64,000 nucleotides of DNA from Bacteroidota bacterium. GTDB lineage: Bacteria > Bacteroidota > Bacteroidia > Bacteroidales > UBA12481. This document shows positions 1 to 64,000 of this stretch, piece by piece. The position numbers were made by a program, and so were the translations under genes. Location: positions 6,058 through 70,057 of the forward strand of contig JABHCC010000032.1 of the NCBI GenBank assembly GCA_018669475.1. The letters are read 5' to 3'. The number at the start of each line of letters is the position of its first letter. Within the stretch, counting starts at the first letter, position 1. The notes beneath the pieces were generated by a model. It was not told the DNA's origin. It was given only the letters and a program-made list of their open reading frames with translations, and did no database searches.

Positions 1-1027
1 TTTCTGCTTTCATTCTCCGCTCATACTCCATCACGTCTCTGGCGGTTCCTGATGTTTCAAAAAACCCATCCTGACCTCCACTTGCGTGCCAATAGGAGCG
101 GTCGCGGTCATACATGCCAAGTTCTTTCTCTATTCTTGGGGATACTTCATTATGAAGATTATCCCAGAACTCCCGATTGATCTCAATCAACGAATAGTTA
201 ATATTGTCTTGTTTTTCAATAGTTATCAGACTCTCAGCAAAGTTTTTTGCCAGGGCGGGTGTCAGAAAAACAAACCAGATCCAGCAAAGAAGACTGATAA
301 TGATGCTGGTGGAAGACTGTTTTACCATGCTGGAAATAAAAGCTCCAGCAAGAATAAAGACCAACATATACAGTATGGAGAAGACAAAAAGAAAAACCAG
401 ATTGACCCATTGATCAGGAGCAAAGGAGGTGTGACCTGAAACAAGGATGATTATTATGCTCAGAAGATAGCAAAGCAACAAGATTGGCATAAGGGTAAGT
501 ATAATTCCAAGAATTTTTCCAGACATGAAGGCTGGACGGCTAATCCCTTTACTCAGAGATAATTTCATGGTTCCATCTTCCCGCTCACGCGTAAATACAT
601 CATAGGAAAAGATCAAGGCCAATAAGGAGATCAGGATTGAGATAATACCAATAAAGTCAATCGACATGAAAGAATTTAAAAAGGGGTTATCGCGTTGAGA
701 TGCTTTACCTTCAGGAAGGGCCGGGATATTTCCAAAATCTACTTTTACACGGGTTCCAACATTCCCATCAATCCCGTTGGAGAATAGGGAAAGGGGATTC
801 GGAGGTCTGATAATAACAGGCCTGAGTCCTGAATAGACCCTGGTTTGTTCAAGTTGATTTTTCGCCTCAACTGTTTTGATATGATACTCGTCAAGCCGTG
901 TGCCATAATCATCCAGATTGATTAGGATAGTAAAAGGTATAATCAAAAGACAGAGTACTGTTCCAACTATGAAACGGGCTGAGATTAAATTCAGTAAAAA
1001 ATCCTTTTTTGCGATATGCCAGATCAT
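1..1027 (-). CDS. ABC-2 type transporter permease; partial, the C-terminus runs off the window start
   Basis: Minus-strand translation from the ATG at about 1027 gives a long hydrophobic multi-TM protein (MIWHIAKKDFLLNL...). The plus-strand ORFs listed here (86..439, 204..413) are low-complexity antisense artefacts. It lies directly downstream of the ABC ATPase gene. Confidence 0.6.
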   Translation of the reverse strand, partial: MIWHIAKKDFLLNLISARFIVGTVLCLLIIPFTILINLDDYGTRLDEYHIKTVEAKNQLEQTRVYSGLRPVIIRPPNPLSLFSNGIDGNVGTRVKVDFGNIPALPEGKASQRDNPFLNSFMSIDFIGIISILISLLALIFSYDVFTREREDGTMKLSLSKGISRPAFMSGKILGIILTLMPILLLCYLLSIIIILVSGHTSFAPDQWVNLVFLFVFSILYMLVFILAGAFISSMVKQSSTSIIISLLCWIWFVFLTPALAKNFAESLITIEKQDNINYSLIEINREFWDNLHNEVSPRIEKELGMYDRDRSYWHASGGQDGFFETSGTARDVMEYERRMKAE

Positions 1028-1048
1028 AATGTTTTTGTTTTTCAAAGG

Positions 1049-1771
1049 TTATCCTGCGCTTACCATTTCTTGCATGTAATCCATGTAGATTTTCTCCAGG
1101 TCATCATCCAGGAATTCCTTCCGGTTTCTGACCATCACAAGGCGTCCCTCTTTCATAATACCAACCTTATCGGCAATTGACTTGGCCCTGAAAATATCGT
1201 GCGTGCACATGAGAATTGATTTTCCCTGTTCTTTTAATTGCTGCAGAATTTGCATCAACTCTGATGCAGCCTTTGGATCTAATCCACTTGTAGGTTCATC
1301 GAGCAGGATATTGGGTGCATCTTTAATCATCGCAATGGTCAGCCCAACCTTCTGGCGCATTCCTTTAGAAAATGTTTTTAGCTTCTTCTCAAAGGCAATT
1401 TCCTGAAGCCCCACTTCGCGCATATGCATGTAATAATCCTCTTTGGTAAGGTTAGTCTTGCCTCCAAGCCGGGCAAAGTAATCAATATTCTGCCTAGCTG
1501 TAAAATTGCCATATAGCATGACATTTTCGGATACATATGACACATGTTTTTTTGCTTCAAGCGGTTTTTTGCTTGCGTCAATGCCATTGATCAACACCTG
1601 TCCGTTGGAGGGTTGAATGAAATCCAGAAACAGATTGATAGTAGTGGTTTTACCGGCACCATTGGCTCCAAGTAAACAAAATATTTCACCTTCCTTGATC
1701 TCTATATTTAGAGCATCCAGGGCGAGGACACCATCTTCATAACGTTTTGATAAGTCGATTGCCTGTAACAT
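1049..1771 (-). CDS. ABC transporter ATP-binding protein
   Basis: Walker A GANGAGKTTT, ABC signature region and Walker B LLDEPTSGLD. 240 aa, no TM segments. Confidence 0.9.
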   Translation of the reverse strand: MLQAIDLSKRYEDGVLALDALNIEIKEGEIFCLLGANGAGKTTTINLFLDFIQPSNGQVLINGIDASKKPLEAKKHVSYVSENVMLYGNFTARQNIDYFARLGGKTNLTKEDYYMHMREVGLQEIAFEKKLKTFSKGMRQKVGLTIAMIKDAPNILLDEPTSGLDPKAASELMQILQQLKEQGKSILMCTHDIFRAKSIADKVGIMKEGRLVMVRNRKEFLDDDLEKIYMDYMQEMVSAG

Positions 1772-1814
1772 ATATATATTTATTTTAGTATGTTTTCATC
1801 ATGCTCATTGATGA

Positions 1815-3281
1815 TTATCTCTTTGAAATTCTAATACCGAAATACACGATTCCGATCACAATACCGACCAACAGAAGAATGAGGGCAAAGGTCCATCCGA
1901 TGGATTTTGAAGCATTAACCTGAATACGTATAGTCTTGTCTTCAGCACTTACTCTTCTGTTGTTCGCTACGGCTTCAGTTTTTATCTTGACCTCCTGAGC
2001 ACCAAGGTTGGCATCCTTGGGGGGAATGATGGATGTGAAGACTTCTACTTCCTCGCCCGGTTTCAGGGTAGAAATAATATCAGGATTAATCAACGATTTC
2101 CAGTTCAGAGGATTGTCGGTAGTGATCTTAATATTATCTATGGTTCTGGTTCCGTCATTCATGATCTTGATCTTCATGTTCACACTGTCACCCGCAGTGA
2201 TCTCATGGTAAAGAGAGGGTGCTTTCACAATAATCTTACCTACACCTCTCGGAATAAGCTCCAGACGGATTTTTCCCCCTTCCAGTGCTGCAATTGCAGC
2301 CTCATCAAGCTCATCCAAGTGGTTTTTATATTTAGCATATACATCTTTTGTTAGGATGATGGCGTAGAAGCTTATGGGTTGATCGATCACCACGGATTCA
2401 TCATCACGGTCGGGTAAAAAGGTTTTTAATGTTAATTTTCGAATATTCTCGCCCTGACTGAAGCGCATCTGACTGAGTCTGGCATTGGTCTCACCATCGA
2501 GGAAGTCATAGGTAATCTGACGTGGCAATCCCAACACGGTCATTTGATAAATATCATCCGAAGTGGAGAAACGTTCAAGAGTCAGGTCAAAGGAGGCTGT
2601 ACTTCCCAGATCAGTCTCCTGGGCAAACCTACTGGAAATGATATCTACAAGAGATGTACTCGCATCTTTCTCAAGATAGATGTTTTTATGGCCTTCCTTG
2701 CCTCCATAGTTCAGCCCAACCTGGATACTCTCAACATCTTTGAGAAGCAGAAAGTCAACAGTGCCACTTTTCCCAATATCTATAGACGGAATCCTAATTT
2801 CATAGGGAGAACCAATGATCGTTTGGTTTTCAATATTGATTAGTGACAAATAAATATTATAGATTTTTCCGGATCTCATTTCGGGAGTAAAAACATCAAA
2901 ATGTTGCTCAAACTGCTTCAAGTAATCCTGGTTGCCCTCCATGGTGCTGCGTACCGTCAATTTAACCCTTTTTTCTCCCGTCAGAGTACGGTACTTTATA
3001 GCTTTTTCAATGCTTATGTATGACTGTTGAGACATAAGTCTAAGGAGCAGCTTTTGGTAATCAACTTCTCTGGTCAGCAACTCATTCTTTGAATTGTTGA
3101 ATTCTGCTTGTGAGATGGCTTCATTTTCCAATAGCTTCTTATCATTCTCATGATATTGTCGCGCGATTTCAAAGGAAGCACGAGCCTTTTTTAGCTCGAG
3201 CAAAAGAGAGGCCTGATCTTCCTGAGCCAATAATGGCATGAAAAGCAGAATTGATATTAGTGTTAGTAGTGTCTTTTTCAT
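1815..3281 (-). CDS. Secreted, membrane-anchored coiled-coil protein, possibly an HlyD-like efflux adaptor (YbhG-like position)
   Basis: N-terminal signal peptide, a coiled-coil segment with an ISQAEFNNSKNEL motif typical of membrane fusion proteins, a beta-rich middle region and a C-terminal TM helix. It sits between the TolC-like and ABC genes. Confidence 0.4.
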   Translation of the reverse strand: MKKTLLTLISILLFMPLLAQEDQASLLLELKKARASFEIARQYHENDKKLLENEAISQAEFNNSKNELLTREVDYQKLLLRLMSQQSYISIEKAIKYRTLTGEKRVKLTVRSTMEGNQDYLKQFEQHFDVFTPEMRSGKIYNIYLSLINIENQTIIGSPYEIRIPSIDIGKSGTVDFLLLKDVESIQVGLNYGGKEGHKNIYLEKDASTSLVDIISSRFAQETDLGSTASFDLTLERFSTSDDIYQMTVLGLPRQITYDFLDGETNARLSQMRFSQGENIRKLTLKTFLPDRDDESVVIDQPISFYAIILTKDVYAKYKNHLDELDEAAIAALEGGKIRLELIPRGVGKIIVKAPSLYHEITAGDSVNMKIKIMNDGTRTIDNIKITTDNPLNWKSLINPDIISTLKPGEEVEVFTSIIPPKDANLGAQEVKIKTEAVANNRRVSAEDKTIRIQVNASKSIGWTFALILLLVGIVIGIVYFGIRISKR

Positions 3282-3298
3282 GAATCAATGGTTCTAAA

Positions 3299-4861
3299 TT
3301 AGTTGCTTCCAGTAGGACTCTTCTCTACCAGATAGCTTCGGCCATTTGCAAAGTCCCAGAGTGTTTTTCTTTTTAGGTCATTAACAGCAAGCTGATAATT
3401 GATATATGAATTTAGATAATCCAACTGCACAGATTCGAGGCGTTCTCTCTCCATCGATAGCTCTTGATTGGATATATCTCCATTTTCAAAGCGCATTTTG
3501 CTGATATTATAGCTTTTACGGGCAAGGTCCATGTTCTTTTTATGAATTAGGATCAACTCCTGGCTTTCTGCGACGGTTCGGATCACCTCTTTCACCTCAC
3601 GAACAATGGTGGTTTTAAGGTCTTCATGACTAAGCTCTCTCTCTTCAAGTCGGAGTTTAGCCTCTTGTGTCTTTTCCCTTCCCCTTCCCCAATCATAGAT
3701 GGGATAGGTGAGGGTAAGTGCGATACCTCTATTTGCTGGCCGATTTGTCAGATCGTTTAAGGATGATCCCATAAGATCAACGGTTGAACCCGAACCGTTA
3801 GTACTGATACCGGTTAGATCATAATAGGCAGAAAGGTACACCTTAAACTCTCTAACCCTCTTGGCACGGTCAAGCTCAATACTGCTCAGGTTAATATTCA
3901 TATTACTTTCATAAATTTCCGGACGGTTCAGCAGTGACTCCTCAATGGCTTTCTGTTCATCGATGGCAAACACATCGTATTTCATATCCGTAAAGATCTG
4001 GATGCTTTGTGTTGCCGACAATCCAATCAGCTGTTTGAATGCTTCTTCGATGTTTCTAGATTGATTCCGACTTTTAAGCAGGTTGGCCTGATCACTGGCT
4101 ACAGAAACTTCCGCACTAAACATATCAGCGTCGGCAATGCGACCACTTTCAGCTTTTAACTGGGCAACGCGGTATGATTCCCTGGAGTTTTCAAGCTTCT
4201 CTTTTGCAATGTTTACCTCACTGGCAGCTTTAACGAGCAAGTAAAATCCCTTTGAAACCTCATACACAATATCCATTTGGTTCCTGGTAAAATAGTGAAC
4301 AGCTTTTGTGTAAAGGAATTCAGCCTCCATAAGATTCTCTTTCAATTTATTCCGTGTGAAAAGAGGCTGGTTGAAGCTCAACCAGTAGCGACTGTAAAAT
4401 TGCCTTGTCTTAAGTTCATCTCCTCCAGAAGCCAAGATCGTGCTCAAGTCTTCCTGATACATATTGGCTGAAAGCGCAATGTCTCCTCCAGTTGGTAGAA
4501 CATAAGTCAATTTTGCAGAACCCCCAACCTGAAATGATCCATAGGAGTTGTATACAGGGAGTCCGTCTGCACGATCAATTTGATTAACATACTCACTCCA
4601 GAGAGGAGTGTTCAGGCTAATATCGAATCTTGGTTTAAAAGTGGCTTTATAATAACCATAGTAATGGTTCATTGCATCCCTTTGTTTAATATGAGACTGA
4701 ATGGAATAACTCTCATCCAACGCAATGTTGATGGCATCTTGATACCTGACCAGAAGTGTGTCCTGTGCGCTTATTGACTTTATCCCCAACTGGGACAGTA
4801 GAAGACCGATTATGATATAGATGTATTTTGAAATCATTATTCTTTCAAACTCAATTGTCAT
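3299..4861 (-). CDS. TolC-family outer membrane efflux protein
   Basis: Signal peptide, two coiled-coil/beta repeat halves and an OEP-like sequence character. It is the first gene of the efflux operon. The true start is probably the internal Met, MISKYIY. Confidence 0.7.
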   Translation of the reverse strand: MTIEFERIMISKYIYIIIGLLLSQLGIKSISAQDTLLVRYQDAINIALDESYSIQSHIKQRDAMNHYYGYYKATFKPRFDISLNTPLWSEYVNQIDRADGLPVYNSYGSFQVGGSAKLTYVLPTGGDIALSANMYQEDLSTILASGGDELKTRQFYSRYWLSFNQPLFTRNKLKENLMEAEFLYTKAVHYFTRNQMDIVYEVSKGFYLLVKAASEVNIAKEKLENSRESYRVAQLKAESGRIADADMFSAEVSVASDQANLLKSRNQSRNIEEAFKQLIGLSATQSIQIFTDMKYDVFAIDEQKAIEESLLNRPEIYESNMNINLSSIELDRAKRVREFKVYLSAYYDLTGISTNGSGSTVDLMGSSLNDLTNRPANRGIALTLTYPIYDWGRGREKTQEAKLRLEERELSHEDLKTTIVREVKEVIRTVAESQELILIHKKNMDLARKSYNISKMRFENGDISNQELSMERERLESVQLDYLNSYINYQLAVNDLKRKTLWDFANGRSYLVEKSPTGSN

Positions 4862-5037
4862 GCCATGGTTTGCAAATAGCTCAATGACTGACTAATAGGG
4901 CTTCTGAGGATGTGTTTTTTCGAATAACTATCAAATATATTGGGTAATCGAGGAATCGAATTGGGTAAATGATTACACATTATTTTGCTTACTGGAAGAC
5001 AATCGCTTACCTTTGTAGTTGATTGTTCTGAACAACA

Positions 5038-6291
5038 ATGAGAAAAAAAAACAATTTAAAACATCAATCTGATTACAGTCAGACTATTTCAGAACTGAAC
5101 AAGTCATTTTCATTGATTACTGATCTTGTGCAGTTAAGAAACAATTTTGTTACCCGGATCAAAGAAATTTCGAATATCGAGTCCTTAGAAGTTTTTCTTC
5201 TTGATCCCGATTATAATCGCTTTAAACCTATCGCCGAACAGGATCATTCTTCGCAGCCCAACAGGGATATATACTTTAACCCCAACGACAAATTGATATT
5301 CTGGCTTAAGGTGAATAAAGTTTTGTTGAATATCTTGGATGACCCTGCAATATTTAACTTTTTTACCGAAAGGGAAAAAGATGTATTGCTTAAACTTGAT
5401 GCTGAAATCGTGTATCCTTTCGTGCTTATGAACCAGTTGAAAGGGTTTGTATTATTGGGAAAGAAAGAATCGGGAGCATATTCCCAGAATGAATTGGAGA
5501 TATTGACAATCCTTTTTGAGCAGGCGAGTTTTGCTTTTGAGAATGCAATGTTATATATGCAACAAAGGGAGCGTTCCGGCAAAATGTACAGGGCAGATCG
5601 ATTGGCCACTTTGGGAGAACTGGCGGCGGGGGCTGCGCATGAAATAAGGAATCCTCTCACCTCTATTCGAAGCACTATCCAATATCTATCGAACAAGATT
5701 GAAGATCCTGAGGACAGAGAATTAGCTCTCGGTCTCATCTCTGAGGTTGACCGGATCAATGGTATCATTCAGGATATGTTGTCTTTTTCCAAACCTGAAG
5801 ACTTGAAGATTGAGGAAACGGATTTTAAGGATATAATCAATCAAATTATGAGATTGGTCGAAAGTTCTGCAAAGAGCAAGAAGGTTGAAATTGTGATGAA
5901 TTATTTGTCGGTGTATGAAACCATCAATATAGATAATAACTTGATGAAGCAGGCCCTGATCAATATCTTGATGAATGCTTTACAGGCAATTGATGCACAG
6001 GAAGGGCAGATTCAAATAGAAGTAAGAGATATTGCTTCAGAAAATCCTCAATCTGACGAGGATTCAATGTTTCTTCTCGAAATACGGGACAATGGAAAAG
6101 GGATTCCGAAGAACCTACTTGAGAAGATTTTCGATCCATTTTATACAACGAAACAGGAAGGAACCGGATTGGGTTTATCCATTACATACAGTATTATTCA
6201 CAGACATGGGGGAGAAATTAAATTTCAGAGTGAAATTGAAAAAGGGACACTTGTGAAAATCAAGCTTCCCCGAAAGGCAATAAAGCAGTAA
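5038..6291 (+). CDS. Cytoplasmic sensor histidine kinase (GAF-like sensor, HisKA and HATPase domains)
   Basis: H-box AAHEIRNPLTSI, and an N/G1/G2 ATPase region (DNGKGIP, GTGLGL). No TM segments. Confidence 0.85.
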   Translation: MRKKNNLKHQSDYSQTISELNKSFSLITDLVQLRNNFVTRIKEISNIESLEVFLLDPDYNRFKPIAEQDHSSQPNRDIYFNPNDKLIFWLKVNKVLLNILDDPAIFNFFTEREKDVLLKLDAEIVYPFVLMNQLKGFVLLGKKESGAYSQNELEILTILFEQASFAFENAMLYMQQRERSGKMYRADRLATLGELAAGAAHEIRNPLTSIRSTIQYLSNKIEDPEDRELALGLISEVDRINGIIQDMLSFSKPEDLKIEETDFKDIINQIMRLVESSAKSKKVEIVMNYLSVYETINIDNNLMKQALINILMNALQAIDAQEGQIQIEVRDIASENPQSDEDSMFLLEIRDNGKGIPKNLLEKIFDPFYTTKQEGTGLGLSITYSIIHRHGGEIKFQSEIEKGTLVKIKLPRKAIKQ

Positions 6292-6294
6292 ACA

Positions 6295-7668
6295 ATGGAG
6301 CAGAAGATTCTAATAGTTGATGATGAGGCAAGGATCAGGAAAATATTCGCCAAAATCCTTGAGGATGAAGGGTATGTTGTATCTACTGTAGATAATGCTG
6401 AAAGGGCCATAGCTCAGCTAGACAAAATCAAGCCTTTTATCATTCTGATGGATCAGAATATGCCGGGGATGAATGGCATTGAAGCTATGAAACATATCCA
6501 TGTCAAATATCCGGATATAGCAATCATCATTATTACTGCATACGGAGAAATCAGTCTGGCGGTAAAAGCTGTGAAGGAAGGAGCTTACGACTATATAGAA
6601 AAGCCCGTTGACAATGATAAGCTGGTATTATTGATCAACCGGGCCAAAGAACATTTCAGGGTAAGGCATGAACTCAAAACCCTTAAGCAGAAGATTTCGG
6701 ATAAAAACTACTTGAGCCGAATTGTAGCTGAGTCGGAGAAAATGAATCAGGTCATTGAACAGGTTAAGTCTGTAGGCGACACCTATGCTACAGTATTGAT
6801 TCAAGGTGAAAGTGGCACCGGGAAAGATCTGATTGCGAATGCCATTCACCATTATGGGGAGAGGCAGGGCAAACCATTTATTTCCGTTAATTGCGGAGCG
6901 ATTCCAATCACTCTGATAGAGAGCGAACTGTTTGGTCATACAAAAGGAGCCTTTACTGATGCCCGGGAAGCGAAGCAGGGTAAGTTTGTTCAGGCCCACA
7001 ATGGCTCACTATTTTTAGATGAAATTGCCGAGTTGCCCCTGGATGCCCAGGTGAAGCTATTGAGGGTACTTGAAGAAAAAAAGATATTTCCATTGGGGGG
7101 AGGAAGAGCCATCCCAATAGATGTCAGGATTATTGCCGCCACCAATAATAACCTTGAGAATAAAGTGCAAAAGGGGGAGTTTCGATTAGATCTTTTGTAC
7201 AGGCTCAATATTTTTACTATTAACATTCCTCCCCTTAGGGAAAGAAGAGAGGATATTCCAATTCTGGTTGATGTCTTTTTAAATCAATATAATGAACAGT
7301 TTGGCTTAGCGGTAAATAACATTTCCAAAGAAGCCCTTGAAAACATTCTGGGATATAGCTGGCCAGGTAATATCCGGGACCTTCAAAATGCTTTACAAAG
7401 CGCCATGATCCTTTCTAAAAAGGGGACTATCACCATGGAGCATCTTCCGCTTAGAATAAAAGGGTACGATCAGTCAATAAGGCCAGAACTGAGCCTGGTG
7501 GAAGGTTTGGAGAGGAATATGAAGCAGGTGAGCACAAAGGCTGAAAAAGAGATTATCCTTGAAGCATTAAAGGAGTGCCGTTTTAATCGTACCAGGACTG
7601 CTGATTTTCTAAAGATTAGCCGCAAGACCCTGTTCAACAAGATGAAACAATACAATATTGATCTCTAA
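6295..7668 (+). CDS. Sigma-54-dependent response regulator (NtrC family)
   Basis: Receiver domain ILIVDDE...D, AAA+ domain with GESGTGKD and GAFTDA (GAFTGA variant), ESELFGH motif and a C-terminal Fis-type HTH. It starts 4 bp after the kinase gene. Confidence 0.9.
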   Translation: MEQKILIVDDEARIRKIFAKILEDEGYVVSTVDNAERAIAQLDKIKPFIILMDQNMPGMNGIEAMKHIHVKYPDIAIIIITAYGEISLAVKAVKEGAYDYIEKPVDNDKLVLLINRAKEHFRVRHELKTLKQKISDKNYLSRIVAESEKMNQVIEQVKSVGDTYATVLIQGESGTGKDLIANAIHHYGERQGKPFISVNCGAIPITLIESELFGHTKGAFTDAREAKQGKFVQAHNGSLFLDEIAELPLDAQVKLLRVLEEKKIFPLGGGRAIPIDVRIIAATNNNLENKVQKGEFRLDLLYRLNIFTINIPPLRERREDIPILVDVFLNQYNEQFGLAVNNISKEALENILGYSWPGNIRDLQNALQSAMILSKKGTITMEHLPLRIKGYDQSIRPELSLVEGLERNMKQVSTKAEKEIILEALKECRFNRTRTADFLKISRKTLFNKMKQYNIDL

Positions 7669-7942
7669 AAACGACGGGGTAAACATTGAAAAGCCAAAAA
7701 TGCACGAATCAACACAGCCCCGGAAATTGTTTAGGGTATCATACATAAAAAAGGTTTAACACTAATTTCGTTCCTAACTAGTCTATTAGGTGATTAACCA
7801 CTGATTTGCACTTTTGTCTCATTCCATATTGCTTTTTATATTCAAGCGTAATTATGAATGATTGAAAGTAATCCATGAAACTACCGTTAGTAGGAATTTG
7901 CAAGTGTTCATCACTTTCAGTTATACCATGATTCTTTATTAG

Positions 7943-8160
7943 AAATTCCTTCTTCGTAGGTTGAGGAAAAAATAATACATTTGCACTCCCACACCCACAC
8001 TTCTTAGCACACTCACACCCACACCTATTTCGGGATGTAGCTCAGCCAGACACTCACTTGTCAAACATCTCTCTTACTGTTACTTAGAACTGTATTCTTA
8101 AAACATTTCTGACTGTCCTAAAACATTTGCAAATATTTTACAAATTTAAATTAAGCACCT
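7943..8160 (+). repeat. Direct repeat copy 1: a tRNA-Pro promoter-like segment, the first about 19 nt of the tRNA-Pro gene and a ~110-nt downstream arm shared with copy 2
   Basis: aattccttcttcgtaggttgagg-aaaaaataatacatttgcactccc-(CA-rich)-cgggatgtagctcagccag. The core cgggatgtagctcagccag is identical to 13460-13478. Confidence 0.8.
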
Positions 8161-8220
8161 ATCTTTTTGATTAACGAGAATATATGCTAAAACATATAAA
8201 TCAATGTTTCAGCTTGTAGC

Positions 8221-8270
8221 TATATCTAATTGCATATAATTTAGTATATTTATCCATTATTATATCTAAA
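8221..8270 (+). promoter_or_regulatory. Two 20-bp direct repeats (tatatctaaNtNcatataat) immediately upstream of the hipB-like gene; candidate operator/promoter
   Basis: 8221-8240 and 8251-8270 differ at 2 positions. AT-rich with TAnnTTTG-like motifs. Confidence 0.35.
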
Positions 8271-8278
8271 TACATATA

Positions 8279-8488
8279 ATGAAGCAATTAGCAGAGTTTG
8301 TCAAAGAACGGAGAAAAGAAGTCAATCTAACTCAGGAAGAATTCGCTGAACGTGCAGGAGTTGCATTAACAGTAGTACGTAAAATCGAACAAGGTAAAAC
8401 GAATCTGAATATGGATAAGGTTAACTTAGTACTTCAAATGTTTGGGCATGAATTAGCTCCTGTTAACAGAAAAAAAATGAATGAATGA
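8279..8488 (+). CDS. XRE-family HTH DNA-binding protein (HipB-like)
   Basis: 69 aa. LTQEEFAERAGVALTVVRKIEQGK is a classic Cro/C1 HTH. It overlaps the next gene by 4 bp. Confidence 0.7.
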   Translation: MKQLAEFVKERRKEVNLTQEEFAERAGVALTVVRKIEQGKTNLNMDKVNLVLQMFGHELAPVNRKKMNE

Positions 8489-8820
8489 GACAGGGAAAGG
8501 TGTTTTATAAAGATCATTTGGCTGGTATCCTAACTGAAACGAATGAGGGTGAGTATGAATTTCAGTATGATCATCAGTACATAAAAAATCATCGAGATGA
8601 TTTCATCACGTTTACAATGCCGGTCACAGACAAACCATACACCGAGAAACGACTCTTTCCATTTTTTGAAGGATTGATCCCAGAAGGATGGTTGTTAGAT
8701 ATAGCTTCTGAAAACTGGAAAATCAATAAAAATGATCGCATGGGATTACTTCTGGCTTGTTGTCAGAATTGCATCGGTGCAGTAAGTGTGGAACCAATAC
8801 CGGAAGAAGATGGAACATAG
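8485..8820 (+). CDS. HipS-like protein (HipA N-terminal subdomain as a stand-alone ORF)
   Basis: 111 aa, resembling the HipA N-terminal/coupling domain. It overlaps the downstream kinase ORF by 8 bp (atggaacatag). Confidence 0.6.
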   Translation: MRQGKVFYKDHLAGILTETNEGEYEFQYDHQYIKNHRDDFITFTMPVTDKPYTEKRLFPFFEGLIPEGWLLDIASENWKINKNDRMGLLLACCQNCIGAVSVEPIPEEDGT

Positions 8821-9751
8821 ATGTTTATATTGTTACGAAACAGTTGAAAAAAAATTCGACTTTCACGAGAAGTGTTCAATGGAGTTTTTTGGAACACCAA
8901 CACCCCCTAAAATAAAGTATTCGCTTGATCAAATGGATGAGCTCGCGAAAAATGTAGTAGAGCGAAGTGTTTCTGTTCCAGGTGTTCAGCCAAAACTATC
9001 GATGTCCATAATCAAAGAAACAAAGGAAAATTCGGATACGCGATTGACTGTGGTTGGAGCGTTAGGTGGGCACTATATTTTTAAACCACCTTCTGACAAA
9101 TTTCTCGAAATGCCGGAGAATGAACATGTAACAATGCGAATAGCTGAATCTTTTGGAATTCGAGTTGTGCCATCATCCTTGATTCGATTATTATCTGGAG
9201 AACTGTCTTATATAACAAAACGAGTTGACCGGAATGAAACTGGAGCAAAGATACACATGATCGATATGTTTCAAATCACAGAAGCATTTGATAAGTATAA
9301 AAGCTCCATGGAGAAAGTTGGAAAAGCAATAGGCAGCCACTCTAGTAACACTTTGCTTGATAAAACCTTTTTCTTTGATTTAGCTGTGTTCTCATTTCTA
9401 ACCGGAAATAATGATATGCATCTAAAGAATCTCTCTATGATCGAAAATACCTCTGGTTGGGTGTTGTCTCCTGCTTATGATCTATTAAATGTTGCAATAG
9501 TGTTCCCAGAAGATACTGAAGAACTAGCATTGACATTAGTTGGAAAGAAAAAGAAGTTGAAGCGAGAACATTTTGAAAAATTGGGAGAAGGAATGGAATT
9601 GACTCCTAAACAGATCAAAGGGACCTTCAATCGAATGATAAAGAATAAATCAAGAGCATTCAAATTATTAGATCGATCGCTCCTGTCAAAGGATATGAAA
9701 ACTGCATACAAAGAAGTACTTGAAGGGAGGTATCGACAATTAGGACTATAA
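8811..9751 (+). CDS. HipT/HipA-like serine/threonine kinase toxin (HipA C-terminal domain)
   Basis: Catalytic-loop-like NNDMHLKNLSM and SPAYDLLN motifs of HipA_C. The start is taken at MEHRCLY, which overlaps the hipS-like stop. A Cys/His cluster lies at the N-terminus. Confidence 0.65.
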
Positions 9752-9803
9752 GAATAACGGCTTGCATAAAGGAGAATGCAAGTGACCTTCCCCCCTGATA
9801 ATT

Positions 9804-10010
9804 GGAAATTCTTCCTCGTAAGTTGTGAGAAAAAGTAATACATTTGCACTCCCCCACACTCACACTTCTTAACACACCCACACCCACACCCACACCTTCT
9901 CCGGGATGTAGCTCAGCCAGATGCTCATTCATTATACATCTCTCTTTCTGTCACTTACGACTATTCTCTTAAAACATTTGTAAAAATTTTACAAATTGAA
10001 ATAAAGCATG
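9804..10010 (+). repeat. Direct repeat copy 2, same architecture as copy 1 with a longer CACACCC-type tract
   Basis: ggaaattcttcctcgtaagttgtgag-aaaaagtaatacatttgcactccc-(cacacccacacccacacc)-ccgggatgtagctcagccag, plus a downstream arm about 80% identical to copy 1. Confidence 0.8.
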
Positions 10011-10467
10011 AAAAAAACAACTACTACATAATGTGTTAGTTGAGCTTCAGCAAGTTTATTTTAATGCAATTCTGTCAAATGTGAACAATCTTCTTACATA
10101 TTATTCTCTACATAACTTTAGATGCAGGTTTAGAATCAATATGTTGACCTACTAAATCTTCCATTGCACTTGTGCCCGTGTTCCACAAAGTAGAGATTTA
10201 GGAAAGAAAGGAAAAGAGATCAGTGCTCCACATCAAGCGGCTCAAGACATGGTAAAATTGATTCGGGAGGTACGCCTTCAACCCAATGTCTTCTGTTTTC
10301 TAGCTAATTCAAATTTCGCCATTTCTGACGAAATTATGAGAATACTAGACATTCTGTTTCCATCAGGCAATTTCTGCGATCTTATAAATAACTGGTATTC
10401 ACTTGCTATTGCAGCAGAAATGATTGCTTTAGAAAAACAAAATAGACTTGCTTTTAATGCAGAATGT

Positions 10468-11508
10468 CTACCATGGATTAATGGTGGGTGTTATTTTGAT
10501 ATATTCAAGTCTAGTTGTTCTGTTTTTATCCCTGCCTATGCCTGCCTCCCCAATTATACTTATGCTTAAGTAATCATTATCATCTAAATTGAAGTCATTT
10601 GAGTACACTTGACCAGAACTAGAATACCCAATATTGAAGTAGTCTCTTGCAACAATTGCATCTTTAAATACTACTTTAGTTTCATTGACAGCACCTATGA
10701 CCATTCCAAGGTTATAGGTTTCTGCATCATCGGTTCTGGTTCGAATACTGCAATAAGCTTCTACTTTAAAGGAAATCATAGAATCATTTTGTATCTGATT
10801 TTTATTGATCACTATGATTCCAGTTCCCCGATTATTTGTGCCGTCGCCTACTTCCAACATTGGAATGATCGGTTCATATCGAAATTTAAAATCTCCCTCA
10901 TTTTCTTTATACCCAAAATATTTGATGGCTGGGTCGAAATCTGGAAATGCTATTTGCTTATTATGTGGGTATGGAGCAACCCTTTTTTGTACCAATAATC
11001 CTGGGCTTAGCTTTCTGATATTGTGATTCTCATCTACACCAACGACCATTTCTGCAACCTCAACAAGAGAATTATCAGGATAGTTGATACCCTGAACTGA
11101 ACCCCTTGGTTCAAAAGGGGCTCTTTGTGTGAAATCCAAAAGAAAATGAGAGATTATGACTAATTCGATAATCTCATTTTTGTCTTGTGACGGTTCATTA
11201 TTCTTAGATACAATAATTTGATATTTGGCAATGCCCAATTGCCTGGTTAATATGGATAAGTCTGAACTTGGAGATAGCTCGATTGATTCAACAATTTCAT
11301 TTCCGGAAAGATTAACTAGTTCATAATTTGAATCATGTGATTGATTGTGATTTTTAGCTTTTTGGGGGTTCAAAGATAAATCTATAACCTCGACATGCTT
11401 TTCATTGCATATAGTTTGTACAAGGATCGTTTTTTGATCCAAATCAGTACCATTTTTGGCACACGAGAGACCAAGTAGGAGGATTAAGATAATGAAGAAT
11501 GACTTCAT
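10468..11508 (-). CDS. Hypothetical lipoprotein
   Basis: MKSFFIILILLLGLSCAKNG lipoprotein signal. The start codon is 1 nt after the sulfatase stop (taaaatg). Confidence 0.55.
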   Translation of the reverse strand: MKSFFIILILLLGLSCAKNGTDLDQKTILVQTICNEKHVEVIDLSLNPQKAKNHNQSHDSNYELVNLSGNEIVESIELSPSSDLSILTRQLGIAKYQIIVSKNNEPSQDKNEIIELVIISHFLLDFTQRAPFEPRGSVQGINYPDNSLVEVAEMVVGVDENHNIRKLSPGLLVQKRVAPYPHNKQIAFPDFDPAIKYFGYKENEGDFKFRYEPIIPMLEVGDGTNNRGTGIIVINKNQIQNDSMISFKVEAYCSIRTRTDDAETYNLGMVIGAVNETKVVFKDAIVARDYFNIGYSSSGQVYSNDFNLDDNDYLSISIIGEAGIGRDKNRTTRLEYIKITPTINPW

Positions 11509-11509
11509 T

Positions 11510-13054
11510 TTAATTGTTTTTATTATCGTACTCATCCAAAAAAATGGGATTGCCTAAAATGCTCATTGTTTCTGGATTCCAATTTGGGTTTTCAATATAG
11601 TCTTTTTGTAGTGGGACTTTTCTTGATATCATCCAATTCTCAGCTTCTTCCCTCATTTTGTCAAATATTTCTTTGTTGCTCTCAGCCACACTCGTTTCTT
11701 CCCCTACTTTTAAATCATACAAATAGGCAATGTTATATTCAAATAAGTGCATAAACTTCCATCGTTGATTATAGACTGTTATGCCAGGAACCATCTCAAA
11801 ATAATTGTTTACTCTACCGCCATGCCCAGTTGGGACATAGCTGCCTTGATACATATAAATATTTCGATCATCAAATCCTTGACGATTGTTTTCTAAAAGT
11901 AATGGCATTAGGCTCGTTCCATCTAGTTCTTGCGGTACAGATTTTATACCAGCCACATCCATCAAAGTTGGATAGATATCAAGTCCGGTAACAACAACAT
12001 CATCAATAACACCTGGTTTTATTTTCTTTGGATAATGAATAAAGAAAGGGACTCGTATCCCATTTTCAAATGGTGTACCTTTTGATCCTCGAAGTGGTGG
12101 AGCCTTTGTGATCTTATGGCCTCCATTATCAGAAGTAAAAACGATAATTGTCTTATCAAGGATCTTTTTATTTTCAAGGACAGCAACTATTCTGCCAATA
12201 CTTTCGTCAACAGCCTTTATCATCGCTCCATATGTTGGGTTATCATGCCCGTGTGCGCTTTCTCTATTGTCAAAGAAATCAATTCTTTCTTGGGTAGCTT
12301 GAAATGGAGAATGGACATTGTAGTACCAAAGGTTTAAATAAAATGGTTCTTTACGATCATATCGTTCGATGTAACTTACAACTGAATCTGTTAATTTATC
12401 AGTTAGGTATTCACCGTCCTTAACAATGAAATTATTCAAATTAAAGTAGCCAAAGTATCCTCCTTTAGGAACGCCCTGAGGTGAGCCTTGATCGCCCCCT
12501 GCAAAATTAATATCGAAACCGTAGTGTAATGGTCCCTTGATGCCGGCACCAAATTTCCCCATATGAACAGTCTGATAGCGATTAAGCTTCAACATTTTTG
12601 GAATAGTGATCAGATTCTTATCAAAAGAATCATGATTTTCCCAAGGGTAGAGTTTTATTGTTTCCCCACCAGTATCGGCTATTCTGGAAATTGTCGTTAT
12701 CAAACTATGTGCTTTGGTTCTGCTGGCATCCTGACCAGTTAAACATGCGATTCGACTTGGAGTACAGATTGGGGCGGGAGAATAACCTCGAGTAAAAACA
12801 ACACCATTATTTGCCAATTTATCTATTGCTGGAGTATGATAGAAGTTATTCTGATCATATTTGTTGGTAGCCTTACCATAATGATCATATCCTTGCATGT
12901 AATGAACATCCTTCCAGCCCAGATCATCAACATTCACAAAAATTATATTTGGTTTGTCTTCAGAAATATTTTGACTTATTAGTATCCATATTCCTATGAT
13001 GGCAGCACACGAAACTATAGCTATTAGGATCTTGAAATAATGTTTCTTGGTCAT
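11510..13054 (-). CDS. Arylsulfatase (formylglycine-dependent sulfatase family)
   Basis: Sulfatase signature C-T-P-S-R (APICTPSRIACLTGQ) and metal-binding D/N residues. Signal-anchor N-terminus. The start is taken at the internal MTKKHYF. Confidence 0.85.
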   Translation of the reverse strand: MTKKHYFKILIAIVSCAAIIGIWILISQNISEDKPNIIFVNVDDLGWKDVHYMQGYDHYGKATNKYDQNNFYHTPAIDKLANNGVVFTRGYSPAPICTPSRIACLTGQDASRTKAHSLITTISRIADTGGETIKLYPWENHDSFDKNLITIPKMLKLNRYQTVHMGKFGAGIKGPLHYGFDINFAGGDQGSPQGVPKGGYFGYFNLNNFIVKDGEYLTDKLTDSVVSYIERYDRKEPFYLNLWYYNVHSPFQATQERIDFFDNRESAHGHDNPTYGAMIKAVDESIGRIVAVLENKKILDKTIIVFTSDNGGHKITKAPPLRGSKGTPFENGIRVPFFIHYPKKIKPGVIDDVVVTGLDIYPTLMDVAGIKSVPQELDGTSLMPLLLENNRQGFDDRNIYMYQGSYVPTGHGGRVNNYFEMVPGITVYNQRWKFMHLFEYNIAYLYDLKVGEETSVAESNKEIFDKMREEAENWMISRKVPLQKDYIENPNWNPETMSILGNPIFLDEYDNKNN

Positions 13055-13403
13055 ATTCCTAATTGTGTATTTGGAAAAAAATATCAAATTTAAGATCGTA
13101 AAATACTTTGTATCTGCAAAAGTAGACAATCTTATAAAAACAGAAGCGATTGAGGTTCCTGAATTTGAATTTATTGATGTTGAGGCAGGGTTGGCACGGG
13201 TTGGAGGAAATTCTTCTCTGTTGTGGGTATGAACCCTAGCTTTCCTTTGGTATATTTGTTACTGGATGTATAAACGGAGGATCTTTGTTCGGATTTAATA
13301 CTAGTGATTAGCTTTCCAAGGTGCAAAAAATCTCACTACATGCCTCAAGGCAGAATCTGGCATAACACCCAATGAGTACAAAAAGAAACACCAAATAAAT
13401 AGT

Positions 13404-13478
13404 TAATTCTTCCTTCGCAGGTTGATGAAAAAATAATACATTTGCACTCCCAACACAACTCGGGATGTAGCTCAGCCA
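13404..13478 (+). repeat. Direct repeat copy 3 (the native tRNA-Pro promoter and 5' end); lacks the CA-rich tract
   Basis: taattcttccttcgcaggttgatg-aaaaaataatacatttgcactccc-aacacaact-cgggatgtagctcagccag. Contains a TAcaTTTG -7-like element about 16 nt upstream of the tRNA 5' end. Confidence 0.75.
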
Positions 13479-13534
13479 GGTTAGAGTACCCGTCTGGGGG
13501 GCGGGGGGCCGGAAGTTCAAATCTTCTCATCCCG
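13460..13534 (+). tRNA. tRNA-Pro: tRNA-Pro (anticodon GGG)
   Basis: Hand-folded cloverleaf: acceptor CGGGATG/CATCCCG, D-arm GCTC-AGCCAGGTTA-GAGT, anticodon stem CCCGT/GCGGG with loop CTGGGGG (U33, anticodon GGG), 5-nt variable loop, T-arm GGAAG-TTCAAAT-CTTCT, discriminator A. CCA is not encoded. Confidence 0.8.
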
Positions 13535-13547
13535 ACGGCTGAAAATG

Positions 13548-13581
13548 AAGCAGTTACTCATTAATCTGAGTAGCTGCTTTA
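13548..13581. terminator. Hairpin between tRNA-Pro (+) and the convergent hydrolase gene (-)
   Basis: agcagttactca-ttaatc-tgagtagctgct, a 12-bp stem with 1 mismatch. The flanking T-runs are weak. Confidence 0.35.
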
Positions 13582-13604
13582 TCATTTAATGCAAATTTGC
13601 AAAG

Positions 13605-15992
13605 CTATTCCAGGACATGTTTGCTCTCGACCCTAACTTTCACACCTGACACATACATACCAGCATCATCTGTACTTCTGGATTGGGATCTAAACCTTAC
13701 ATATGAAATACCGCGGAGACTGTTATTCCTGCCTGACAATTCTTCAATAAACTGATCATCAATCATAACCTTACAGACTGATTGTGATGGATCATCAACC
13801 TGAACCCAATTGAGCGTCATGGTATACCACCTGCCCTTCTCCATTTTAAATGTTGGCGTGATCTGTCCACTGGCGGGAATATCAAGAACATACATGGCTG
13901 TTTCTCTTCCCTGATTGTCAATCGGCTGAAACCACCGGTCATTCAGGGCAATATGACTGCCTTTAAAGCCCTCATTCAACAGCAGATCAATTTCTATTTG
14001 GCCATTGATTCCTGCTGGGAAATTCCAAACGGCTCCATCTCTTTGGCTAAATACAGTCGTATCAGCCGGACGTCTAATATGCAACACATTTCTATCCGGA
14101 TACTGCGGATGCCTGACCAATATTGCACCTTCTTTTCGCTCATAGTTGTGGTGATACAGCCTCTTGTAAACTGCGGGTCTGATCATGATTTTTTGTCTGC
14201 TCCAGTTCTCTAATCCCTGAGAAAAATCTTCATCTCTAGATTTTTGATAGATCCAATCGGGATCAACCAGCAAGAAGGATCGGTGTTTGGGCGCTTGTCC
14301 GACAGCAACCAGCAGATTTCCTTCCCGTGTTTCGACAATTTTTGATTCATTCAATCCTTTATCGCCTGGGTGATTAATAAACCCACCATTCCGAAGAGGA
14401 TCCAGAGCCAATTCACGAAACCCTGTCCAGCTTATACCGTCATCCTCTGAAATCGCAATATGCAAAACTTCACGACCAGTGAAATTCCATTTATCCAGCG
14501 TCACCTCAGGACGCAGGGCTTTGGCATTGTTCCAAATCAGCACAATGCGCTCATCTTTCAGCTTCTTCAAGGTGACCCAGCTATTATCACCACAATACAG
14601 ATCCGTTTTAATTGGTTCAGACCATGACGCACCCAAATCTGTGGATGTAGACTGATAGATATTGAAGTTTGAGTTTCTGATATACATGAGAATGCTTCCG
14701 TCTCTGAGCTGAACCATGGTGGGTTCAACCGCTCCGGTTTGCCAGATATTCGGAATCGTATTGGGCACATTTATTCTATCCGACACCTGCCAGGATTGAC
14801 CTTCATCATCAGAATAAAAAGTCCCACAGCCTAAAGAGCCGCCATGAAAACCACAAATAACCCTCTTCTTTTCTCCATTGTCCACCCAAATTGCATTGCC
14901 ATAAGAGATCGTATTGATTGGCGTATCATCTGGCGTATGCATTTCCTGAAATGTCCAATCTTTCCATTGATTACTCGATCGGGCCAGCATGAAACTATTG
15001 CCTCTGTCGCTATAGAAGACCAGGAATTCTCCGGTAACAGGACTAATGGTGGAGAAACACTGAGCTGGATTGCCGGGGGTGATAACTAAGGATTTTGATT
15101 CTGTCCATGATCTTCCTTCGTCACTGGTCATCTTATAAAAAACCGTATCCGTAAATCCACCGTGATCCCAGTCTCCTTTCCTAAAGACAAATACCGAATT
15201 CCCTTCATAATCGTTGACAAGCGTAGTCCCCTCGTTTGATGAAGGTTCTCCTAAATAGATTGGAGGCTGTGCTTCATTGATCCTGATTCTATTAGCAATT
15301 AATTCCGAACTTATTTTATGTCCGGCATCATTGGGATGCACCCCATCAAGTAAGAGTTCATCTCTCAACTCCAGGCTGCCGTTGCCATATGATTCAAAAG
15401 CCTTGTAGATATCTATGAGTTCAACAAGCTCTTCATTCGCTAAATCACGACAGGCTTGTGCATATTCAGCGAGCCTGACGTGTCTCCAATATTCCTTATT
15501 TGAGCCAAAAGCATTGGGTGTCATGAGAAGGACTATACTTTCTGATTCATGAAGCTTTTGAACCATATATCTCAGGTTCTCTTTGTATTTGTCGAGGGGA
15601 ATCCTGGATTCCCCTTGTTGTCCACCACCATCAATATAGGAGTCGTTTATTCCAAACTGAATAATTACAATATCCGGATCATGATCAAGAACGGCCGTCT
15701 GAAATCGATCCAGCCCATGGGCCCATTTGTGCTTATTGTTATCTGTGAGCCTTCCGGTATGGCTACCCCCTACCCCGCTGTTGATCACCCTGCATGTGAT
15801 TCCTGATCCAGCTAATAAATCCGGTAGGCGATCAGAATACACACTATCAATCGTTCTTCTCGGAGCTGTAGTAGAATTTCCAAACGCGACGATAGTTAAA
15901 CTATTCTGGTCATCTTGAGCCAGGGTAAAGTTCGAGAATATTGTATAGGCCAATAGTAGTGTCAAGAGATACCTGATTGAAAAAGCAGACAT
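13605..15992 (-). CDS. Secreted bifunctional-looking hydrolase: SGNH/GDSL esterase domain fused to a BNR-repeat sialidase-like domain
   Basis: SGNH blocks FGNSTT, GINDS and DGVHPN, followed by four Asp-box repeats (TSDEGRSW, SDDEGQSW, STDLGASW, SEDDGISW). The start is taken at MSAFSIRY, which is followed by a signal peptide; the tracked ORF begins at an upstream GTG. Confidence 0.7.
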   Translation of the reverse strand: MSAFSIRYLLTLLLAYTIFSNFTLAQDDQNSLTIVAFGNSTTAPRRTIDSVYSDRLPDLLAGSGITCRVINSGVGGSHTGRLTDNNKHKWAHGLDRFQTAVLDHDPDIVIIQFGINDSYIDGGGQQGESRIPLDKYKENLRYMVQKLHESESIVLLMTPNAFGSNKEYWRHVRLAEYAQACRDLANEELVELIDIYKAFESYGNGSLELRDELLLDGVHPNDAGHKISSELIANRIRINEAQPPIYLGEPSSNEGTTLVNDYEGNSVFVFRKGDWDHGGFTDTVFYKMTSDEGRSWTESKSLVITPGNPAQCFSTISPVTGEFLVFYSDRGNSFMLARSSNQWKDWTFQEMHTPDDTPINTISYGNAIWVDNGEKKRVICGFHGGSLGCGTFYSDDEGQSWQVSDRINVPNTIPNIWQTGAVEPTMVQLRDGSILMYIRNSNFNIYQSTSTDLGASWSEPIKTDLYCGDNSWVTLKKLKDERIVLIWNNAKALRPEVTLDKWNFTGREVLHIAISEDDGISWTGFRELALDPLRNGGFINHPGDKGLNESKIVETREGNLLVAVGQAPKHRSFLLVDPDWIYQKSRDEDFSQGLENWSRQKIMIRPAVYKRLYHHNYERKEGAILVRHPQYPDRNVLHIRRPADTTVFSQRDGAVWNFPAGINGQIEIDLLLNEGFKGSHIALNDRWFQPIDNQGRETAMYVLDIPASGQITPTFKMEKGRWYTMTLNWVQVDDPSQSVCKVMIDDQFIEELSGRNNSLRGISYVRFRSQSRSTDDAGMYVSGVKVRVESKHVLE

Positions 15993-16324
15993 TGTAGTGA
16001 CTTTAATTTGTATTACATATACAAATGTAGAATAATTATCGAGATCAGAACCAAGACCATATCTACTCACTTTTTCAAATGCAACAAGATTAAGGTTTTG
16101 TTCTCTTCCCCAGTGGCCGCCTCAATTTTGTCAGCAATCAAATCCCGAAGCGCCGGATCTATTGCTAGTCCGTTCACTTCAGTGTATCCCCCGGCACTTA
16201 CAACCAAACTCATGTCAGAATAGCATTTTTTAAAATATACAATTTCTTAATAGAATCTTACCTATCTTTGATAACCCCCATTATAAAAGACCTGATTACA
16301 ACCCAAATATCCTAAAACACAACC

Positions 16325-17497
16325 ATGCAATTTCAATTAAGCTCTCTTATTATTATCCTGATCAGCTTACTATACAGCTGCTCTACCTCACAAAGCTCCG
16401 ATAAGGAAATCGTGGAAATTAATATCACCCAGGCAGTTGATCAAGCTGTGAAACTGAATCTTAGTAAACTGGTGAAAGATGTGGAAATCATCGAGGTTGA
16501 ATCAAACATTGAATGTTTCATGGACACTCCTGCCAATCTATATTTCCTTGGCAGTAAGTATATCCTGTACCATGATTACAGGAATAATCAATTCTTCCTT
16601 TTTGACCGTAATGGAAAATTTCTGAACAAAATCGGTCAATCAGGTAAAGGTCCGGGAGAGTATAGCTTTTACCCGAAAGCTACAATGTCAAAAGATGAAT
16701 CTAAAATTATCGTGGCCGATAATCGGGCGAACAGGGTAATTGTTTTTGATACTGAAGGCAAAGTACTGGCTCAAAAAAATCTAAGCGAACACATCCAATC
16801 GGGTATGATCGATCAGATCTACTGCATGCACAATGATCAACTTATTTTGTTACCTCGTCGCCCATATAAACCCATAGATGGATTTGCCAGCCTGGTTCTG
16901 TTTGATCTGGAATTAAATAAGATCGGTGAAGTTTTACCCCGTGCAAATGATGAGAATCTAACTTATTTAAACCTGGCTCATGCTGCTGTTTTTGCAAATA
17001 AGAAGGGTACATATTTCTGGGAAATGTATCTCGATACGGTTTTCCAATTCCTGCCGGATGGATCCTCTGTTCCTAAGTTTCATTTTACAGTTGAGAAAAA
17101 TGGACTGAGTAAGCAAATGATGACCAGTCGTGAATGGAGCACGAAAATCTATGAATCAGTGTTCCCAATTTTTGTCAATTTCATTCCTGGCTATCTGCTT
17201 TCCCAAAATGGAGGCAATGCTGGCACCGTTCTGCATAATTTAAAAACCGGAGAGGCAAATCAAACTGAGATTGTAAATGACATCTATGGTATGCCGATAA
17301 GACTATTGAGATACTTTCCTTCTGGTCAGCTTTGCTTTGACACATTCGATTGGGACCGCTTTGATCAGTATAACGATATAGATGAAATCAGATCAATGAA
17401 GGTCAACAAACCCGAGCTTCGGGACAAGCTCCTTAACTATGTTGAAAATCCGGCAGATGATCAGGGACAGATTATTATCATTCTGAAAATGAAATAA
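16325..17497 (+). CDS. Lipoprotein of the Bacteroidetes 6-bladed beta-propeller (BF3164-like) family
   Basis: Lipoprotein signal LISLLYSCS and a GKGPGEYSF motif. Paralogous to 29885..31165. Confidence 0.5.
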   Translation: MQFQLSSLIIILISLLYSCSTSQSSDKEIVEINITQAVDQAVKLNLSKLVKDVEIIEVESNIECFMDTPANLYFLGSKYILYHDYRNNQFFLFDRNGKFLNKIGQSGKGPGEYSFYPKATMSKDESKIIVADNRANRVIVFDTEGKVLAQKNLSEHIQSGMIDQIYCMHNDQLILLPRRPYKPIDGFASLVLFDLELNKIGEVLPRANDENLTYLNLAHAAVFANKKGTYFWEMYLDTVFQFLPDGSSVPKFHFTVEKNGLSKQMMTSREWSTKIYESVFPIFVNFIPGYLLSQNGGNAGTVLHNLKTGEANQTEIVNDIYGMPIRLLRYFPSGQLCFDTFDWDRFDQYNDIDEIRSMKVNKPELRDKLLNYVENPADDQGQIIIILKMK

Positions 17498-17520
17498 CAA
17501 TTACTCCAATTATCAATGTA

Positions 17521-19161
17521 TCAATACATCCAGGCTTTGCTATTGCCCGGTGGGGTGTTCTTCATCACTTGTTGAGCCATCATTATTATCATTTGCTCAG
17601 TTGACATAGGCCTGAAACCATGACTACCACGGGCTCCCCAGGTGAAAGAACCTGCATAGTATGGATCTCTGGTAGACTCCAGAAATCTCTCCGTTTCATA
17701 AGCCCCAAAGTTGAGCTGGTAATTGTCTCTATCTCCACAAAACACATGCAACTTGCCCACCAAATCATGACCGATCCGCTCCCAATTCCTTTCTAAATAA
17801 TTCCGCATGTCATAATGGTCACCCCAATATTGTGCAACATCCGGATCGATAGCTCCTGTGACCTTGTTGAATAATGGCTTGAAGTAACCATCCTCACCAA
17901 GTGGACCAAAAATTGCCGACCAAATGTCTAACTGGCATCCCGATCTACCTAGGGTTCCATTGGCTAATTCATAATAATTTCTCTGTCTGGATGTTAATGA
18001 CACCATCCCGGTTGATGGTACAATAGTATTTGGAGTTGGCACTTTTCGCCATTCGTGAATTTTGTAATAAGCATTTTCATCCTTGTAGATATTAATACCT
18101 TCCACATTATTAAAATGCAATGGATCGGGTGCAAATGACCAGGTTCCACCATAAAAATCAGGATATAGAACCTGTAAGGCAAAGGAGATCCACCCCCCTG
18201 TTGAACCACCTGTCAGCACACGAGCATAGGATTCAGGAATACATCTGAATTTTTCCTCGATCAAGGGGATTAATTCCTGATGAATAGCATCTCCATATGG
18301 CCCTACAGCTGGTGAATTTACAGCATATGAATCATCAAAATATGGACAAGGATGCTGAAAGGTGATAGCAATAAAACGAGGATAATTTCTTCCTTTCCAG
18401 ATCTTATCCATACCCCTCCCTCTGCCAAACCCTAATGGTGCTCGGGTCGAGAAATGTCCATGATAATGGATACTGGGATAGTAAATATTCGGATGGGTAT
18501 CATATCCTTCAGGCAACAGAATGGTAGCACCGATATACATATCCTGTCCCCAGAATTCTGATAAAAGCTGACTTTTTATTTTTATGCGTTTAACATATTT
18601 AGTATCCTCAAGAGGTGGCAATGGAGGGATTTTATGACTTACCTCTAATTTGATCTTCTTAGTCTTCTTTGGATCAATGAATACTTTCTTAACCTCACTA
18701 TACATATTACCAGGTGATCTTTTCCAACTCTGACCTTCCCATTGATCATTATGCATCCAAACTACATGTCCGTCAGCCCTGTCGAAGCGTGTATATTTAT
18801 TGAATACAGCCTGGATAAAATAATCACCGGGTGGGATCTCATCGATGCTTTCGAGAGGTGACCCAATTTCATCTGCATCTATTACTGCCCAATCACCAGC
18901 CTCAAGCTTCTCTACATCGACACCCCAGAATGGAGTACCAGTACGACCTACCTGAAACCGGGGTTCCCGCCGATCGCTTTTTGCAATGATGACAAACATC
19001 CTACCCGTCAATGGCTCAGAACACAGAGAATCATGAATACTAACATGGAAAGCCAGCTTGGATTTGCTCCCCCTATTCTGAGAATTAGCAATTTCTGTAT
19101 TTACAGCTAAAAGCGTAATTGTTAAAGCAGAAATCAAAAATAAATATCGGGAATTCTTCAT
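17521..19161 (-). CDS. Secreted putative esterase (alpha/beta hydrolase, esterase-D/enterochelin-esterase-like)
   Basis: Signal peptide and a GxSxG nucleophile elbow (LTGGSTGGW). Confidence 0.5.
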   Translation of the reverse strand: MKNSRYLFLISALTITLLAVNTEIANSQNRGSKSKLAFHVSIHDSLCSEPLTGRMFVIIAKSDRREPRFQVGRTGTPFWGVDVEKLEAGDWAVIDADEIGSPLESIDEIPPGDYFIQAVFNKYTRFDRADGHVVWMHNDQWEGQSWKRSPGNMYSEVKKVFIDPKKTKKIKLEVSHKIPPLPPLEDTKYVKRIKIKSQLLSEFWGQDMYIGATILLPEGYDTHPNIYYPSIHYHGHFSTRAPLGFGRGRGMDKIWKGRNYPRFIAITFQHPCPYFDDSYAVNSPAVGPYGDAIHQELIPLIEEKFRCIPESYARVLTGGSTGGWISFALQVLYPDFYGGTWSFAPDPLHFNNVEGINIYKDENAYYKIHEWRKVPTPNTIVPSTGMVSLTSRQRNYYELANGTLGRSGCQLDIWSAIFGPLGEDGYFKPLFNKVTGAIDPDVAQYWGDHYDMRNYLERNWERIGHDLVGKLHVFCGDRDNYQLNFGAYETERFLESTRDPYYAGSFTWGARGSHGFRPMSTEQMIIMMAQQVMKNTPPGNSKAWMY

Positions 19162-19253
19162 GGCTAATGATTTGAGAAGGGAAAAATAGCCAATTGTTTG
19201 AGTTTGTACAATGAATGCCTACCTGTTGAGCAACATTACAAGCAATAAAAATC

Positions 19254-19532
19254 TCAGCTTACCTTAACGCCTTTCCAAAAAGCTACATAGTTTTTTATCT
19301 CAGCTGCAGCAGATTTTGGTTCTGGATAATACCAGGCTGCATCGGGGTTTTGTTTGCCGTCTACCTCAAGATTATAATAACTTGCTGTTCCTTTCCAGGG
19401 GCAAATGGTTTTTGTATTGGATGGACTTAAAAAGGTTTTATTAACACTTTCAAGAGGGAAATAGTGATTGTTCTCTACCACAATAGTATTCTTGCTGTCA
19501 GCAATAAGCTGATTATTCCAAATAGCTTTCAT
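19254..19532 (-). CDS. DUF427-family small protein
   Basis: 92 aa with the CPWKGTASYY...AWYYPEP pattern characteristic of DUF427. Confidence 0.5.
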   Translation of the reverse strand: MKAIWNNQLIADSKNTIVVENNHYFPLESVNKTFLSPSNTKTICPWKGTASYYNLEVDGKQNPDAAWYYPEPKSAAAEIKNYVAFWKGVKVS

Positions 19533-19668
19533 GTAATAAAAACAAAAGAAAGCTGATAATGTTTATCATCGGAGCACACAAATTTCAGTACAAAAAACCC
19601 ACCCTCCTCAGCCAAACTGTCCCCGCAATTCAATCTGATTTGGATGGGTATTTAAGATACGATTATTA

Positions 19669-19866
19669 ATTCTTCACAATGCGTTTTGTCATTTTAGCTC
19701 CTTCCTCATCACTTAAGACAAGGAGATACAATCCGGATTTCAAATGTCCTACATGCATTTTTTCAGAATAAGATCCTTCTTTTGTGTAGTCTCTAATCAG
19801 ATTGGCGTCGCTAACAAGCTTACCGCCCAAATCAAAGATTCTATATTCTATTACTCTTCTTTCTAC
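19669..19866 (-). pseudogene. Out-of-frame remainder of the T9SS C-terminal domain of the upstream gene (+1 frameshift relative to 19841..21505)
   Basis: The alternate minus-strand frame reads VIEYRIFDLGGKLVSDANLIRDYTKEGSYSEKMHVGHLKSGLYLLVLSDEEGAKMTKRIVKN*, the canonical distal half of a T9SS CTD. The shift lies near 19850-19868 (an A/T run). Confidence 0.6.
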
Positions 19867-21505
19867 TCAGTATGATCTCCAGGCTTAATTCATTATCAAC
19901 CGGATTAGGATAAACATTCAGATTATTCACTCCGGGTAATCCTTCACAGAAAGAAGGAAAATACTGACAGGGGATTGCTTCATCAATTTTGGGTTCATTT
20001 GCTTTCGTAGAATTATCATTAGCTACATCAGTTTTATTTCCTGTTGAAACAGAAAAGGCAATATTTGGCTTCACATGAGCTTCGAATTCCTTTTTCATAG
20101 GTCCAGCAATAGAATCCGGCAGGCAGGAAAATAATTCATCAGAAGGCAGGAACCAAAAAATACATTTATATCCAAGCTGGCTGGAATCACTGATAAACTG
20201 AATCGGAATACTTATGTCTAACCAGTCAATATCAGGCTGCAGTCTTTCAAGATCATAACATTTTTGTGGATTTAAACTCATTGAAGTGCGTTTAACCGGA
20301 TCATAGACTGACAAAATGGGTGCAGGTAACAATTCATCTGGTGGCTTAACAAAATCAAAAGGATTTTCAATTGATTGAGTCCCTCCACCTATCGTACTTA
20401 ACCAAATTTCAGTTTTCCGGGCACCTTTATGATATTGCATTACTATGCTGTCAGTAAACTCCTGTAAACCTAAACAAGCCATGGAAGATCTTTCCAACTG
20501 AATAGTACTTATTACCAATGGGACAAATACTTCGAGATCGAACTGTACCAAATCAGTATTTGGGAATTGTATTGTCAGATCCTTAATATTCTGATGCTGT
20601 GAATAAGTCATCAGATCTGAATTTTCTGATAACTCTGTAAAAAAATCAGCATTAACAGTGAACCATGCGAGAACATCATCATCAGTGTCACCATGAGGTA
20701 CCCACTCTCCTCGCAGAAGAACTGGAATAAGGGTATCGTTATAAAAGTCGAAATTATCTCTGAAATCCTCAGGCAAACCCCTCATGGGAATAATTTTTGC
20801 TCCATCTGTCTCACTTACGCACACCGGATAATAACTCAGAGCTGAAGGTTCTTTCTTGATTGCCTGATTACGGAATCCTCCTCTTCCAAAGCCATTAGAT
20901 CCATGATTATTATTTTCATCATATTGTAAATAATTCCAAAAATTCACCATTGATCCATCACCGAGCTTGTTCAGATAATAATACCCGAACTCATCAAATG
21001 CAAAGCCCAGCTTCTCAAGCTCAGATTTTGATAACTCCAGTATTTTGCCATTGATAACAGTATCTGGGAGGGGGCTAGAGACCGCTTGCTGCGAATCCTG
21101 GGTTTTGGACGAAATGACTTCTCTGGTATTATCCGGGATTTGATGATCAGAGATTTTCTCTGTCTCACGTGAGATTGCATTGCTAATATTTGAATTCTTC
21201 TCCTCCTGGATGCCTGCAGCAATCTCAGGAGTGGAAATTTGCACATCTGTCTCTTTTAACTGATGTCTGGGGAAAAAACTCATTGATATAATGATTGAAA
21301 TAATTCCGATAATTGAAACGGACATAATTGTAATTTTTAGTGGGTTAAATACTTTTAAAACTTTACGAGGACGATTTAAGCTGATGCTTTTCTTACTGGG
21401 CTTAAGGTCAGTACTCAACAATTCCTCAACTCCTTTTTTTGAGAAATGAGCTTTAGAATTCTTGACCAGCTCAATCATTTCGGACAATGTTTTTCTATTC
21501 TTCAT
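19841..21505 (-). CDS. Membrane-anchored protein downstream of an ECF sigma factor (putative anti-sigma/sensor) with a large extracytoplasmic domain; the C-terminal T9SS sorting domain is interrupted by a frameshift
   Basis: A roughly 56-aa N-terminal region, then the TM helix ITIMSVSIIGIISIIISMSFF. The start overlaps the stop of the sigma gene. The C-terminus reaches NVYPNPVDNELSLEIIL and then stops. Confidence 0.55.
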   Translation of the reverse strand: MKNRKTLSEMIELVKNSKAHFSKKGVEELLSTDLKPSKKSISLNRPRKVLKVFNPLKITIMSVSIIGIISIIISMSFFPRHQLKETDVQISTPEIAAGIQEEKNSNISNAISRETEKISDHQIPDNTREVISSKTQDSQQAVSSPLPDTVINGKILELSKSELEKLGFAFDEFGYYYLNKLGDGSMVNFWNYLQYDENNNHGSNGFGRGGFRNQAIKKEPSALSYYPVCVSETDGAKIIPMRGLPEDFRDNFDFYNDTLIPVLLRGEWVPHGDTDDDVLAWFTVNADFFTELSENSDLMTYSQHQNIKDLTIQFPNTDLVQFDLEVFVPLVISTIQLERSSMACLGLQEFTDSIVMQYHKGARKTEIWLSTIGGGTQSIENPFDFVKPPDELLPAPILSVYDPVKRTSMSLNPQKCYDLERLQPDIDWLDISIPIQFISDSSQLGYKCIFWFLPSDELFSCLPDSIAGPMKKEFEAHVKPNIAFSVSTGNKTDVANDNSTKANEPKIDEAIPCQYFPSFCEGLPGVNNLNVYPNPVDNELSLEIILSRKKSNRI

Positions 21506-22043
21506 CCTTTGTCCTTTCAGCTTTTAATCTTCTTTCATCCTCATCATTTAACCACAATCGCAATTGTTCTCTGGCTCGTTTGAGCCGTGATTTCACCCCC
21601 GAAATTGTTCCTCCCTGTAGCTGCTGTATTTCCTTCAGTGAAAATCCTGAAACTTCGAACAACAGAAAGGTATCCTTCTGATTGGGTGGCAATCGATCTA
21701 AATAGTTGTACAATAATTCCACATCAGGATGAATATCAGGGGGTGCTTCATTGCTGAGCAAGAGCAATGCTTCACCTTCTTTATATTCACCTTGAAACCG
21801 TTTTTTCCGGTGTTGATTTAGTCGCAATCGTCGGGCTACACCAAAGAGATAGGATTTGAATGAATCCCGTTTGCGCAAACGGGATAGGTTTTCAAAAACC
21901 ACTAATATAGCTTCTGCAGCCAGGTCTCTGGCATCGTCAGGGTTACTAGTAATCCCCCGGCAATACCTTGAGAAAGAATCGTGACAAGGACCATACAAGT
22001 CCATGAACACTTTTTGTTTTGAATCATCCCGGGATAGATTCAT
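21495..22043 (-). CDS. ECF-subfamily RNA polymerase sigma-70 factor
   Basis: Sigma-70 region 2 (DLAAEAILVVFENL) and a region 4 HTH (LKEIQQLQGGTISGVKSRLKRAREQL). 182 aa. Confidence 0.85.
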   Translation of the reverse strand: MNLSRDDSKQKVFMDLYGPCHDSFSRYCRGITSNPDDARDLAAEAILVVFENLSRLRKRDSFKSYLFGVARRLRLNQHRKKRFQGEYKEGEALLLLSNEAPPDIHPDVELLYNYLDRLPPNQKDTFLLFEVSGFSLKEIQQLQGGTISGVKSRLKRAREQLRLWLNDEDERRLKAERTKDEE

Positions 22044-22145
22044 TCAATTAAATCAATTGCGACTATTGGTTTCTTAAAGGTAGTAACTTGAATTGGGAAA
22101 AAGTTTCAATAAACAGACAGACCTAATAGCAAGTCCTATAATAAA

Positions 22146-25100
22146 CTACCTCTTGATTACTTTCACCCAATAAGAAACCCCGGCTGTGTCAAGCAAGCGC
22201 ACCAGGTAGATCCCTGAATTATATTCAGCCAGATCCAGAGTTTGCCCCGCTGAACTTTTATGAATTATTCCATGTTTAATCTCTTGTCCCTGAAGAGACA
22301 AAATCTGATAAGAGTATTCTTTATTGGCTGGCACATCCAGTCTTACTAGTCCATCTGTCGGAATCGGATATGCGCTGATGTCATTATCCAGCAATTCAAT
22401 ATCTGAACCTGAAGTGTCACCATTACATCCTGTCACGGAGAATTCGGCTGCTGATGCCCAGGGGCCACCATTCACTTCTGAAAGGGCCACCAGTCTCCAA
22501 TACTGACCAGATCGGGTCTCGGGCAAAATAACTGTTTTGGGAGCTGCTGAATTTTCCCAGGTACCGGTTGCTACCGGCTCACCCCATTCATGGTAATCAT
22601 CACCAACATACAATTCCCAGTCCTTTATTCGGCCATTCTGACCTGATTGACGTGGCAAATAAGTGAATTTATGAACACTGAATCGCTCAACCATATCAAC
22701 CATGATGGAATGCGGATAATCTTTGGTTCCACTGCTCCAGCTGGTATGCCAGATCGTTGTAGGATCACCATCAATTGCCATACTACCCAATCCCGGATAA
22801 TTATTCTCCTCACTGTCGACATATAACAATCGCCAGGTACTAATATCAAGTTCAGCAGGATTTGTACAATCACCAACCGAAGGGCAGGTAGTAGTGGTTA
22901 CCATATCAGGCATGGTTTTACTATATACATCACCATCTTTTGTTACAGTCAGTGTAACCGAGTATGACCCGGGAGTCCCTAATACCACTTCCGGATTCCG
23001 GATATTAGCATCACTGATATAAGCAGGAGCCGGAGTAATCTCCCATGCCCAGCTTACACCCTCATGATTTAGCATGGAGTGATCATCAAAATGCAGTGTG
23101 TCGAGCATGCAATTGAAAAAAGGTCTTTCAACCCAGGGTGTAATAATCGGAGTAAAAGCCGGGTCTTGCATAGGAGATTCCCAAACCCCGCCCGATCCGG
23201 CTGCACGCAGTTTGCTGTCGCGGAAGAAGGGCATTGCCAGATTAATTTTCATACCTGCCGGATAATTGGTGTTGAAATCCTGCCAGTCATCCATCTCGTC
23301 TGTCCTGTAATACACTTTGGCCGATTTCCCATTCTTCGAATTGGTAAAAAGATAAACTAAATCTTTTCCGTCTGAAGTGGGTTGAACAATCAGGTTTTTT
23401 GTGTATTCCGAAACTGTTCCCTTCCAGTTTGTCCAGGTATCACCACCATCTTCAGATTTGAATATTTTACCAATATCCGACGACCATGTACCGTTTTGAA
23501 GACAGGCATAAATGGTATTTCCATCATAGGGTGAAATAGCAAAAAAGAGTTTCCCTTTCCAGCTTGAGCTTCCATACGGACTTCGGGTAAGCTTGCTTTT
23601 GTACAACCAGGTATCACCCCCGTCTTCACTTTTATACAAGCCCCGGTTCACCACATCGACATACAAAATACCCGGGTTGCTATAACTCATTTCCATATAT
23701 CGCACCTTATCAGAGAATGTATGAATCCTTTCATAGCTAACTCCCATGTCGGTACTTTTCCATATACTGTTACCTTCGCCCACATACATAACTCCATAAT
23801 AATTCGGATGAGTAATAATATTCCCCCGGCGTCCGCCATATTCATCCATATTAGGAAACTTACTGAAAATAAAACGCCCTTCAGGCATGCCTGTGGCCTC
23901 CTTCGGAAGTATCCATCCATTACCCAGATCATTAAAAGCCACATGGCGGCTTTTTCCCTTTATCACCCATCCGGTAGGAGACTCTGCCCCACCCATCCTG
24001 AGGGCTTTATCACCATAAAAATCAGCGACTGCAGTATTACCGTTATGGTATCTTCCACCCACAAAAAGGTCTTCATTCCAACCCTGGTCAAAACCCCACA
24101 TATCTGATCCCACAATGCCATTGATACGAGTGTAAGAATTCGAAGTGCTGGTGAAGTCATCACTGCTTAATGTCATCCCTCCATCTGTTGCAACCCAGGT
24201 ATTACCGTTTGGCAACATCTTAATATCCTGGATATCAGGATGGATACTAAAATCACCTCCATATCCACCAACTTTAGCGAAATTCACTCCCCCGTCAGTC
24301 GATTTAAATAAAGTACAGGTTCCCCAAAAAACAGTATTTTCATTATTTGGCGAAACAGCTAAAACGTAATCGAAATATCCTTGTCCGGTAGAAAAACCGC
24401 CCAATCCAGCTTGAGATCTTGGTTCACCTTTTTTCGTGAGTTCCCAGGTCCATGAATCAGCACTGTGCGTACCCTTATAAATATAGGCATACTGTTCTTC
24501 CCCTTCTGAAACCAACATTGTGGCGTATATAATATTTGAATTTGCCTGTGTCACCGCCAAAAGAGCCCCACTGTGATTCGTATGTTCGGCTGGGAAATTA
24601 TCATCCTTCGAAAATGATGCACCGCCATCTCTGGATATAGTCAGCTCAAAAACACCACCATTCGAGGCAGATATCCCATATATAACATTGTTATCGTCTG
24701 GTTTGATTTCTACATCCCATGTTTTAGTACTCCAGGATTTTGTCCAGCTATCTCCACCATCCGTACTGATGAATATTCCTTTGTCAGCAGCTGCAATGAG
24801 TTTGTCAGGAGAGCTATAATCAATAATGAGCCTGCTGGCTGCAAACAGATCTGAACTTTCAAGCATCGGGATCCAGTTCAGGCCAGCATCTATAGTTTTA
24901 TGAATTTGACTACCGGCTGAAACATAAACAATATCAGGGTTCTCGGGGTGAATAGCAACAGCTGTGACCCCGCCACCGAAAGGATATCCTTGTCCTGATA
25001 ATTGCCAATTACGCCCTCCGTCACTTGTCTTATTCACATATCCTGTTTCTGCTCCTGCAAACAAAATCTCATTATTCGAAGCAGCCACATCAAAAGAATA

Positions 25101-25603
25101 AACATTCACCTGCCACGGACAAGATAAGGGGGCTTGCTGAGCGCCAGATGAATTCAGCCAGAAAGTCTGTTTTGGCCCCAGGAAGGTCCAGTTCGATTGC
25201 TGATCACTACCGGATTTATAAATCAATGGTGCTTCACGCTGAGCCTTCAGAAGGTTTTCCCTATACAGATTTAGATCTGGCAATTGTATTGAACCATCAT
25301 CAAGAACATAAGATTCAACTGCTCTCCTCCATATTTTGTAATATCTTATAATAGCATTCTTTCCTCCCGGATGGGTACTCATATAAGCCTGGTAATCTGC
25401 TTCTATCTCATTAAAATTGACCTGATCCTGATAAAGCATTTTTGCCCAATCAGGATAGCTATCACTATAAGCAGGCTTATAACTTTTAATCACTCCAGGG
25501 ATTTCATCATAAGGAGTAAATTGAGCCTGTGCTGACCCAGAAAGGCTGTAAACACCTATGAACAAGGCAATTTGAACTATGTGAAAAAAATTTGATTGTG
25601 TCA
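22146..25603 (-). CDS. Large secreted BNR/Asp-box repeat protein (Vps10/sortilin-like) with an F5/8-type-C (discoidin-like) domain and a T9SS C-terminal sorting domain
   Basis: At least 8 SxDxGxxW/F Asp-boxes (TSDGGRNW, TIDAGLNW, STDGGDSW, SRDGGASF, STDGGVNF, STDMGVSY, SEDGGDTW x2). The C-terminus reads YPIPTDGLVRL...GIYLVRLLDTAGVSYWVKVIKR. The start is taken at MTQSNFFHIV. Confidence 0.75.
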
Positions 25604-25675
25604 TACAATTTGGTCTTTTTTGGAAAGACAAAAGTACAACAAAACCCAGTGATTTCAACAAAAGAACTGACAAGA

Positions 25676-25810
25676 AGGGGACAGGGGACAAGGGACAGGG
25701 GGGACCAACGACCAATGACAAACGACCAGGGACCCGGACCCCGGACTTCGGACTTCGGACTTCGGACCCAGGATCCCGGACCCCAGACTTCTTTCCCCAG
25801 ACTTCGTCCT
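25676..25810. repeat. About 135 bp of degenerate tandem heptanucleotide repeats (GGGGACA x3, then GACNNNN/CGGACYY units including GGACTTC x3)
   Basis: 7-bp periodicity is visible directly. It lies in the promoter region of the BNR protein gene, just after the end of the PAS kinase gene. The plus-strand ORF 25592..25831 is an artefact of the repeat. Confidence 0.8.
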
Positions 25811-28136
25811 ACTTCTTCAATGGAATTGTAAAATAAAACACTGACCCTTTTCCAACTTCAGATTCGACCCAAATATTTCCTCCCAGCAATTCGACGTAGG
25901 CTTTTGTGATAGACAATCCTAAACCTGAACCTTCAATAGTTTTTGACGCAGTCAATTCTATATGTGTGAAGCGCTCAAATATCAGTTGCTGTAGATCTTT
26001 AGGTATACCCATGCCAGTATCTTTTACAAAGAATTCGACAAAGCCATTTCTTTTCAGACATCCAAACTCAATAGAACCCCGTATGGTATATTTTATGGCA
26101 TTTTTTACCAGGTTAATAAAAATTCCATGCAACTTTTCACCATCCGTTTTCACAATTAAGCCGGATTCCAGTAATAAATCATTATACGAGAACTGTATTC
26201 CTTTGTTCTCAACCTCTGGTTTGAAGAAATTGTAAATATCTACAAGTTGCTCATTAATATTTACATCTGAAATAGAAACATTCATCTGTCCAGCCTCTAA
26301 TGTAGACATCTCAATCAAGTCATTGATGGTGTTGAGCATGCGCATTCCACTCTTTTCAATTATCTTAATATACTCCTGCTGTTCATCGCCAGAAAGATTT
26401 GGTTCTTTAAGTAGTTCTGAGAATCCGAGAATACCATTCATGGGTGTGCGGATTTCATGGCTCATATTAGACAAAAATGCTGATTTCAGACGATCAGACT
26501 CTTCAGCCTTATTGAGTGCAGCAATCAAATCGCCCTCTGCCTGCTTTCGCGAAGTGATGTCACGATTATTGCCACGCCTGCCGAGATAAAGCCCATTATC
26601 ATCAAACACCGGAGTGCAATTATGTTCAATCCACCGTAATTCACCTCTACGATGAATGATTGGAAATTCCATGCTGACCATTGGTTTATTTCTATCCTCC
26701 TGGTTTTCATAATGGGCCTGAACCTTATCTACATGATCAGGATGAACCAGACTGAATAACAACTCAGGATTATTAGTAAATTCAGATGCACTGTATCCTG
26801 TTATGCGTTTGCAAGAGTCTGACAAATAAACGTATTTCCCATCCGGGTCTATCCAATACTCCCAATCGTAAGTGTTATCAGCTAACAGTCGGAATTTATG
26901 TTCACTTTGAAGTAGTTGGATCTCCATCTCCTTCCGTTCTGTAATATTTCTGAATATCTCAAGTTTACAAATACTACCATCCGGGTTATTAAATGGTGTG
27001 TCAACGAGATCATAGGTTTGGCCATTTCTTGGGGATGTCCATTCCCATTGCAATGTTTTCCCAGCAAAAACATCATCGTTCTTGCAAAAAGAGCATGGTT
27101 CATTATAATTATGGAAATACTTATAGCACTTTTTACCTTCAGGAGGGCCAAGATCCCTTATTAGGGCCCGATTAACAAACTGAATATCATAGTCCTTATT
27201 GACAATGTATATCCCATCGGTCATTGATTCGAAAATCGCATAAAAATTATCCCTCTCAGCTTGGAGTTTTGATTCTGCTTGCTTACGCTCAGTAATGTCC
27301 CGGGCAACACCTAATACCACTGATTTACCTTTAATCTTAACAGGATAAGAACTTATTTCAGTAGTAATCTGTTTTCCATCCTTACAATTCAAAACAAATT
27401 CCTCAGGACCAGTACCATGACCTTGAATGTTTTTCAGTAATAATGCTGATACTTTGAGGATTTCCTTAGGAGATAATAGTTTAAGTTGAAAAAAATTAGC
27501 CCCTATCAGCTCTTCTCTGCTATAACCGAGCATATCTTCAGCAGCCTTGTTTCCATCGAGGAATTTTCCTTTAAAGTCATTCAGATAAATTGCATCAGGA
27601 GCAGATTCAAAAATAATCTTCAACCTTTCTTCCGAGTTTCTCACCTCCTCCTCTAACTTTTTGCTCCCGGTATCATCTTTATAAACTGCAACAATCTCTC
27701 CTGATGACAGTTTGTAAATATAATTCTCCCTATATCCCTGAATCCTGTCATCTTTATAGATAGATATCGGAAAGTGTACCGGATTTCCACTTCTCCATAC
27801 ATCCTGAAAAACCTTTAGCAATCCAAATTTCTTAATGCCGGGAAATACATCAGTCACCCTTTTTCCTAATACTTCTTCCTTAGATACCTGCTCGACTTTC
27901 TCCGCCATTGGATTGAAATCAAGAAAGATAAAATGCTGCCCTTTGTCAATTGCCTTATAAATAGCAATGCAGTTTATTGTATTCTGAACAATACCTTTAT
28001 ATCTCTCTTCACTAATCTGTAGCCTTTCAGAAACATTCTTGTATTCATCAAAAGATCTCTGCAGCCCGGCATTCCTGACTTTTAGCTGGTCATTTTCTCT
28101 TTTAAGTTCTTCAAATGCTTTATCCGAATACTGCAT
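25809..28136 (-). CDS. Multi-PAS sensor histidine kinase (cytoplasmic; no receiver domain)
   Basis: Several PAS/PAC-like segments, H-box SHEIRTPMNGILGF and HATPase motifs (DTGMGIP, GSGLGL). N-terminal coiled coil. Confidence 0.85.
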   Translation of the reverse strand: MQYSDKAFEELKRENDQLKVRNAGLQRSFDEYKNVSERLQISEERYKGIVQNTINCIAIYKAIDKGQHFIFLDFNPMAEKVEQVSKEEVLGKRVTDVFPGIKKFGLLKVFQDVWRSGNPVHFPISIYKDDRIQGYRENYIYKLSSGEIVAVYKDDTGSKKLEEEVRNSEERLKIIFESAPDAIYLNDFKGKFLDGNKAAEDMLGYSREELIGANFFQLKLLSPKEILKVSALLLKNIQGHGTGPEEFVLNCKDGKQITTEISSYPVKIKGKSVVLGVARDITERKQAESKLQAERDNFYAIFESMTDGIYIVNKDYDIQFVNRALIRDLGPPEGKKCYKYFHNYNEPCSFCKNDDVFAGKTLQWEWTSPRNGQTYDLVDTPFNNPDGSICKLEIFRNITERKEMEIQLLQSEHKFRLLADNTYDWEYWIDPDGKYVYLSDSCKRITGYSASEFTNNPELLFSLVHPDHVDKVQAHYENQEDRNKPMVSMEFPIIHRRGELRWIEHNCTPVFDDNGLYLGRRGNNRDITSRKQAEGDLIAALNKAEESDRLKSAFLSNMSHEIRTPMNGILGFSELLKEPNLSGDEQQEYIKIIEKSGMRMLNTINDLIEMSTLEAGQMNVSISDVNINEQLVDIYNFFKPEVENKGIQFSYNDLLLESGLIVKTDGEKLHGIFINLVKNAIKYTIRGSIEFGCLKRNGFVEFFVKDTGMGIPKDLQQLIFERFTHIELTASKTIEGSGLGLSITKAYVELLGGNIWVESEVGKGSVFYFTIPLKK

Positions 28137-28300
28137 AATAAAACCTTCAGTAAGTTAAATAAACACAATAGATTATTCCCAATCTTTCACCTGATATCAA
28201 GTACACTTAAGTATCAGAGTATTTTAACTACTAAGATATGCAACTGGTCTCAAATTACATAGAATAATATCCCATTATGGATCAACTATTTGACCAAAGA

Positions 28301-28345
28301 TCCCGGACCTCGGACATCGGACCCCGGACCCTTGTCCGGCCCCTG
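28301..28345. repeat. CGGACYY-family heptamer tandem repeat (atcccgg acctcgg acatcgg accccgg acccttg)
   Basis: Same repeat family as 25731-25800. It lies in the divergent promoter region between the PAS kinase and the methyltransferase. Confidence 0.7.
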
Positions 28346-28401
28346 TGATTTGAATAACAACAATCTCTCCCCATATTTGAACTCTTAAAGAAGATTAAAT
28401 T

Positions 28402-29193
28402 ATGGCTGGTTGGTATGAGCGTCGTTTGTTCTTTACTAAATATATATTCAGAATCTGGTACAAATTTGTGAATCGGGTCGACCGTAAAGGTGAGTTGGTT
28501 TTTATGAATTATGGTTTTAGTAATGGTGAACCCACCCCAGACCTGGAACCCAATGAGGAGTCTAATCGCACATGCATTCAGCTGTATGATCAATTAGTAA
28601 AAAATTCGGAGATCAAGGACAAGCATATACTTGAGGTCGGATCAGGCAGAGGTGGTGGACTGGCCTTCCTTACCCAACGCTATAAACCCAAGATGGCCAC
28701 TGGTTTAGATCTAAATAAAACAGCCATCAGTTTTTGCAATAAAACACATGCCCACAAGGGTCTGAAATTCCATCATGGACATGCAGAAAAACTTCCTTTC
28801 GAGGATAATTCCATGGATATTGTAATAAACGTTGAGTCGAGTCATCGCTATGAAAATATGCATGCCTTTCTGGCTGAAGTCAAGAGGGTTCTTCGTCCGG
28901 GAGGTTCTTTCTTATTAACCGATTTCAGGTATGATCATCACCTTGAGAAATTCAAACGTGATATTCAAGCCGCCGGAATGAATATCGTCAACAACAGCCT
29001 TATCACATCTTTTGTGGTTGAAGCTCTGAAGAATGACAACTCGCGAAGGGTAGAGCTTGTTAAACGTTTGGTTCCCTGGTTTCTGCACAAGCACGCACTG
29101 GAATTCTCAGGTGTAGTGGGCTCCCGCAGCTATAATAATTTTGAATCCGGCAGGTGGTCATATCTCAATTACCATCTCAAAAAAGAAATGTAG
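28402..29193 (+). CDS. Class I SAM-dependent methyltransferase
   Basis: Motif I ILEVGSGRGGG and post-I D, with motif II/III (VLRPGGSFLLTDF). Confidence 0.75.
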   Translation: MAGWYERRLFFTKYIFRIWYKFVNRVDRKGELVFMNYGFSNGEPTPDLEPNEESNRTCIQLYDQLVKNSEIKDKHILEVGSGRGGGLAFLTQRYKPKMATGLDLNKTAISFCNKTHAHKGLKFHHGHAEKLPFEDNSMDIVINVESSHRYENMHAFLAEVKRVLRPGGSFLLTDFRYDHHLEKFKRDIQAAGMNIVNNSLITSFVVEALKNDNSRRVELVKRLVPWFLHKHALEFSGVVGSRSYNNFESGRWSYLNYHLKKEM

Positions 29194-29227
29194 TTTACTA
29201 TATTTGATAACTGTAAAACTACATTAT

Positions 29228-29821
29228 ATGCCTTCTCATCGCTTTGCCATGGGATTAGTACTAATTCCCATACTTTGCGCATTAAGTATGATCATTCTCA
29301 ACATTGACTTATTGATTCGCTACATCAGTGTAATATTCACCACTATTCTTTTTAATGGACTCGTGGTGATATACTACAAAAAGGAAAGAAAGCTGATCGA
29401 GAATGGTAAGATACACATCTTTGTTGAAGACAAGCATCGCAAAAACTTCAAATGGCATCGAGCGGTTTTTATTGTAATCAGTGTCTTCCTTATCATTCAA
29501 ATACTATCTGATTTAGCATTCGTCTGGGGAAGTAGAACCGTAACTTTACATATTGCCGTTTATGTGCCAATCCTGATTTCAATCCTCATGTACGACCTGG
29601 CTCAGTCTGCTATCCGAATAGGTGATAAGACAATCGAATTTGAATATGTGTTTCGAATAAGATTATCAAAGATTGTTTCCTGCCGGATGGATGAATTTGA
29701 CTTATTCCTCGAACTCAAAAGTGGCAAAGAATTTCATCTTGATATCCGGAGAATAGAAGATTATGAGGAACTAAAAACCATCCTTGAGCAAAAACTTACA
29801 ACTCGAGTACAAATAATTTGA
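29228..29821 (+). CDS. Hypothetical membrane protein (4 TM helices plus a C-terminal soluble domain)
   Basis: Hydrophobic helices. The start is taken at MPSHRFAMG, the internal Met of the tracked ORF 29141..29821. Confidence 0.4.
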   Translation: MPSHRFAMGLVLIPILCALSMIILNIDLLIRYISVIFTTILFNGLVVIYYKKERKLIENGKIHIFVEDKHRKNFKWHRAVFIVISVFLIIQILSDLAFVWGSRTVTLHIAVYVPILISILMYDLAQSAIRIGDKTIEFEYVFRIRLSKIVSCRMDEFDLFLELKSGKEFHLDIRRIEDYEELKTILEQKLTTRVQII

Positions 29822-29854
29822 TGCATATGATTCACGAAAGTGTCATTTCACCAA

Positions 29855-29880
29855 ATACCGGACCACGGACCCCGGACCAA
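29855..29880. repeat. CGGACYY-family heptamer repeat (ataccgg accacgg accccgg acc)
   Basis: Fills the gap between two convergent genes. Confidence 0.6.
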
Positions 29881-29884
29881 TATT

Positions 29885-31165
29885 TTACTTGAGCTCTACT
29901 ATCATCAGAACCGGATTGCTATTTGTACTTAAATTACTGATCATTACCCTGTACCTGTTTGCAGCCTCCTTATTTTTGATAACAATATTTTTTTCTTGTT
30001 CAAGTGAACCTTCAATTAAATCTACTGATTGTATGAGCTTAAAAAAGTATTGCCCCTTTTCAGTATACCAGAAAGGCCAAAAGGAAGGGCCTCCATCATA
30101 ATCGTTTTGCACGCCCTCTTGTTGATAATCCGGATTTGATACCAGGGATATCTTTCCAGATGCTTTTTCAAAGACGGCAAACTCCAGTTTGTTTTTAAAA
30201 AAGAACTTCAGGTACCAATTATTCCTGGTTTCCATTCCATTAATATCACGGATATACTTATGTTTTTCTCTATCGTAACGATCAAAATCCTCCATTGGGT
30301 CAAATGGCATCTTGTATTTGCCAAGAGACCAGCTTAATGCTGGTTCAAATCGTCCATCCGGAGTGGCTCTTAAAATATAATCCTCCTCCCAGGAATTGCA
30401 AAGAACACCATTTGGTGAATTCATCATGTGTGGTGAAAGGATACTAAGCCTTGCTGATCTTTTGAGCTCAATCTGATCTTCCAAAAACCTTTGACTGATG
30501 ATCCCGGCTGTATCATGAATGAAGTATCTGAAATATCCCCCTTCATGCTCTTGCTGAATAAAGAACCATGTAAGAAACTGATTATCACCCATGGGAATAA
30601 AATTCACTGGGGCTATCTCTGGCTTGATGTCTCTAATATGTTCACCGTCAAATGAATAGCCTGTGATTGCCCGAAGGGTGGCATTTGCAATATAGACAGT
30701 GCGGGACTTTTCATCCGGCCAGAAATCGTAATCAAAATTGTACTCGCCTGGTCCTTTTCCAATCGTTCCAATTGTTTTTATAAACTTCCCTGATCTCGAG
30801 AATACACCAAGAGGTTTTCCATGCTCTCCAACGAAAATATACTCAGCACATGGTTTAATCTTAACTTTAGTTTCCCCAATAAGGTATTTATTAGTGGTCT
30901 CAAGCGGTATATACTCTATCGATTTGACGATATCCGACAGGTAAATATCTTTCCCCTGGTTTTGGATATCCTCCATGTCAACATGATACAGGCTATCAGC
31001 TTTCACTTGCTGAGGTAATTCTTGATTATTCTTCTGAGCTGAAGATTCCTTTTCTTTTTCATCGGGTGAGCCACAGGACAAAGTAGTTATAGTGATCAAA
31101 CTTAGTAAAGTAATTCTCAAATAGTTTTGCATTCTATCTTGCTTTAAAATAAGGCTCAATTGCAA
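29885..31165 (-). CDS. Lipoprotein of the 6-bladed beta-propeller (BF3164-like) family; paralog of 16325..17497
   Basis: Lipobox TLSCGS. Shares a GKGPGEYNF motif and surrounding similarity with the other paralog. Confidence 0.5.
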   Translation of the reverse strand: MQLSLILKQDRMQNYLRITLLSLITITTLSCGSPDEKEKESSAQKNNQELPQQVKADSLYHVDMEDIQNQGKDIYLSDIVKSIEYIPLETTNKYLIGETKVKIKPCAEYIFVGEHGKPLGVFSRSGKFIKTIGTIGKGPGEYNFDYDFWPDEKSRTVYIANATLRAITGYSFDGEHIRDIKPEIAPVNFIPMGDNQFLTWFFIQQEHEGGYFRYFIHDTAGIISQRFLEDQIELKRSARLSILSPHMMNSPNGVLCNSWEEDYILRATPDGRFEPALSWSLGKYKMPFDPMEDFDRYDREKHKYIRDINGMETRNNWYLKFFFKNKLEFAVFEKASGKISLVSNPDYQQEGVQNDYDGGPSFWPFWYTEKGQYFFKLIQSVDLIEGSLEQEKNIVIKNKEAANRYRVMISNLSTNSNPVLMIVELK

Positions 31166-31228
31166 TGAATTTATCGGGCTATAAATATAATTTATTCGAT
31201 GAGCAGTATTGAGATTTCGCTAAAAAAA

Positions 31229-31257
31229 AGTCCCCCGCTAATTCACGGGGGACTTTA
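31229..31257 (-). terminator. Rho-independent terminator of the flotillin operon
   Basis: On the minus strand: agtcccccg-tgaattag-cgggggact followed by tttttttt. Confidence 0.7.
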
Positions 31258-31276
31258 AGTACATAAATTCCTGTGT

Positions 31277-32725
31277 TTACTCTTCAGAGTCTTCAACATC
31301 AGCATCCTCAACCATATCTTCTGTTGGGTCGATATCTGATATCTGGTCACTCAGCTCTTTTTCTTTTTTCCCTATCAGATAATCGGGTAATTCTAATCCT
31401 GCCATTTTAAATAGTTCTTCAAACGGTGGGATTGATCCCAGCATTCCTGACAAGAAATTAGCCGATGTAGGTGATTTACCATCTGCACCGCTTGACATGT
31501 TATCCCAAACGGTGATTTTATCAATCTTCAGATTCTTAATCGCTTCAACCTGGGTTTTCACCAACTCTGGCAATTTATCAGTTATCATCAGCATTACCGC
31601 TGATTTAGCATCTTCTCCGGCAGCTTCTACTATTTTATCAAATCCATCAGCCTGCTTACTCAATATTTCATAAATACCTTTCGCTTCGGCTTCCATCTTC
31701 ATAAATATTGCATCTGCATCACCTTTTGCATGCCTTCGTGTTTGTTCTGCAATCGCCTCAGCATTTATCTCAATTTTCTCCTTGTCAATCTGAGCAGGCA
31801 CCACAATATTTGCAGTTTGAGATGCACGATCTCTTTCTGCACGAACCGTTTCAGCTACCCTCTCTGCTCCATATGCTTCCTCGAGTGCCTTAGCCTGAGT
31901 TACTTTTTCGGCGGCAACCGCAAGTCTTTCAGCTTCAGCCTCCTTTGTCCTCCTGTCGGCATTTGAATTTGCAACAGTAATTTTGGCGGTATTTTCTCCC
32001 TCAACAGCAGATGCATCTGCACTGGCAACCTTAATCCTTTGTACCTGATGAGCATTGGCTTCACCAATTGATCCATCACGGTTCTTTTCGGCAACGCTTT
32101 TCTTTGCATCATTAATCGCTTTAGCAGCAGCCTCTTTACCCAGAGCATTAATGTAGCCAGATTCATCGTTGATGTCAGTGACGTTTACGTTGATTAATTT
32201 CAAACCAATCTTCTTTAGTTCTGCTTCCACATTGGAAGAAACTGCAGCTAAAAATTTATCCCGGTTTGAATTAATCTCCTCAATATCCATGGTAGCCACA
32301 ACCAGCCTCAACTGACCAAAGATGATATCTTTCGCCAGATTGCTAACGTCGGTCTGTGATAAACCCAATAAACGTTCAGCAGCATTTGTCATAGTTCCTG
32401 GTTCAGTTGAAATACCTACAGTAAAACGTGAGGGAACATCAACACGAATATTCTGCTTACTCAGCGCAGAGGTTAGATTAATCTCTATTGACAAAGGTGT
32501 CAGATCAAGAAATGCATAATCCTGAATGACTGGCCATATAAAAGCTGCCCCACCGTGAATACATTTGGCTGATCGGGATTCTGTGTTAACTCCTTTTCCT
32601 ACTTTGCCATATACAACCAAAATCCGGTCGGATGGACAACGTTTGTACCTTCGGAAAAAGGATACTATGAGAATAAAGATAAATAATACCGCAACTGCGA
32701 CTGCAATTAAAATGTATTGTTCCAT
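31277..32725 (-). CDS. Flotillin-like SPFH/band-7 protein (YqiK/FloT-like)
   Basis: N-terminal TM, SPFH domain, a long Ala/Glu-rich coiled coil (AEAERLAVAAEKVTQAKALEEAYGAERVAE) and an acidic C-terminus. Confidence 0.8.
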   Translation of the reverse strand: MEQYILIAVAVAVLFIFILIVSFFRRYKRCPSDRILVVYGKVGKGVNTESRSAKCIHGGAAFIWPVIQDYAFLDLTPLSIEINLTSALSKQNIRVDVPSRFTVGISTEPGTMTNAAERLLGLSQTDVSNLAKDIIFGQLRLVVATMDIEEINSNRDKFLAAVSSNVEAELKKIGLKLINVNVTDINDESGYINALGKEAAAKAINDAKKSVAEKNRDGSIGEANAHQVQRIKVASADASAVEGENTAKITVANSNADRRTKEAEAERLAVAAEKVTQAKALEEAYGAERVAETVRAERDRASQTANIVVPAQIDKEKIEINAEAIAEQTRRHAKGDADAIFMKMEAEAKGIYEILSKQADGFDKIVEAAGEDAKSAVMLMITDKLPELVKTQVEAIKNLKIDKITVWDNMSSGADGKSPTSANFLSGMLGSIPPFEELFKMAGLELPDYLIGKKEKELSDQISDIDPTEDMVEDADVEDSEE

Positions 32726-32746
32726 TGTTTTGTTTTGTAATTAATT

Positions 32747-33337
32747 TTAGCGAGATGGTTTTACAATTATTATTTCATTATTGAAAATATCGACTACTTC
32801 GACCACAGCACCTGTTTTGATTTCTTCATTGTGATCGGTCATAGCATCCAATGTTCGTAAACCTTGAACGGAGATCTGAACTTTTCCAAATCCCTTACGA
32901 CTAGGAGGAATAGTCAGGTATACACTGCCTATTTTCCCTTTTGCATTGGTGAGTCTTAAAGTTCCATCATCTGCCAGCTTTCCCATGAAATAAATAATGC
33001 TTGCCATTATTATCATCATCAGGAAACCTGATACTGAGGAAATGAGAATACATAAAGCAGTACTAAATCCTGCTTCAACACTGGCAATACCAGTCCATGC
33101 AAAAATTGTAAAAAAGGCGATCAGATTCTTCAAAGTGATAAACTGAAAGCCCATTCCTGCATCTCCCTCAACATTCATATCCACGTCTCCTCCGGCTTCG
33201 ATGTGGTCAATATCTCCACCAAAAAAGGTTAGAACCATTTGCACCAGGAATACCAGAGTGAATGGAATTGCGATGATCCAGTAAACCTGCTCCAGAGCGC
33301 TCAGAGTAGGCCACCAGCTTGAAATTGAAAGTAACAT
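32747..33337 (-). CDS. NfeD-like membrane protein (YqiJ-like partner of flotillin)
   Basis: N-terminal TM helices and a C-terminal OB-fold-like soluble tail (GKIGSVYLTIPPSRKGFGKVQISVQGL...VVEVVDI). It lies upstream of the flotillin gene, as in yqiJK. Confidence 0.6.
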   Translation of the reverse strand: MLLSISSWWPTLSALEQVYWIIAIPFTLVFLVQMVLTFFGGDIDHIEAGGDVDMNVEGDAGMGFQFITLKNLIAFFTIFAWTGIASVEAGFSTALCILISSVSGFLMMIIMASIIYFMGKLADDGTLRLTNAKGKIGSVYLTIPPSRKGFGKVQISVQGLRTLDAMTDHNEEIKTGAVVEVVDIFNNEIIIVKPSR

Positions 33338-33658
33338 AATTCTATTTTTTAAGGTCTAAACCAAAACTACTTTTTTTTATCACAATTTTAAAATGAAATC
33401 TGTAAACAATTTCAATAATCCGGTCAAATGGTGAGGGGGAGAATTAGCAGTTATGGCGATGAATGACAATATTTCACCGATTATTCTACATAGTTGACCG
33501 ACAATTTAACTCTAAACATGAGAGTCAAATATTACCTGGCCTTTTTAGATTGATCTTTCTGTGATAATAAAACAGAGGGAAAATCTAAGCAACAATGCTC
33601 CGATTAACTTTTTAGCTATCATAGCAATAATAGCCTCAATAATCCTTAACTACATTGC

Positions 33659-35872
33659 CTAATACTGATTTCCCTTTTCTTGTCCTGATATTTGCACCCT
33701 GTATCCGGTTTGAAGAATTCCTTTTGGGATGCTGAGCTGGGAATAAGCTCCCTTAGGAAAAACAAAATCAGGATTCCAATATAATGTGGGATTGTACTTT
33801 TCCAGATTAACAGTTTGCTCATCTCTGTCCGAAGCCCTTTTAGTTTTGATTTCCACCACACCAGCAGAGTTTTCCATCCCAGTGTACTTGATCACATCGG
33901 CTATACTTGAAGAAGCCTTAATGCTGGCTACATCGTAAGGACTTATCGAATTTAAAACTTCAACATCAGATCCTTTTACTATCCCGTCAATCACAATTAC
34001 TGCCCCACCCTGGTAATTAAAAGAATCGACTCCTCTGAAAACTATTTTGCCATTTTCCAGGCGATAGGGTTTGATGGTCATTAGTACGGATAAAATTGTT
34101 CTTCCCTGAGCCAATTGTCTCTGAATTCTCTCGTCCTGAGTCATTTTTGTCGGAGTAATTTCCATTGCCTGAAATTTCATTCTGTTATCGGCAACAAAAG
34201 TTGGTCGTTGTCGCCCCATCCGGAGGAAATGATCATTCCAGAATTGCTGCAAATGAATTATCGCCATCAGCTGATCAAGAGATGTTTTTTTATATCTGAG
34301 TGCCAGGCGTTCAGCATAGTTTTCATCCTTGCCTTTATCATTAAGGGAATTATTTCCTGTCGGATTGGTGAGTAAAAACTGTTCGATTGCCCTAGGTTTA
34401 ATAATACCTGACTCGTCAATAAAGGAGTAACAAAATGGAGAGTTGGCTAATACGATGCCCAGAGTCTGATAATACTCTCTGGTGGGATGACTATTATAGG
34501 CCGGAGACAGGATCTGATCAACAATTGACAAGCTGTGTATTAAGTTTGTTGCAGGTTGATTTGACGCCAAAGTCAGTAAATAATGATCATCTTCATGATT
34601 AAGCTGAACTGAAATCTCAACTGGCTCCAAAGGATTTTGCTCAGCCAAGCCAGCAAATCCGGTGGTACGGGCTAATAATTCACCCTTTTCATCAAATAAA
34701 TTAAGTTCAACAAGCCCCGGAGCCAATTCATTGACTGGCACAATAATTTCTCTTTCCTTGCTCAAATAGAAGCGATCATTAAAAATCTCAACACCATGTT
34801 TCGAACCCACTGCCGTAACGGGTAGAAAGATATCATCAACGCTGATATCTGCCTTAAAGATTAAGCTTTCAGCACTGGATTGGAGTAAACTCAGGCTAAC
34901 ACCAAAAGATTGAATTTTTGGCAGATCAAAAGTTTTGCGGATACCTGCTGGCTTGCTTATTCTGAGTTTCAAAGGATGGGCAGCATCCGCCAGGATTTCC
35001 AAAGAACCTAAACCTGGCGAATTTGTACTCACATTGCCATATTCTTCACCATACTGATCAATTAGTGTACCTTCAAGTTCAACAGGGTCACCCAAAACCG
35101 AAAATACAGTAAAACCTATACTAGATTTCAGCTCATCAATCAGCAGTCCTCCTTCAGGATAGAAATTTACCAGTAGAGGCAGGTTTTCTGAGGGAATAAT
35201 AACACTATTGTTGTATGTATTCCCAAAGAGTTCAGCACTAATCTCGACATGAACCAATGCAGGATCATAGCCATCCGGGAAAATAAAATCAAATTCTTTC
35301 ACCCCTTCTCTGTTAGTTCGGGATCTGCCATTAGCAAATGCTTCGCCATTTGCCTGAGCCTCCCATGAGAATGAAGTTCTGGTGGCTAACTGAGCATCCG
35401 GAAAATACATGACAACCTTAACAATCACCTCATCTCCGGCCTTATAAAAGGACTTGCCAGGTTCAGCTGAGATTAGTAAGCCCGGAATCTTAGTTTCTTT
35501 GATAATCAAGGTTTTCGCAAAAGAATTTTGTGATCCCGAATGCTCCATTTGCTTAGTGAATGCTACCAAATTGAAAATTCCTTCAGGAAGAGCTATGGAT
35601 AAGGTAAATTCTCCGGAGATTCTGCAAGCGGCCATTTTAAACTTTTTGGCTGACAGGATAATTCCTGAATCATCAAGCAGCATCAGAGTAAGACTATCGT
35701 TACAAGTTGCGTCAGTATCATGATGAATCAGCTCAGCGACAAACTGCACTGCGTCCCCTGAGGAATATACATCTCTATCAGTAAGTAAAAATAAACTCTC
35801 CTGACCTGAAAGGGTAATACTTAAAAACAAAACAGACAGCACAGTTAAAATGAAGCTCTTCCTCATGACCAT
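33659..35872 (-). CDS. Large secreted protein with alpha-2-macroglobulin MG2-like N-terminal domains and a C-terminal TonB-plug-like segment (no beta-barrel)
   Basis: Signal peptide. LLTDRDVYSSGDAVQFVAEL is MG2-like. The C-terminal GGAVIVIDGIVKG...SIKASSSIADVIKYTGMENSAGVVEIKTKRA resembles the start of a TonB-dependent receptor plug. Confidence 0.4.
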   Translation of the reverse strand: MVMRKSFILTVLSVLFLSITLSGQESLFLLTDRDVYSSGDAVQFVAELIHHDTDATCNDSLTLMLLDDSGIILSAKKFKMAACRISGEFTLSIALPEGIFNLVAFTKQMEHSGSQNSFAKTLIIKETKIPGLLISAEPGKSFYKAGDEVIVKVVMYFPDAQLATRTSFSWEAQANGEAFANGRSRTNREGVKEFDFIFPDGYDPALVHVEISAELFGNTYNNSVIIPSENLPLLVNFYPEGGLLIDELKSSIGFTVFSVLGDPVELEGTLIDQYGEEYGNVSTNSPGLGSLEILADAAHPLKLRISKPAGIRKTFDLPKIQSFGVSLSLLQSSAESLIFKADISVDDIFLPVTAVGSKHGVEIFNDRFYLSKEREIIVPVNELAPGLVELNLFDEKGELLARTTGFAGLAEQNPLEPVEISVQLNHEDDHYLLTLASNQPATNLIHSLSIVDQILSPAYNSHPTREYYQTLGIVLANSPFCYSFIDESGIIKPRAIEQFLLTNPTGNNSLNDKGKDENYAERLALRYKKTSLDQLMAIIHLQQFWNDHFLRMGRQRPTFVADNRMKFQAMEITPTKMTQDERIQRQLAQGRTILSVLMTIKPYRLENGKIVFRGVDSFNYQGGAVIVIDGIVKGSDVEVLNSISPYDVASIKASSSIADVIKYTGMENSAGVVEIKTKRASDRDEQTVNLEKYNPTLYWNPDFVFPKGAYSQLSIPKGILQTGYRVQISGQEKGNQY

Positions 35873-36040
35873 AATTTCTTTGCTACAAAGATAGTATTTC
35901 CACTTCCCTGAGCCTACCATAAGCATATAATCCGCACATAATCCAGATAAAATCCAGACATAAAAAAACCCCTTTGGTCAGGCAGGAAGCCGACGCAAAG
36001 GAGTCATTTATATTTTTACCAATATGTATCTCTAAAACTG

Positions 36041-36529
36041 CTATTTATCCGGGTTAGGATGAGCCATTTGTTTAAGATACTCTTCATAATTAAAGCCTTT
36101 GAAATCAGGGCTTTCTTCGTTATGACAAGTCTTGCAGAGCTTTTCGTCAGGAATGATTAAGCCTTTTGCAACAGATTTCTCACGACTTTTCATGACTGAC
36201 ATAGATTTGTATGCACTACCCGGGCCATGACATGATTCACATCCGATTCCTTCTTTTTTGGTCAGGGAATACTGCAATTTGACATCTGTGTGCCCAACTG
36301 TAGCATGGCATTTCAAACATTTAGGATCCTTCTGCTCCTCGGCACTGAGTTTTGCCAGGGCATTTGCATGTGGACCTGCAGCCCAAAGTTTGTACTGTGC
36401 ACCTGTAGTTGCCTTATTATGACAACTCTTGCATTTTGCAGATCCGATATATTCGAAATCCGCCGGAGCCGGGCCTTTTCCAATGAAAAAACCGAGAGCA
36501 ATAAACAGTGGTAAAGCTTTTACAAACAT
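36041..36529 (-). CDS. Periplasmic tetraheme cytochrome c
   Basis: Signal peptide and four CxxCH motifs (CKSCH, CLKCH, CESCH, CKTCH) in 162 aa. Confidence 0.8.
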   Translation of the reverse strand: MFVKALPLFIALGFFIGKGPAPADFEYIGSAKCKSCHNKATTGAQYKLWAAGPHANALAKLSAEEQKDPKCLKCHATVGHTDVKLQYSLTKKEGIGCESCHGPGSAYKSMSVMKSREKSVAKGLIIPDEKLCKTCHNEESPDFKGFNYEEYLKQMAHPNPDK

Positions 36530-36751
36530 AATTATTGAATATAATGTTAAACTTAAAATATCAATACAAATAAGATGCCAATTTATTAAAAAAAGGAATA
36601 CGAATTACAACAACAAATCAATACATATATTGATATATATCAATGTTTGGGCAGATATATGTCACAAAGGCCCTGTTTAATTTGTAATCATTCTTTTTCA
36701 AAACTTTTGTATGATTGTAAAACTTGTAATTCGAATCAATTGCATACTCAA

Positions 36752-39577
36752 ATGATAAAAAGCAAAGGGATTAAAACAGGCATAATACTTAGAGTGACCT
36801 TACTTCTGATTACAATTCTTATGAGTCAAAACCTCACTATGGCTCAGAGTAATGAGGATTGTTTTATGTGTCATGAAGATCCTGAACTTACTGCCATGAG
36901 AAATGGTCGTACAGTCTCGATGCACATAAGGACAAACGCACTGGAAAATTCGGTTCATAATGATTTCGATTGCACTTATTGCCATGAAGATGCTGCTGTG
37001 GAAGAATTTCCTCATCCGGAGAAATTGCAAGCGGTAAATTGCGGTAATTGTCATGACGAGGCCATGGAAAAATTTGATCGTGGGATACATGGACAGGCTT
37101 TACGATTAAAAGAAATTTACGCTCCAAACTGTAATGAATGTCATGGCTCACACAACATCCTAAAAGGCAGTAACCCAAAATCTTCCACCTATAAGATGAA
37201 CATACCAATCTTATGCGGCAAATGTCACAGAGAAGGTGCTCCTGTTGCAAGGGTTTATGATATCGGTGAGCAAAATATTCTTGAAAACTACAGTCAGGAC
37301 ATTCACGGTATTGGTCTTTTTGAAAAGGGTTTAATTGTTTCAGCTACATGTAATGATTGCCATGGAAATCACGAGGTTTTACCACATTCAAGCATAAATT
37401 CGAGTATCTCAGCCAAAAATATTGCATCAACCTGCATGAAATGCCATACGAAGATTGAAGAAGTTCATGTTCAGGTTATCCGTGGAGAATTATGGGAGGA
37501 AAAACCAGGAGCTATACCCGCCTGCTCCAGCTGCCACATTCCCCATAAAGTAAGCAAGCATAATGTAACACCAAATATTGCCGATAAATCTTGTTTGGTA
37601 TGTCACGAGAAAGATGATGTTCATAAGGTTGTAGCTGACAGCACTATATCTCTTGTAGTAAACAAAGAGGATCTTGACAATTCTGTGCATCAGAATATTT
37701 CATGTGTTAAGTGCCATTCTGATGTTACAAGTAACAGAAGGCGACCTTGCGAAACTGTTGGACCAGTGAATTGCTCAAATTGTCATGCCGAAACATCAAA
37801 ACTATTTTCTGAGAGCGGGCATGGAAAAGCTCTTGAAGCTGACCACCCCAATGCTCCATATTGTACTGATTGTCACGGCACTCACAAAGCACAATCACGA
37901 TATGATGATACCTCACCGACTTACAGAACCAATATCCCGGATCTATGTGGTGATTGCCATTACAATGATGGCAAGGCAAACGAATTTGCTGACTTGGCAG
38001 AAAAAGATGCCCTGCCGGATTATTCATCGAGTATTCATGGCAAAGGTCTGTCTGAGAAAGGATTGATTGTGAGTGCTGTTTGTACCGACTGTCATTCAAC
38101 TCACTATATTCTAGGGGAAGAGGATGAACGGTCTTCAATTTTTCCCAAAAATATTCCTGCCACTTGTTCCACTTGCCATAAAGGAGTATATGACACTTAT
38201 ATCCTGAGTGATCACGGAATTGGAAACGCAGCTCCCACTGATGGCGAACACGAATATCCAACCTGTGTAAATTGCCACTCTTCGCATTTTATTGGCGCAA
38301 GCGGTCCAGATCATTTTAAAGAAGAGATTACACAGCGCTGTGAGCAATGCCATGAGGAAACTGCAGAAACATATCTGGATACTTATCATGGCAAAGCGCA
38401 TCTTCTGGGTCATGCAAAAGCTGCCAGGTGTTCTGATTGCCATGGGGATCATAACATTTACAATATGAATAACCCTAAATCCATGGTTGCCAGTCAGAAT
38501 ATTGTGGAAACATGCAGGCAATGTCATCCGGATGCTAATGCACGATTCACGGGCTACCTGACTCATGCAACCCATCATAATAAAGAGAAGCACTCAGCCC
38601 TGTATTATACATTTTGGGCTATGACCTTCCTTCTTACAGGCGTATTCGTATTTTTCGGTATTCATTTGCTGCTATGGATTCCACGATCCATTCAGGGACG
38701 AAGAGAAAGGAAGAAGCATGAACAACAGCCAAAGGGCCTGACCAGCAAATATTATATCCAACGATTCTCACGGAATCAGAGGGGAACACATATTTTTGTT
38801 ATAATTAGTTTCCTCCTGCTGGCCTTTACCGGGATGATACTCAAATTCGCCAATATGGAATGGGCCAGTACATTAGCTGGATGGATAGGTGGAATTGAAG
38901 TTACCGGGCGCTTACATCGATTAGGGGCTGTTATCACTTTCGGATACTTCTTCTTCCATCTGATTTCATTGATAATAATAAAAAGGAAGCGAAAAATTCC
39001 TTCTAAACGTTTCATATTCGGACCAAATTCTCTGATGTTTAACCTGACAGACATTAAGGATTTTGTAGCAACAATAAAATGGTTTGTTGGTCGGGGGCCA
39101 AAACCCGAATACGGACGCTGGACTTATTGGGAAAAATTCGACTATATGGCCGTTTTCTGGGGGGTTGCTGTTATTGGAATATCCGGACTCATGCTATGGT
39201 TCCCTGAGCAGTTCACCCTGGTTTTTCCAGGCTGGCTTATCAATATTGCTCAAATCATTCATTCAGATGAAGCTCTTCTGGCCGTAGGATTTATCTTTAC
39301 AATACACTTTTTCAATACCCACCTGCGACCTGAAACTTTCCCTATGGACACAGTGATTTTTACTGGTCTTGTTCCTTTCGAGGAATTCAGAAAAGATAGA
39401 CCTCGGGAATATAAGTACCTGAAAGAATCGGGAAGATTGAAGAAAGTTCTCATTAAAAAAGATGAGCTGAATACCGGGCGTGAGAAATTAATCCGCCTCA
39501 TGGGATTCATATTCGTCGCTTTGGGATTAACTATGGTCGGGCTGATTATTTATTCCGTATTGATTGGATACGTATAA
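36752..39577 (+). CDS. 19-heme c-type cytochrome fused to a C-terminal multi-TM cytochrome-b-like (HydC/FdnI-type) membrane domain; CbcL-like quinol:electron-acceptor oxidoreductase candidate
   Basis: 19 CxxCH motifs were counted in the periplasmic part, followed by 6-7 TM helices with conserved His residues (RGTHIFVII..., HRLGAV..., HSDEALLAV..., NTHLRPE). The start is taken at MIKSKG, followed by a signal peptide. Confidence 0.75.
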   Translation: MIKSKGIKTGIILRVTLLLITILMSQNLTMAQSNEDCFMCHEDPELTAMRNGRTVSMHIRTNALENSVHNDFDCTYCHEDAAVEEFPHPEKLQAVNCGNCHDEAMEKFDRGIHGQALRLKEIYAPNCNECHGSHNILKGSNPKSSTYKMNIPILCGKCHREGAPVARVYDIGEQNILENYSQDIHGIGLFEKGLIVSATCNDCHGNHEVLPHSSINSSISAKNIASTCMKCHTKIEEVHVQVIRGELWEEKPGAIPACSSCHIPHKVSKHNVTPNIADKSCLVCHEKDDVHKVVADSTISLVVNKEDLDNSVHQNISCVKCHSDVTSNRRRPCETVGPVNCSNCHAETSKLFSESGHGKALEADHPNAPYCTDCHGTHKAQSRYDDTSPTYRTNIPDLCGDCHYNDGKANEFADLAEKDALPDYSSSIHGKGLSEKGLIVSAVCTDCHSTHYILGEEDERSSIFPKNIPATCSTCHKGVYDTYILSDHGIGNAAPTDGEHEYPTCVNCHSSHFIGASGPDHFKEEITQRCEQCHEETAETYLDTYHGKAHLLGHAKAARCSDCHGDHNIYNMNNPKSMVASQNIVETCRQCHPDANARFTGYLTHATHHNKEKHSALYYTFWAMTFLLTGVFVFFGIHLLLWIPRSIQGRRERKKHEQQPKGLTSKYYIQRFSRNQRGTHIFVIISFLLLAFTGMILKFANMEWASTLAGWIGGIEVTGRLHRLGAVITFGYFFFHLISLIIIKRKRKIPSKRFIFGPNSLMFNLTDIKDFVATIKWFVGRGPKPEYGRWTYWEKFDYMAVFWGVAVIGISGLMLWFPEQFTLVFPGWLINIAQIIHSDEALLAVGFIFTIHFFNTHLRPETFPMDTVIFTGLVPFEEFRKDRPREYKYLKESGRLKKVLIKKDELNTGREKLIRLMGFIFVALGLTMVGLIIYSVLIGYV

Positions 39578-39580
39578 ATA

Positions 39581-39600
39581 AAGGTCCGGGGTCCCTGAAC
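39581..39600. repeat. CGGACYY-family repeat in reverse orientation (ggtccggggtccctg)
   Basis: Two heptamer units lying between convergent genes. Confidence 0.4.
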
Positions 39601-39615
39601 TGCTCCTACTGTTAG

Positions 39616-40254
39616 TTAATCATTTCCTAATAGGGCTTTGGCGAAGATTCCTGAAACCCATGCTAGCAAATTCAATACAAATAAACTGGCATACAAGAGA
39701 ATAATGCCAACCAAACCAACAATAACAGCCCCTGGAATTGTTTCAATGAATCCGAAATAGTATCCCGGCCAATCCCAATTATACCATTGGAAGCGAAACA
39801 GGAAGGGATATGCGATTAAACCCAGTGAAGCAGACAACAGACCAATAGTCAGACTAAAAGAAAAAATACCGAGAGGAAACCTGATAAACAGGAAAGCAAA
39901 TCCTTTCCATGTGAACGGACTCCGGAGCAGCTCTCCAAAGCGTTTCCAAAAACCACTTTTCTCGTACCTGGGTATATCCGGACGAATTTGAAAACCAAGG
40001 AGTGAATTCGTCAGACTCACTTCAAAACGGGCCAGCAAATGAACAAGGGCCAGCACTCCCATTAGAATAAAGATACCAAATACGGTAATCAGCAATCCAA
40101 AACCCAGGGAGATCCCGGTTACTAAAAAGATAAAATAAATCAATCCAAGAGGAAAAGAGATGAGAAGATAAAGCACATTCAGCCAGGTTTGAGCTTTCCA
40201 TATAGAGGTAAAGAAATCAGATCCGGTAGGGAAATCTTGTTCTATTATTTTCAT
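39616..40254 (-). CDS. Hypothetical polytopic membrane protein
   Basis: Six predicted TM helices. No recognisable catalytic motif. Confidence 0.4.
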   Translation of the reverse strand: MKIIEQDFPTGSDFFTSIWKAQTWLNVLYLLISFPLGLIYFIFLVTGISLGFGLLITVFGIFILMGVLALVHLLARFEVSLTNSLLGFQIRPDIPRYEKSGFWKRFGELLRSPFTWKGFAFLFIRFPLGIFSFSLTIGLLSASLGLIAYPFLFRFQWYNWDWPGYYFGFIETIPGAVIVGLVGIILLYASLFVLNLLAWVSGIFAKALLGND

Positions 40255-40299
40255 TTGTATATGTATATTTTATTTCATGTCAACAAGTTACAATAAATA

Positions 40300-41946
40300 T
40301 TATGAATCGGTAATTTTCATTGTAGCCACATAATAATCTTTATCCACTTCTACTTTTTCAATAGATTCTTCCAAATCTAAGCTAGTCCATCTTTTACCCG
40401 GGACTAAGACCCTGGGCTCTCCGTTTATCCATACTTTCACCGGAATAGTAAAGCCTTGTATACAATTGGCCCAACGGTATCTCATATCTCCGTCTACAAG
40501 TCCGTATTCAAAAGTTGGGATAGTTGTGTTGCGTAAATATTGATCGAAAAAAAGCTTCAGGTCTAAGCCCAGCTCAGCGCTGATATAATCTTCTACCTGC
40601 TTACCAGTAACCGTTTGATGGTAAAAATCTTTATTCAAACCACGTAGAACAGATCGCCATTTTTCATCATTATCGACAATTTGACGTAAGGTATGCAACA
40701 TGTTGGCTCCTTTTGAATACATATCCCCCGAACCGGAATGATTCACGTCATAATGCCCAATAATCGGACGATCATTAGCAATGTTTAAACGTGTGCCGCG
40801 ACAATAAGCAGCTCCAGCCTTCTTGCCAAAGAAATAATCTACATACAGGCTCTCTGAGTAGGCAATAAAACTTTCATGCACCCACATATCAGCAATATCT
40901 TTGTAGGTAACATTATTTGCAAACCATTCATGACCCGATTCATGCACAAGAATAAAATCGAAGAGCATACCATATCCTGTACTGCTCACATCACGTCCGC
41001 CATATCCGTTCTTATAGCCATTCCCATATGTTACCGAACTCTGATGCTCCATTCCCGGATAAGGCACCTCAACAAGCTTGTAACTATCCTCATAAAAAGG
41101 ATATGGGCCAAACCAGTACTCAAAAGCCTCCAGCATCTTGTGAGCTTGCTTGAAATGCTTCCGGGCTTTGACCAGGTTGTCCTTCAAAACCCAGTAGTCA
41201 CAGTCTAAGTCACCCTTCTCTCCCTGAAAAGTATCAGAGAAATGAACGTAGTCGCCAATATTGATATTGACGCCATAATTGTTTATCGGATTACTTACAA
41301 ACCAATGGTAAGTACTGCTATGATCTGCGTGCCGGTCAATAGTCCTTAGTCGTCCGTTAGAAACATTAATGAGAGGATCCGGAACCCTGATACTCATCAA
41401 CATGCTATCAGGTTCGTCATACATATGATCCTTACAGGGCCACCACAAACTGGCACCATCTCCCTGGTTGGCATTGGCTACAAAATGATATCCATTTGAA
41501 TCATATTTCCAGGCAATTCCACCATCCCATGGCGGGCGTAAATTAACCTTTGGTTTTCCTTCATAAAACACTGTTAGCTCTTTATACGTACCAGGTGCTT
41601 GTCGAGAAATCAAATTAATAAACCAGGCATTTCCGTCGCGTACAAAGTCTAAGGACTGACCATCCTGCTCAATTTTAGTAATAAGCATTGGCTTTTGAAG
41701 ATCAATCTGCATCTTTTGATTGTCAGTCAAAACAGTATACCCGATCAGGTTTTGTCCATGCAGAGAGCTATCCTCCGGATTTACACTGATCTTCAAATGA
41801 TAATAATTCAAATCCCACCAGGCTCTTTCAGTAGTAATACTACCGCGCAAAGTATCTTGTCGTGTATATCCTGCCGGATGGTTTTGTGCCGATACCATAC
41901 CAGATATCAAAACTACCAGAGTAAGAAAGCTTAAAAGTGTTTTCAT
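40300..41946 (-). CDS. Secreted M1-family zinc metallopeptidase (aminopeptidase N-like)
   Basis: HESGHEW...(18 aa)...E zinc-binding signature (HEXXH-X18-E) and a GMEH (GAMEN-like) exopeptidase motif. The start is taken at MKTLLSF, a signal peptide. Confidence 0.8.
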   Translation of the reverse strand: MKTLLSFLTLVVLISGMVSAQNHPAGYTRQDTLRGSITTERAWWDLNYYHLKISVNPEDSSLHGQNLIGYTVLTDNQKMQIDLQKPMLITKIEQDGQSLDFVRDGNAWFINLISRQAPGTYKELTVFYEGKPKVNLRPPWDGGIAWKYDSNGYHFVANANQGDGASLWWPCKDHMYDEPDSMLMSIRVPDPLINVSNGRLRTIDRHADHSSTYHWFVSNPINNYGVNINIGDYVHFSDTFQGEKGDLDCDYWVLKDNLVKARKHFKQAHKMLEAFEYWFGPYPFYEDSYKLVEVPYPGMEHQSSVTYGNGYKNGYGGRDVSSTGYGMLFDFILVHESGHEWFANNVTYKDIADMWVHESFIAYSESLYVDYFFGKKAGAAYCRGTRLNIANDRPIIGHYDVNHSGSGDMYSKGANMLHTLRQIVDNDEKWRSVLRGLNKDFYHQTVTGKQVEDYISAELGLDLKLFFDQYLRNTTIPTFEYGLVDGDMRYRWANCIQGFTIPVKVWINGEPRVLVPGKRWTSLDLEESIEKVEVDKDYYVATMKITDS

Positions 41947-42128
41947 CCGTATACGTGTTAAAATATTTTTCCTTTTGTCTTGCTCGGTACATAAATACAA
42001 ATATAATTGATTTCAACTCAGGTATTCTTTTTGACTAATGCCACAATTATATGCCTATAAAAATCCGAATAAATTATAGTTTTGCTAAATATGTTTCTCT
42101 GAGATTTTAATAATAAAAAGAAGAAGGC

Positions 42129-43607
42129 TTGATGAAGAAAGGAAGATTTCAGCATATTAAACGACTGCTTGGTTTATGTTTTATTCTCCTCACAGGAATT
42201 TCTGCTTATTGTCAGTCATTACATGAACACGAATTCAGAACCCGTTCTGATAAGAATAAAAAACCACCTATCCCTGAATATGTAAATCAGGAAATCATCC
42301 CTTTACAGGCTCGAACAGGAGGAGAACTGACAAAGGCTGTTTTCGGATATTTCCCCGAATGGGAATACAATAAAGCTCGTGATTATATCCAGTATGACCT
42401 ATTGAGTCATATCTGTTTATTTTCATTCGAGCTAAAAAAAGACGGATCTATGACCCCTCCATCCTACTGGCCGTGGACCGATGTGATTAACAAAGCTCAT
42501 GAGAATGGTGTAAAAGTGGTAATATCGATTGTGAATTATGATTCTGAAGAGTTTTACGATTTCTTACTGGATTCGCATGCCCGTAAAACTTTTTACAATG
42601 ATTTAGAGCTCTTAGTCAGAGATAACCACCTGGATGGCGTCAATATTGATTTTGAACACTTGCCAATTCCTAATCGTAATAACATGCTGAATGATTTTCT
42701 TCTTGAGATGCATGATTTATTAAACCTCATCACTCCCGGAGCTGAAGTCTCATTTGCAGGTCCGGCAATAAATGCAGGAGGTTGGGATTTTGTCGGACTG
42801 GCAGCTTCATGTGATTATATTTTTATAATGGGCTATGATTTCAAGGGTGGCTGGAGCGATAATGCCGGACCAAGCTCACCCCTAACAGGAGGTTACTATA
42901 ACTTAACACGTACTCTTGAAAAAGAATATGAAGATGTAGTCTCTACAAATCCTGAGAAACTCATACTTGGTGTCCCGTATTTTGGCAATAAATGGATTAC
43001 AAACAGTATCGATGCAAAATCTGGAGTTGTTGAGCATGTGCGAGCATACAGATACAGAGACTTAATCATTGAAGGATTAAGCAGTGGCATGCTTTGGCAC
43101 GACGACAGCAATACATCATGGTATATAAAAATAGGAGGAGACAATACCATTTATCAAACCTGGTTCGACACTCGCCAAAGCCTGGCACTCAAGTATGACC
43201 TGGCCGATTCGTATGATATAAAAGGAGTTGGTATTTGGGCCCTGGGATACGACAGGGATCACCCTGAACTCTGGAATGAACTACGATCAAGGTATTTAGA
43301 TACCTCATCAAAAACTGTAGAATCAGCTAAACAAAAATCTGAGTTTAACATATATCCCAATCCTTTTGTGTCCTTATCAAATATTAGCTTTAATCTCATT
43401 GAAGGAGGATCACTAACTATCAGAATATATAATCAACAAGGGAAACTTGTAGCACAAGTTGCACGTGGACACTTTGAGCCGGGTAAACATTCTATCTCTA
43501 AATGGGGAAGTGATCTGCCAGTCGGATCCTACTATTGCCAATTCATCCACACCGTGGAAAATACGACCCATTCTCACGTCAAGAGCTTCTTAAAAATCAA
43601 GGAATAA
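42129..43607 (+). CDS. GH18 (chitinase-like) glycoside hydrolase with a T9SS C-terminal sorting domain
   Basis: Signal peptide. The GH18 catalytic motif is LDGVNIDFEH (a D-G-x-N-x-D-x-E variant). The C-terminus reads FNIYPNPFVSLSNISFNL...GSYYCQFIH. Confidence 0.7.
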   Translation: MMKKGRFQHIKRLLGLCFILLTGISAYCQSLHEHEFRTRSDKNKKPPIPEYVNQEIIPLQARTGGELTKAVFGYFPEWEYNKARDYIQYDLLSHICLFSFELKKDGSMTPPSYWPWTDVINKAHENGVKVVISIVNYDSEEFYDFLLDSHARKTFYNDLELLVRDNHLDGVNIDFEHLPIPNRNNMLNDFLLEMHDLLNLITPGAEVSFAGPAINAGGWDFVGLAASCDYIFIMGYDFKGGWSDNAGPSSPLTGGYYNLTRTLEKEYEDVVSTNPEKLILGVPYFGNKWITNSIDAKSGVVEHVRAYRYRDLIIEGLSSGMLWHDDSNTSWYIKIGGDNTIYQTWFDTRQSLALKYDLADSYDIKGVGIWALGYDRDHPELWNELRSRYLDTSSKTVESAKQKSEFNIYPNPFVSLSNISFNLIEGGSLTIRIYNQQGKLVAQVARGHFEPGKHSISKWGSDLPVGSYYCQFIHTVENTTHSHVKSFLKIKE

Positions 43608-43623
43608 AAATACTTAGTCCTAC

Positions 43624-44599
43624 TATGTTGCGAAATTTGGGATCTACAAATATTAAAATTGCCCCATTGGTTTTGGGAACTGACAATTTTGCAAATCCTA
43701 CTCCCGAGGTGGAATCTATTGAAATTATCAATCGAGCGCTGGATAGTGGAATCAATATGCTCGATACCAGTAATAGTTATAGCAATGGAGAAAGCGAAAG
43801 GATTATAGGAAAAGCCCTTAAAAAATCCGGCAGGAGAAACGATTGTATAATAGCGACAAAAGTATTCTACCCAACAGGCCCCGGCAAATATGATCAGGGG
43901 CTATCAGGCAAAGCCATAATAAAAGCATGTGAAGACTCTTTAAAGCGATTACAAACCGACTATATAGATCTTTACCAACTGCACCGACCTGATTATAGCA
44001 TTCCACAAGAAGAAAGCCTAAAAGCTCTGGCACAATTACAAAAGGAAGGAAAAATACGGCACATAGGTAGCTCCACAGCTCCCACTCCGAGAGTTTTGGA
44101 AGGATTAATGATTAGCCGTGACAAAGGCTATCCTGAATTCATTACTGAACAACCACCCTACAATCTTCTCGATCGCAGTATTGAAAATGAACTCCTGCCG
44201 ATGTGCATATCTCATAATCTGGGAGTCATCACCTGGTCACCATTGGCCATGGGAATACTGGCCGGCAGATATACCGATTATCATACCCGGCCAAAAGATT
44301 CACGCTCCGTCTTAAGAGGAGGTATTTACGCTGATCGAATCACCCAGAAAGGAATAGATAAAGGCAATCAATTCATCAGACTTGCAAGGCAATACAACTA
44401 TAATCCAGCGCAAATGGCTCTTTTATGGGTTAAAGATCAACAAGGTATTACTGCTCCCATAATGGGTCCCAGAACTCTTGATCAATTGAATGATTTTCTA
44501 CCAGTTGCAGAAATGACCCTGCCGGATGAGATCCGAGCTGCATGTGATGATATTGTCGCACCAGGGACATCAGTGGCTAACTTTCACAATTCCATGTAA
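43624..44599 (+). CDS. Aldo/keto reductase family oxidoreductase
   Basis: AKR motifs (LDTSNSYSNGESERIIG, IATKV, catalytic Y/K/H context). The start is taken at MLRNLGST. Confidence 0.85.
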
Positions 44600-44616
44600 G
44601 GTGGGAATAAGGAAAC

Positions 44617-44658
44617 CCGATTCCCGATTCCCGATTCCCGATTCCCGATTCCCGATTC
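44617..44658. repeat. (CCCGATT)x6 perfect heptanucleotide tandem repeat
   Basis: Read directly from the sequence. It lies about 55 bp upstream of the rhodanese-CTD gene start. The plus-strand ORF 44526..44717 is an artefact (PDSRFPIPDSRFPI). Confidence 0.9.
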
Positions 44659-44713
44659 CCGATTATTTGCTTTTCCCCCTCCAAATGCTACTTTTATCAT
44701 CTAAACTCATATT

Positions 44714-45394
44714 ATGAAAAAGCTGAGAACCATTCTATCTTTTGCCTTGCTGTGTTTAGCAATCTCTTCCTCAATGGCTCAGAATGATCCGTTTTTATTA
44801 ACTATCAATGTTAATCAGGCTGACTCAATTATTAAAGTCTACAGTGACAGTTCTAATTTTGTTATTCTGGATGTGCGCACACCGGCGGAATTTGAAACCG
44901 GAAGGATTGAGACTGCGATAAACCGCGACTTTTACAATTCAGGGTTTAATGATTCTCTGGCAAAACTTGACAAAAACCTTGTCTATTTAGTGTACTGTCA
45001 TAGCGGTGGAAGAAGTAATGCCGCTTCAAACAAGATGCGAGACACTGGGTTTAAGTATGTTTACAATATGTCTGGAGGAATTACTGCCTGGATTGGTGCT
45101 GGGTATCCGGTAGTTACAGGAGGTACAGGAGTTGACATCATGGAGACCAGTATGGCGGGGGTGCAGTTTTACCCAAATCCGGCAACAATTGATTCCAGAT
45201 TCTATTTGAGTGCTGATACCAAGGCCTCTGTAAGAATAATCATATACAGCCAGATTGGGCAGAAAGTATCTGAACTAACCATAGAACCAGGGGAGTCTGG
45301 AGAATTTGGCCATCAAAAATTATCCAATGGATTATATTTCTATCAGGTTTTCGATAATGAGAAACTTAGCCAAACCGGCAAAATCATAAAATAA
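44714..45394 (+). CDS. Secreted single-domain rhodanese (sulfurtransferase) with a T9SS C-terminal sorting domain
   Basis: Signal peptide, rhodanese active-site loop CHSGGRS and a C-terminal CTD (VQFYPNPATIDSRFYL...NGLYFYQVFDNEKLSQTGKIIK). Confidence 0.75.
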   Translation: MKKLRTILSFALLCLAISSSMAQNDPFLLTINVNQADSIIKVYSDSSNFVILDVRTPAEFETGRIETAINRDFYNSGFNDSLAKLDKNLVYLVYCHSGGRSNAASNKMRDTGFKYVYNMSGGITAWIGAGYPVVTGGTGVDIMETSMAGVQFYPNPATIDSRFYLSADTKASVRIIIYSQIGQKVSELTIEPGESGEFGHQKLSNGLYFYQVFDNEKLSQTGKIIK

Positions 45395-45396
45395 AC

Positions 45397-45431
45397 TGAA
45401 AACTGAAAACTGATAACTGATAACTGATAAC
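45397..45431. repeat. Heptanucleotide tandem repeat (ACTGAAA)x2(ACTGATA)x3
   Basis: Fills the entire gap between the convergent rhodanese and CsgG-like genes. Confidence 0.85.
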
Positions 45432-47254
45432 TATAAGGCTAATTTGTTTAGTGGAATCCTGTAACCTATTAATGCTCCAATTCGATTAAATCCCCAGCCC
45501 GTTATTTCATGTGACCAGGTCGGGTCTGACATGGCTTCGATATCTGAATGAGCACCCCATCCGACAGCTACTTCGAAAAATAATCCACCCATGTCGGCTC
45601 CCATGAATACCTCCGGACCTCCTCCGGCTAAGTCACTGTTTATCAACTTGTATTTGATACCAAAATAAGGATCAAAACCCTTGTAATCAAAAGATTTTCG
45701 CATAGGATTCACTCCTAAAAGAAATTCACCTGAGAAGTTATTGGCAAAAAGCATATTTCCGTCGGAATCATTATACCCAATAAGTCCGAACTGTCCTCTG
45801 AGTCCAAGCCATAGCACGTGATTAATCCAATCAGCGTTTTTAAAATTTGGATAATACTCCAGTCCAAGATCCAGATGTATGAGGGCATCTGACCATACTC
45901 CATAAATATTAATTCCGCTTGTTAAGCGAAATGGAGTGTAATGCATTAAACGCCCTTTGTAAATAATATTATTTTGGATATCTCTTCCCAGTACTACTCC
46001 ATTCAGATCAGCTAGCGCAGCATCAAATTCCACTGATTGAATCTTCAATAATCCAACCCTGCTAATTCCGGTCACCTTACTTTTGCCAGTAATGGAAGAG
46101 ACAGTCTCTTTTGGAAGGGTGATCAGGAAAGAATGCCCCTTTACAACACCTTCATCCGAGCCACCACCAATAACCGCTACAGGAGCACCATCTGTACCCT
46201 GCCTGATATCCATTATGGCCAGGTTTTCTCCTCTATCTTTTTTTTTTGATTTCTTAAGTTCTATTACTGTACCCTGAAAGTTCTTTGTTTTTATTTTACC
46301 CTCAAAGTAGTCAGCAAGATATTGAGCCGCATTCAATAAGGCAAGTTGTGATGCCTTACCGGTAATTGTATTCTTAAAATCAGTGGCTCCACCATTAAGT
46401 GTAACTCCACCAAGCACGCCACTCTCCAGGTTGATCTGATTTTTTCCTTCAGCCTTTGCCATCTCAGAACAAATGAAGATTACCTCTCCTGTACTGACAT
46501 CAATAATCTTAAGTGTAAATTTAACTAAAGCCTCTAACTCCTTTACTTTCAGGTCAGGAACCAGGTTTTTAACAATCATGGCTCCCTGGCCCCCAGTAGC
46601 TGCAGTGGCTATGGCTTTTAAAGGTATTCCGGTAGATTTCACTACCACATCAGGAGGAAAAGCAGATCCAACTATCAAATAATCTACTCCGGTTGTCTTG
46701 GATTCTGACCCATTATTCTTCAAGCCAAGCTCGAACTGTTGCAAGTCAAATGTCTCACGGTCAAGTATTCTGAACCGATCAAGTTTGAATAACTCCTCAG
46801 TAAGCAAATCACCCATGTATGATCCCAGCATCCCCTTAGGTCCGCCGACAATATTCATCGGAGGAATCACAATGAACTTCTTGATCATTGATTCACTTAT
46901 CTCAGATGCCTCCATCGTAAATACTTTCATACCCACCTTGAGCAAAGAGAAAGATTCAATAGGATAAGCCTCACCAACTGAGTAGGAATCTGCTACTTCT
47001 GTAATAGTAATATTTGAAATTATTTCATCCTTCTTTTGAATTTTTTCACCGGTAACCGGATGTATAATTACCTCGCCTGGTGTAATAACTTTGACTAAAT
47101 CACCTTTGGTAACCTGACCTTTTTTAAGATCAAGAGTTACTTTATCTTCTCCAAGTGCAATAATGTAACCCTGAATACTATTCTCCTGAGCTTTCAAATT
47201 CAGGTATAAGGATAGCAATATTACTACTAAAAGACTGGTTTTTAAGACTTTCAT
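45431..47254 (-). CDS. Secreted CsgG/LpoB-like domain protein (hypothetical)
   Basis: Signal peptide. The segment SYMGDLLTEELFKLDRFRILDRETFDLQQFELGL resembles the CsgG-family core. The C-terminal region is beta-rich. Confidence 0.4.
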   Translation of the reverse strand: MKVLKTSLLVVILLSLYLNLKAQENSIQGYIIALGEDKVTLDLKKGQVTKGDLVKVITPGEVIIHPVTGEKIQKKDEIISNITITEVADSYSVGEAYPIESFSLLKVGMKVFTMEASEISESMIKKFIVIPPMNIVGGPKGMLGSYMGDLLTEELFKLDRFRILDRETFDLQQFELGLKNNGSESKTTGVDYLIVGSAFPPDVVVKSTGIPLKAIATAATGGQGAMIVKNLVPDLKVKELEALVKFTLKIIDVSTGEVIFICSEMAKAEGKNQINLESGVLGGVTLNGGATDFKNTITGKASQLALLNAAQYLADYFEGKIKTKNFQGTVIELKKSKKKDRGENLAIMDIRQGTDGAPVAVIGGGSDEGVVKGHSFLITLPKETVSSITGKSKVTGISRVGLLKIQSVEFDAALADLNGVVLGRDIQNNIIYKGRLMHYTPFRLTSGINIYGVWSDALIHLDLGLEYYPNFKNADWINHVLWLGLRGQFGLIGYNDSDGNMLFANNFSGEFLLGVNPMRKSFDYKGFDPYFGIKYKLINSDLAGGGPEVFMGADMGGLFFEVAVGWGAHSDIEAMSDPTWSHEITGWGFNRIGALIGYRIPLNKLAL

Positions 47255-47324
47255 TTTCCTTAGGCTTAGTCAGTATTTGTCTGATAAAATTGGGAAATTA
47301 TTCCATTATTAGCAATACAAGTCA

Positions 47325-48299
47325 TCAATTGCTTTTTCCAATTTCTAACATGCGTCGGATAGGTTTTTCAGCCACTATACGTAAATTTTCATCCAGATTT
47401 ATCTCAGGAGCATTATACAACAATGCATTATATAACTTTTCCAGGCTATGTAACCTCATGTACTTGCAATCATTACAGGCGCAAGTTGAATCATTTGGAG
47501 GAGCCGGCAACAGGGTTTTTTCCGGATTGGCAAGGCGCATTTGATGGAGAATACCAGATTCAGTTGCAACAATGAAACTATTTCCTTTGTCTGAAGTAAC
47601 AAATTTTAGCAATGCTGATGTTGAACCAATGAAATCAGATACTATCTGTATCGGCTTTTGACACTCAGGATGACATATAATTTTTGCATCGGGATAGTCT
47701 TTCTTCAGATCCAGGATTCTTTCAAGAGAGAACTCCTCATGAACATGGCAGGCTCCATCCCATACAAGCATATTACGACCTGTAAGGCTATTAATATATT
47801 TACCCAAATTGCGATCAGGAGCAAAAATTATTGCCTGATCTTTAGGCAGGCTTTCGATTACATCAACAGCATTAGTGGAAGTACAACAGATATCTGATAA
47901 TTCTTTTATTGCAGCGGTGGTATTTACATAGCTCACCACCAAATGATCGGAATGCTTCTCCCTGAATATCTTAAACTCAGCAGGTGGACATGAGTCAGCC
48001 AATGAGCATCCTGCGTTTAGATCCGGTAGTAAAACCACTTTGTGCGGGGAAAGAATTTTTGCTGTTTCAGCCATGAAATGGACACCAGCAAAAACAATAA
48101 CATCTGCTGTGGTTTCTGCAGCTTTTCTCGATAAATCCAGACTATCTCCAACAAAATCAGCAATATCCTGGATTTTACTGTCTTGATAATAATGGGCCAG
48201 AATTACTGCATTCTTCTCAGCACACATCCTTCTGATTTCAGCAACAATATCCAAATCCGGATTTATTGGTGCATCTACATATCCTTTTTCCAGATTCAT
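47325..48299 (-). CDS. nadA: Quinolinate synthase A
   Basis: ILAHYYQ, VHFMAETAK and CHPECQ motifs, with conserved Cys ligands for the 4Fe-4S cluster. Confidence 0.85.
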   Translation of the reverse strand: MNLEKGYVDAPINPDLDIVAEIRRMCAEKNAVILAHYYQDSKIQDIADFVGDSLDLSRKAAETTADVIVFAGVHFMAETAKILSPHKVVLLPDLNAGCSLADSCPPAEFKIFREKHSDHLVVSYVNTTAAIKELSDICCTSTNAVDVIESLPKDQAIIFAPDRNLGKYINSLTGRNMLVWDGACHVHEEFSLERILDLKKDYPDAKIICHPECQKPIQIVSDFIGSTSALLKFVTSDKGNSFIVATESGILHQMRLANPEKTLLPAPPNDSTCACNDCKYMRLHSLEKLYNALLYNAPEINLDENLRIVAEKPIRRMLEIGKSN

Positions 48300-48368
48300 T
48301 ACATCAAATTTGATTACAAAAGTAAACTATTATCGCATCTGTCAAACAAATGAAACGTAAACCCTTTC

Positions 48369-49175
48369 TTATTTGCGTATCCTTGGATATTGTATTCTGA
48401 ATCCCCTGCCGGATGCATCCTTAACCACCTTTATGGATTCAAAACTAGCCTCAAATGATCCGTTTAAAACCATTTCGTGTGGCTCACCTGCCACTATCCC
48501 TCTATCTGGCTGTATCAGCCAGAGGCAATCGGCAGTTTGCAAGGCCAGGTCAAGATCATGCGTCGTCAAAACAACAGCTTTGTTTGTTTCAAGTGCTAAT
48601 TCCCTCAACAACAACATTGTTTCAATTCGATTTGGAAGATCCAGATGAGCAGTGGGTTCATCAAGCAATATCAGCGGAGTATCCTGGGCCAGTGCTTTAG
48701 CTATCATTGTACGTTGCAGCTCACCATCGCTGAGCTCCTGTACATCTCTTGATCTAAAATCATCCAGACTAACCTGATGTAAGGCTTCCCTGATTTTTTC
48801 TCTGTCCTCATTGCCCATGCGGCCAAGCCAGTTTATATGTGGATATCTACCCATAGAAACCAGGTCATAAACACTGAGATTCTTTACCTGCACTTTTTCT
48901 GTCAGAACGACGCTCATCAGGCGGGCCAGGTGCTTCTGCTGATTAACATTTACCTTTTGTTGGGCTATAATGACATTACCGGATAGTGCTGACTGAATAC
49001 CTGCCAGGGTTCTTAGTAAAGTGGATTTCCCTGATCCGTTTCGTCCAAGAATACATACCACTTGCCCGCGATTGACTGACAAATTCAGATTCGAAAGCAC
49101 AGTATATGGCTTCCCTCCCTGTTTGGGATATCCGATCCCGAGATCTTCTGTGATAAGTATAGCATCCTGATTCAT
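48369..49175 (-). CDS. ABC transporter ATP-binding protein (BtuD/FecE-like, for iron-siderophore/cobalamin importers)
   Basis: Walker A GRNGSGKST, LSDGELQR signature and LLLDEPTAHLD. Confidence 0.85.
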   Translation of the reverse strand: MNQDAILITEDLGIGYPKQGGKPYTVLSNLNLSVNRGQVVCILGRNGSGKSTLLRTLAGIQSALSGNVIIAQQKVNVNQQKHLARLMSVVLTEKVQVKNLSVYDLVSMGRYPHINWLGRMGNEDREKIREALHQVSLDDFRSRDVQELSDGELQRTMIAKALAQDTPLILLDEPTAHLDLPNRIETMLLLRELALETNKAVVLTTHDLDLALQTADCLWLIQPDRGIVAGEPHEMVLNGSFEASFESIKVVKDASGRGFRIQYPRIRK

Positions 49176-49183
49176 AGAACAAA

Positions 49184-50278
49184 CTAATTAGCTAAGCTTC
49201 TTCGTTTTCGTCTGGTAATCACCCAAATAACAACAGGAGCACCAAACAAAGCGGTAACCGAATTAATGGGCAAAACCTGGTTAGATCCAGGCATCTGAGA
49301 TATGATATCACAACATAACATCAAAATACTTCCAATGCAAATAGTTGCTGGAATCAGAATCCTGTGATCAGAGCTTTTGAGCAGGTTTCGTGCCAGATGC
49401 GGAACCGCTACGCCAATAAAGGCAATTGGTCCGGTAAAGGCTGTTAATCCACCAGCAATCACACTTGTCAGAAGAATGATCCACAATCGCGACCTTTTAA
49501 CATCAACACCAATTCCCCTGGCATAATTCTCACCTAACAATAATGCATTCAAAGGCTTTTGCATGAAGAGTGTGAAAAGAATGCCAGTGACAACTATAGG
49601 AGCAAAAATTACAAATTGATTCCAGGTTACTCCTGAAATACTACCAAAAGTCCAAACGAGAAAACTATGAACGGTGTCAGGATCGCTAAAGTATTCCAAT
49701 ACACTTACAATGGCACCAGTAATACTGCCAAACATGATTCCAATTATCAGAATGGAAACTGAATCATTTACTCTGACCGAGACAGCAATGACAAGCATCA
49801 TAACCAGCACCGATCCAAGCATTGAGGCACCTACAAGACCTAAACTTCCGACGAAAGGCATTCCTATTATACTCAGGCCTCCAATACCAGCAGCCATCAC
49901 GAATATAGCAACTCCCAGACTGGCTCCTGAGCTGATCCCCAGAACAAAGGGACCTGCTAAGGGATTCCTGAAAAGGGTTTGCATCATTAATCCGGCTAAT
50001 GATAATCCTGATCCGACCAATATTGCAGTAAGAGCTTTCGGCAGCCTGAAAACCAGCAGGATGTCGCGCAAGTACTCTTCTCCATCCGGCCCTACACTTC
50101 GGATCAGTTTTGCTGGTGAGATCAATACACTTCCCAGCAGCAGATCAAGACAAAATAAAAGCAGAACTCCTGCGATTAGTAAGGTAAAAAACAAGCGTAT
50201 TTTTCTTCTTTGATTCAAACTACTGCAATTTTTTATAATACACCAACTTATGATTTGGCAATACTTCAGGATGGGCAA
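49184..50278 (-). CDS. FecCD/BtuC-family ABC permease
   Basis: About 9 TM helices with a BtuC-like pattern ([34 protein letters not shown]). Confidence 0.85.
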   Translation of the reverse strand: [364 protein letters not shown]

Positions 50279-51386
50279 TAAAAATCAGATCTGCAAGTAC
50301 CACATGTGGTTGCATTATGGCTCCTTCCCAATAATCATTGGCCAATCCCCTCAGCATGCGATTAGACAAGCTGTAGACCTCCTTTTCTTTAAAAGCCCTG
50401 AACATTGAATAGCGAGGATCTTCTATAGTCAAGTCAGATAATTTTCGGGCTGATACATTCAACCAAAAAGGAGCATCATTGAATTCATGCACAACTGCTT
50501 CAAAACCCAATGGAAGGCTTTCCGATTCTTTCTTCTCATACCAGGGATAGAAAAAACCGGCATCCTTTAGGAATTCAGACATATAATTCCCTCCTCCCGG
50601 CATGAACCAGGTCCCTTTGAAACTATTACCAATCAACACTTTCGGATGCTCAATCTGATCTGAAATCTGACCTTTCAATTCGAGATAATCTTCTTCAATG
50701 GATTGAAAAATTGAATCAGCCACAGATTCCATATTCAACAATAATCCAAATACTTTGATCCACTCAGCCCTTCCCAAAGGTGTAGGCTCCAACCATTCCA
50801 TCACATATACTAAATCAATTCCTGTTTGTCGGATTCTGGCATCTTTTGCAAGTTGGCCGGCAAATCCTGTTTGGATGATAATATCAGGTTGCTGGTTCAC
50901 CAAACTTTCATAATTATACTCCATATCTGAGCCAATCCGAATCAGATCTCCTTTTTTGTATTTATCATACAATGCACTGTGATACAACCTATCCGGAGTT
51001 GTACATCCGATAACTCGTTCAGCTTCACCAAAAGCGTCTAAATAAGCTACATGAGTGGTGGAAAAAATGGCCCATCTGGCAGGATTGGCACGTAAAATTT
51101 TCTCTTTATCAAGATGGTCCGGAATCGCAACATCTGGCTTAAGCACCTGATAAACGGCGAAGGTGTCGCGTTGATTCCATGGGTCAAGAATACTAAGCTC
51201 TGTATATCCCTCTTCCTCCCGGATGACGAAACCACGGGCATATTTCTCTGATCCGGAAATACTCCGGCCCGTATTCATGGACTGCTTATGATCATTACGA
51301 TCAACTTTAGATGACTTAGATGGAGAACATCCCGACCAAGTCAGTAAAAAAATAATCCAAAACAGACCTGCAAATAGCTTTTTCAT
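50220..51386 (-). CDS. Periplasmic substrate-binding lipoprotein (BtuF/cluster-A-like) of the ABC importer
   Basis: Lipoprotein signal LLTWSGCS. Class III PBP-like. It is the first gene of the operon and sits directly downstream of the riboswitch. Confidence 0.7.
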   Translation of the reverse strand: MKKLFAGLFWIIFLLTWSGCSPSKSSKVDRNDHKQSMNTGRSISGSEKYARGFVIREEEGYTELSILDPWNQRDTFAVYQVLKPDVAIPDHLDKEKILRANPARWAIFSTTHVAYLDAFGEAERVIGCTTPDRLYHSALYDKYKKGDLIRIGSDMEYNYESLVNQQPDIIIQTGFAGQLAKDARIRQTGIDLVYVMEWLEPTPLGRAEWIKVFGLLLNMESVADSIFQSIEEDYLELKGQISDQIEHPKVLIGNSFKGTWFMPGGGNYMSEFLKDAGFFYPWYEKKESESLPLGFEAVVHEFNDAPFWLNVSARKLSDLTIEDPRYSMFRAFKEKEVYSLSNRMLRGLANDYWEGAIMQPHVVLADLIFIAHPEVLPNHKLVYYKKLQ

Positions 51387-51419
51387 TTTTTGCTGTCATT
51401 GGATTCAGGGGTATTTCAG

Positions 51420-51665
51420 GGGATCGTTTAATAACGACTCCATGGGTTTCGCCCCGAAAACCATGTATCAATATATTCGCGGCAGGTCTTCTGGCTTTCC
51501 CGATCGCATCCTCCTTCCCGCCCCGATCAACGATGGCAGTGGTCAGACTGGACACGACACTATCCCTAAAAATTGGGATCGGAATTACAGCTGCGGGGGC
51601 AGCTCCGGACTTTCAAAACAATTGAGCACCGGATTCCCTATTAAGCATTGCACCGACAAGAAAAC
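51420..51665 (-). ncRNA. Cobalamin (B12) riboswitch
   Basis: Minus-strand sequence shows AATAGGGAA..GGTGCTCAA..TCCGGAGCTGCCCCCGCAGCTGTAA and a B12-box-like GACCACTGCC, matching conserved cobalamin riboswitch elements. It is immediately upstream of the btuF-like gene. Confidence 0.75.
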
Positions 51666-51766
51666 AAAGATAAATAAAACAAGAAGACAAAAAACTGTTT
51701 AAAATAATTCTAAATAAGCAAAATTCATTGTTTCTTTGCAAATCAAAACCCAGAGATAGATAAAAC

Positions 51767-54139
51767 ATGACCCTGGCAGAACTAAAAACGGGTGAAAAGG
51801 CTGTAATCTCCAAGATCAAAGGACGAGGAACGTTCAGAAAGAGGATCATGGAAATGGGCTTTGTCAAGGGCAAAGTGGTCAGAGTGGTGAAATCGGCACC
51901 CCTTAAAGACCCTATTGAATATCAGATATTAAACTACAATATTTCTCTTAGAAGAGCAGAAGCTGCTTTGGTTGAGGTAGTGCGTTTGGATACAATTCAT
52001 GAGAAAGAATTTAAAACCACAGAAGACGAACCCAGACAAATCAGCGAAAAAATCAGGCAGCAATTGAAAGAAAGGGGCCAGCATATTGAAGTTGCTCTTG
52101 TAGGCAATCCCAATTCAGGTAAAACCTCGATTTTCAATATAGCCAGCCACTCCCGTGAGCATGTCGGCAATTATGCTGGTGTTACTGTTGATTCAAAGAA
52201 AGCTAATTTCAAGCAAAACGAGTATAACTTTCAGCTCACTGACCTGCCTGGAACATACTCGATCACAGCTTACAGTCCTGAAGAGCTCTATGTCAGAAAA
52301 TACTTAATGAATGAGTATCCTGATGTTGTACTTAATGTGATTGACGCTTCAAATCTGGAAAGGAATCTCTTTCTCACTTCGCAGTTGATCGACATGGACC
52401 AGAAAGTGGTTATTGCACTCAACATGTACGATGAGCTGGAAAAAAGAGGAGATACTTTCGACTATGGCCATTTGGGTAAAATGTTCGGAATACCGATTAT
52501 TCCTACTGTGGCTCGCAATGGTGAGGGCATTGAGGAGCTTTTTGACACTGTTATTGCACAATTTGAGGATGAAGAACCGATAACACGTCATGTTCACATT
52601 AATTACGGAAAAGAAGTAGAACGGTCAATCAGCAGGCTTCAGACTCAAATTCGGGGAACAGGCTTCAGTTACGCATTAAGCTCTCGTTTTTTTGCTACAA
52701 AACTCCTGGAGAAAGACCAGGACATAAGCGAATATATTCAGTCTTTCAATCCTGAAGGGAGTATTCAGGAACTTGCTGACAAGGAAATCCGAAGGTTAGA
52801 AAATCTTCTTAGTGACGATACCGAAGAATTAATTGCTGATGCCCGATTTGGTTTTATTTCTGGTGCTCTGAAAGAGACATTGAAAGAAAAGCAAGACGAA
52901 GTGGAAGAAGAATCGACTCCGACGGCACGCCTGGATCGTATTCTAACAAATAAATGGCTTGGATTCCCCTTGTTTCTGCTTTTTCTCTGGCTTATGTTTC
53001 AAACCACCTTCAGCGTAGGACAATTTCCTGTAAGCTGGATTGAGTCAGGCGTTTCATTGCTATCAACATTATTCACTCAATTGCTGCCAAGTGGGATTTT
53101 TCAGGATCTTGTGGTTGATGGAATAATTGGAGGAGTTGGAGGTGTTATCATATTCCTGCCTAATATCCTCATTTTGTTTCTATTCATTTCTTTCATGGAA
53201 GACACAGGATACATGGCTCGTGTTGCCTTTATTATGGATAAGCTCATGCACATGATCGGTCTTCATGGAAAATCATTTATCCCACTGATAATGGGTTTTG
53301 GTTGTAATGTTCCGGCAATTATGGCTACCCGTACACTTGAAAACAAACGTGACCGCTTACTAACTATGTTGATTATCCCGCTGATGTCATGCAGTGCCCG
53401 CCTGCCTGTATATATTCTTATTGCAGGAGCAATCTTTCCCGGTCAGGCTGGAAACATAATCTTCGGATTATACATGACAGGTATTCTGTTGTCTGTACTT
53501 GTCGCCTTGGTTCTTAAAAATACACTTTTCCGTAAGCAGGAATCACCTTTTGTGATGGAATTACCTCCCTACAGAGTACCCACTGCACAAGCTATATTCA
53601 AGCATATGTGGTTTAAGGGTCAGATTTATTTGAAAAAAATGGGAGGGCTGATCCTGATTGCTTCAATAATAATTTGGGCATTAGGTTATTTTCCACGAGT
53701 TGAAGGAAACAAAACTGAACAATTAGAGAACTCCTATATTGGGAAAATTGGCAAAACCGTTGAGCCAGTGATTAAGCCTCTGGGGTTTGACTGGAAAATG
53801 GGTATTGCCCTGATAACAGGTACAGTTGCCAAAGAGGTAGTTGTCAGCACGCTGGGAGTATTATATCAGGATGATGAAGCCTCAGACAATCTACCCGACA
53901 AAATCCGTACAGACGTTTACCAGACCGGGCCACGCAAAGGTCAAACTGTATACACGCCACATGCAACCCTTGCATTCCTTTTGTTTGTTTTGATTTATGT
54001 CCCTTGTATAGCTGTACTCGCGGTTATCAGAAAAGAATCAGGTGGTTGGAAATGGGCGATTTTCATGGCTGTTTACACTACAGCCCTTGCCTGGATTATA
54101 GCTTTTGGGGTATTCCAGATTGGCTCACTTTTGGCCTGA
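51767..54139 (+). CDS. feoB: Ferrous iron transporter, FeoA-FeoB fusion
   Basis: N-terminal FeoA SH3-like segment (GEKAVISKI...GFVKGKVVRV), G-domain VALVGNPNSGKTSIFN/DLPG and a polytopic C-terminal permease. Confidence 0.9.
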   Translation: MTLAELKTGEKAVISKIKGRGTFRKRIMEMGFVKGKVVRVVKSAPLKDPIEYQILNYNISLRRAEAALVEVVRLDTIHEKEFKTTEDEPRQISEKIRQQLKERGQHIEVALVGNPNSGKTSIFNIASHSREHVGNYAGVTVDSKKANFKQNEYNFQLTDLPGTYSITAYSPEELYVRKYLMNEYPDVVLNVIDASNLERNLFLTSQLIDMDQKVVIALNMYDELEKRGDTFDYGHLGKMFGIPIIPTVARNGEGIEELFDTVIAQFEDEEPITRHVHINYGKEVERSISRLQTQIRGTGFSYALSSRFFATKLLEKDQDISEYIQSFNPEGSIQELADKEIRRLENLLSDDTEELIADARFGFISGALKETLKEKQDEVEEESTPTARLDRILTNKWLGFPLFLLFLWLMFQTTFSVGQFPVSWIESGVSLLSTLFTQLLPSGIFQDLVVDGIIGGVGGVIIFLPNILILFLFISFMEDTGYMARVAFIMDKLMHMIGLHGKSFIPLIMGFGCNVPAIMATRTLENKRDRLLTMLIIPLMSCSARLPVYILIAGAIFPGQAGNIIFGLYMTGILLSVLVALVLKNTLFRKQESPFVMELPPYRVPTAQAIFKHMWFKGQIYLKKMGGLILIASIIIWALGYFPRVEGNKTEQLENSYIGKIGKTVEPVIKPLGFDWKMGIALITGTVAKEVVVSTLGVLYQDDEASDNLPDKIRTDVYQTGPRKGQTVYTPHATLAFLLFVLIYVPCIAVLAVIRKESGGWKWAIFMAVYTTALAWIIAFGVFQIGSLLA

Positions 54140-54235
54140 TCAGAAAACCTTGGTCCTTTATTCAAAAAAAAACTTCCTTTTTTTTCCATTCCAGGCCATT
54201 GATTGCATCTATACCTATAAACCAATGGTACTAGC

Positions 54236-54523
54236 ATGAATAATCTGGAAAAAAGTTTTAAACCAAAAAGCAAAACCCTGATCTTTCCTTTTGAAGAAAA
54301 ACATCTGATCATTCCTGTTCCTGATAATCTGGCAAACTTCCAGGAAGTGTATGCCGTCAATGAATCAGGCCTGGAATTATGGATGCACCTTTGCGATGGG
54401 AAAACTCCGGCAGATATCTTCAGAGAATGGAATCAGCAGTATGCAATCCCGGAGATTGAGCTGCTTAACTCAATACTGATTTTTTTAAGAAATCTAAGCA
54501 CTTTACTTGATGTCAATGAATAG
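54236..54523 (+). CDS. PqqD-family protein (RiPP recognition element-like peptide chaperone)
   Basis: 95 aa. EVYAVNESGLELWMHLCDGKTPADIF...LLNSILIFLRNLSTLLDV matches the PqqD pattern (vyilN.tg..iW.l.dG.rt..ei...l...y.......dv..fl..L). Confidence 0.65.
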   Translation: MNNLEKSFKPKSKTLIFPFEEKHLIIPVPDNLANFQEVYAVNESGLELWMHLCDGKTPADIFREWNQQYAIPEIELLNSILIFLRNLSTLLDVNE

Positions 54524-55511
54524 CCAGATACCTCCAGTATTTCTGGATCTGTGCGGTATCAAAATATCTATTGCATATGATTGTCCCCAAGGAATTTGTG
54601 TTGAAAGCAGATATCGTAATTTCATCCAAGCAATAGTAAAAGAGCCTGATTATGTAATACGGATTTGTTCAGAGCTTCCGGCAACAAAAAGCCAGCCATT
54701 GAAGCTCATCCGGGTGCCATTGATTGTAACATCAGCATCCGGCCGGTGGATCTCAACAAACCAACATTATCAAATCACTATATTCGAGGGATTCACTCAA
54801 TTTGATATCCCATTCAGGGATCAAATAAGCCCAATCAGGATGCGGGTGAGTAATAATCCTGATGAGAAATGCATTCTGGCCACAACAGCTGAGGGAAGCA
54901 AATTTCCGATCCTACCCTATCCTCTCGATATCTTATTGTTATATCATCTGGGACAATGGTTTGACTTGCTGATATTTCATGGCGCAGGATTCAGTCTGAA
55001 CGACCGTGGCTTTTTATGCCTTGGGAGATCCGGAGCAGGGAAAAGCACCCTTTCCGGTATTGTTGAGGACTTTGCTGGCAAACTGATCCAGGATGATCGG
55101 GTTATTTTGCAAAAAACTGGTGAGGGATGGCTTATTCATCCTTTACCCCTTCATCCTGACAATAGGCCGGTACATTGCAATCTGGATGCAATCTATTGTC
55201 TGTTCCACGGACAATCCACCAACCGGGAGATTCCTTTATATGGAGAAAGCAAATTGAAAAATTCACTCCCTCATCTGGTACAATTTCCCTCATGGCAAAA
55301 TCCTTTTGTCAATAGTCTTCATCTGGTTCAGCTCTTAATGAAACAAATAAGTCTGTCTGAACTTTTCTTTATCCCGAATCATAGTATAATTGAATATCTG
55401 AAACATGTCAAAGCTAGAAGCAAATCTCATTTTATTCCTCTTACAAAACCGTTGCCGGGTGAAATCCAGAGCGATTGGAATCAGCATGGTTCCTCAAATA
55501 TTCCCCGGTGA
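54507..55511 (+). CDS. HPr kinase/phosphorylase C-terminal-domain-like kinase (HprK-related)
   Basis: HGAGFSLNDRGFLCLGRSGAGKSTLSGIV...DDRVIL resembles the HprK P-loop kinase domain. Confidence 0.55.
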   Translation: MMSMNSQIPPVFLDLCGIKISIAYDCPQGICVESRYRNFIQAIVKEPDYVIRICSELPATKSQPLKLIRVPLIVTSASGRWISTNQHYQITIFEGFTQFDIPFRDQISPIRMRVSNNPDEKCILATTAEGSKFPILPYPLDILLLYHLGQWFDLLIFHGAGFSLNDRGFLCLGRSGAGKSTLSGIVEDFAGKLIQDDRVILQKTGEGWLIHPLPLHPDNRPVHCNLDAIYCLFHGQSTNREIPLYGESKLKNSLPHLVQFPSWQNPFVNSLHLVQLLMKQISLSELFFIPNHSIIEYLKHVKARSKSHFIPLTKPLPGEIQSDWNQHGSSNIPR

Positions 55512-55791
55512 TTCAATCACTCTTGAGCCTGCTCTTTCTGAACCAGAGCCCGGAGATATTCTTGTATACAAAGCACTGGACAAGTTGGTTGTTCACCGAC
55601 TACTTACCTTAAAAGGAAAGCAAAATGAGATCCTGATACTTAAGGGAGATAACAATCCTCTTGCGGATTCTCCAGTGTGTAAAGACAGAATAATCGGCAG
55701 AGTTACAGATATCAAACCGGGTATCCGAAGAGCCATTTACCTCTTAATCAGTCCGGCACTCAGGAGATTTCAAAAGCTTTTATCCAGGTGA
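55405..55791 (+). CDS. Signal peptidase I-like protein of the S26B (archaeal/eukaryal Sec11-type, Ser-His) kind
   Basis: GISMVP (Ser nucleophile box), a second GD box (PGDILVY), LVVHRLL (His box, as in Sec11/SPC18 rather than bacterial SPase K) and GDNN. 128 aa. The tracked ORF overlaps the HprK-like gene by 107 bp. Confidence 0.5.
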   Translation: MSKLEANLILFLLQNRCRVKSRAIGISMVPQIFPGDSITLEPALSEPEPGDILVYKALDKLVVHRLLTLKGKQNEILILKGDNNPLADSPVCKDRIIGRVTDIKPGIRRAIYLLISPALRRFQKLLSR

Positions 55792-57257
55792 TTAGTAGAA
55801 AAAGTGTAATCCTGATATTAGCACTAAGCGCTTTGGCTCTCATTGCCGGATTTGAGAGCGCTATTTTTACCAGATTCCTTTACCAATCAGAATTCAATTA
55901 TTTCCACCTAATTCTATTTGCAGGTATATGCCGAGTTTCAAACTGGAGTATCAGACCGATATCTCTGATAGCTGATCAGATCATTGAAAGGGACAGCTAC
56001 AGGAACTTATTTAACAGATGTACAAATTGGTCACTCAAAGCTATTCGCCAAGCTGTATTCCATGCCGACGTGGCAAAATTAATTGAGCAAAATGAAAAAA
56101 TCAGATATATCATTATCGGTAAAATCATCCCCGGTGTTTCAGCCATGACGGTGGCAATCAGTCTTTTTTTTATACTGAGCATATATCAGCCCTTGCATCT
56201 GCCCCTTATCTTAATTTTAGTAGTGCTTGAAATCGTGAGCCAAAGTATACAGGTAAAATGCAAGCATAAGAATGATTTAGAAATCATTGAATCAGAAAGA
56301 AAATTCCATTATTTGAAACAGCAATTGTTCTCTCCAATTATCCTCAGAGAACATCGTATTTGTCGAAGTATTCCAGCAATTATTGAAAAAAGCATTTACC
56401 AGCTTTCGAACAATCAAAGGACGAAAAGAAAGCATTACGGTCAGATACAGATGATTAAATCACTAATCAGATGTGCTCAGGTAATATGCCTGATATTCTG
56501 TATTAATGCTCTTGATTTGCTTCCAATCAATTCTCATGAGTCAGGTTTTAGTCCGGCCTCTTTGGGCTCTCTGTTTGCTGCCTTCAAACTGATTAGATCA
56601 GGATCACAATTGGGTAGCCTGCCGGCGATTCTTTTGGAAATTCGTTTGTGTAATATCACTATAAAAACCTTTGATCAAAATTGGGATACTTCAGAGAATC
56701 ATAGTTTATGCTTGAACACGACCCTGCCATCCAACATTGACACCAACAAAGGAATAACAGCTGTTACAGGTCCGAATGGATCAGGAAAATCCACCCTTTT
56801 ATTGGACCTGGCAGAAAGATTTTCAAATGATCCTGCAAAAAAGTCCACAGGAATTTTATTTCAGAATTTTGCTTTGCTTCAAGCAAGCATTGTAAACAAT
56901 ATTGTGCTTTACAAAAGCTGTGATATTCGTCATGATGATATTGACCGGGCCTTGCACGCTTCGGGATTCAAAGAGATTATGACAAAATATTGCTGGAATC
57001 TGGATACCGAGATCGGTGAAGAAATTGGCAGGGGACGTGGAATCAGTCTTGGTGAGTGGCAAAAGTTGGCCCTGGCACGTGCCCTGTATCATGGACAAGA
57101 TTATCTGATACTTGATGAGCCCGATGCACATCTGGATACTGCCTCAAAAAAATTATTCGAGAATGAAATTAGTAGGCTAAAAATGAAATCCAGGCTAATA
57201 ATTGCCTCACACTCAGAACAACTAATTAAAAAAGCAGACTATGTTATCCGAATTTGA
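55788..57257 (+). CDS. ABC exporter (fused N-terminal 6-TM domain and C-terminal ATPase)
   Basis: TM helices followed by Walker A GPNGSGKST, a degenerate signature (ISLGEWQ) and Walker B LILDEPDAHLD. Confidence 0.8.
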   Translation: MISRKSVILILALSALALIAGFESAIFTRFLYQSEFNYFHLILFAGICRVSNWSIRPISLIADQIIERDSYRNLFNRCTNWSLKAIRQAVFHADVAKLIEQNEKIRYIIIGKIIPGVSAMTVAISLFFILSIYQPLHLPLILILVVLEIVSQSIQVKCKHKNDLEIIESERKFHYLKQQLFSPIILREHRICRSIPAIIEKSIYQLSNNQRTKRKHYGQIQMIKSLIRCAQVICLIFCINALDLLPINSHESGFSPASLGSLFAAFKLIRSGSQLGSLPAILLEIRLCNITIKTFDQNWDTSENHSLCLNTTLPSNIDTNKGITAVTGPNGSGKSTLLLDLAERFSNDPAKKSTGILFQNFALLQASIVNNIVLYKSCDIRHDDIDRALHASGFKEIMTKYCWNLDTEIGEEIGRGRGISLGEWQKLALARALYHGQDYLILDEPDAHLDTASKKLFENEISRLKMKSRLIIASHSEQLIKKADYVIRI

Positions 57258-58383
57258 AATTAGTAATATTGCTCTTTTTCACCAGAATTGCTGTAATGCT
57301 GTTAATTACGAACATGATATGTTCGATCACAATAAGTGGAACAGTTTTATAGATAAAGCCACTAAGAATGGTATCAGCAGTCAAATATATATGTGGCTTA
57401 GAAGGAATAAGCAAGCAGAAGGCCTTACTATGTCAAACCAGAAGCACCTTCAATCACTCAGTATTTTAGCCTCAACGAGAAATCAACAATTACTGTCAGA
57501 GTATCAGACTATTACACAAGAACTCCAAAAAAATTCAATTCCTTTTAGTCCCCTGAAAGGGATATGGCTGCTGGAAAATCTCTATCCATCCAATTATCCA
57601 AGATTGACAAGTGATATGGATATATTAGTTCATCCTGAGGACATTCAAAAAGTATCAGAGCTAAGCAGGGAAATGGGATATAAACAGGATCCTCTCAGGT
57701 CACGTTTTGATTCAAAGATTAGTTCTCCTCCAGGGCATCATATACCAGCTCTCAGAAAAAACAGCATCAGCATAGAATGGCATTTTAAACCTTATTCAAC
57801 TGCTTCGTCTGAAATTTGCAGAGAGTTACTGGAGACTCCTGGTCCAGAGGTACATTTCTATGTTATGGCCAAACACCTTCAGCGTCACTATCAGGCAGGA
57901 TTTGGTCAACTAAAATGGCTATTCGATCTCATTTTGTTAAGTTCTCAATTACCCCTTGACAAATTCCTTAATTGGATGACCAGGGTTCCCGAAATTGAAA
58001 ATCCTATACAGATAAGAGAATTTGCTATGATACTTTTTCCTTTGAGTCATCAAACAGATATTCGTAATAGTATCGCACTCATTGATACGGCTTTGGACCG
58101 CTTTCTGAATAACTACAATAACAACAATAATCATCATAATAATCACAATACCAGAGTAATACCAAGAATAATTCCGGCCCAACTCAGATTGAATGAAAAG
58201 TACTGGTGGGTATTGGCTACCCTCTTTCCAACTCCTGAATATATGCGCTTCTATCGGTCGAACGATGAAGGTAAAGCCTTGCTTATTCTGTATCTGAACA
58301 GATGGTTCAGACTAGTGTGTAAAGCTGCAAGCATCTGTATAACAAGCATCAAAGCTAAGTCAAGGTTAAAAGATGGAAATTAA
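57241..58383 (+). CDS. Uncharacterised nucleotidyltransferase-family protein (PF14907-like)
   Basis: About 380 aa. A pol-beta-like NTase core (SPLKGIWLLENLY...SDMDILV) and a poly-Asn/His low-complexity insert (NNYNNNNNHHNNHN). It overlaps the ABC gene by 17 bp. Confidence 0.45.
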   Translation: MLSEFEISNIALFHQNCCNAVNYEHDMFDHNKWNSFIDKATKNGISSQIYMWLRRNKQAEGLTMSNQKHLQSLSILASTRNQQLLSEYQTITQELQKNSIPFSPLKGIWLLENLYPSNYPRLTSDMDILVHPEDIQKVSELSREMGYKQDPLRSRFDSKISSPPGHHIPALRKNSISIEWHFKPYSTASSEICRELLETPGPEVHFYVMAKHLQRHYQAGFGQLKWLFDLILLSSQLPLDKFLNWMTRVPEIENPIQIREFAMILFPLSHQTDIRNSIALIDTALDRFLNNYNNNNNHHNNHNTRVIPRIIPAQLRLNEKYWWVLATLFPTPEYMRFYRSNDEGKALLILYLNRWFRLVCKAASICITSIKAKSRLKDGN

Positions 58384-58398
58384 GTATTTTTACGCCAA

Positions 58399-60750
58399 AT
58401 GTCAATCGAAATGAAAAAGTGGATTTCTCTATCTCCCATCCTGTTATTACTGGGAATGCCGATTCTATTGTCAGAGTGCAAAACAGAAAAAGAAGCAGAA
58501 ATGTATGCCGGATCATCCAGTTGCATAGAATGCCATGAAAGGTTTTATCAACTTTGGGCCCCATCTCACCATGGTTTGGCAATGCAGGGAGTAGATTCAA
58601 CTTTCATAGTAAATGAGTTAAATTTCACCAAGGCAGAAGCTGAGATTCAAGGATTTATGTTCAGTGCCTTTGTCCGGAATGACAGCCTCATTATGCTGGA
58701 ACAAAAAGAGGAAATCAAAAGAGAATACCCTGTAATTCATGCTTTAGGAGGAAAATATATCTATTATTTCCTTACACCATTTGAAAATGGTCGCTTACAG
58801 GTATTGCCTTTAGCTTATGATTTAAAAAAAGCTGAGTGGTACAATACTCCGGCTTCAGCTGTTCGACATTTCGTTGATCCTCTTGAAGATGAAGAGCTTG
58901 ATTGGCATAATTTTGCATATACTTTTAATACTAGTTGCCATTCCTGCCATGTTAGTCAGCTGGAGAACAATTATGATCATGAAAGTGATCAATATATCAC
59001 TACATGGAGAGAAGCTGGAATCAATTGTGAGACATGTCACGGGCCCAGCCAGGATCATGTAGAAATATTCAGAAAGATAAAAGACGGGGAAGTTCCTGAA
59101 GACATTGGACTTATTGTCACCAAAACCTTCACTCATGAGCAACACAACTCTTCCTGTGCTCCATGTCATGCTAAGATGCGCTCCCTTACCCTTTCATACC
59201 CACCTGGTGAAAGATTCTTTGATCACTTTGATTTGGTAACTCTGGAGGATCCGGATTTTTATCCTGATGGTCGTGATTTAGGAGAGAACTATACGATGAC
59301 CGGATGGCATCAGGGGGCCTGTGCTCAATCAGGTTTACTTGATTGCATTCATTGCCATACATCCAGTGGCAGATATCGCTTTGCTAATGAAAACCACAAT
59401 GGAGCCTGTTTGCCCTGCCATGAGGAGAATGTAAACAATATCTGGACGCACAGTCACCATCCGGTAGGAACAGAAGACCTGAAATGTATTTCCTGCCACA
59501 TGCCAAAGACGACTTTTGCCAGAATGGACAGAAGCGATCATTCAATGCGTCCGCCGATGCCTGCAACAACAATCGCGTTTGAATCTCCCAATGCTTGTAA
59601 TATTTGTCATGAGAATGAAACGGCTGAATGGGCGAATGCCTTGGTACAGAAATGGAACGGCGGAGAGTACCAGGATGAAACATTGCATAAGGCCCGGCTC
59701 CTGCTGGATGCGCGAACCGGTGAGTGGAAATACCTGGATGAATTACTTCAGGGCTTATATAACAATGCATTTGATGAGGTGTACACCAATTCCTTTATCC
59801 GGCTCTTGGCGACTCTGGATAATGATGCCAAATGGCCTGCCATTCTTGTTCATGCAGGAAACCCTTCTCCCATGATCAGGGCCTCGGTGATTAATTTGTT
59901 CGGACAAATTCCGTCACTTGAGACAAAAAACATTCTGCTTCAGGCCAGTCGTGATCAGTATCGTGTGGTCAGACGGGCAGTGGCCAGTAGTGTGGCTGGA
60001 TTTCCTGAGGGAGCCTTCTCCCCTGCTGAACTTGAAAGTCTTAATCCTCTGATGACAGAATATGAAGAAGCCTTTCTTGCAAGACCTGATGATTGGGCTG
60101 CACACTATAATCTGGGTAATTATTACCAGAACCAGCAGAGACTTGAAGAGGCAATAAAAGCATATGAAAAATCTATCGAGCTCTTTCCTGATGCTATCGC
60201 ACCATTAATCAATCAAAGCTTTGCCTATAATTTATTAGACCAAAAAGAGATGGCACTTAACCGGCTTTACAGGGCTTTGGAAATAGATCCGGATAACGAA
60301 GCCACACATCTCAATTTTGCCATGTTGATGGGTGAAATGGGCAGGCTTGAAGAGGCTGAAGCATCTATGAGGAAAGTGTTTGAAATTAATCCTGAGTCAG
60401 CTCAGGCTGCCTATAATCTTAGTGTTATGCTGGCCGACAGAGATACAATTGAATCACTTGAGTACAGCCGTCAAGCGATGGAACTGGGAATTGACCAGCC
60501 AAAATATGCCTATACATATGCATTCTATCTGCTCAGATCCGGTGAAAATGCAAAGGGGCAATCCGTGCTGGAACAAACCATTTCGAGTTTTCCTGCTTAT
60601 CCGGATGCCTGGCTATTACTGGGTTCACTTTTTGAACAAAGAAACGACTCAACTCAAGCTCTATCAGTATATGAAAGAGCAATAAAACTGGGTAGTTTCG
60701 GCGAGGAAGATCAGGCCCGGTTCGAACAAAAAATCAACAGTATGAAGTAA
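58399..60750 (+). CDS. Octaheme c-type cytochrome with C-terminal HEAT/TPR repeats
   Basis: Signal peptide and eight CxxCH motifs (CIECH, CHSCH, CETCH, CAPCH, CIHCH, CLPCH, CISCH, CNICH). TPR-like repeats at the C-terminus (AHYNLGNYYQNQQRLEEAIKAYEKSIELFPD...). Confidence 0.7.
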   Translation: MSIEMKKWISLSPILLLLGMPILLSECKTEKEAEMYAGSSSCIECHERFYQLWAPSHHGLAMQGVDSTFIVNELNFTKAEAEIQGFMFSAFVRNDSLIMLEQKEEIKREYPVIHALGGKYIYYFLTPFENGRLQVLPLAYDLKKAEWYNTPASAVRHFVDPLEDEELDWHNFAYTFNTSCHSCHVSQLENNYDHESDQYITTWREAGINCETCHGPSQDHVEIFRKIKDGEVPEDIGLIVTKTFTHEQHNSSCAPCHAKMRSLTLSYPPGERFFDHFDLVTLEDPDFYPDGRDLGENYTMTGWHQGACAQSGLLDCIHCHTSSGRYRFANENHNGACLPCHEENVNNIWTHSHHPVGTEDLKCISCHMPKTTFARMDRSDHSMRPPMPATTIAFESPNACNICHENETAEWANALVQKWNGGEYQDETLHKARLLLDARTGEWKYLDELLQGLYNNAFDEVYTNSFIRLLATLDNDAKWPAILVHAGNPSPMIRASVINLFGQIPSLETKNILLQASRDQYRVVRRAVASSVAGFPEGAFSPAELESLNPLMTEYEEAFLARPDDWAAHYNLGNYYQNQQRLEEAIKAYEKSIELFPDAIAPLINQSFAYNLLDQKEMALNRLYRALEIDPDNEATHLNFAMLMGEMGRLEEAEASMRKVFEINPESAQAAYNLSVMLADRDTIESLEYSRQAMELGIDQPKYAYTYAFYLLRSGENAKGQSVLEQTISSFPAYPDAWLLLGSLFEQRNDSTQALSVYERAIKLGSFGEEDQARFEQKINSMK

Positions 60751-60778
60751 AAGAAACGGGCTTATTTACCCTTTCTTC

Positions 60779-61057
60779 TTAATATCTTCTCTGACGTGGA
60801 TTTGAATCCCGCCTTTCACGTGGTATTGATTTCTTTACCACTATCTTACTATTCTGAAAATCGGTTTCGTTCAGAGCTTCAATAGCTCCGTTTCCGTCCC
60901 CATCATCTTCCATCTCAACAAATCCGAATCGTTTAGACTGACCAGTATCCCGGTCCATTACAACTTTAGCCGATGAAACCGACCCGTAATTTTCAAACAA
61001 CTCACGTAAATCGTCACCAGTGGTTTGTGAGCTCAACTTGGCTATAAAAATGTTCAT
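60779..61057 (-). CDS. RRM-type RNA-binding protein
   Basis: RNP-2 NIFIAKL and RNP-1 KRFGFVEM. Confidence 0.7.
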   Translation of the reverse strand: MNIFIAKLSSQTTGDDLRELFENYGSVSSAKVVMDRDTGQSKRFGFVEMEDDGDGNGAIEALNETDFQNSKIVVKKSIPRERRDSNPRQRRY

Positions 61058-61311
61058 TGATAAAAAATTAAAAATTCAAAACCCCGGAAGGACTGCAGAT
61101 TGCCCGGGAACTATAATCAAAGATCAGAGATTTTTTTTAATTATCAACTATCCTGAAGCTGATTTTTTTACTTATATATTTGAGACAGACCATCTTTAGA
61201 AAGAAAGCAATAAATTCCTCCTCCATTTTAATCTAAATAATTTTGCTGCTAATAATCCCGTTTATCAAATCCGAATAGTATCTTGTACACAGAAATCCAG
61301 CTCAGAATACA

Positions 61312-63636
61312 ATGAATAAATTGACACAAATCATTCAAATAATTGTTTTATCGCTTATCATATTAATTCCCTTATCTGGTTTTGATACCAGCGTTGATAA
61401 TCCTGGGCCTGAAAAAATCCTGTATGTAGCCAGATCTCAATATTTGTCAGATCATCATAATACGGCAACAATCTTCCAAACCGGAGAAATTAATACTCAA
61501 AGCTTCAGACCCGGTGCTGCACTTAAGGTTTTCAATACACAAAGCAAGGAAATCACATCAATTTTTGAAACTGAAACCGGAATGATCAGGGATCCGGAAG
61601 TTTCCTTTGATGGAAAGAATATTGTTTTTTCATTCAGACAGAGCATAAGCGACGATTATCATATTTATGAAATTACTGCTGAGGGTACTAATCTCAGACA
61701 GCTTACATCAGGTGAAGGAGTTTCTGATATAGACCCGATTTACCTGCCGGATGGTGGTATTGCTTTCAGCAGTACAAGAGAACCAAAATACTGCATGTGC
61801 AACCGTCATATTATGGCAAATATGTTTCGAATGAATTCAGATGGCAGTCACATTACTCAGCTGGGACGAAGTACACTCTTTGAAGGACATACGGCATTAA
61901 TGAATGACGGACGTCTGATTTATGATCGCTGGGAGTATATTGACAGGAATTTTGGTGATGCCCAGGGTTTATGGACTGTTAACCCTGATGGTACGAGGCA
62001 TGCAATTTTTTACGGAAATAACACTAACTCACCGGGCGGTGTGATTGACCCAAGACCAATACCCGGCTCAAATCTGGTACTGTGTATTTTTGGATCATGC
62101 CATGACCGGCCATGGGGAGCCCTCACCCTCATTGACAGAAGTAAAGGTGTAGATGGTGAAGAGGCTGTAGTTAAGATATGGCCCGAGAATGCCAGGTCTC
62201 ATATTGGCAAAGGCAATTGGGACGAATTCAAGCAACTAACCGTAAGATATGAAGATCCGTTTCCAATTGATAATAAAAACTTTCTGGTCAGCAAAAGCAA
62301 TCATATTATAAAAGGGGGCCTTGACCCAGCCGAAGAAAAAATGGCTATTTATCATATTCAGCTTGATGGAGGAGAAAATCTTTTGTTCGAGGATCCTTCA
62401 GCTAGTTGCTTTGATCCTATGCCACTGGCCCCAAGGTTTAAGCCACCCGTAATACCTTTTAAAAGAAATTTCACTAATGGTCCCGGGCAGTTTTACGTGT
62501 CAGATGTATATGAGGGAACTCATATGCAAGGTGTTCAAAGGGGAAGCGTCAAATACCTCAGGGTAATTGAATCCCCGCCAAAAAGAACATGGACACCTGC
62601 ATCATGGGGTGGCCAGGGACAGCAAGCTCCTGGGGTTAACTGGCATAGCTTTGAAAACAAAAAAATACTTGGAACTGTACCTGTAGAGCCGGATGGATCT
62701 GCCTTTTTTGAAGTTCCTTCAGGAGTTTATCTGTATTTTCAGTTATTGGACACCGATAAGAAAATGGTTCAATCAATGCGTAGCGGCGTGATTGCACAAG
62801 CCGGGGAAATCAATGGTTGCATTGGTTGCCATGAGGATAGACTTTCTGCTCCGGTAAATGTGAATAAAATGCCAATGGCCATCAGAAAGGCTCCTCACAA
62901 AATGAATGGATGGAATGGTGCCAGCCAGACCTTTAATTATGCCACTGAGGTACAGCCTGTATTCGATAAACACTGCTTATCGTGTCATGATTTTGGCTCT
63001 GAAAACCCATCAGGTCTGATATTGGCCGGTGACAAGAACCCATTTTTTAATGCCAGCTATATCGATCTGCATGTTAAAAAAATAGTGGCATGTATAGGTG
63101 GTGGCCCTGCTGATATACAGGATGCCTATTCATGGGGATCACATCCCAGCAAATTAATTCAGGAAATCGAGAAGGGTCATCATGATGTGAAACTCAACAA
63201 GAGCGAAATGCAAGTGCTTTACACATGGATTGACCTGAATGGAGTATATTACCCTGAGTATGAAAGTGCCTACCCCAACCATCCGGCAGGAAGAAGTCCG
63301 ATTACACATGAGGAACTTAAAGAATTAGGCCGTTTATGTAATATTGACTTTTATACGATTAAAGATTTTAATCGAAAATCGGGACCACAAATCAGTTTCG
63401 AGAGACCAGATCTAAGTCCTTGTCTCGATGGCACTTCCAGCGACGAAGATTATAAAACTGCCATATCAATTATCAGTAAGGGGTATCAAAGGCTAAAAGA
63501 GACACCCCGTTGTGATATGCCGGGATTTGTTCCCAGTCCTCTTCATCAGAAAGTACTGGCCAAATATGACCGTCTGGCTGAGGAAGCTGAAGTTTGTCGA
63601 TTGGAAATAGTAAACAGTGAATCTCAAAATCAGTAA
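61312..63636 (+). CDS. Secreted TolB/PD40-like beta-propeller protein with a C-terminal diheme cytochrome c region
   Basis: Signal peptide. PD40-like repeats (DPEVSFDGKNIVFS, DPIYLPDGGIAFSS). Two CxxCH motifs (CIGCHEDR, CLSCHDFG). Confidence 0.5.
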   Translation: MNKLTQIIQIIVLSLIILIPLSGFDTSVDNPGPEKILYVARSQYLSDHHNTATIFQTGEINTQSFRPGAALKVFNTQSKEITSIFETETGMIRDPEVSFDGKNIVFSFRQSISDDYHIYEITAEGTNLRQLTSGEGVSDIDPIYLPDGGIAFSSTREPKYCMCNRHIMANMFRMNSDGSHITQLGRSTLFEGHTALMNDGRLIYDRWEYIDRNFGDAQGLWTVNPDGTRHAIFYGNNTNSPGGVIDPRPIPGSNLVLCIFGSCHDRPWGALTLIDRSKGVDGEEAVVKIWPENARSHIGKGNWDEFKQLTVRYEDPFPIDNKNFLVSKSNHIIKGGLDPAEEKMAIYHIQLDGGENLLFEDPSASCFDPMPLAPRFKPPVIPFKRNFTNGPGQFYVSDVYEGTHMQGVQRGSVKYLRVIESPPKRTWTPASWGGQGQQAPGVNWHSFENKKILGTVPVEPDGSAFFEVPSGVYLYFQLLDTDKKMVQSMRSGVIAQAGEINGCIGCHEDRLSAPVNVNKMPMAIRKAPHKMNGWNGASQTFNYATEVQPVFDKHCLSCHDFGSENPSGLILAGDKNPFFNASYIDLHVKKIVACIGGGPADIQDAYSWGSHPSKLIQEIEKGHHDVKLNKSEMQVLYTWIDLNGVYYPEYESAYPNHPAGRSPITHEELKELGRLCNIDFYTIKDFNRKSGPQISFERPDLSPCLDGTSSDEDYKTAISIISKGYQRLKETPRCDMPGFVPSPLHQKVLAKYDRLAEEAEVCRLEIVNSESQNQ

Positions 63637-63670
63637 TACATATTGGTTTATAAGAAATAAATTTAAACGG

Positions 63671-64000
63671 ATGAAAAAAAAATGGAACTGGGCAATTCTT
63701 GGTTGCGGTAATATTGCAGAGAAATTCAGTACGGATCTCAAGACCTTGCCCCAGGCTAATCTCTACGCTGCTGCTTCGAGAAGTTTTGAGAAAGCAGATG
63801 CCTTTGCTAAGAAACTAGGCTATGAGAAAGCATTCGGAACTTATCTTGAAATGGTACAGGATCCTGATGTCGACGTAGTATATATTGCTTCACCACACTC
63901 TCATCACCTTGAGCACACTTTGCTTTGCCTCGATCATGGCAAAGCCGTTTTATGCGAAAAAGCTTTTGCCCTGAACTCTGATCAGGCAGCTCAAATGATC
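63671..64000 (+). CDS. Gfo/Idh/MocA-family NAD(P)-dependent oxidoreductase; partial, runs off the window end
   Basis: N-terminal Rossmann pattern WAILGCGNIAEKF...VDVVYIASPHSHH. Confidence 0.7.
   Translation, partial: MKKKWNWAILGCGNIAEKFSTDLKTLPQANLYAAASRSFEKADAFAKKLGYEKAFGTYLEMVQDPDVDVVYIASPHSHHLEHTLLCLDHGKAVLCEKAFALNSDQAAQMI

Follow-up and report, generated by a model that had tools for sequence, protein, structure and literature searches.

Why should the promoter and first nucleotides of a proline tRNA gene stand three times on one strand, twice upstream of the gene and once as part of it? A preliminary description of this 64,000-nt stretch of DNA (the window) took the copies for attL/attR-type sites left by two successive site-specific integrations, with integrase-less cargo between them, and offered duplication of the tRNA promoter as a fallback.

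The triple repeat itself is confirmed. The 19-mer CGGGATGTAGCTCAGCCAG is found on the + strand with 0 mismatches at 8031-8049, 9902-9920 and 13461-13479, and the promoter block AAAAANTAATACATTTGCACTCCC, also with 0 mismatches, at 7967-7990, 9830-9853 and 13428-13451, where the chance expectation is 0. A 48-nt block upstream of the promoter starts at 7944, 9807 and 13405. Among 100 dinucleotide-preserving shuffled controls there were no matches to CGGGATGTAGCTCAGCCAG, even with 3 mismatches tolerated. The third copy is, as described, the working promoter of tRNA-Pro, with a -7 box TAcaTTTG and a TTCG 19 nt upstream that follow the Bacteroidota consensus of a TAnnTTTG-type -7 box and -33 TTCG (PMC7366714). 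Its tRNA-Pro(GGG), at 13461-13536, is called by both ARAGORN and Rfam; the window has no other tRNA.

Copies 1 and 2 also share the downstream arm of about 110 nt noted earlier (8050-8157 and 9921-10008, 80-88% identity), of which copy 2 lacks 20 nt. In both, a CA-rich leader, (CACACC)n, of 40-50 nt separates promoter from core; the tRNA-Pro gene itself has just 13 nt at this place. The -7 box region varies no more across the three copies than the 19-nt core does. The three-copy arrangement is not an assembly artefact: the spacing of the repeats is identical at every region-spanning locus returned by two partly overlapping look-ups (11 and 24 contigs, 35 over both, from NCBI, ENA, JGI and Logan assemblies). 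The features are as follows.

7940..8157, + strand: unit copy 1, full member of the unit family
7953-7956, +: putative -33 TTCG of copy 1
7976-7983, +: -7 box of copy 1, TACATTTG
about 7988-8029, +: CA-rich leader of copy 1
8030-8049, +: tRNA-Pro-like 5' block of copy 1
8050-8157, +: arm of copy 1, containing the TCTTAAAACATTT repeat twice and the hairpin ATTTGCAAATATTTTACAAAT
8158..8185, +: motif X, CCTATCTTTTTGATTAACGAGAATATAT, between the copy 1 arm and the hipBST cassette
8178..9762, +: hipBST toxin-antitoxin cassette, bounds from nucleotide homology with other genomes
8221-8240 and 8261-8280: operator-like repeats TATATCTAAWTNCATATAAT of the hipBST cassette
8279-8488, +: hipB, HTH_3
8485-8820, +: hipS, HipA N-terminal domain
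8786-9751, +: hipT ORF, HipA_C; starts in public gene calls at 8810 or 8879
9798..10008, +: unit copy 2, full member of the unit family
9839-9846, +: -7 box of copy 2, which has a 52-nt CA-rich leader
9901-9920, +: tRNA-like block of copy 2, with its arm at 9921-10008
10468..11535, -: protein without a family match, 355-aa ORF; called publicly as 346 aa, 10468-11508
11510..13129, -: sulfatase, called publicly as 514 aa, 11510-13054
13405..13460, +: working promoter and 13-nt leader of tRNA-Pro, homologous to the left part of the units
13437-13444, +: -7 box of tRNA-Pro
13461..13536, +: intact tRNA-Pro(GGG), whose first 19-23 nt correspond to the tRNA-like block of the units
13605..16070, -: 821-aa GDSL esterase / BNR sialidase-like protein

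A dispersed family of units

Copies 1 and 2 are members of a larger set. A profile search of about 90 kb of this marine Bacteroidota genome finds at least 5 full copies of a unit of about 225 nt. One (L009u; L009:1220-1449) is on the window's own contig, at about window positions -2486 to -2257, which is 10.4 kb before copy 1; copy 2 matches it for about 80 nt beyond the arm, to roughly 10085. Two more (L037a, L037:5193-5414, and L037b, 8012-8246) lie either side of an unrelated 753-aa gene on another contig of the same MAG (locus tags HN352_05850, against HN352_01595 here); the 5 kb before them and the 12 kb after them contain no tRNA. Pairwise the units are about 75-85% identical, and their relationships are star-like, without sister pairs. 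In L037b the tRNA-like block extends over 23 nt; that of L009u has 2 mismatches, and that of L037a is degenerate. Motif X recurs about 45 nt upstream of each L037 unit (L037 5124 and 7943).

Comparison of these copies demonstrates a lineage-specific family, of low copy number in the DNA examined and paralogous to the 5' region of tRNA-Pro(GGG), whose dispersal over two contigs is directly observed. A metagenome scan gave few distinct unit loci, and collections of phages, plasmids and viral contigs contained no match to the unit. Rfam, searched with 7000-14500 at E<=1, returned the tRNA (57.9 bits) and, far below threshold, a chance miRNA match. The same promoter 20-mer also drives a tRNA-Phe gene in another organism.

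A MITE or REP-type dispersed repeat was considered and rejected: the unit ends carry neither terminal inverted repeats nor target duplications, and the copy number is low (5 full copies in about 90 kb).

The genes between the repeats

The interval between copies 1 and 2 holds adjacent genes for an HTH HipB, a HipA-N-like HipS and a HipA-C kinase HipT, with domain matches to PF01381 (1.1e-11), PF13657 (8.2e-26) and PF07804 (2.6e-42), and also to TIGR03070 and TIGR03071. We take this to be a HipBST tripartite toxin-antitoxin system, to which the E. coli O127 type is a close known counterpart. The two share the gene order HTH HipB, HipS (HipA N-terminal) and HipT (HipA C-terminal kinase); the present one, predicted from its genes, differs in belonging to a Bacteroidota lineage with thousands of close homologues. 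Elsewhere, over about 1.55-1.6 kb, the cassette recurs in unrelated contexts with nucleotide identities of 89.1%, 88.7%, 84.2% and 81.5%, and none of these four loci carries the unit. Genomes with the cassette include Aureibaculum algae and Echinicola strongylocentroti. In contrast, the best non-self homologues of the neighbouring genes have just 58-81% protein identity. In one genome (L046) hipBST lies between direct repeats of about 130 nt whose sequence is unlike the unit, and in three others (L044, L054, L055) it has no flanking repeats. These comparisons directly identify the 1.58-kb cassette as foreign DNA, a horizontally spread toxin-antitoxin operon, and its occurrence in other classes of Bacteroidota, with 81-89% of nucleotides identical, bears out the earlier view of it as cargo.

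The second interval is of a different kind. The 346-aa protein gene, apparently co-transcribed after the sulfatase, has homologues (49-58% identity) in sulfatase/BNR clusters, and in a related genome (L043) the homologue, of 345 aa, is directly behind a sulfatase that is 81% identical to the one here. The pair is found in sulfatase/sialidase clusters of relatives, a setting that matches the neighbouring sialidase-like gene here; the 821-aa product of the latter is of the same functional kind and encoded on the same (-) strand, and tRNA-Pro stands antisense between them. The sulfatase and 346-aa genes resemble an ordinary chromosomal pair for glycan degradation, and their recurrence in such clusters does not sustain the description of them as island cargo. 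Both intervals are slightly low in GC (about 35-37%, where genes average 40.0 +/- 2.4%); for the sulfatase pair this is common to the L043 orthologues.

Proposed recombination at or between the units

Serial site-specific integration into the D-loop region of tRNA-Pro would make the copies displaced attL-type junctions and the intervals integrase-less remnants, mobilisable in trans. CIMEs, described in the literature on ICESt1 and ICESt3 of Streptococcus thermophilus, are att-flanked, recombinase-less remnants of ICEs, mobilisable in cis. Direct repeats around cargo without recombination genes are common to CIMEs and this locus, but the repeats here are units of 225 nt and about 80% identity, not att sites that have an exact core in common, cargo joins them away from the shared core, and no cognate ICE or integrase is present in the DNA examined. 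Domain searches from 3.7 kb before the window to 64 kb found no recombinase, integrase or transposase, in agreement with the preliminary description of both modules.

In the Islander collection an intact tDNA with a co-oriented end fragment is an accepted configuration, and 159 of 3919 islands have a 5' fragment (PMC4383910). The fragments at 8031-8049 and 9902-9920, upstream of the intact gene at 13461-13536 and with accessory genes between, have this form. Three of the four elements on the contig (L009u, copy 1 and copy 2) lie upstream of tRNA-Pro and are co-oriented, which is the geometry of displaced 5' fragments. Integration would also account for this array ending at the tRNA, for the shared point at which all units pass from tRNA (nt ~23) to arm, for the two direct TCTTAAAACATTT repeats of the arm as candidate arm-type binding sites, for the foreign hipBST and for the slightly low GC. 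Islander islands, however, carry an integrase, have their crossovers only at the anticodon loop or around the T-stem, and show identity from the crossover as far as the end of the gene (PMC4383910), whereas the tRNA match here stops at nt 19-23, in the D-loop. The fragments, moreover, include promoter and leader, vary by copy and occur also at a distance from tRNAs.

The preliminary description allowed that the repeat at loci unlinked to tRNA-Pro, or an identical arrangement in related strains, would speak against integration, and both are found. The L037 units are remote from any tRNA, and every region-spanning species contig is alike, with no presence/absence polymorphism among the 35 and no empty site (this comparison covers species contigs; remoter relatives lack synteny at the locus). 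Nor does the 19-nt core behave as a fixed crossover site, being mutated in L009u and L037a. Cargo meets unit after motif X here and inside the L037a arm at the other locus, so that the hipBST and 753-aa junctions are both off the core; hipBST occurs elsewhere without these arms, the sulfatase pair matches the gene beyond the tRNA in function, with a GC shared by its orthologues, and the CA-rich leader of the units is not in the working promoter. Judged from these alignments the tRNA-like block does not serve as a core for recombination, and we regard integration at tRNA-Pro as unlikely.

The units might instead be non-autonomous, recombinogenic promoter cassettes that act as landing pads for gene cassettes through a distant or host recombinase, by a logic like that of dif modules. 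The two independent unit-cargo-unit arrangements (hipBST and the 753-aa gene) would fit, as would the star-like divergence at ~80%, suggestive of a burst of copying, the position of motif X behind one unit and ahead of two, as if once tandem or circularly permuted, and the other repeats bracketing hipBST in L046. There is precedent in the Xer-dependent dif modules of Acinetobacter, which lack a recombinase and often carry toxin-antitoxin genes (PMC6449649). The likeness lies in repeated sites around a small toxin-antitoxin cassette that encodes no recombinase; the difference is that dif modules have inverted 28-bp XerC/XerD sites on plasmids, whereas the brackets here are chromosomal direct repeats of 225 nt with no demonstrated dif-like dyad or other recombinase-type core. 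The missing inverted repeats and target duplications, the low copy number, the unflanked hipBST of L044, L054 and L055 and the differing cargo junctions of the two pairs also weigh against such cassettes, and the spacer similarity expected of an ex-tandem pair is not significant (P = 0.15-0.44). We think this origin quite improbable.

The units as candidate noncoding RNA genes

The explanation that we favour, with about even confidence, is that copies 1 and 2 are units of a lineage-specific, transcribed, G-poor noncoding family derived from the 5' region of tRNA-Pro; the fallback of the preliminary description, promoter duplication, lies closer to the data than its integrations. Aligned, the four full units have 20 invariant columns out of 23 in the -7 box/TSS block and 56 out of 108 in the arm (Fisher p=0.0013); the tRNA-like block has 17 out of 20 (p=0.0046 versus the arm). 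The unit promoter TACATTTG fits TAnnTTTG, with a -33-like TTCG at 19-nt spacing, and an sRNA gene's own promoter is thus indicated, by consensus match alone.

The predicted RNA is no more stable than sequence that has been shuffled (z = -0.08 and -1.43). The consensus fold has two short helices with 14 pairs and a covariation term of -0.52 kcal/mol, and the conserved structure expected of an sRNA family was not found in these 5 sequences, informative covariation being nearly absent. Four units retain an AU-rich terminal hairpin, ATTTGYAAA-WWT-TTTACAAAT with TT after it; in three of the four it has a C-A mismatch, and a terminator scan did not call it.

The extra-conserved blocks are precisely those shared with the live tRNA gene, so that short-tract gene conversion could mimic selection. 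On this basis the units could be neutral relics, a few segmental copies of an old, truncated tRNA-Pro duplicate, functionless and with blocks maintained by conversion. The lack of a stable fold, the resemblance of the CA-rich leader to a microsatellite expansion of the native CAACACAAC leader and the clear decay of L037a are in keeping with this. The conserved blocks, however, are of 20-23 nt and split by a leader of 40-50 nt that is absent from the donor, and are therefore poor substrates for conversion. The L037 units, on a different contig, hold the promoter equally well, leader length is stable between strains, and leader and arm are kept at about 70-77% identity in four units, against ~27% in the flanks. 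We think a neutral origin quite improbable as well.

A close parallel to the favoured noncoding family is FopS, a multicopy sRNA family of Bacteroides with 14 members, in which a canonical promoter precedes an RNA with a single-stranded 5' part and a hairpin at its end (PMC11697453). Intergenic copies, a sigma-ABfr-type promoter, a mainly single-stranded 5' part, a terminal hairpin and the proximity of glycan-utilisation genes are common to both. The present unit, known from sequence alone, differs in having no Rfam family, a tRNA 5' fragment, an extremely G-poor CA/CU-rich body and a weak hairpin.

Transcription of the units, and with it any function of the RNA, is our inference. Each unit consists of a canonical Bacteroidota promoter, a CA-rich leader, 19-23 nt of the tRNA-Pro start and an arm of ~110 nt with an AU-rich hairpin at its end. 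Most likely a single ancestral junction, in which the promoter and 5' end of tRNA-Pro became fused to an unrelated arm, was duplicated; the hipBST cassette, a horizontally spread operon, lies between two adjacent units. The units have probably been maintained as transcription units in their own right, and each would give a noncoding RNA of ~165-175 nt that is poor in G and has little structure.

Three copies of the tRNA-Pro promoter and 5′ end

The 19-mer CGGGATGTAGCTCAGCCAG is found at three sites on the + strand of the window, starting at 8031, 9902 and 13461, and a 24-nt promoter block at three, starting at 7967, 9830 and 13428. Fewer than one site is expected by chance in either case, and the three copies noted in the preliminary description are thereby confirmed. 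The third 19-mer is the 5′ start of tRNA-Pro(GGG) (13461–13536), the sole tRNA within the window. Copies 1 (7940–8157) and 2 (9798–10008) also have in common an arm of ∼110 nt 3′ of this core, and in both a CA-rich leader, (CACACC)n, of 40–50 nt separates promoter from core; at this position the working tRNA-Pro gene has a leader of 13 nt. The promoter matches the Bacteroidota consensus, TAnnTTTG at −7 (PMC7366714), which here reads TACATTTG; TTCG, a TTTG-like element, precedes it by 19 nt. The window derives from a marine Bacteroidota MAG (GCA_018645035.1, contig JABGPH010000001.1). Since independent assemblies show the identical arrangement, it is not an assembly artefact.

An exact copy of the 20-mer AATAATACATTTGCACTCCC also lies upstream of a tRNA-Phe gene in another organism, and a near-copy is repeated in tandem in L036 (L034 588–607, L035 271–290, L036 4870–4889). 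Because this 20-mer also precedes tRNA-Phe, TAcaTTTGCACTCCC may be a general promoter/initiation box of stable RNAs in some Bacteroidota.

A dispersed family of units

The repeat is not confined to the tRNA-Pro locus. Screening metagenomes for the promoter 20-mer brought up a diverged copy at L037, a locus unrelated to it, where no tRNA is found within the 5 kb upstream and 12 kb downstream that are covered. L037 lies on another contig of the same MAG as the window (locus tags HN352_05850 and HN352_01595). A profile built from three full units was used to find further copies. It identified a second unit in L037, the two (L037a and L037b) lying 2.8 kb apart around a gene for a 753-aa protein without known family, and one more on the contig of the window, where negative positions lie upstream of its start:

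L009:1220–1449, at about window −2486: unit L009u, 10.4 kb upstream of copy 1, matched by the profile

L009u has a GH127 gene on one side and an ABC-transporter operon on the other.

When aligned, the units (∼225 nt) run in the order upstream segment (TAATTGGAAAT...), promoter, CA-rich leader, tRNA-Pro-like block and arm; in the arm TCTTAAAACATTT occurs twice, together with an AU-rich hairpin. Pairwise identity among all units is about 75–85%, with no sister pairs. The tRNA-like block is 19–20 nt long in copies 1 and 2 and 23 nt in L037b; in L009u two of its positions are mismatched, and in L037a its sequence is degenerate. A block that differs in this way is not a crossover core with sharp ends and a constant sequence. 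Between the arm and the 3′ portion of the tRNA no relationship is detectable. Derivation of the arm from a decayed 3′ part, which would make the unit a whole-gene pseudogene, was rejected on local alignments against shuffles (P = 0.2–0.99; L009u alone gave P = 0.022, not significant across five tests). Public contigs of the species at three loci (L003, L006, L014) start or stop inside copy 2 or L009u, consistent with assemblers breaking at repeats.

The preliminary description took the repeats for attL/attR-type sites left by two integrations at tRNA-Pro, and the modules between them for CIME-like elements. L009u and copies 1 and 2 do share one orientation in an array that ends with the tRNA, one junction is common to all units, and islands with a 5′ fragment exist (159 of 3919 in Islander; PMC4383910). 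Serial integration nevertheless fails on four points, namely the lack of an integrase, the wrong position of the crossover, the lack of locus specificity and the inconsistent cargo junctions, and we regard it as improbable, though it retains some weight. No integrase, recombinase or transposase domain is present in ORFs of at least 170 aa at window 26–64 kb, nor is one listed in the public gene tables for −3.7 to 26 kb, so that the reported lack of a recombinase in either module stands. Presence/absence polymorphism was not seen, every retrieved contig of the species that spans the region having the same arrangement. Relatives are uninformative on an empty site, because the surroundings of their homologues of the 821-aa GDSL/BNR protein (71–78% identity) and the 346-aa protein (49–58%) are no longer syntenic and contain no tRNA-Pro. 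Comparison of nearest neighbours for the left and right halves of the units gave no convincing difference, every pair being about 75–88% identical, and a mosaic signal of hybrid att sites was rejected.

When a genome collection was scanned for the core with any base but G after it, four matches came from unrelated phyla and Bacteroidota gave none. Phage, plasmid and viral-contig collections contain no match to the unit, and promoter, arm and leader-core patterns also gave no hits there. An attP on such replicons was rejected, the core matches there being a tRNA-Pro gene in a 42-gene array and one site at a locus edge without a tRNA call. The array lies on a 110-kb IMG/VR viral contig, UViG_3300009082_000018 (L031 3942–8594), for which ARAGORN lists 42 genes (tRNAs and one tmRNA-like); its tRNA-Pro(CGG) has the same 19-mer.

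The hipBST cassette, module 2 and their junctions

HipB, HipS and HipT of module 1 were confirmed by Pfam and NCBIfam, and nucleotide homology gives the cassette sharp ends:

Window 8178–9762: hipBST cassette, 1.58 kb
L044 5351–6952: hipBST in another context
L046 5369–6945: hipBST in another organism
L054 3370–4948: hipBST in another context
L055 3411–4948: hipBST in another context

Identity to other loci is 89.1%, 88.7%, 84.2% and 81.5% over about 1.55–1.6 kb, and the matching loci lie in quite different contexts, including the complete genomes of Aureibaculum algae and Echinicola strongylocentroti. In these genomes, which span Bacteroidia, Flavobacteriia and Cytophagia, the cassette always ends at the same points and has no recombinase linked to it. 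HipT has >7,800 strong homologues, and 90%-identity clusters of HipS span several Bacteroidota orders. Because the cassette reaches 81–89% nucleotide identity elsewhere, whereas the nearest non-self homologues of the neighbouring genes show 58–81% protein identity, we conclude that hipBST has spread horizontally and is foreign cargo; in this respect the preliminary interpretation, which is only partly supported overall, is borne out. The 1.58-kb cassette is thus delimited as one that moves between Bacteroidota classes without any linked recombinase. At L055 an IS21-type transposase (rve + IstB) follows hipBST.

The junctions between cargo and units fall at different points. The cassette begins after a 28-nt motif, X (CCTATCTTTTTGATTWACGRGAATATA), itself 3′ of the copy 1 arm, and in L037a the region of the 753-aa gene takes the place of the distal arm. 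Motif X occurs at:

Window 8158–8185: after the copy 1 arm, abutting hipBST
L037 5124–5151 and 7943–7970: before both units

In L044 and L046, too, hipBST has a weak X-like sequence at its left end. The two unit-cargo-unit pairs, and a motif X that follows one unit and precedes two others, suggest that the units could act as a recombinogenic 'landing pad' or mobile promoter cassette. L046 adds direct repeats of ∼130 nt, 68% identical, that bracket hipBST at 5057–5190 and 6953–7075; they are unrelated in sequence to the units. The right one begins directly behind the stop codon of hipT, which is also the case in the window. Bracketing by long direct repeats is not general, however, holding only in the window and weakly in L046 and missing at L044, L054 and L055, and the unit itself is not present at any other hipBST locus compared. 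An origin as two tandem units that hipBST split apart is compatible with motif X, but the spacer similarity is not significant. The cassette has operator-like repeats of its own.

Module 2 looks like ordinary glycan-degradation DNA with an antisense tRNA gene in it. Its sulfatase and 346-aa protein recur in sulfatase/BNR-sialidase clusters of relatives, as an adjacent pair in L043, and the GDSL/BNR gene just past the tRNA, on the same strand, matches this cluster type. Its GC content, 35–36% against a gene mean of 40.0 ± 2.4%, is somewhat low, as it is in the orthologues. The tRNA-Pro gene (13461–13536) lies antisense between the co-oriented GDSL/BNR and sulfatase genes (11510–16070); comparable genes in relatives adjoin each other without a tRNA (L019 6752/6762; L043 808/852).

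Elsewhere in the window lie genes for a 976-aa multihaem cytochrome (36647–39577; paired CXXCH, MtrC/MtrF-like) fused to cytochrome b561, a TPR/multihaem protein (58399–60750) and a 774-aa protein with the hydrazine-synthase alpha middle domain (61312–63636; PF18582, 7e-34), all of them unusual for a Bacteroidota bin. Partial-length cluster members of the L037 753-aa protein and of the hydrolase at that locus also appear under 'Candidatus Scalindua sp.' bins, pointing to cross-talk, during binning, of this Bacteroidota population with anammox bins of the same samples.

Conservation and possible transcription of the units

Among the four full units, 20 of 23 columns of the −7 box/TSS block and 17 of 20 of the tRNA-like block are invariant, compared with 56 of 108 in the arm (p = 0.0013 and 0.0046 respectively), and in the flanks identity falls to about 27%. 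This conservation argues for a promoter that has stayed functional and for transcription of the units. The predicted transcript, of about 165–175 nt with 8–9% G, would be weakly structured and would end in a conserved, weak AU-rich hairpin with U residues after it. The FopS-type multicopy sRNA families of Bacteroides (PMC11697453) have a similar architecture, in which a canonical promoter is combined with a long 5′ part that is single-stranded and a hairpin at the end.

No Rfam family matches the units. A leader peptide or small ORF in the CA-rich region was rejected, the sole upstream start codon lying inside the −7 box and the frame not being conserved between copies. CA-repeat length does not vary among strains, one of which differs by two SNPs only.

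In view of the conserved promoter and tRNA blocks and the FopS-like architecture, we favour, at roughly even odds, a lineage-specific family of noncoding transcription units, which would go back to one ancestral fusion between an arm of unrelated sequence and the promoter with the 5′ end of tRNA-Pro. The promoter duplication offered as a fallback in the preliminary description is nearer the truth than its att-site islands. The conserved blocks are exactly those in common with the live tRNA gene; conversion by that gene could therefore look like selection on them, and the units may be neutral relics maintained in this way. Their function as RNA is putative. The units fall among known kinds of dispersed repeats, namely tDNA fragments or sRNA-like elements, and are candidates for a family of noncoding RNAs derived from a tRNA. 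A bolder and rather unlikely extension is that they encode abundant G-poor, CA-rich regulatory RNAs made from a tRNA promoter and 5′ end under stable-RNA (growth-rate type) control, whose genes would also be preferred landing or bracketing sites for cassettes such as hipBST. If true, this would be an sRNA family originating in a tDNA 5′ fragment, a route that to our knowledge has not been described for Bacteroidota.

Fragments of tDNA serve routinely as markers of island boundaries; here the 5′ fragment and promoter are instead part of a dispersed unit family. Such units would mislead island finders with a relaxed integrase filter, and caution is needed in island prediction. If transcribed, they would be noncoding RNA genes derived from the 5′ region of a tRNA gene, in uncultured marine Bacteroidota, beside genes for glycan degradation.

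What the first reader, a model, noticed from the sequence alone, without database searches (positions are those of the whole stretch)
8279..9751. Tripartite HipB-HipS-HipT-like toxin-antitoxin with a naturally split HipA
The usual HipA fold is encoded here as two overlapping ORFs. The first is a 111-aa HipA-N-like protein. The second is a roughly 313-aa kinase-domain protein whose ATG overlaps the first stop by 8 bp. An XRE HTH gene precedes them.

This is the hipBST arrangement described in E. coli O127, in which the small HipS acts as antitoxin; it is not a frameshifted hipA. The module sits between island-type direct repeats. Two 20-bp direct repeats (8221-8240 and 8251-8270) lie immediately upstream and are candidate operators.
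Basis: partly seen in the sequence, partly recalled or inferred. Interest (0 to 1): 0.55.

Follow-up and report, generated by a model that had tools for sequence, protein, structure and literature searches.

The report
Legionella-type HipBST kinase toxin-antitoxin cassette
This is an intact three-gene HipB-HipS-HipT toxin-antitoxin module (a naturally split HipA kinase) in an uncultured marine Bacteroidetes genome; it belongs to a subfamily already reported as common in that phylum, so it is a well-supported but fairly ordinary find with a few new details.

Summary
Window 8279-9751 encodes hipB (69 aa, HTH), hipS (111 aa, HipA N-terminal domain) and hipT (313 aa, HipA kinase core) as overlapping genes.

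The split is not a frameshift. All 79 species-level homologous loci with upstream sequence keep three separate ORFs, 67 of them with the same 11-nt hipS/hipT overlap. All three genes are under purifying selection (dN/dS 0.04-0.24).

Corrections:
- The hipS/hipT overlap is 11 nt, not 8.
- The operators are three palindromes (TATAT-N8-ATATA) at 8181, 8221 and 8261, exactly 40 nt apart. This layout is conserved in most homologous loci.
- The nearest characterised relative is Legionella HipBST, not E. coli O127. Lin et al. already reported that Legionella-type systems are widespread in Bacteroidota.

New details:
- HipT's N-terminal mini-domain carries an invariant CxxC...HxxC pattern (a likely zinc site) that both solved HipT structures lack.
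- HipS keeps the E. coli-type inhibitory tryptophan, which Legionella HipS lacks.
- The flanking repeats are copies of the tRNA-Pro promoter plus the first 20 nt of the tRNA.
- Similar repeats of local sequence bracket the cassette in about 15% of other species. The mechanism is unexplained.

Verdict: new member of a known kind; modest interest.

The parts
7938..8157 (+). Upstream flanking direct repeat (DR1). It is a copy of the tRNA-Pro promoter region, a CA-rich insert, the first 20 nt of tRNA-Pro (8031-8050) and about 105 nt of 'X' sequence shared only with DR2.
8181..8198 (.). Operator O3 (distal): palindrome TATATGCTAAAACATATA, at -98 from the hipB ATG.
   Evidence: conserved position in 58+ of 76 loci
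8221..8238 (.). Operator O2: palindrome TATATCTAATTGCATATA, at -58.
8245..8252 (+). Bacteroidetes-type -7 promoter box (TAnnTTTG class; here TATATTTA), lying between O2 and O1.
   Evidence: TAnnTTT[GA] at -34 in 60 of 76 loci. The consensus itself comes from established knowledge of Bacteroidetes promoters; function is inferred.
8261..8278 (.). Operator O1 (proximal): palindrome TATATCTAAATACATATA. It abuts the hipB start codon, at -18.
   Evidence: at -18 in 71 of 76 loci
8279..8488 (+). hipB: a 69-aa Cro/C1-type HTH protein, the predicted autorepressor.
   Evidence: 84% mean column identity across 78 loci; dN/dS 0.06-0.24
8485..8820 (+). hipS: a 111-aa homologue of HipA N-subdomain 1, the predicted antitoxin. 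It carries Glu67 and Trp69 in the invariant motif EGLIPEGW.
8810..9751 (+). hipT: a 313-aa HipA-core Ser/Thr kinase, the predicted toxin. Features: N-terminal CxxC-x10-HxxC mini-domain (C5, C8, H19, C22); P-loop S55-V-P57-G-V-Q-P-K; catalytic GNNDMHLKN (D202); Mg-binding motif SPAYD (D224).
9760..9783 (+). Weak hairpin (CTTGCAT...ATGCAAG) just after the hipT stop. A possible terminator, but not statistically distinctive.
   Evidence: -11.5 kcal/mol, z = -1.3
9801..10008 (+). Downstream flanking direct repeat (DR2), with the same composition as DR1. The tRNA 5' fragment is at 9902-9921.
13405..13536 (+). Intact tRNA-Pro(GGG) gene (13461-13536) with its promoter region. This is the sequence from which the promoter and 5' parts of DR1 and DR2 derive.

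Best explanation
This is a functional, horizontally mobile tripartite type II toxin-antitoxin operon of the HipBST family, in the Legionella (HipBST_Lp) subclade.

Proposed mechanism:
- HipT (313 aa) is a HipA-fold Ser/Thr kinase. When free, it phosphorylates an essential cellular protein and arrests growth. The target is probably a translation factor such as an aminoacyl-tRNA synthetase, but its identity is unknown.
- HipS (111 aa) is the detached N-subdomain 1 of HipA. It binds HipT and holds the Gly-rich (P-) loop in the ejected, ATP-incompetent conformation. Here it probably does so with the Trp69 wedge, which is equivalent to Trp65 of E. coli HipS.
- HipB (69 aa) is a dimeric HTH repressor. 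It binds three palindromic operators (TATAT-N8-ATATA) spaced exactly 40 nt apart. These bracket the -7 promoter box and cover the short leader up to the start codon, so the operon represses itself. HipT may act as co-repressor.
- The 4-nt and 11-nt gene overlaps couple translation and fix the stoichiometry.
- Ser55 in the P-loop is the likely autophosphorylation site.

Shown here: the gene anatomy, family membership by sequence and predicted fold, intact catalytic motifs, conservation of the split, purifying selection, the conserved operator and promoter layout, and non-syntenic distribution.

Inferred by homology only: toxicity, the antitoxin role of HipS, repression by HipB, zinc binding and the target.
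For: Domains and relatives:
- Domain HMM hits.
- The best solved relatives are HipT_Lp and HipS_Lp, followed by HipT and HipS of E. coli O127. Canonical HipA is far weaker.
- AlphaFold model: pLDDT 94.3, pTM 0.93. TM-score 0.91 to 7vkc (HipT_Lp), 0.82 to 7ab3-5 (HipT_Ec) and 0.65-0.71 to HipA.
- The catalytic motifs align with experimentally required residues of HipT_Ec and HipT_Lp (PMC9325769, PMC10627512).

Conservation:
- The split is kept in 79 of 79 loci, with an identical 11-nt overlap in 67.
- dN/dS is 0.04-0.24 for all three genes.
- The HipS motif EGLIPEGW is invariant in 80 sequences.
- C5, C8, H19 and C22 are four of only seven invariant columns among 76 representatives of clusters at 50% identity.

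Regulation:
- Three operators lie at -98, -58 and -18, with 40-nt spacing in 119 operator pairs. A -7 box lies at -34 in 60 of 76 loci.
- HipB_Lp binds its own promoter and forms a HipB-HipT-DNA complex (bioRxiv 10.1101/2022.11.26.518041, section 29).

Mobility:
- Flanks are almost never syntenic between species.
- Synonymous divergence is only 0.1-0.5 between different orders or phyla.
- Split relatives also occur on Bacteroidota plasmids.
Against: - No experiment exists for this protein or for any Bacteroidota member.
- The target of the closest characterised kinase (HipT_Lp) is unknown, and it is not TrpS or GltX (Lin et al., section 33). The target assignment here is therefore a guess.
- HipS_Lp does not use the Trp wedge, so the neutralisation details could follow either model.
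- Zinc binding rests on a ligand pattern and a confident model only. Both solved HipTs fold the mini-domain without these ligands.
- Weak PADLOC hits to the candidate defence system PDC-M03 leave an anti-phage role open.
Confidence: 0.85

Rival explanations
1. A decayed canonical hipA gene, split by a recent frameshift or nonsense mutation (a pseudogene).
For: Full-length fused relatives do exist. They have Couple_hipA, a linker, CxxC..HxxC and HipA_C in 427-494 aa, and are 36-44% identical to this HipT.
Against: - The same split occurs in 79 of 79 species-level loci, with the same 11-nt overlap in 67.
- ATG start codons are conserved for hipS and hipT.
- dN/dS is 0.04-0.24 in both halves.
- The sequence is identical in all contigs of this species.
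- The closest relatives in the PDB are genuinely split systems.
Confidence: 0.01
2. The operon works like classical HipBA. HipB is the real antitoxin, and HipS is only a structural lid needed for kinase folding or activity.
For: HipB_Lp binds HipT_Lp directly in yeast two-hybrid assays (Lin et al., section 29). HipS corresponds to a domain that is an integral part of HipA.
Against: - In all four tested HipBST systems (E. coli O127, H. influenzae, T. auensis, L. pneumophila) HipS neutralises HipT and HipB alone does not (PMC6581861; PMC9325769; Lin et al.).
- HipB here is only 69 aa and has no C-terminal extension.
- The inhibitory Trp of HipS is invariant.
Confidence: 0.06
3. The primary biological role is anti-phage abortive infection or defence, rather than addiction or persistence. 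The same molecular parts would be triggered by infection.
For: - Weak similarity of HipT and HipS to the PADLOC candidate defence system PDC-M03 A/B (6e-10 and 5.5e-06).
- Neighbouring cassettes in other genomes are other TA or defence-like pairs: HEPN-MNT, RelE-like, and in one case a site next to a CRISPR array.
- Gerdes et al. 2021 propose phage defence for some Hip kinases.
Against: - The PADLOC hits are distant and partial.
- No phage-sensing component is present.
- No relatives are found in phage genomes, apart from one weak hit.
- This rival concerns physiological role and is compatible with the proposed mechanism.
Confidence: 0.15
4. A programmed +1 frameshift in the conserved 11-nt overlap produces a full-length HipA-like fusion as the active product.
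For: hipT is in the +1 frame relative to hipS. The overlap length is strikingly conserved.
Against: - There is no conserved slippery motif. The overlap is ATG-NNN-NAT-ARA-TG, and its sequence varies.
- 9 loci have 8 nt, one has a 78-nt gap, one has a 1-nt gap and one has 5 nt.
- A fusion would have a much shorter linker (about 13 aa) than natural fused relatives (about 30 aa).
- Termination-reinitiation coupling explains the overlap more simply.
Confidence: 0.02

Closest known systems
HipBST of Legionella pneumophila (Lpg2368-2370; PDB 7VKB, 7VKC, 7WCF, 8EZR, 8EZS)
   Same: - Same three-gene order and similar sizes (72/102/~312 aa against 69/111/313 aa).
- Best sequence match: HipT 8e-38 as a single sequence and 8e-93 with a family profile; HipS 1e-15.
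- Best fold match, TM-score 0.91 over the full length.
- A single P-loop serine (Lp S54, here S55), followed two residues later by a non-phosphorylatable residue (Q in Lp, P here).
- Lin et al. already reported homologues of this subclade as widespread in Fibrobacterota, Chlorobiota and Bacteroidota.
   Different: - Only about 33-38% identical.
- HipS here keeps the Trp (W69) that HipS_Lp lacks (I65/M66).
- HipT here has the CxxC...HxxC ligands, where HipT_Lp has C-P-I-T...Y-S-Q-R-G.
- The hipS/hipT overlap is 11 nt here and 4 nt in Legionella.
HipBST of E. coli O127:H6 (PDB 7AB3-5)
   Same: - Tripartite logic, with HipS corresponding to HipA N-subdomain 1.
- The PEGW motif with Glu and Trp is present (Ec E63/W65, here E67/W69).
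- The catalytic GNNDMHL[KR]N and YD motifs are conserved.
- An N-terminal mini-domain is present.
   Different: - More distant: 1.5e-16, about 22% identity in the structural alignment, TM-score 0.82.
- HipB_Ec is 107 aa with an N-terminal extension.
- HipT_Ec has a dual S-I-S P-loop, whereas this protein has S-V-P.
- HipT_Ec lacks the Cys/His ligands (C-R-I-L...Y-S-T-Q-G).
- The target TrpS is established for Ec but is not inferable here.
Canonical HipBA (E. coli K-12 and Shewanella HipA)
   Same: - The same kinase fold and motifs.
- HipB HTH autorepressor.
- Operators are palindromes with an 8-nt spacer. E. coli's TATCC-N8-GGATA is quoted from established knowledge.
   Different: - HipA is a single ~440-aa protein and HipB is the antitoxin.
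- Similarity is weak: 3e-3 for the kinase and 0.05 for HipS as single sequences; TM-score 0.65-0.71.
Fused HipA-like relatives of the same clade (for example P0151, P0167, P0188, P0194; possibly the 'HipBA_Bu' type of Lin et al.)
   Same: - 36-44% identical to this HipT over its whole length.
- They carry the same CxxC...HxxC motif (13 of 17).
- They have Couple_hipA and HipA_C domains.
   Different: - They are one polypeptide of 427-494 aa, with a linker of about 30 aa where this operon has a stop and restart.
- In an unbootstrapped, poorly resolved NJ tree, fused and split forms are interleaved.
- Whether they equal HipBA_Bu was not tested.
PADLOC candidate defence system PDC-M03 (A/B)
   Same: Distant HipA_C-like (6e-10) and HipA_N-like (5.5e-06) similarity.
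   Different: The matches are partial and low-scoring. This is not a member.

Membership tests
HipBST tripartite TA family | Three co-directional, tightly linked genes in the order hipB-hipS-hipT | tested here: met
   ORFs at 8279-8488, 8485-8820 and 8810-9751, overlapping by 4 and 11 nt. The same order occurs in 79 of 79 loci.
HipBST tripartite TA family | HipS: a ~100-aa protein homologous to HipA N-subdomain 1 | tested here: met
   PF13657 at 8.2e-26 and TIGR03071 at 2.3e-28. Matches HipS_Lp at 1e-15, HI_0666 at 8e-12 and HipS_Ec at 1.9e-11.
HipBST tripartite TA family | HipT: a HipA core kinase that lacks N-subdomain 1 and has an intact Gly-rich loop, catalytic motif and Mg-binding motif | tested here: met
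   PF07804 at 2.5e-42. Alignments to 7vkb and 7ab4 show SVSVPGVQPK, GNNDMHLKN and SPAYD. G58, Q60, K62, D202, H204, K206, N207 and D224 are invariant or nearly invariant in the family alignment. TM-score is 0.91 and 0.82 to the solved HipTs.
HipBST tripartite TA family | HipB: a small HTH protein encoded first | tested here: met
   HTH_3 at 1.1e-11. TIGR03070 scores 74 bits against a cut-off of 71.65.
HipBST tripartite TA family | The split is the native state in orthologues, not a lesion | tested here: met
HipBST tripartite TA family | HipT is toxic and HipS, not HipB, neutralises it | not testable with these tools
   Shown for the E. coli O127, H. influenzae, T. auensis and L. pneumophila systems (PMC6581861, PMC9325769, bioRxiv 10.1101/2022.11.26.518041). 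Inferred here.
HipBST tripartite TA family | P-loop Ser/Thr available for autophosphorylation | tested here: met
   S55 aligns with Lp S54 and Ec S57. P57 aligns with Lp Q56 and Ec S59, which places this protein in the (S/T)-Psi-P class of Baerentsen et al. (PMC10627512, section 10). Phosphorylation itself was not tested.
HipBST_Lp subclade (Lin et al.) | HipT and HipS are closer to the Legionella proteins than to the E. coli O127 proteins | tested here: met
   8e-38 against 1.5e-16 for HipT and 1e-15 against 1.9e-11 for HipS as single sequences; 8e-93 against 3e-42 with a profile; TM-score 0.91 against 0.82. The NJ tree places the window sequence with Lp-type representatives, with O127 on a long branch (no bootstrap).
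HipBST_Ec subclade (TrpS-targeting) | S-Psi-S dual phospho-site P-loop, long HipB and TrpS as target | tested here: not met
   The P-loop is S-V-P and HipB is 69 aa. The target is not testable.
Canonical HipBA | A single ~440-aa HipA containing N-subdomain 1, with HipB as antitoxin | tested here: not met
   There are two ORFs in different frames. An in-frame stop upstream of hipT is present in all loci.
Integrative element at a tRNA gene (for the flanking repeats) | Direct repeats derived from the tRNA gene, plus a recombinase | tested here: inconclusive
   The repeats do contain the tRNA-Pro promoter and the first 20 nt of the tRNA. However, no recombinase lies between them, the 5' rather than the 3' end is duplicated, the intact tRNA is 3.4 kb away, and no empty site was found.

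The most novel reading that the evidence does not exclude
In Bacteroidota the ~1.7-2.1-kb hipBST unit behaves as a recombinase-less mobile cassette that inserts with long duplications (40-270 bp) of local host sequence. Examples are the tRNA-Pro promoter plus 5' end in this window and the 3' end of an ABC-F gene in L024.

These cassettes sometimes form arrays with other TA cassettes, separated by copies of the same repeat.

This would point either to Campbell-type single-crossover integration of circular [cassette + host fragment] molecules, or to an undescribed integron-like or trans-acting integration system. TA addiction would then protect the repeats from deletion by recombination.
Probability: 0.2. 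Interest if true: 0.6.

Novelty: new member of a known kind. Interest (0 to 1): 0.3.

Why it matters
The module itself adds one more well-supported example to a family whose spread in Bacteroidota was already published. The secondary observations give the field three testable handles.

(1) The HipT N-terminal mini-domain is described as being 'of unknown significance'. In most family members it carries an invariant Cys2-His-Cys pattern that both crystallised model proteins have lost. The model systems may therefore be atypical, and a zinc- or redox-dependent layer of control could have been missed.

(2) Bacteroidota HipS combines a Legionella-type kinase partner with the E. coli-type Trp wedge. 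This makes it useful for working out which neutralisation mechanism is ancestral.

(3) The very regular triple operator (40-nt period), wrapped around a Bacteroidetes -7 promoter box, is a clean system for studying HipB/HipT-dependent autoregulation in a phylum with non-canonical promoters.

The recurrent local direct repeats could also reveal how small TA cassettes move without their own recombinase.

Tried and rejected
- **PDB search with the N-terminus.** The first 64 aa of HipT gave no hit as a single sequence. The comparison needed a family profile.
- **tRNA targeting as a general rule.** Rejected. Only 11 tRNAs lie within about 5 kb of the module in 80 loci, close to my rough estimate of genomic tRNA density (one per ~80 kb; not computed with a tool). 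They are of mixed identity.
- **The repeat's 'X' part as a dispersed MITE- or REP-like family.** A metagenome scan for ACATCTCTCTTWCTGTYACTTA found only three short contigs, all from this same locus.
- **Empty-site search.** All 24 contigs that carry the identical upstream response-regulator protein also carry hipBST at the same place wherever the contig extends that far.
- **Conserved cassette termini or terminal inverted repeats.** None was found across 10 tightly bracketed loci.
- **Programmed frameshift.** There is no conserved slippery motif in the overlap.
- **Terminator after hipT.** The hairpin is not distinctive (z = -1.3).
- **Phage carriage.** Essentially none.
- **Direction of split versus fusion.** The NJ tree is star-like and has no bootstrap support, so no direction can be claimed.
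- **Sigma-70 promoter scan.** Not used, because Bacteroidetes promoters differ from that consensus.
- **attC (integron) structure.** Could not be tested; no model was available.
Full report
**Observation**

The window carries three co-directional ORFs at 8279-8488 (69 aa), 8485-8820 (111 aa) and 8786/8810-9751 (321 aa from a GTG, 313 aa from the ATG). hipB and hipS overlap by 4 nt (ATGA).

The ATG start is the right one. Homologues begin at the aligned position with ATG in 74 of 79 loci, and the conserved N-terminal motif starts at residue 5.

The exact protein is already in public databases as 'HipA domain-containing protein [Bacteroidetes bacterium]'. The window matches contig JABGPH010000001.1 of MAG GCA_018645035.1, and identical loci occur in several other marine metagenome assemblies.

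**Family assignment**

- ORF1 matches HTH_3 (1.1e-11). It passes the curated cut-off of TIGR03070 'couple_hipB / Y4mF-family antitoxin' (74 bits against 71.65).
- ORF2 matches PF13657 Couple_hipA (8.2e-26) and TIGR03071 (2.3e-28) over its whole length.
- ORF3 matches PF07804 HipA_C (2.5e-42).

Against solved structures, the kinase is closest to Legionella pneumophila HipT (7vkb/8ezr, 8e-38), then E. coli O127 HipT (7ab3-5, about 1e-16). Canonical HipA is far behind (6e-07 for Shewanella, 3e-03 for E. coli K-12). The small protein is closest to HipS_Lp (1e-15), H. influenzae HI_0666 (8e-12) and HipS_Ec (1.9e-11), and only at 0.05 to the HipA N-terminus.

A profile built from 76 diverse relatives gives 8e-93 to HipT_Lp and 3e-42 to HipT_Ec. 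An AlphaFold2 model (pLDDT 94.3, pTM 0.93) superposes on HipT_Lp with TM-score 0.91 over the full length. The TM-score is 0.82 on HipT_Ec and 0.65-0.71 on HipA.

**Is the split real?**

I scanned one genome per GTDB species and kept the 80 best loci, at 66-92% HipT identity. They are mostly Bacteroidota, from Flavobacteriales, Cytophagales, Bacteroidales, Chitinophagales and Saprospirales, with a few MAGs labelled Chlorobiota, Balneolaceae and others.

All 79 loci that extend upstream encode hipB, hipS and hipT in that order. In every one, hipS ends at its own stop, and hipT has an in-frame stop no more than 84 nt upstream of its start. The hipS/hipT overlap is 11 nt in 67 loci and 8 nt in 9. 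Three others differ, with a 78-nt gap, a 1-nt gap and a 5-nt overlap. None is fused.

Pairwise Nei-Gojobori estimates against seven loci give dN/dS of 0.04-0.24 for each of the three genes. The pseudogene reading is therefore refuted.

Fused relatives do exist further away. Among the 150 best representatives of clusters at 50% identity, 17 are 400 aa or longer. The six I checked have Couple_hipA (about residues 1-103), a linker of roughly 30 aa, then the region that aligns with this HipT from residue 3-4 onward. An NJ tree interleaves fused and split forms, but it is star-like and has no bootstrap support, so I draw no conclusion about direction.

**Catalytic and regulatory residues (from alignments)**

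- The Gly-rich loop is S53-V-S55-V-P57-G-V-Q-P-K62.
- S55 aligns with the mapped autophosphorylation sites, Ser54 of HipT_Lp and Ser57 of HipT_Ec.
- P57 aligns with Q56 of Lp and S59 of Ec. This places the protein in the (S/T)-Psi-P class that Baerentsen et al. describe (PMC9325769; PMC10627512, section 10).
- GNNDMHLKN (D202, H204, K206, N207) and SPAYD (D224) match motifs whose equivalents are required for toxicity in HipT_Ec and HipT_Lp (PMC9325769). They are invariant or nearly invariant in the family alignment.
- HipS carries E67-G-W69 in the motif EGLIPEGW, which is invariant in all 80 sequences. It aligns with E63-G-W65 of HipS_Ec.
- Trp65 is the wedge that blocks the P-loop in E. coli (PMC10627512). 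HipS_Lp lacks it, having I65/M66 instead (Lin et al., section 31).

This Bacteroidota system therefore pairs a Legionella-type kinase with an E. coli-type HipS wedge.

**N-terminal mini-domain**

[quoted passage not shown] Here the region contains C5-x2-C8-x10-H19-x2-C22.

- These four residues are invariant in the 80 close homologues.
- They are four of only seven invariant columns among the 76 diverse representatives.
- The pattern C..C-x(6-16)-[HC]..C is present in 86 of 95 short representatives and 13 of 17 long ones.
- The AlphaFold model is confident here (pLDDT 93-96). It shows a short beta-bridge followed by a helix that starts at residue 20, a knuckle-plus-helix arrangement typical of treble-clef zinc sites. 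The fold-class assignment is my inference; I could not inspect coordinates.
- Both crystallised HipTs lack the ligands. Lp has C-P-I-T...Y-S-Q-R-G and O127 has C-R-I-L...Y-S-T-Q-G.
- None of the HipBST papers I read mentions zinc in this context, and a full-text search for 'HipT' plus 'zinc' found nothing relevant.

This is a modest, apparently undescribed variant feature. Metal binding is inferred, not shown.

**Promoter and operators**

There are in fact three palindromes, TATAT-N8-ATATA, at 8181, 8221 and 8261, exactly 40 nt apart. They are the only three matches in 64 kb, against 0.14 expected.

In 76 homologous loci, operators sit at -98, -58 and -18 from the hipB ATG. 59 loci have exactly three operators. 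The spacing is 40 nt in 119 operator pairs. The consensus is TTATAT-N-TAAA-N2-CATATAA.

A Bacteroidetes-type -7 box (TAnnTTT[G/A]) lies at -34, between O2 and O1, in 60 of 76 loci. The proximal operator ends at the base before the start codon. The leader must therefore be very short and consist of O1.

The 8-nt spacer echoes the E. coli hipBA operators (TATCC-N8-GGATA; established knowledge). HipB_Lp binds its own promoter and forms a HipB-HipT-DNA complex (Lin et al., section 29). Autorepression by HipB is thus strongly suggested, but it is inferred.

**Flanking repeats**

The module is bracketed by DR1 (about 7938-8157) and DR2 (about 9801-10008). Each repeat consists of:

- a copy of about 55 nt of the promoter region of the tRNA-Pro(GGG) gene, which sits intact at 13461-13536;
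- a CA-rich insert;
- the first 20 nt of the tRNA (exact, apart from the last base);
- about 105 nt ('X') that is unrelated to the tRNA.

There is no recombinase between the repeats. The genes between DR2 and the tRNA are a hypothetical protein and a sulfatase. X was found nowhere else in the metagenome collection. No empty site exists among 24 contigs of this species. 'Island-type repeats' is therefore a fair description, but the origin of the repeats is unresolved.

**The same pattern elsewhere**

In 10 of 68 other species loci with enough flank, direct repeats of 43-269 nt (81-97% identical) bracket the cassette tightly. They lie no more than 350 nt upstream of hipB and no more than 450 nt downstream of hipT.

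The repeats are unrelated between genomes and derive from local sequence. In L024 the repeat is the last 269 nt of an ABC-F ATPase gene. The intact gene abuts the hipT side, and a displaced pseudo-copy lies on the hipB side.

In several loci a third copy of the repeat delimits a neighbouring small cassette. These neighbours include a HEPN + nucleotidyltransferase pair (L021), a RelE/ParE-like pair (L053), a second SIS-type hipBST (L082) and a GNAT gene. In L043 the cassette follows a CRISPR array and another TA pair, with a further CRISPR repeat after hipT.

Cassette ends are not conserved. Flanking genes are almost never shared between species. Synonymous divergence is far from saturation between different orders, and is only 0.1-0.18 against a MAG labelled 'Delongbacteria'. 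Split relatives also sit on Bacteroidota plasmids.

Together these results show a horizontally mobile cassette. How it inserts remains unexplained. Campbell-type homologous integration of a circular [cassette + host fragment] molecule, integration catalysed in trans, and an integron-like array are all open. I had no genome-wide control for the frequency of such repeats.

**Mechanism proposed**

- Free HipT phosphorylates an essential protein and stops growth.
- HipS binds it and keeps the P-loop ejected, probably through W69.
- HipB represses the operon through the three phased operators, possibly with HipT as co-repressor.
- The overlapping stops and starts couple translation.

The target is unknown. 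TrpS is established for the E. coli subclade, but it was excluded, together with GltX, for the closest characterised relative (Lin et al., section 33). I give about 0.5 to 'an aminoacyl-tRNA synthetase or other translation factor' and do not name one.

**Comparison and novelty**

Every testable defining feature of HipBST is met. The system belongs to the Legionella-type subclade. Lin et al. (bioRxiv 10.1101/2022.11.26.518041; mBio 2023) already reported that subclade as widely distributed in the FCB superphylum. This is therefore a new member of a known kind.

The mini-domain Cys/His pattern, the Trp-bearing HipS within the Lp-type clade, the conserved triple operator and the recurrent local direct repeats are new details. 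They raise the interest slightly but do not change the category.

Noticed in passing
window 7938-8157, 9801-10008 and 13405-13536: The two repeats that flank hipBST each contain a copy of the tRNA-Pro(GGG) promoter and the first 20 nt of the tRNA. The intact gene lies 3.4 kb downstream. It is the 5' end that is duplicated, not the usual 3' end, and no recombinase is present.
   Followed up: partly
L008, L009, L012, L021, L024, L028, L043, L045, L053, L070 (coordinates): In 10 of 68 other species the hipBST cassette is tightly bracketed by direct repeats of 43-269 nt of local, genome-specific sequence. In L024 the repeat is the 3' end of an ABC-F gene (3949-4216 and 6048-6316). The mechanism is unknown.
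   Followed up: partly
L021 6169-6878; L053 7825-8363; L082 6131-7664; L013 2495-4166: Neighbouring cassettes delimited by further copies of the same repeats encode other small accessory modules. These are a HEPN + nucleotidyltransferase pair, a RelE/ParE-like pair, a second hipBST with an S-I-S P-loop, and a GNAT acetyltransferase. The arrangement looks like an array, but attC-type structure was not tested.
   Followed up: partly
L043 584-3486 and 6048-6085: In a Chlorobiota-labelled MAG, hipBST and an adjacent HigB/HigA-like pair lie directly after a CRISPR array of about 40 units (37-nt repeat GATTCAACTTCAACTTCCACTAAAACAAGGATTGAAAC). One more copy of the repeat follows hipT.
   Followed up: partly
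window 8810-8935 (HipT residues 1-41): An invariant CxxC-x10-HxxC pattern lies in the HipT N-terminal mini-domain. It is present in 86 of 95 short and 13 of 17 fused family representatives, but absent from both solved HipT structures. It is a likely zinc site.
   Followed up: yes
L007 660-2129: A MAG labelled 'Candidatus Delongbacteria' carries a hipBST that is 92-95% identical in protein, with synonymous divergence of only 0.10-0.18. This indicates either very recent cross-phylum transfer or a binning error.
   Followed up: no
window 51464-51672 (- strand): Cobalamin riboswitch (RF00174, 85.5 bits), upstream of the minus-strand genes that end near 50220-51386.
   Followed up: no
window 5038-7668: A histidine kinase and a sigma-54-dependent response regulator (NtrC type) lie immediately upstream of the cassette. 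This context is fixed in all contigs of this species.
   Followed up: no

Follow-up and report, generated by a model that had tools for sequence, protein, structure and literature searches.

Heptanucleotide arrays of the 64-kb window

The 64-kb window (the whole stretch of DNA that was analyzed) belongs to a Bacteroidota MAG and encodes T9SS sorting domains and DUF5128. A cyanobacterial source, at first suggested by STRR-like units, was rejected on the strength of these domains and of the NCBI label 'Bacteroidetes bacterium' for the BNR protein. Tandem 7-nt units with a GGAC/GAC core are present at four sites in it: upstream of a BNR gene, in the gap shared with a co-directional PAS histidine kinase gene (array 1); within a divergent gene pair (array 2); and within two convergent pairs (arrays 3 and 4). 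These sites and gene contexts had been named in the original prediction, and both were confirmed, the sites by sequence inspection and by Tandem Repeats Finder, which at period 7 returned 25676-25701, 25703-25728, 25733-25788, 28302-28331, and 29859-29879. The list of four was incomplete, as two further heptamer arrays (44616-44664 and 45393-45432) had been missed. The arrays are as follows.

Array 1, promoter-proximal part, 25676 to 25702, plus strand: GGGGACA, 3.7 units; the plus strand is antisense to the BNR gene
Array 1, middle part, 25703 to 25732, minus strand: GACCAAC/GACCAAT/GACAAAC on the plus strand, TTGGTCG/TTGGTCA-like on the minus strand
Array 1, promoter-distal part, 25733 to 25808, minus strand: CGGACCC/CGGACTT/CAGACTT-type units as read on the plus strand
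Array 2, 28302 to 28345, plus strand: CCCGGAC, CTCGGAC, ATCGGAC, CCCGGAC; 4.3 units
Array 3, 29859 to 29879, minus strand: CGGACCA, CGGACCC, CGGACCA; 3 units; the minus strand reads GGTCCGGGGTCCGTGGTCCG
Array 4, 39582 to 39596, plus strand: minimal 2-unit member; plus strand GGTCCGGGGTCC, minus strand GGACCCCGGAC
(CCCGATT)7, 44616 to 44664, minus strand: perfect array, (GGGAATC)7 on the minus strand
(AAACTGA)3(TAACTGA)3, or (WAACTGA)6, 45393 to 45432, plus strand: TAACTGA direct-repeat type

Array 1 is a 135-bp mosaic of ~4 GGGGACA, ~4 GACCAAY, and ~8 to 10 CGGACYY/GGACTTC-type units, with two register slips (+2 and -1). An earlier count of about 19 units holds for the loose unit GACnnnn only; strict CGGACYY gives 6 units. 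The promoter-distal part is directly preceded by the TGA stop of the PAS histidine kinase gene (25811-25809), and on the minus strand, which is the sense strand for both flanking genes, it reads as G-rich GGGGTCC/GAAGTCC units. It includes a 35-nt block, GGGTCCGAAGTCCGAAGTCCGAAGTCCGGGGTCCG, with an exact copy in another array of the same genome, as well as a relaxed G-quadruplex (G4) motif on the minus strand (25767-25798). The middle units resemble the cyanobacterial STRR2 unit, TTGGTCA. The GGGGACA block lies 72 to 98 nt upstream of the BNR ATG (25604) and ~13 nt upstream of a tentative -33 TTTG (25662-25659).

Array 2 lies between a kinase gene (start 28136, minus strand) and a methyltransferase gene (ATG 28402, plus strand). 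A flipped unit follows it, producing a small inverted repeat, CCGGAC-cctt-GTCCGG (28325-28340), and a putative promoter stands just downstream (TTTG at 28349-28352, a 19-nt spacer, and CATATTTG at 28372-28379). Array 3 occupies a 63-bp convergent gap and begins ~5 nt past the stop of the DUF5128 gene (29885-31132, minus strand), and array 4 lies in a 38-bp convergent gap ~5 nt past the stop of a multihaem cytochrome gene (39577). The latter had been described at 39581-39600 in reverse orientation; it is indeed present and reversed but has only two units. Array 4 is flipped relative to arrays 1 to 3, so that here, too, the nearest gene has the G-rich GTCC strand as its sense strand. The perfect (CCCGATT)7 array starts 17 nt past the stop of an aldo-keto reductase gene and ends 1 nt before a putative -33 TTTG (44666-44669) in the promoter of a rhodanese/T9SS gene. 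(WAACTGA)6 takes up all 36 bp between the rhodanese gene (stop 45394) and the convergent CsgG-like gene (stop 45431), overlapping both stops.

At least three more arrays, found within 13 kb, occur elsewhere in the same MAG. One of these, between leuS and a gene for a 353-aa protein (the leuS array), contains CCCCAGT twice and shares the exact 35-nt block with array 1. An alignment of these two arrays showed no similarity outside the heptamers, and a larger mobile intergenic module common to both was therefore rejected. Another, (GGGAATC)n, lies downstream of exbD in the convergent exbD/tatC gap and adjoins a textbook bidirectional intrinsic terminator.

The repeats far exceed chance. The window contains 13 matches to GGACNNNGGAC, compared to 0.80 expected (no more than 3 in any of 100 dinucleotide shuffles), and 12 of these 13 matches fall at the four sites, including the minus-strand pair GGACCCCGGAC at 39584-39594. 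A separate tandem scan of the window found seven arrays at period 7 (shuffle mean, 0.30; maximum, 2) and 0 to 4 arrays at each other period from 4 to 12. Every array is intergenic, with none in coding DNA, although only ~12% of the window is intergenic; for arrays in six independent gaps, this corresponds to a chance of roughly 0.12^6, or ~3e-6. The dispersed intergenic heptamer family that had been proposed is thus real.

Copy number and distribution

Arrays 1 to 4, (CCCGATT)7, and (WAACTGA)6 each had the same length in 9 to 10 assemblies, which are nearly clonal consensus assemblies (99.95 to 100% identical to the window) that otherwise carry SNPs. Identical copy number, which the original prediction had named as an outcome that would refute it, is what the four CGGACYY loci showed, and at the level of assemblies these loci lack the length variation that marks phase-variable simple sequence repeats (SSRs). 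The invariance of (CCCGATT)7 in 10 assemblies indicates that slippage rates are not uniformly high. In comparison, the sister (GGGAATC)n array at exbD had 6, 6, 8, and 5 copies in four assemblies. This variation, together with the makeup of the arrays as mosaics of mutated units, supports the slipped-strand origin that had been suggested for them.

The arrays also left marks on the assemblies themselves. One 402-kb contig joins two loci exactly across a shared heptamer block, and three contigs end inside (GAAGTCC)3; both are explained by the 35-nt block common to array 1 and the leuS array. The contig is likely a chimera joined at this block, since the join is present in 1 assembly while at least 8, including the MAG that matches the window, are arranged otherwise, which is most simply read as misassembly.

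Relatives do not share the arrays. At the locus of a 76%-identical BNR ortholog, no period-7 array was found in 23 kb, and the gap upstream of the BNR gene is only 52 bp. A 74% relative carries other units (CAGGTTG, ACGGATM, CGTCACY, and CCCGCAA) at other gaps, and a 66% relative had none. A metagenome scan with the kinase for diverged orthologous loci returned distant paralogs only (≤63% identity over part of the protein). The absence of arrays at orthologous positions in close relatives argues against gene-specific regulator-binding arrays.

A scan for five consecutive GGACNNN units recovered at least 120 loci in many phyla, with hosts that include Saprospiraceae, Flavobacteriales, Bacteroidales, Nostoc, Verrucomicrobiota, Acidobacteriota, Chloroflexota, Planctomycetota, Streptomyces, and Vibrionaceae, among others. 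GGACTGG arrays, which read CCCCAGT on the opposite strand, were recovered from Nostoc and Dolichospermum. When the arrays found were masked, these loci held 127 more arrays of period 7, compared to 0 to 26 for other periods between 4 and 12, indicating that the propensity is tied to the period and not to the unit.

Orientation, folding, and promoters

The orientation of the arrays follows transcription. Among the cross-phylum arrays within 40 nt of a stop codon, the G-rich strand was the sense strand in 27 and the antisense strand in 10 (P = 0.008), a statistic that rests on crude open reading frame (ORF) calls. The same polarity held for 8 of 9 arrays in this genome and locus L222 combined. 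This after-stop rule fits arrays 1, 3, and 4 as well as those at leuS and tatC, and orientation flips at convergent pairs, as between arrays 3 and 4 and likewise at L222 and at the exbD/tatC locus (L225). Ahead of an ORF, the G-rich strand is the noncoding strand for the GGGGACA block, array 2, and (CCCGATT)7. The last of these is C-rich on the sense strand 17 nt past a stop, against the after-stop rule. In the cross-phylum loci, the orientation of GGAC versus GTCC relative to genes gave no clear signal, whereas sense-strand G/C skew did.

Canonical G4 motifs occur in the 64-kb window only inside arrays, and there are two of them: the GGGGACA block (25677-25703) and (GGGAATC)7 (44616-44664). 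The CGGACYY/GGACTTC/GAAGTCC units have GG runs only and gave no canonical motif (at least four G3+ tracts at 7-nt spacing). G4 formation was therefore rejected as the property that unites all arrays, as it fits the GGGGACA and GGGAATC blocks and not CGGACTT. Folding revealed no hairpin (RNA z = -0.38; DNA z = +2.27, weaker than shuffles), terminator-like matches inside the arrays were at chance level (4 found versus 3.6 expected), and no Rfam family matched at the arrays. Because the arrays fold no better than shuffles, a hairpin, REP, or intrinsic-terminator reading was discarded. We thus agree with the original prediction that they are neither palindromic REP elements, lacking the REP/BIME hairpin, nor CRISPR-like, as the units are 7 nt and contiguous, with no ~24- to 48-nt repeats separated by unique spacers.

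Promoters of the Bacteroidetes type have the consensus TTTG-19 nt-TAnnTTTG. We called promoters by this TTTG/TAnnTTTG consensus, a sigma-70 scan being uninformative for Bacteroidota; because a full match was found in only 5 of 44 genes, the calls are tentative. Where a putative promoter is recognizable, the array lies upstream of the -33 element and not between the promoter elements. Contingency SSRs sit at the 5' end of an ORF or between core promoter elements, whereas the arrays here are upstream of a putative -33 element or in convergent gaps. The proposal that unit-number changes would alter promoter geometry does not fit this placement.

Known heptamer systems and interpretation

Heterocystous cyanobacteria are reported, in work by Mazel et al. 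from 1990 that PMC4692102 cites, to carry STRR heptamers with the units CCCCAGT, TTGGTCA, and CAACAGT. As in those genomes, the arrays here are dispersed and intergenic, often with several unit types per gap, and STRR-like units are present (CCCCAGT twice in the leuS array, and TTGGTCR/TTTGTCA in array 1). They are not STRRs in the strict sense, as the host belongs to Bacteroidota and GAAGTCC/GGGGTCC dominate, with the classical units as minor components. Several features of heptanucleotide long SSRs and STRR-like repeats were found: head-to-tail 7-nt arrays of at least 3 units beyond chance (site 4 has only 2), many loci per genome, several unit types, intergenic placement, and an excess of period 7 over other periods in the window and the cross-phylum loci. 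In many prokaryotes, no long SSRs are more abundant than heptamers, for which an origin by polymerase slippage was proposed (Mrazek, Guo & Shah 2007, as related in PMC4679880). The likenesses to those SSRs, as summarized there and in PMC4692102, are head-to-tail heptamers at many loci, intergenic bias, sporadic phylogeny, a preference for period 7, and a proposed origin by slippage; the survey predates this lineage, and no description of GGAC/GTCC-core units or of this host was found in it.

Rehm et al. 2015 described G4-forming GGGAATC and GGGGA(C/T)T repeats in Xanthomonas and Nostoc whose G-rich strand is the coding strand up to 50 bp past a stop and the noncoding strand ahead of an ORF. 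These repeats prefer gaps between co-directional ORFs, are transcribed, and form G4 in vitro (PMC4692102). The (CCCGATT)7 array of the window is that exact unit, as (GGGAATC)7, the GGGGACA block is likewise a canonical G4 motif, and the positional rule is followed by arrays here and in the cross-phylum count (27 versus 10). The differences are the G3+ tracts of those repeats, compared to GG runs in CGGACYY/GGACTTC, and the host phylum. MacGregor 2015 reported TAACTGA direct repeats in Beggiatoaceae and cyanobacteria and, together with other heptamers, in five Bacteroidetes, where different heptamers are mixed within gaps and are missing from the corresponding positions in relatives (PMC4679880). 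Only 45393-45432 has two or more tandem intergenic TAACTGA units, unlike the focal arrays, and it lies at two convergent stop codons, whereas the TAACTGA repeats of MacGregor sit just upstream of a start codon. The heptanucleotide SSR of Haemophilus influenzae hmw1A/hmw2A drives phase or graded variation through the promoter and 5' untranslated region (5'-UTR) (PMC8262952, PMC12721329). Like array 1, it is a tandem repeat of 7-nt units ahead of a gene for a surface protein, but it varies between and within strains, while the arrays here did not vary and are placed outside the core promoter or at the 3' ends of genes. A literature search for GGACTTC/GAAGTCC repeats found nothing relevant.

We consider it probable (roughly 0.6) that the arrays are slippage-generated heptanucleotide microsatellites in free intergenic spacer, shaped by the polarity of transcription, and not promoter switches. 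The host genome is prone to 7-nt tandem repeats, like some cyanobacterial, Xanthomonas, Beggiatoaceae, and other genomes. Arrays would be born and grow in 7-nt units through replication slippage and would then decay via point mutation, leaving mosaics that would be stable in length. Because a 7-nt unit inside a gene shifts the reading frame, they would persist only where the spacer is unconstrained, downstream of the stop or terminator of a gene and ahead of the promoter of its neighbor. There, the G-rich NNNGTCC strand would be the sense strand right after stops, and the C-rich strand would be the sense strand ahead of the next gene. As this orientation is nonrandom, transcription appears to shape the arrays, and its effect might be mutational (slippage promoted by R-loops or G4 on the G-rich nontemplate strand) or might reflect weak selection on the 3'-UTR. 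A gene-specific regulatory role at the four loci most likely does not exist.

The polarity toward the nearest gene and the tight abutment of arrays on stop codons could equally reflect a 3'-UTR or termination function. In such a reading, which we regard as possible but doubtful, the arrays would be functional 3'-UTR or intergenic RNA/DNA elements whose sense-strand G-rich heptamers act on the transcript after stops. They could cause pausing or termination through G4 or R-loops, protect 3' ends, insulate a gene from the next promoter, or be bound by a single-strand-binding protein with a 7-nt footprint, for example, of the cold-shock type; binders of the S1/Csp/Csr type were proposed by MacGregor 2015 (PMC4679880). 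The flips at convergent pairs (arrays 3 and 4, L222, and exbD/tatC), the after-stop G-richness across phyla, the confinement of the canonical G4 motifs of the window to arrays, and the same positional rule with repeat transcription and G4 in vitro in Rehm 2015 (PMC4692102) are consistent with it. However, the focal GAAGTCC/CGGACTT units carry GG runs and no canonical G4, (CCCGATT)7 is oriented the wrong way past its stop, and arrays are missing or of another kind in relatives that have these genes. The arrays at exbD/tatC adjoin an intrinsic terminator and are thus not themselves the terminator there. A different role, as contingency loci in which frequent gain or loss of units alters promoter geometry and thereby switches or tunes the gene for the BNR/T9SS surface protein, for the kinase, or for the methyltransferase, would suit the position of array 1 upstream of a gene for a secreted T9SS surface protein, that of array 2 in a divergent promoter region, and the whole-unit variation of the sister (GGGAATC)n between samples. 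For these loci, it is already largely refuted and very unlikely: length did not change at any of the four in assemblies that do carry SNPs, the arrays are interrupted mosaics, a structure that stabilizes SSRs, the arrays lie upstream of -33 or at convergent ends without a promoter, and the sole variable array sits between two convergent genes beside a terminator.

The same units and the 35-nt block occur at different loci, for which purely independent slippage is not an easy explanation; this recurrence may be a sign that arrays are copied from one another or that particular sequences are selected, as a binding protein could do. Tandem sites on double-stranded DNA (dsDNA) at which a regulator or nucleoid protein binds, similar to the TTTTGAT heptads of the Vibrio cholerae ctxAB promoter, would explain why GGAC/GTCC recurs at many loci, a proposal that, judged from sequence, seems quite improbable. 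The GAC/GGAC core runs through ~19 consecutive units of array 1 and occurs at at least five loci, three 7-bp units equal two helical turns and blocks of three to four identical units are common, an identical 35-nt block stands at two loci, and two arrays end immediately upstream of putative -33 elements. Yet half of the sites are at convergent ends without a promoter, the arrays are not conserved at orthologous promoters, and the analysis turned up no candidate protein; this genome, like other phyla, contains many unrelated heptamer units side by side, which would demand many proteins or one with almost no specificity. The arrays might instead be scars of genome rearrangement, or its substrates, made at or promoting junctions of lineage-specific gene insertion, for example, through templated repair synthesis or through recombination between dispersed arrays, which their homologies could mediate. 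Each of arrays 1 to 4 falls inside, or at the border of, a gene block that the 76% relative lacks (the Sensor gene, and a stretch that begins with the 196-aa gene, continues with Band7, DUF5128, the 197-aa gene, and the methyltransferase, and ends with the kinase), the 402-kb contig joins two loci across a shared block, and MacGregor 2015 suggested such a role for the long heptamer arrays of Gramella and Aequorivita (PMC4679880). With a single distant comparator, two of four junction ends without an array, and a 402-kb join seen in 1 assembly against at least 8 and most simply a misassembly, we find this origin highly unlikely.

It is also conceivable, if improbable, that the arrays are the product or target of an active cross-phylum process, one that keeps a 7-nt register and senses the polarity of genes. 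Its agent could be a single-strand nucleic-acid-binding protein or a replication or repair activity by which G-rich heptamers are deposited or copied directly behind stops. Such a process, if it moved array blocks between loci, would explain both the 35-nt block at two loci and the arrays at the edges of lineage-specific blocks, and the GGAC/GTCC-core units, here and at the at least 120 loci in many phyla, would be one sequence class of it.

Heptanucleotide arrays, known since 1990, rank with the commonest long bacterial microsatellites. Such microsatellites were known from cyanobacteria, Xanthomonas, and a few Bacteroidetes, and the family described here is a real and fairly ordinary new example, which adds an uncultured marine-type Bacteroidota lineage in which GTCC-core, GGGAATC, and TAACTGA unit families stand side by side. 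It is a solid, ordinary example of its class and leaves the specialist picture unchanged. Three observations are of use beyond this genome: the propensity for tandem repeats is specific to the period and not to the unit; orientation tracks the nearest gene, with the G-rich strand being the sense strand after the stop; and degraded mosaics are stable in length, whereas one perfect array, (GGGAATC)n, differs between samples. The clearest demonstrated consequence of the arrays is that they act as short dispersed homologies, and in practice such heptamer arrays break and misjoin metagenome assemblies.

Heptanucleotide arrays in the window

Tandem heptamers are present at all four sites of the original prediction, as supported by Tandem Repeats Finder and by motif counts above those of shuffled sequence, and they occupy the co-directional (BNR), divergent (kinase/methyltransferase), and convergent gaps that it described. 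The list was incomplete, having overlooked (CCCGATT)7 and (AAACTGA)3(TAACTGA)3 in the same window. The last site below lies outside the window, in the same MAG (locus L225).

25676-25810: array 1, from the stop of the PAS histidine kinase gene (25809-28136, - strand) to the start of the BNR/T9SS gene (22146-25604, - strand)
28302-28345: array 2, divergent gap between the PAS kinase and methyltransferase (28402-29193, + strand) genes
29859-29879: array 3, convergent gap between the 197-aa and DUF5128 genes
39582-39596: array 4, convergent gap between the cytochrome and "Sensor" genes
44616-44664: perfect (CCCGATT)7, equal to (GGGAATC)7 on the - strand, gap between co-directional aldo-keto reductase and rhodanese/T9SS genes
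45393-45432: (AAACTGA)3(TAACTGA)3, or (WAACTGA)6, filling the whole 36-bp convergent gap between the rhodanese and CsgG-like genes and overlapping both stop codons
L225 1595-1735: exbD/tatC convergent gap, with a bidirectional intrinsic terminator, (GGGAATC)n, and GTCC-type units

On the + strand, array 1 opens with AGGGGAC AGGGGAC AAGGGAC AGGGGG, continues with GACCAAC GACCAAT GACAAAC GACCAGG, and then reads GACCCG GACCCCG GACTTCG x3 GACCCAG GATCCCG GACCCCA GACTTCTTTCCCCA GACTTCG. Tandem Repeats Finder resolved it into three period-7 sub-arrays and placed further period-7 arrays at 28302-28331 and 29859-29879. The 19 units proposed for array 1 hold for a loose GACnnnn unit only; its units form a mosaic in which the register slips twice. 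A single flipped unit at the end of array 2 (28325-28340) creates a small inverted repeat, CCGGAC-cctt-GTCCGG. Array 4 (GGACCCCGGAC at 39584-39594, reverse strand) has the predicted reverse orientation and is two units long.

GGACNNNGGAC occurred 13 times in the window versus 0.80 expected (maximum of 3 in dinucleotide shuffles), with 12 of the 13 at arrays 1 to 4, and strict CGGACYY occurred 25 times versus 11.8 expected. Our own periodicity scan recovered 7 period-7 arrays versus 0.30 in shuffles (maximum of 2 in 100 shuffles), and 0 to 4 arrays for other periods from 4 to 12. All arrays found in the window were intergenic, with intergenic DNA making up only ~12% of its length.

The window has a G+C content of ~40%, and its genes code for T9SS C-terminal sorting domains, DUF5128/DUF4934 propellers, and a multihaem cytochrome. 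In NCBI, the BNR/discoidin protein carries the label "[Bacteroidetes bacterium]", and its relatives at 76% the label "[Bacteroidales bacterium]"; a cyanobacterial host is ruled out by these labels, the sorting domains, and DUF5128/DUF4934. The CsgG-like gene (45431-47254) was called as two shorter ORFs in three assemblies (L216, L217, and L219) differing from the window by merely 1 to 2 substitutions and no indels, which is probably a premature stop polymorphism.

Copy number, putative promoters, and structure

Variation was assessed in a population sample obtained by exact-protein look-ups (9 to 10 assemblies for each locus, drawn from different sample accessions and 99.95 to 100% identical to the window). 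No length change was found among these assemblies in arrays 1 to 4, (CCCGATT)7, or (WAACTGA)6, and (CCCGATT)7 had 7 copies in 10/10 assemblies checked. The unit-number changes considered for the CGGACYY loci were not seen in these assemblies. The accompanying idea of slipped-strand SSRs fared better: the perfect (GGGAATC)n of the L225 locus (13 kb), in the same genome, differed in copy number among four assemblies (6, 6, 8, and 5), which points to whole-unit slippage in this population. In the exbD/tatC gap, a classic bidirectional intrinsic terminator (A8-GGGGCTTC-aaat-GAAGCCCC-T9) precedes (GGGAATC)n, followed by GTCC-type units that adjoin the tatC stop codon.

The Bacteroidetes promoter consensus is TTTG, about 19 nt, and TAnnTTTG. 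A search with this consensus placed putative promoters downstream of the arrays, ahead of the methyltransferase and rhodanese start codons; the arrays there end 1 to 4 nt upstream of the putative -33 element [1 nt before the -33 TTTG in the case of (CCCGATT)7]; the BNR gene has a looser promoter candidate. Since the arrays lie upstream of the putative -33 elements, a change in unit number would leave the -33/-7 spacing unaltered.

As predicted, the arrays are not palindromic REP elements: transcript-sense RNA of array 1 folded no better than shuffles (z = -0.38), and its DNA folded worse (z = +2.27). Nor are they CRISPR arrays, since spacers are absent. Terminator-like matches at the arrays were at chance level only. 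An Rfam search of the window matched solely a cobalamin riboswitch (RF00174, 85.5 bits; 51464-51672, - strand), which precedes the - strand gene at 50220-51386, and one tRNA, both away from the arrays.

Strand polarity, contig junctions, and relatives

In this genome, arrays adjoining a stop codon have the G-rich NNNGTCC strand in the sense orientation of the gene that ends there, as seen at the kinase, DUF5128, cytochrome, leuS, and tatC genes, which accounts for the reversal of array 4. That the orientation flips at convergent gene pairs speaks against a replication-strand effect. Upstream of the following gene, it is the C-rich strand that has the sense orientation, as shown by the GGGGACA block for BNR, array 2 for the methyltransferase gene, (CCCGATT)7 for the rhodanese gene, and CCCCWGT units for a 353-aa gene. 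Eight of nine arrays in this genome and in a relative with a 74% BNR ortholog (L222) obeyed the after-stop rule, the exception being (CCCGATT)7. With crude ORF calls at the cross-phylum loci, the after-stop rule held by 27 to 10 (P = 0.008), and the upstream rule (21 to 15) was not significant.

The heptamer family reaches beyond the window. The 192-bp gap between a leuS-like gene and the next gene (L225 5809-6000) has its own array, in the order GGGGTCC x2, GAAGTCC x3, GGGGTCC, GATGTCC, GAAGTCC, AGGGTCC, ... CCTGTCC, CCAGTCC x2, TAGGTTT x2, and has an exact 35-nt block in common with array 1. The 402-kb contig L001 (ERZ27250158:k141_172588) diverges from the window at 25735, and another contig stops at 25740, both inside array 1; two more contigs start inside (GAAGTCC)3. 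The contigs with an end in (GAAGTCC)3 are L009, L232, and L233. At L001 12329-12534 (= L226), the kinase locus is joined to the leuS-downstream locus exactly across the shared block. Considering that the gene beyond this junction sits after the leuS-like gene in at least 8 other assemblies, including the MAG matching the window, the join is most simply either a chimeric mis-assembly across dispersed heptamers, as is probable, or possibly a real, rare recombinant.

Period-7 arrays were absent from 23 kb around the 76% BNR ortholog (L220), where the gap upstream of the BNR gene is only 52 bp, and from the locus examined in a 66% relative. The 74% relative (L222 13459-13697 and 16723-16764) carries CAGGTTG x3, ACGGATM x6, CGTCACY x10, and CCCGCAA x5 in non-orthologous gaps; these units are unlike those of the window and start at stop codons, the G-rich strand being the sense strand of each convergent gene. 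By these comparisons, the arrays are lineage-specific, with fast turnover, and are not conserved cis-elements of particular genes. Compared to L220, the window lineage (28137-39615) carries an additional Sensor gene, flanked by those for the cytochrome and peptidase M1, and, in place of a Na+/H+ exchanger between MG2 and BNR, a six-gene block (196-aa, Band7, DUF5128, 197-aa, methyltransferase, and PAS kinase).

Distribution across phyla and nature of the arrays

A scan for GGACNNN x5 in one genome per species (~1.2e12 positions, 20 specified bases) recovered at least 120 loci versus ~1 expected by chance. Among the matches listed were Saprospiraceae, Flavobacteriales, Bacteroidales, Nostoc/Dolichospermum, Verrucomicrobiota, Acidobacteriota, Chloroflexota, Planctomycetota, Gemmatimonadota, Streptomyces, Vibrionaceae, and others, with GGACTTC arrays in several phyla. 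Some arrays are very long, e.g., (GGACCCA)38 in Grimontia hollisae (L048). The Nostoc and Dolichospermum unit was GGACTGG, the opposite-strand form of the classical CCCCAGT unit. With the ascertained arrays masked, the 120 listed loci (836 kb) held 127 further period-7 arrays of many different units, versus 0 to 26 for other periods from 4 to 12; array propensity thus follows period, not unit.

Among long SSRs, heptanucleotide repeats were the commonest class in most prokaryotic genomes according to Mrazek et al. (2007), who suggested polymerase slippage as their origin (both as summarized in PMC4679880), and the STRRs of Calothrix and Nostoc were described in 1990 (as cited in PMC4692102). 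Rehm et al. (2015; PMC4692102) reported intergenic GGGAATC (Xanthomonas) and GGGGA(C/T)T (Nostoc) repeats that favour gaps between co-directional ORFs, lie on the coding strand ≤50 bp after a stop or on the non-coding strand upstream, are mostly transcribed, and formed G4 in vitro; the Xanthomonas unit is identical to that of (CCCGATT)7. MacGregor (2015; PMC4679880) found TAACTGA, present three times at 45393-45432, in Beggiatoaceae, cyanobacteria, and five Bacteroidetes, in gaps that also hold other heptamers and with close relatives lacking them, and suggested a role in rearrangement. A literature search for GGACTTC/GAAGTCC arrays was negative.

At arrays 1 to 4, position and constant length largely refute the promoter-geometry or contingency reading; the true regulatory heptamer SSRs of Haemophilus influenzae hmw1A and Vibrio cholerae ctxAB differ from the window arrays in how variable they are or where they lie. 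A general role in the 3'-UTR, through G4, or in protein binding is a less likely reading. Canonical G4 motifs in the window fell only inside arrays (25677-25703, + strand; 44637-44660, - strand), and in the motif scan CGGACTT/GAAGTCC units were not G4 formers. We favor, at a probability of roughly 0.6, arrays that would be generated by slippage and persist in unconstrained spacer DNA, with transcription shaping their strand orientation, and without a gene-specific switch function here. Slippage leaves a residue, however: identical units, and in one case a whole 35-nt block, turn up at more than one locus; arrays adjoin stop codons very tightly; and arrays 1 to 4 all lie within, at the edges of, or beside gene blocks missing from the nearest relative (L220). 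The arrays belong to a known class of intergenic heptanucleotide microsatellites, and what is new here is the host and the unit families.
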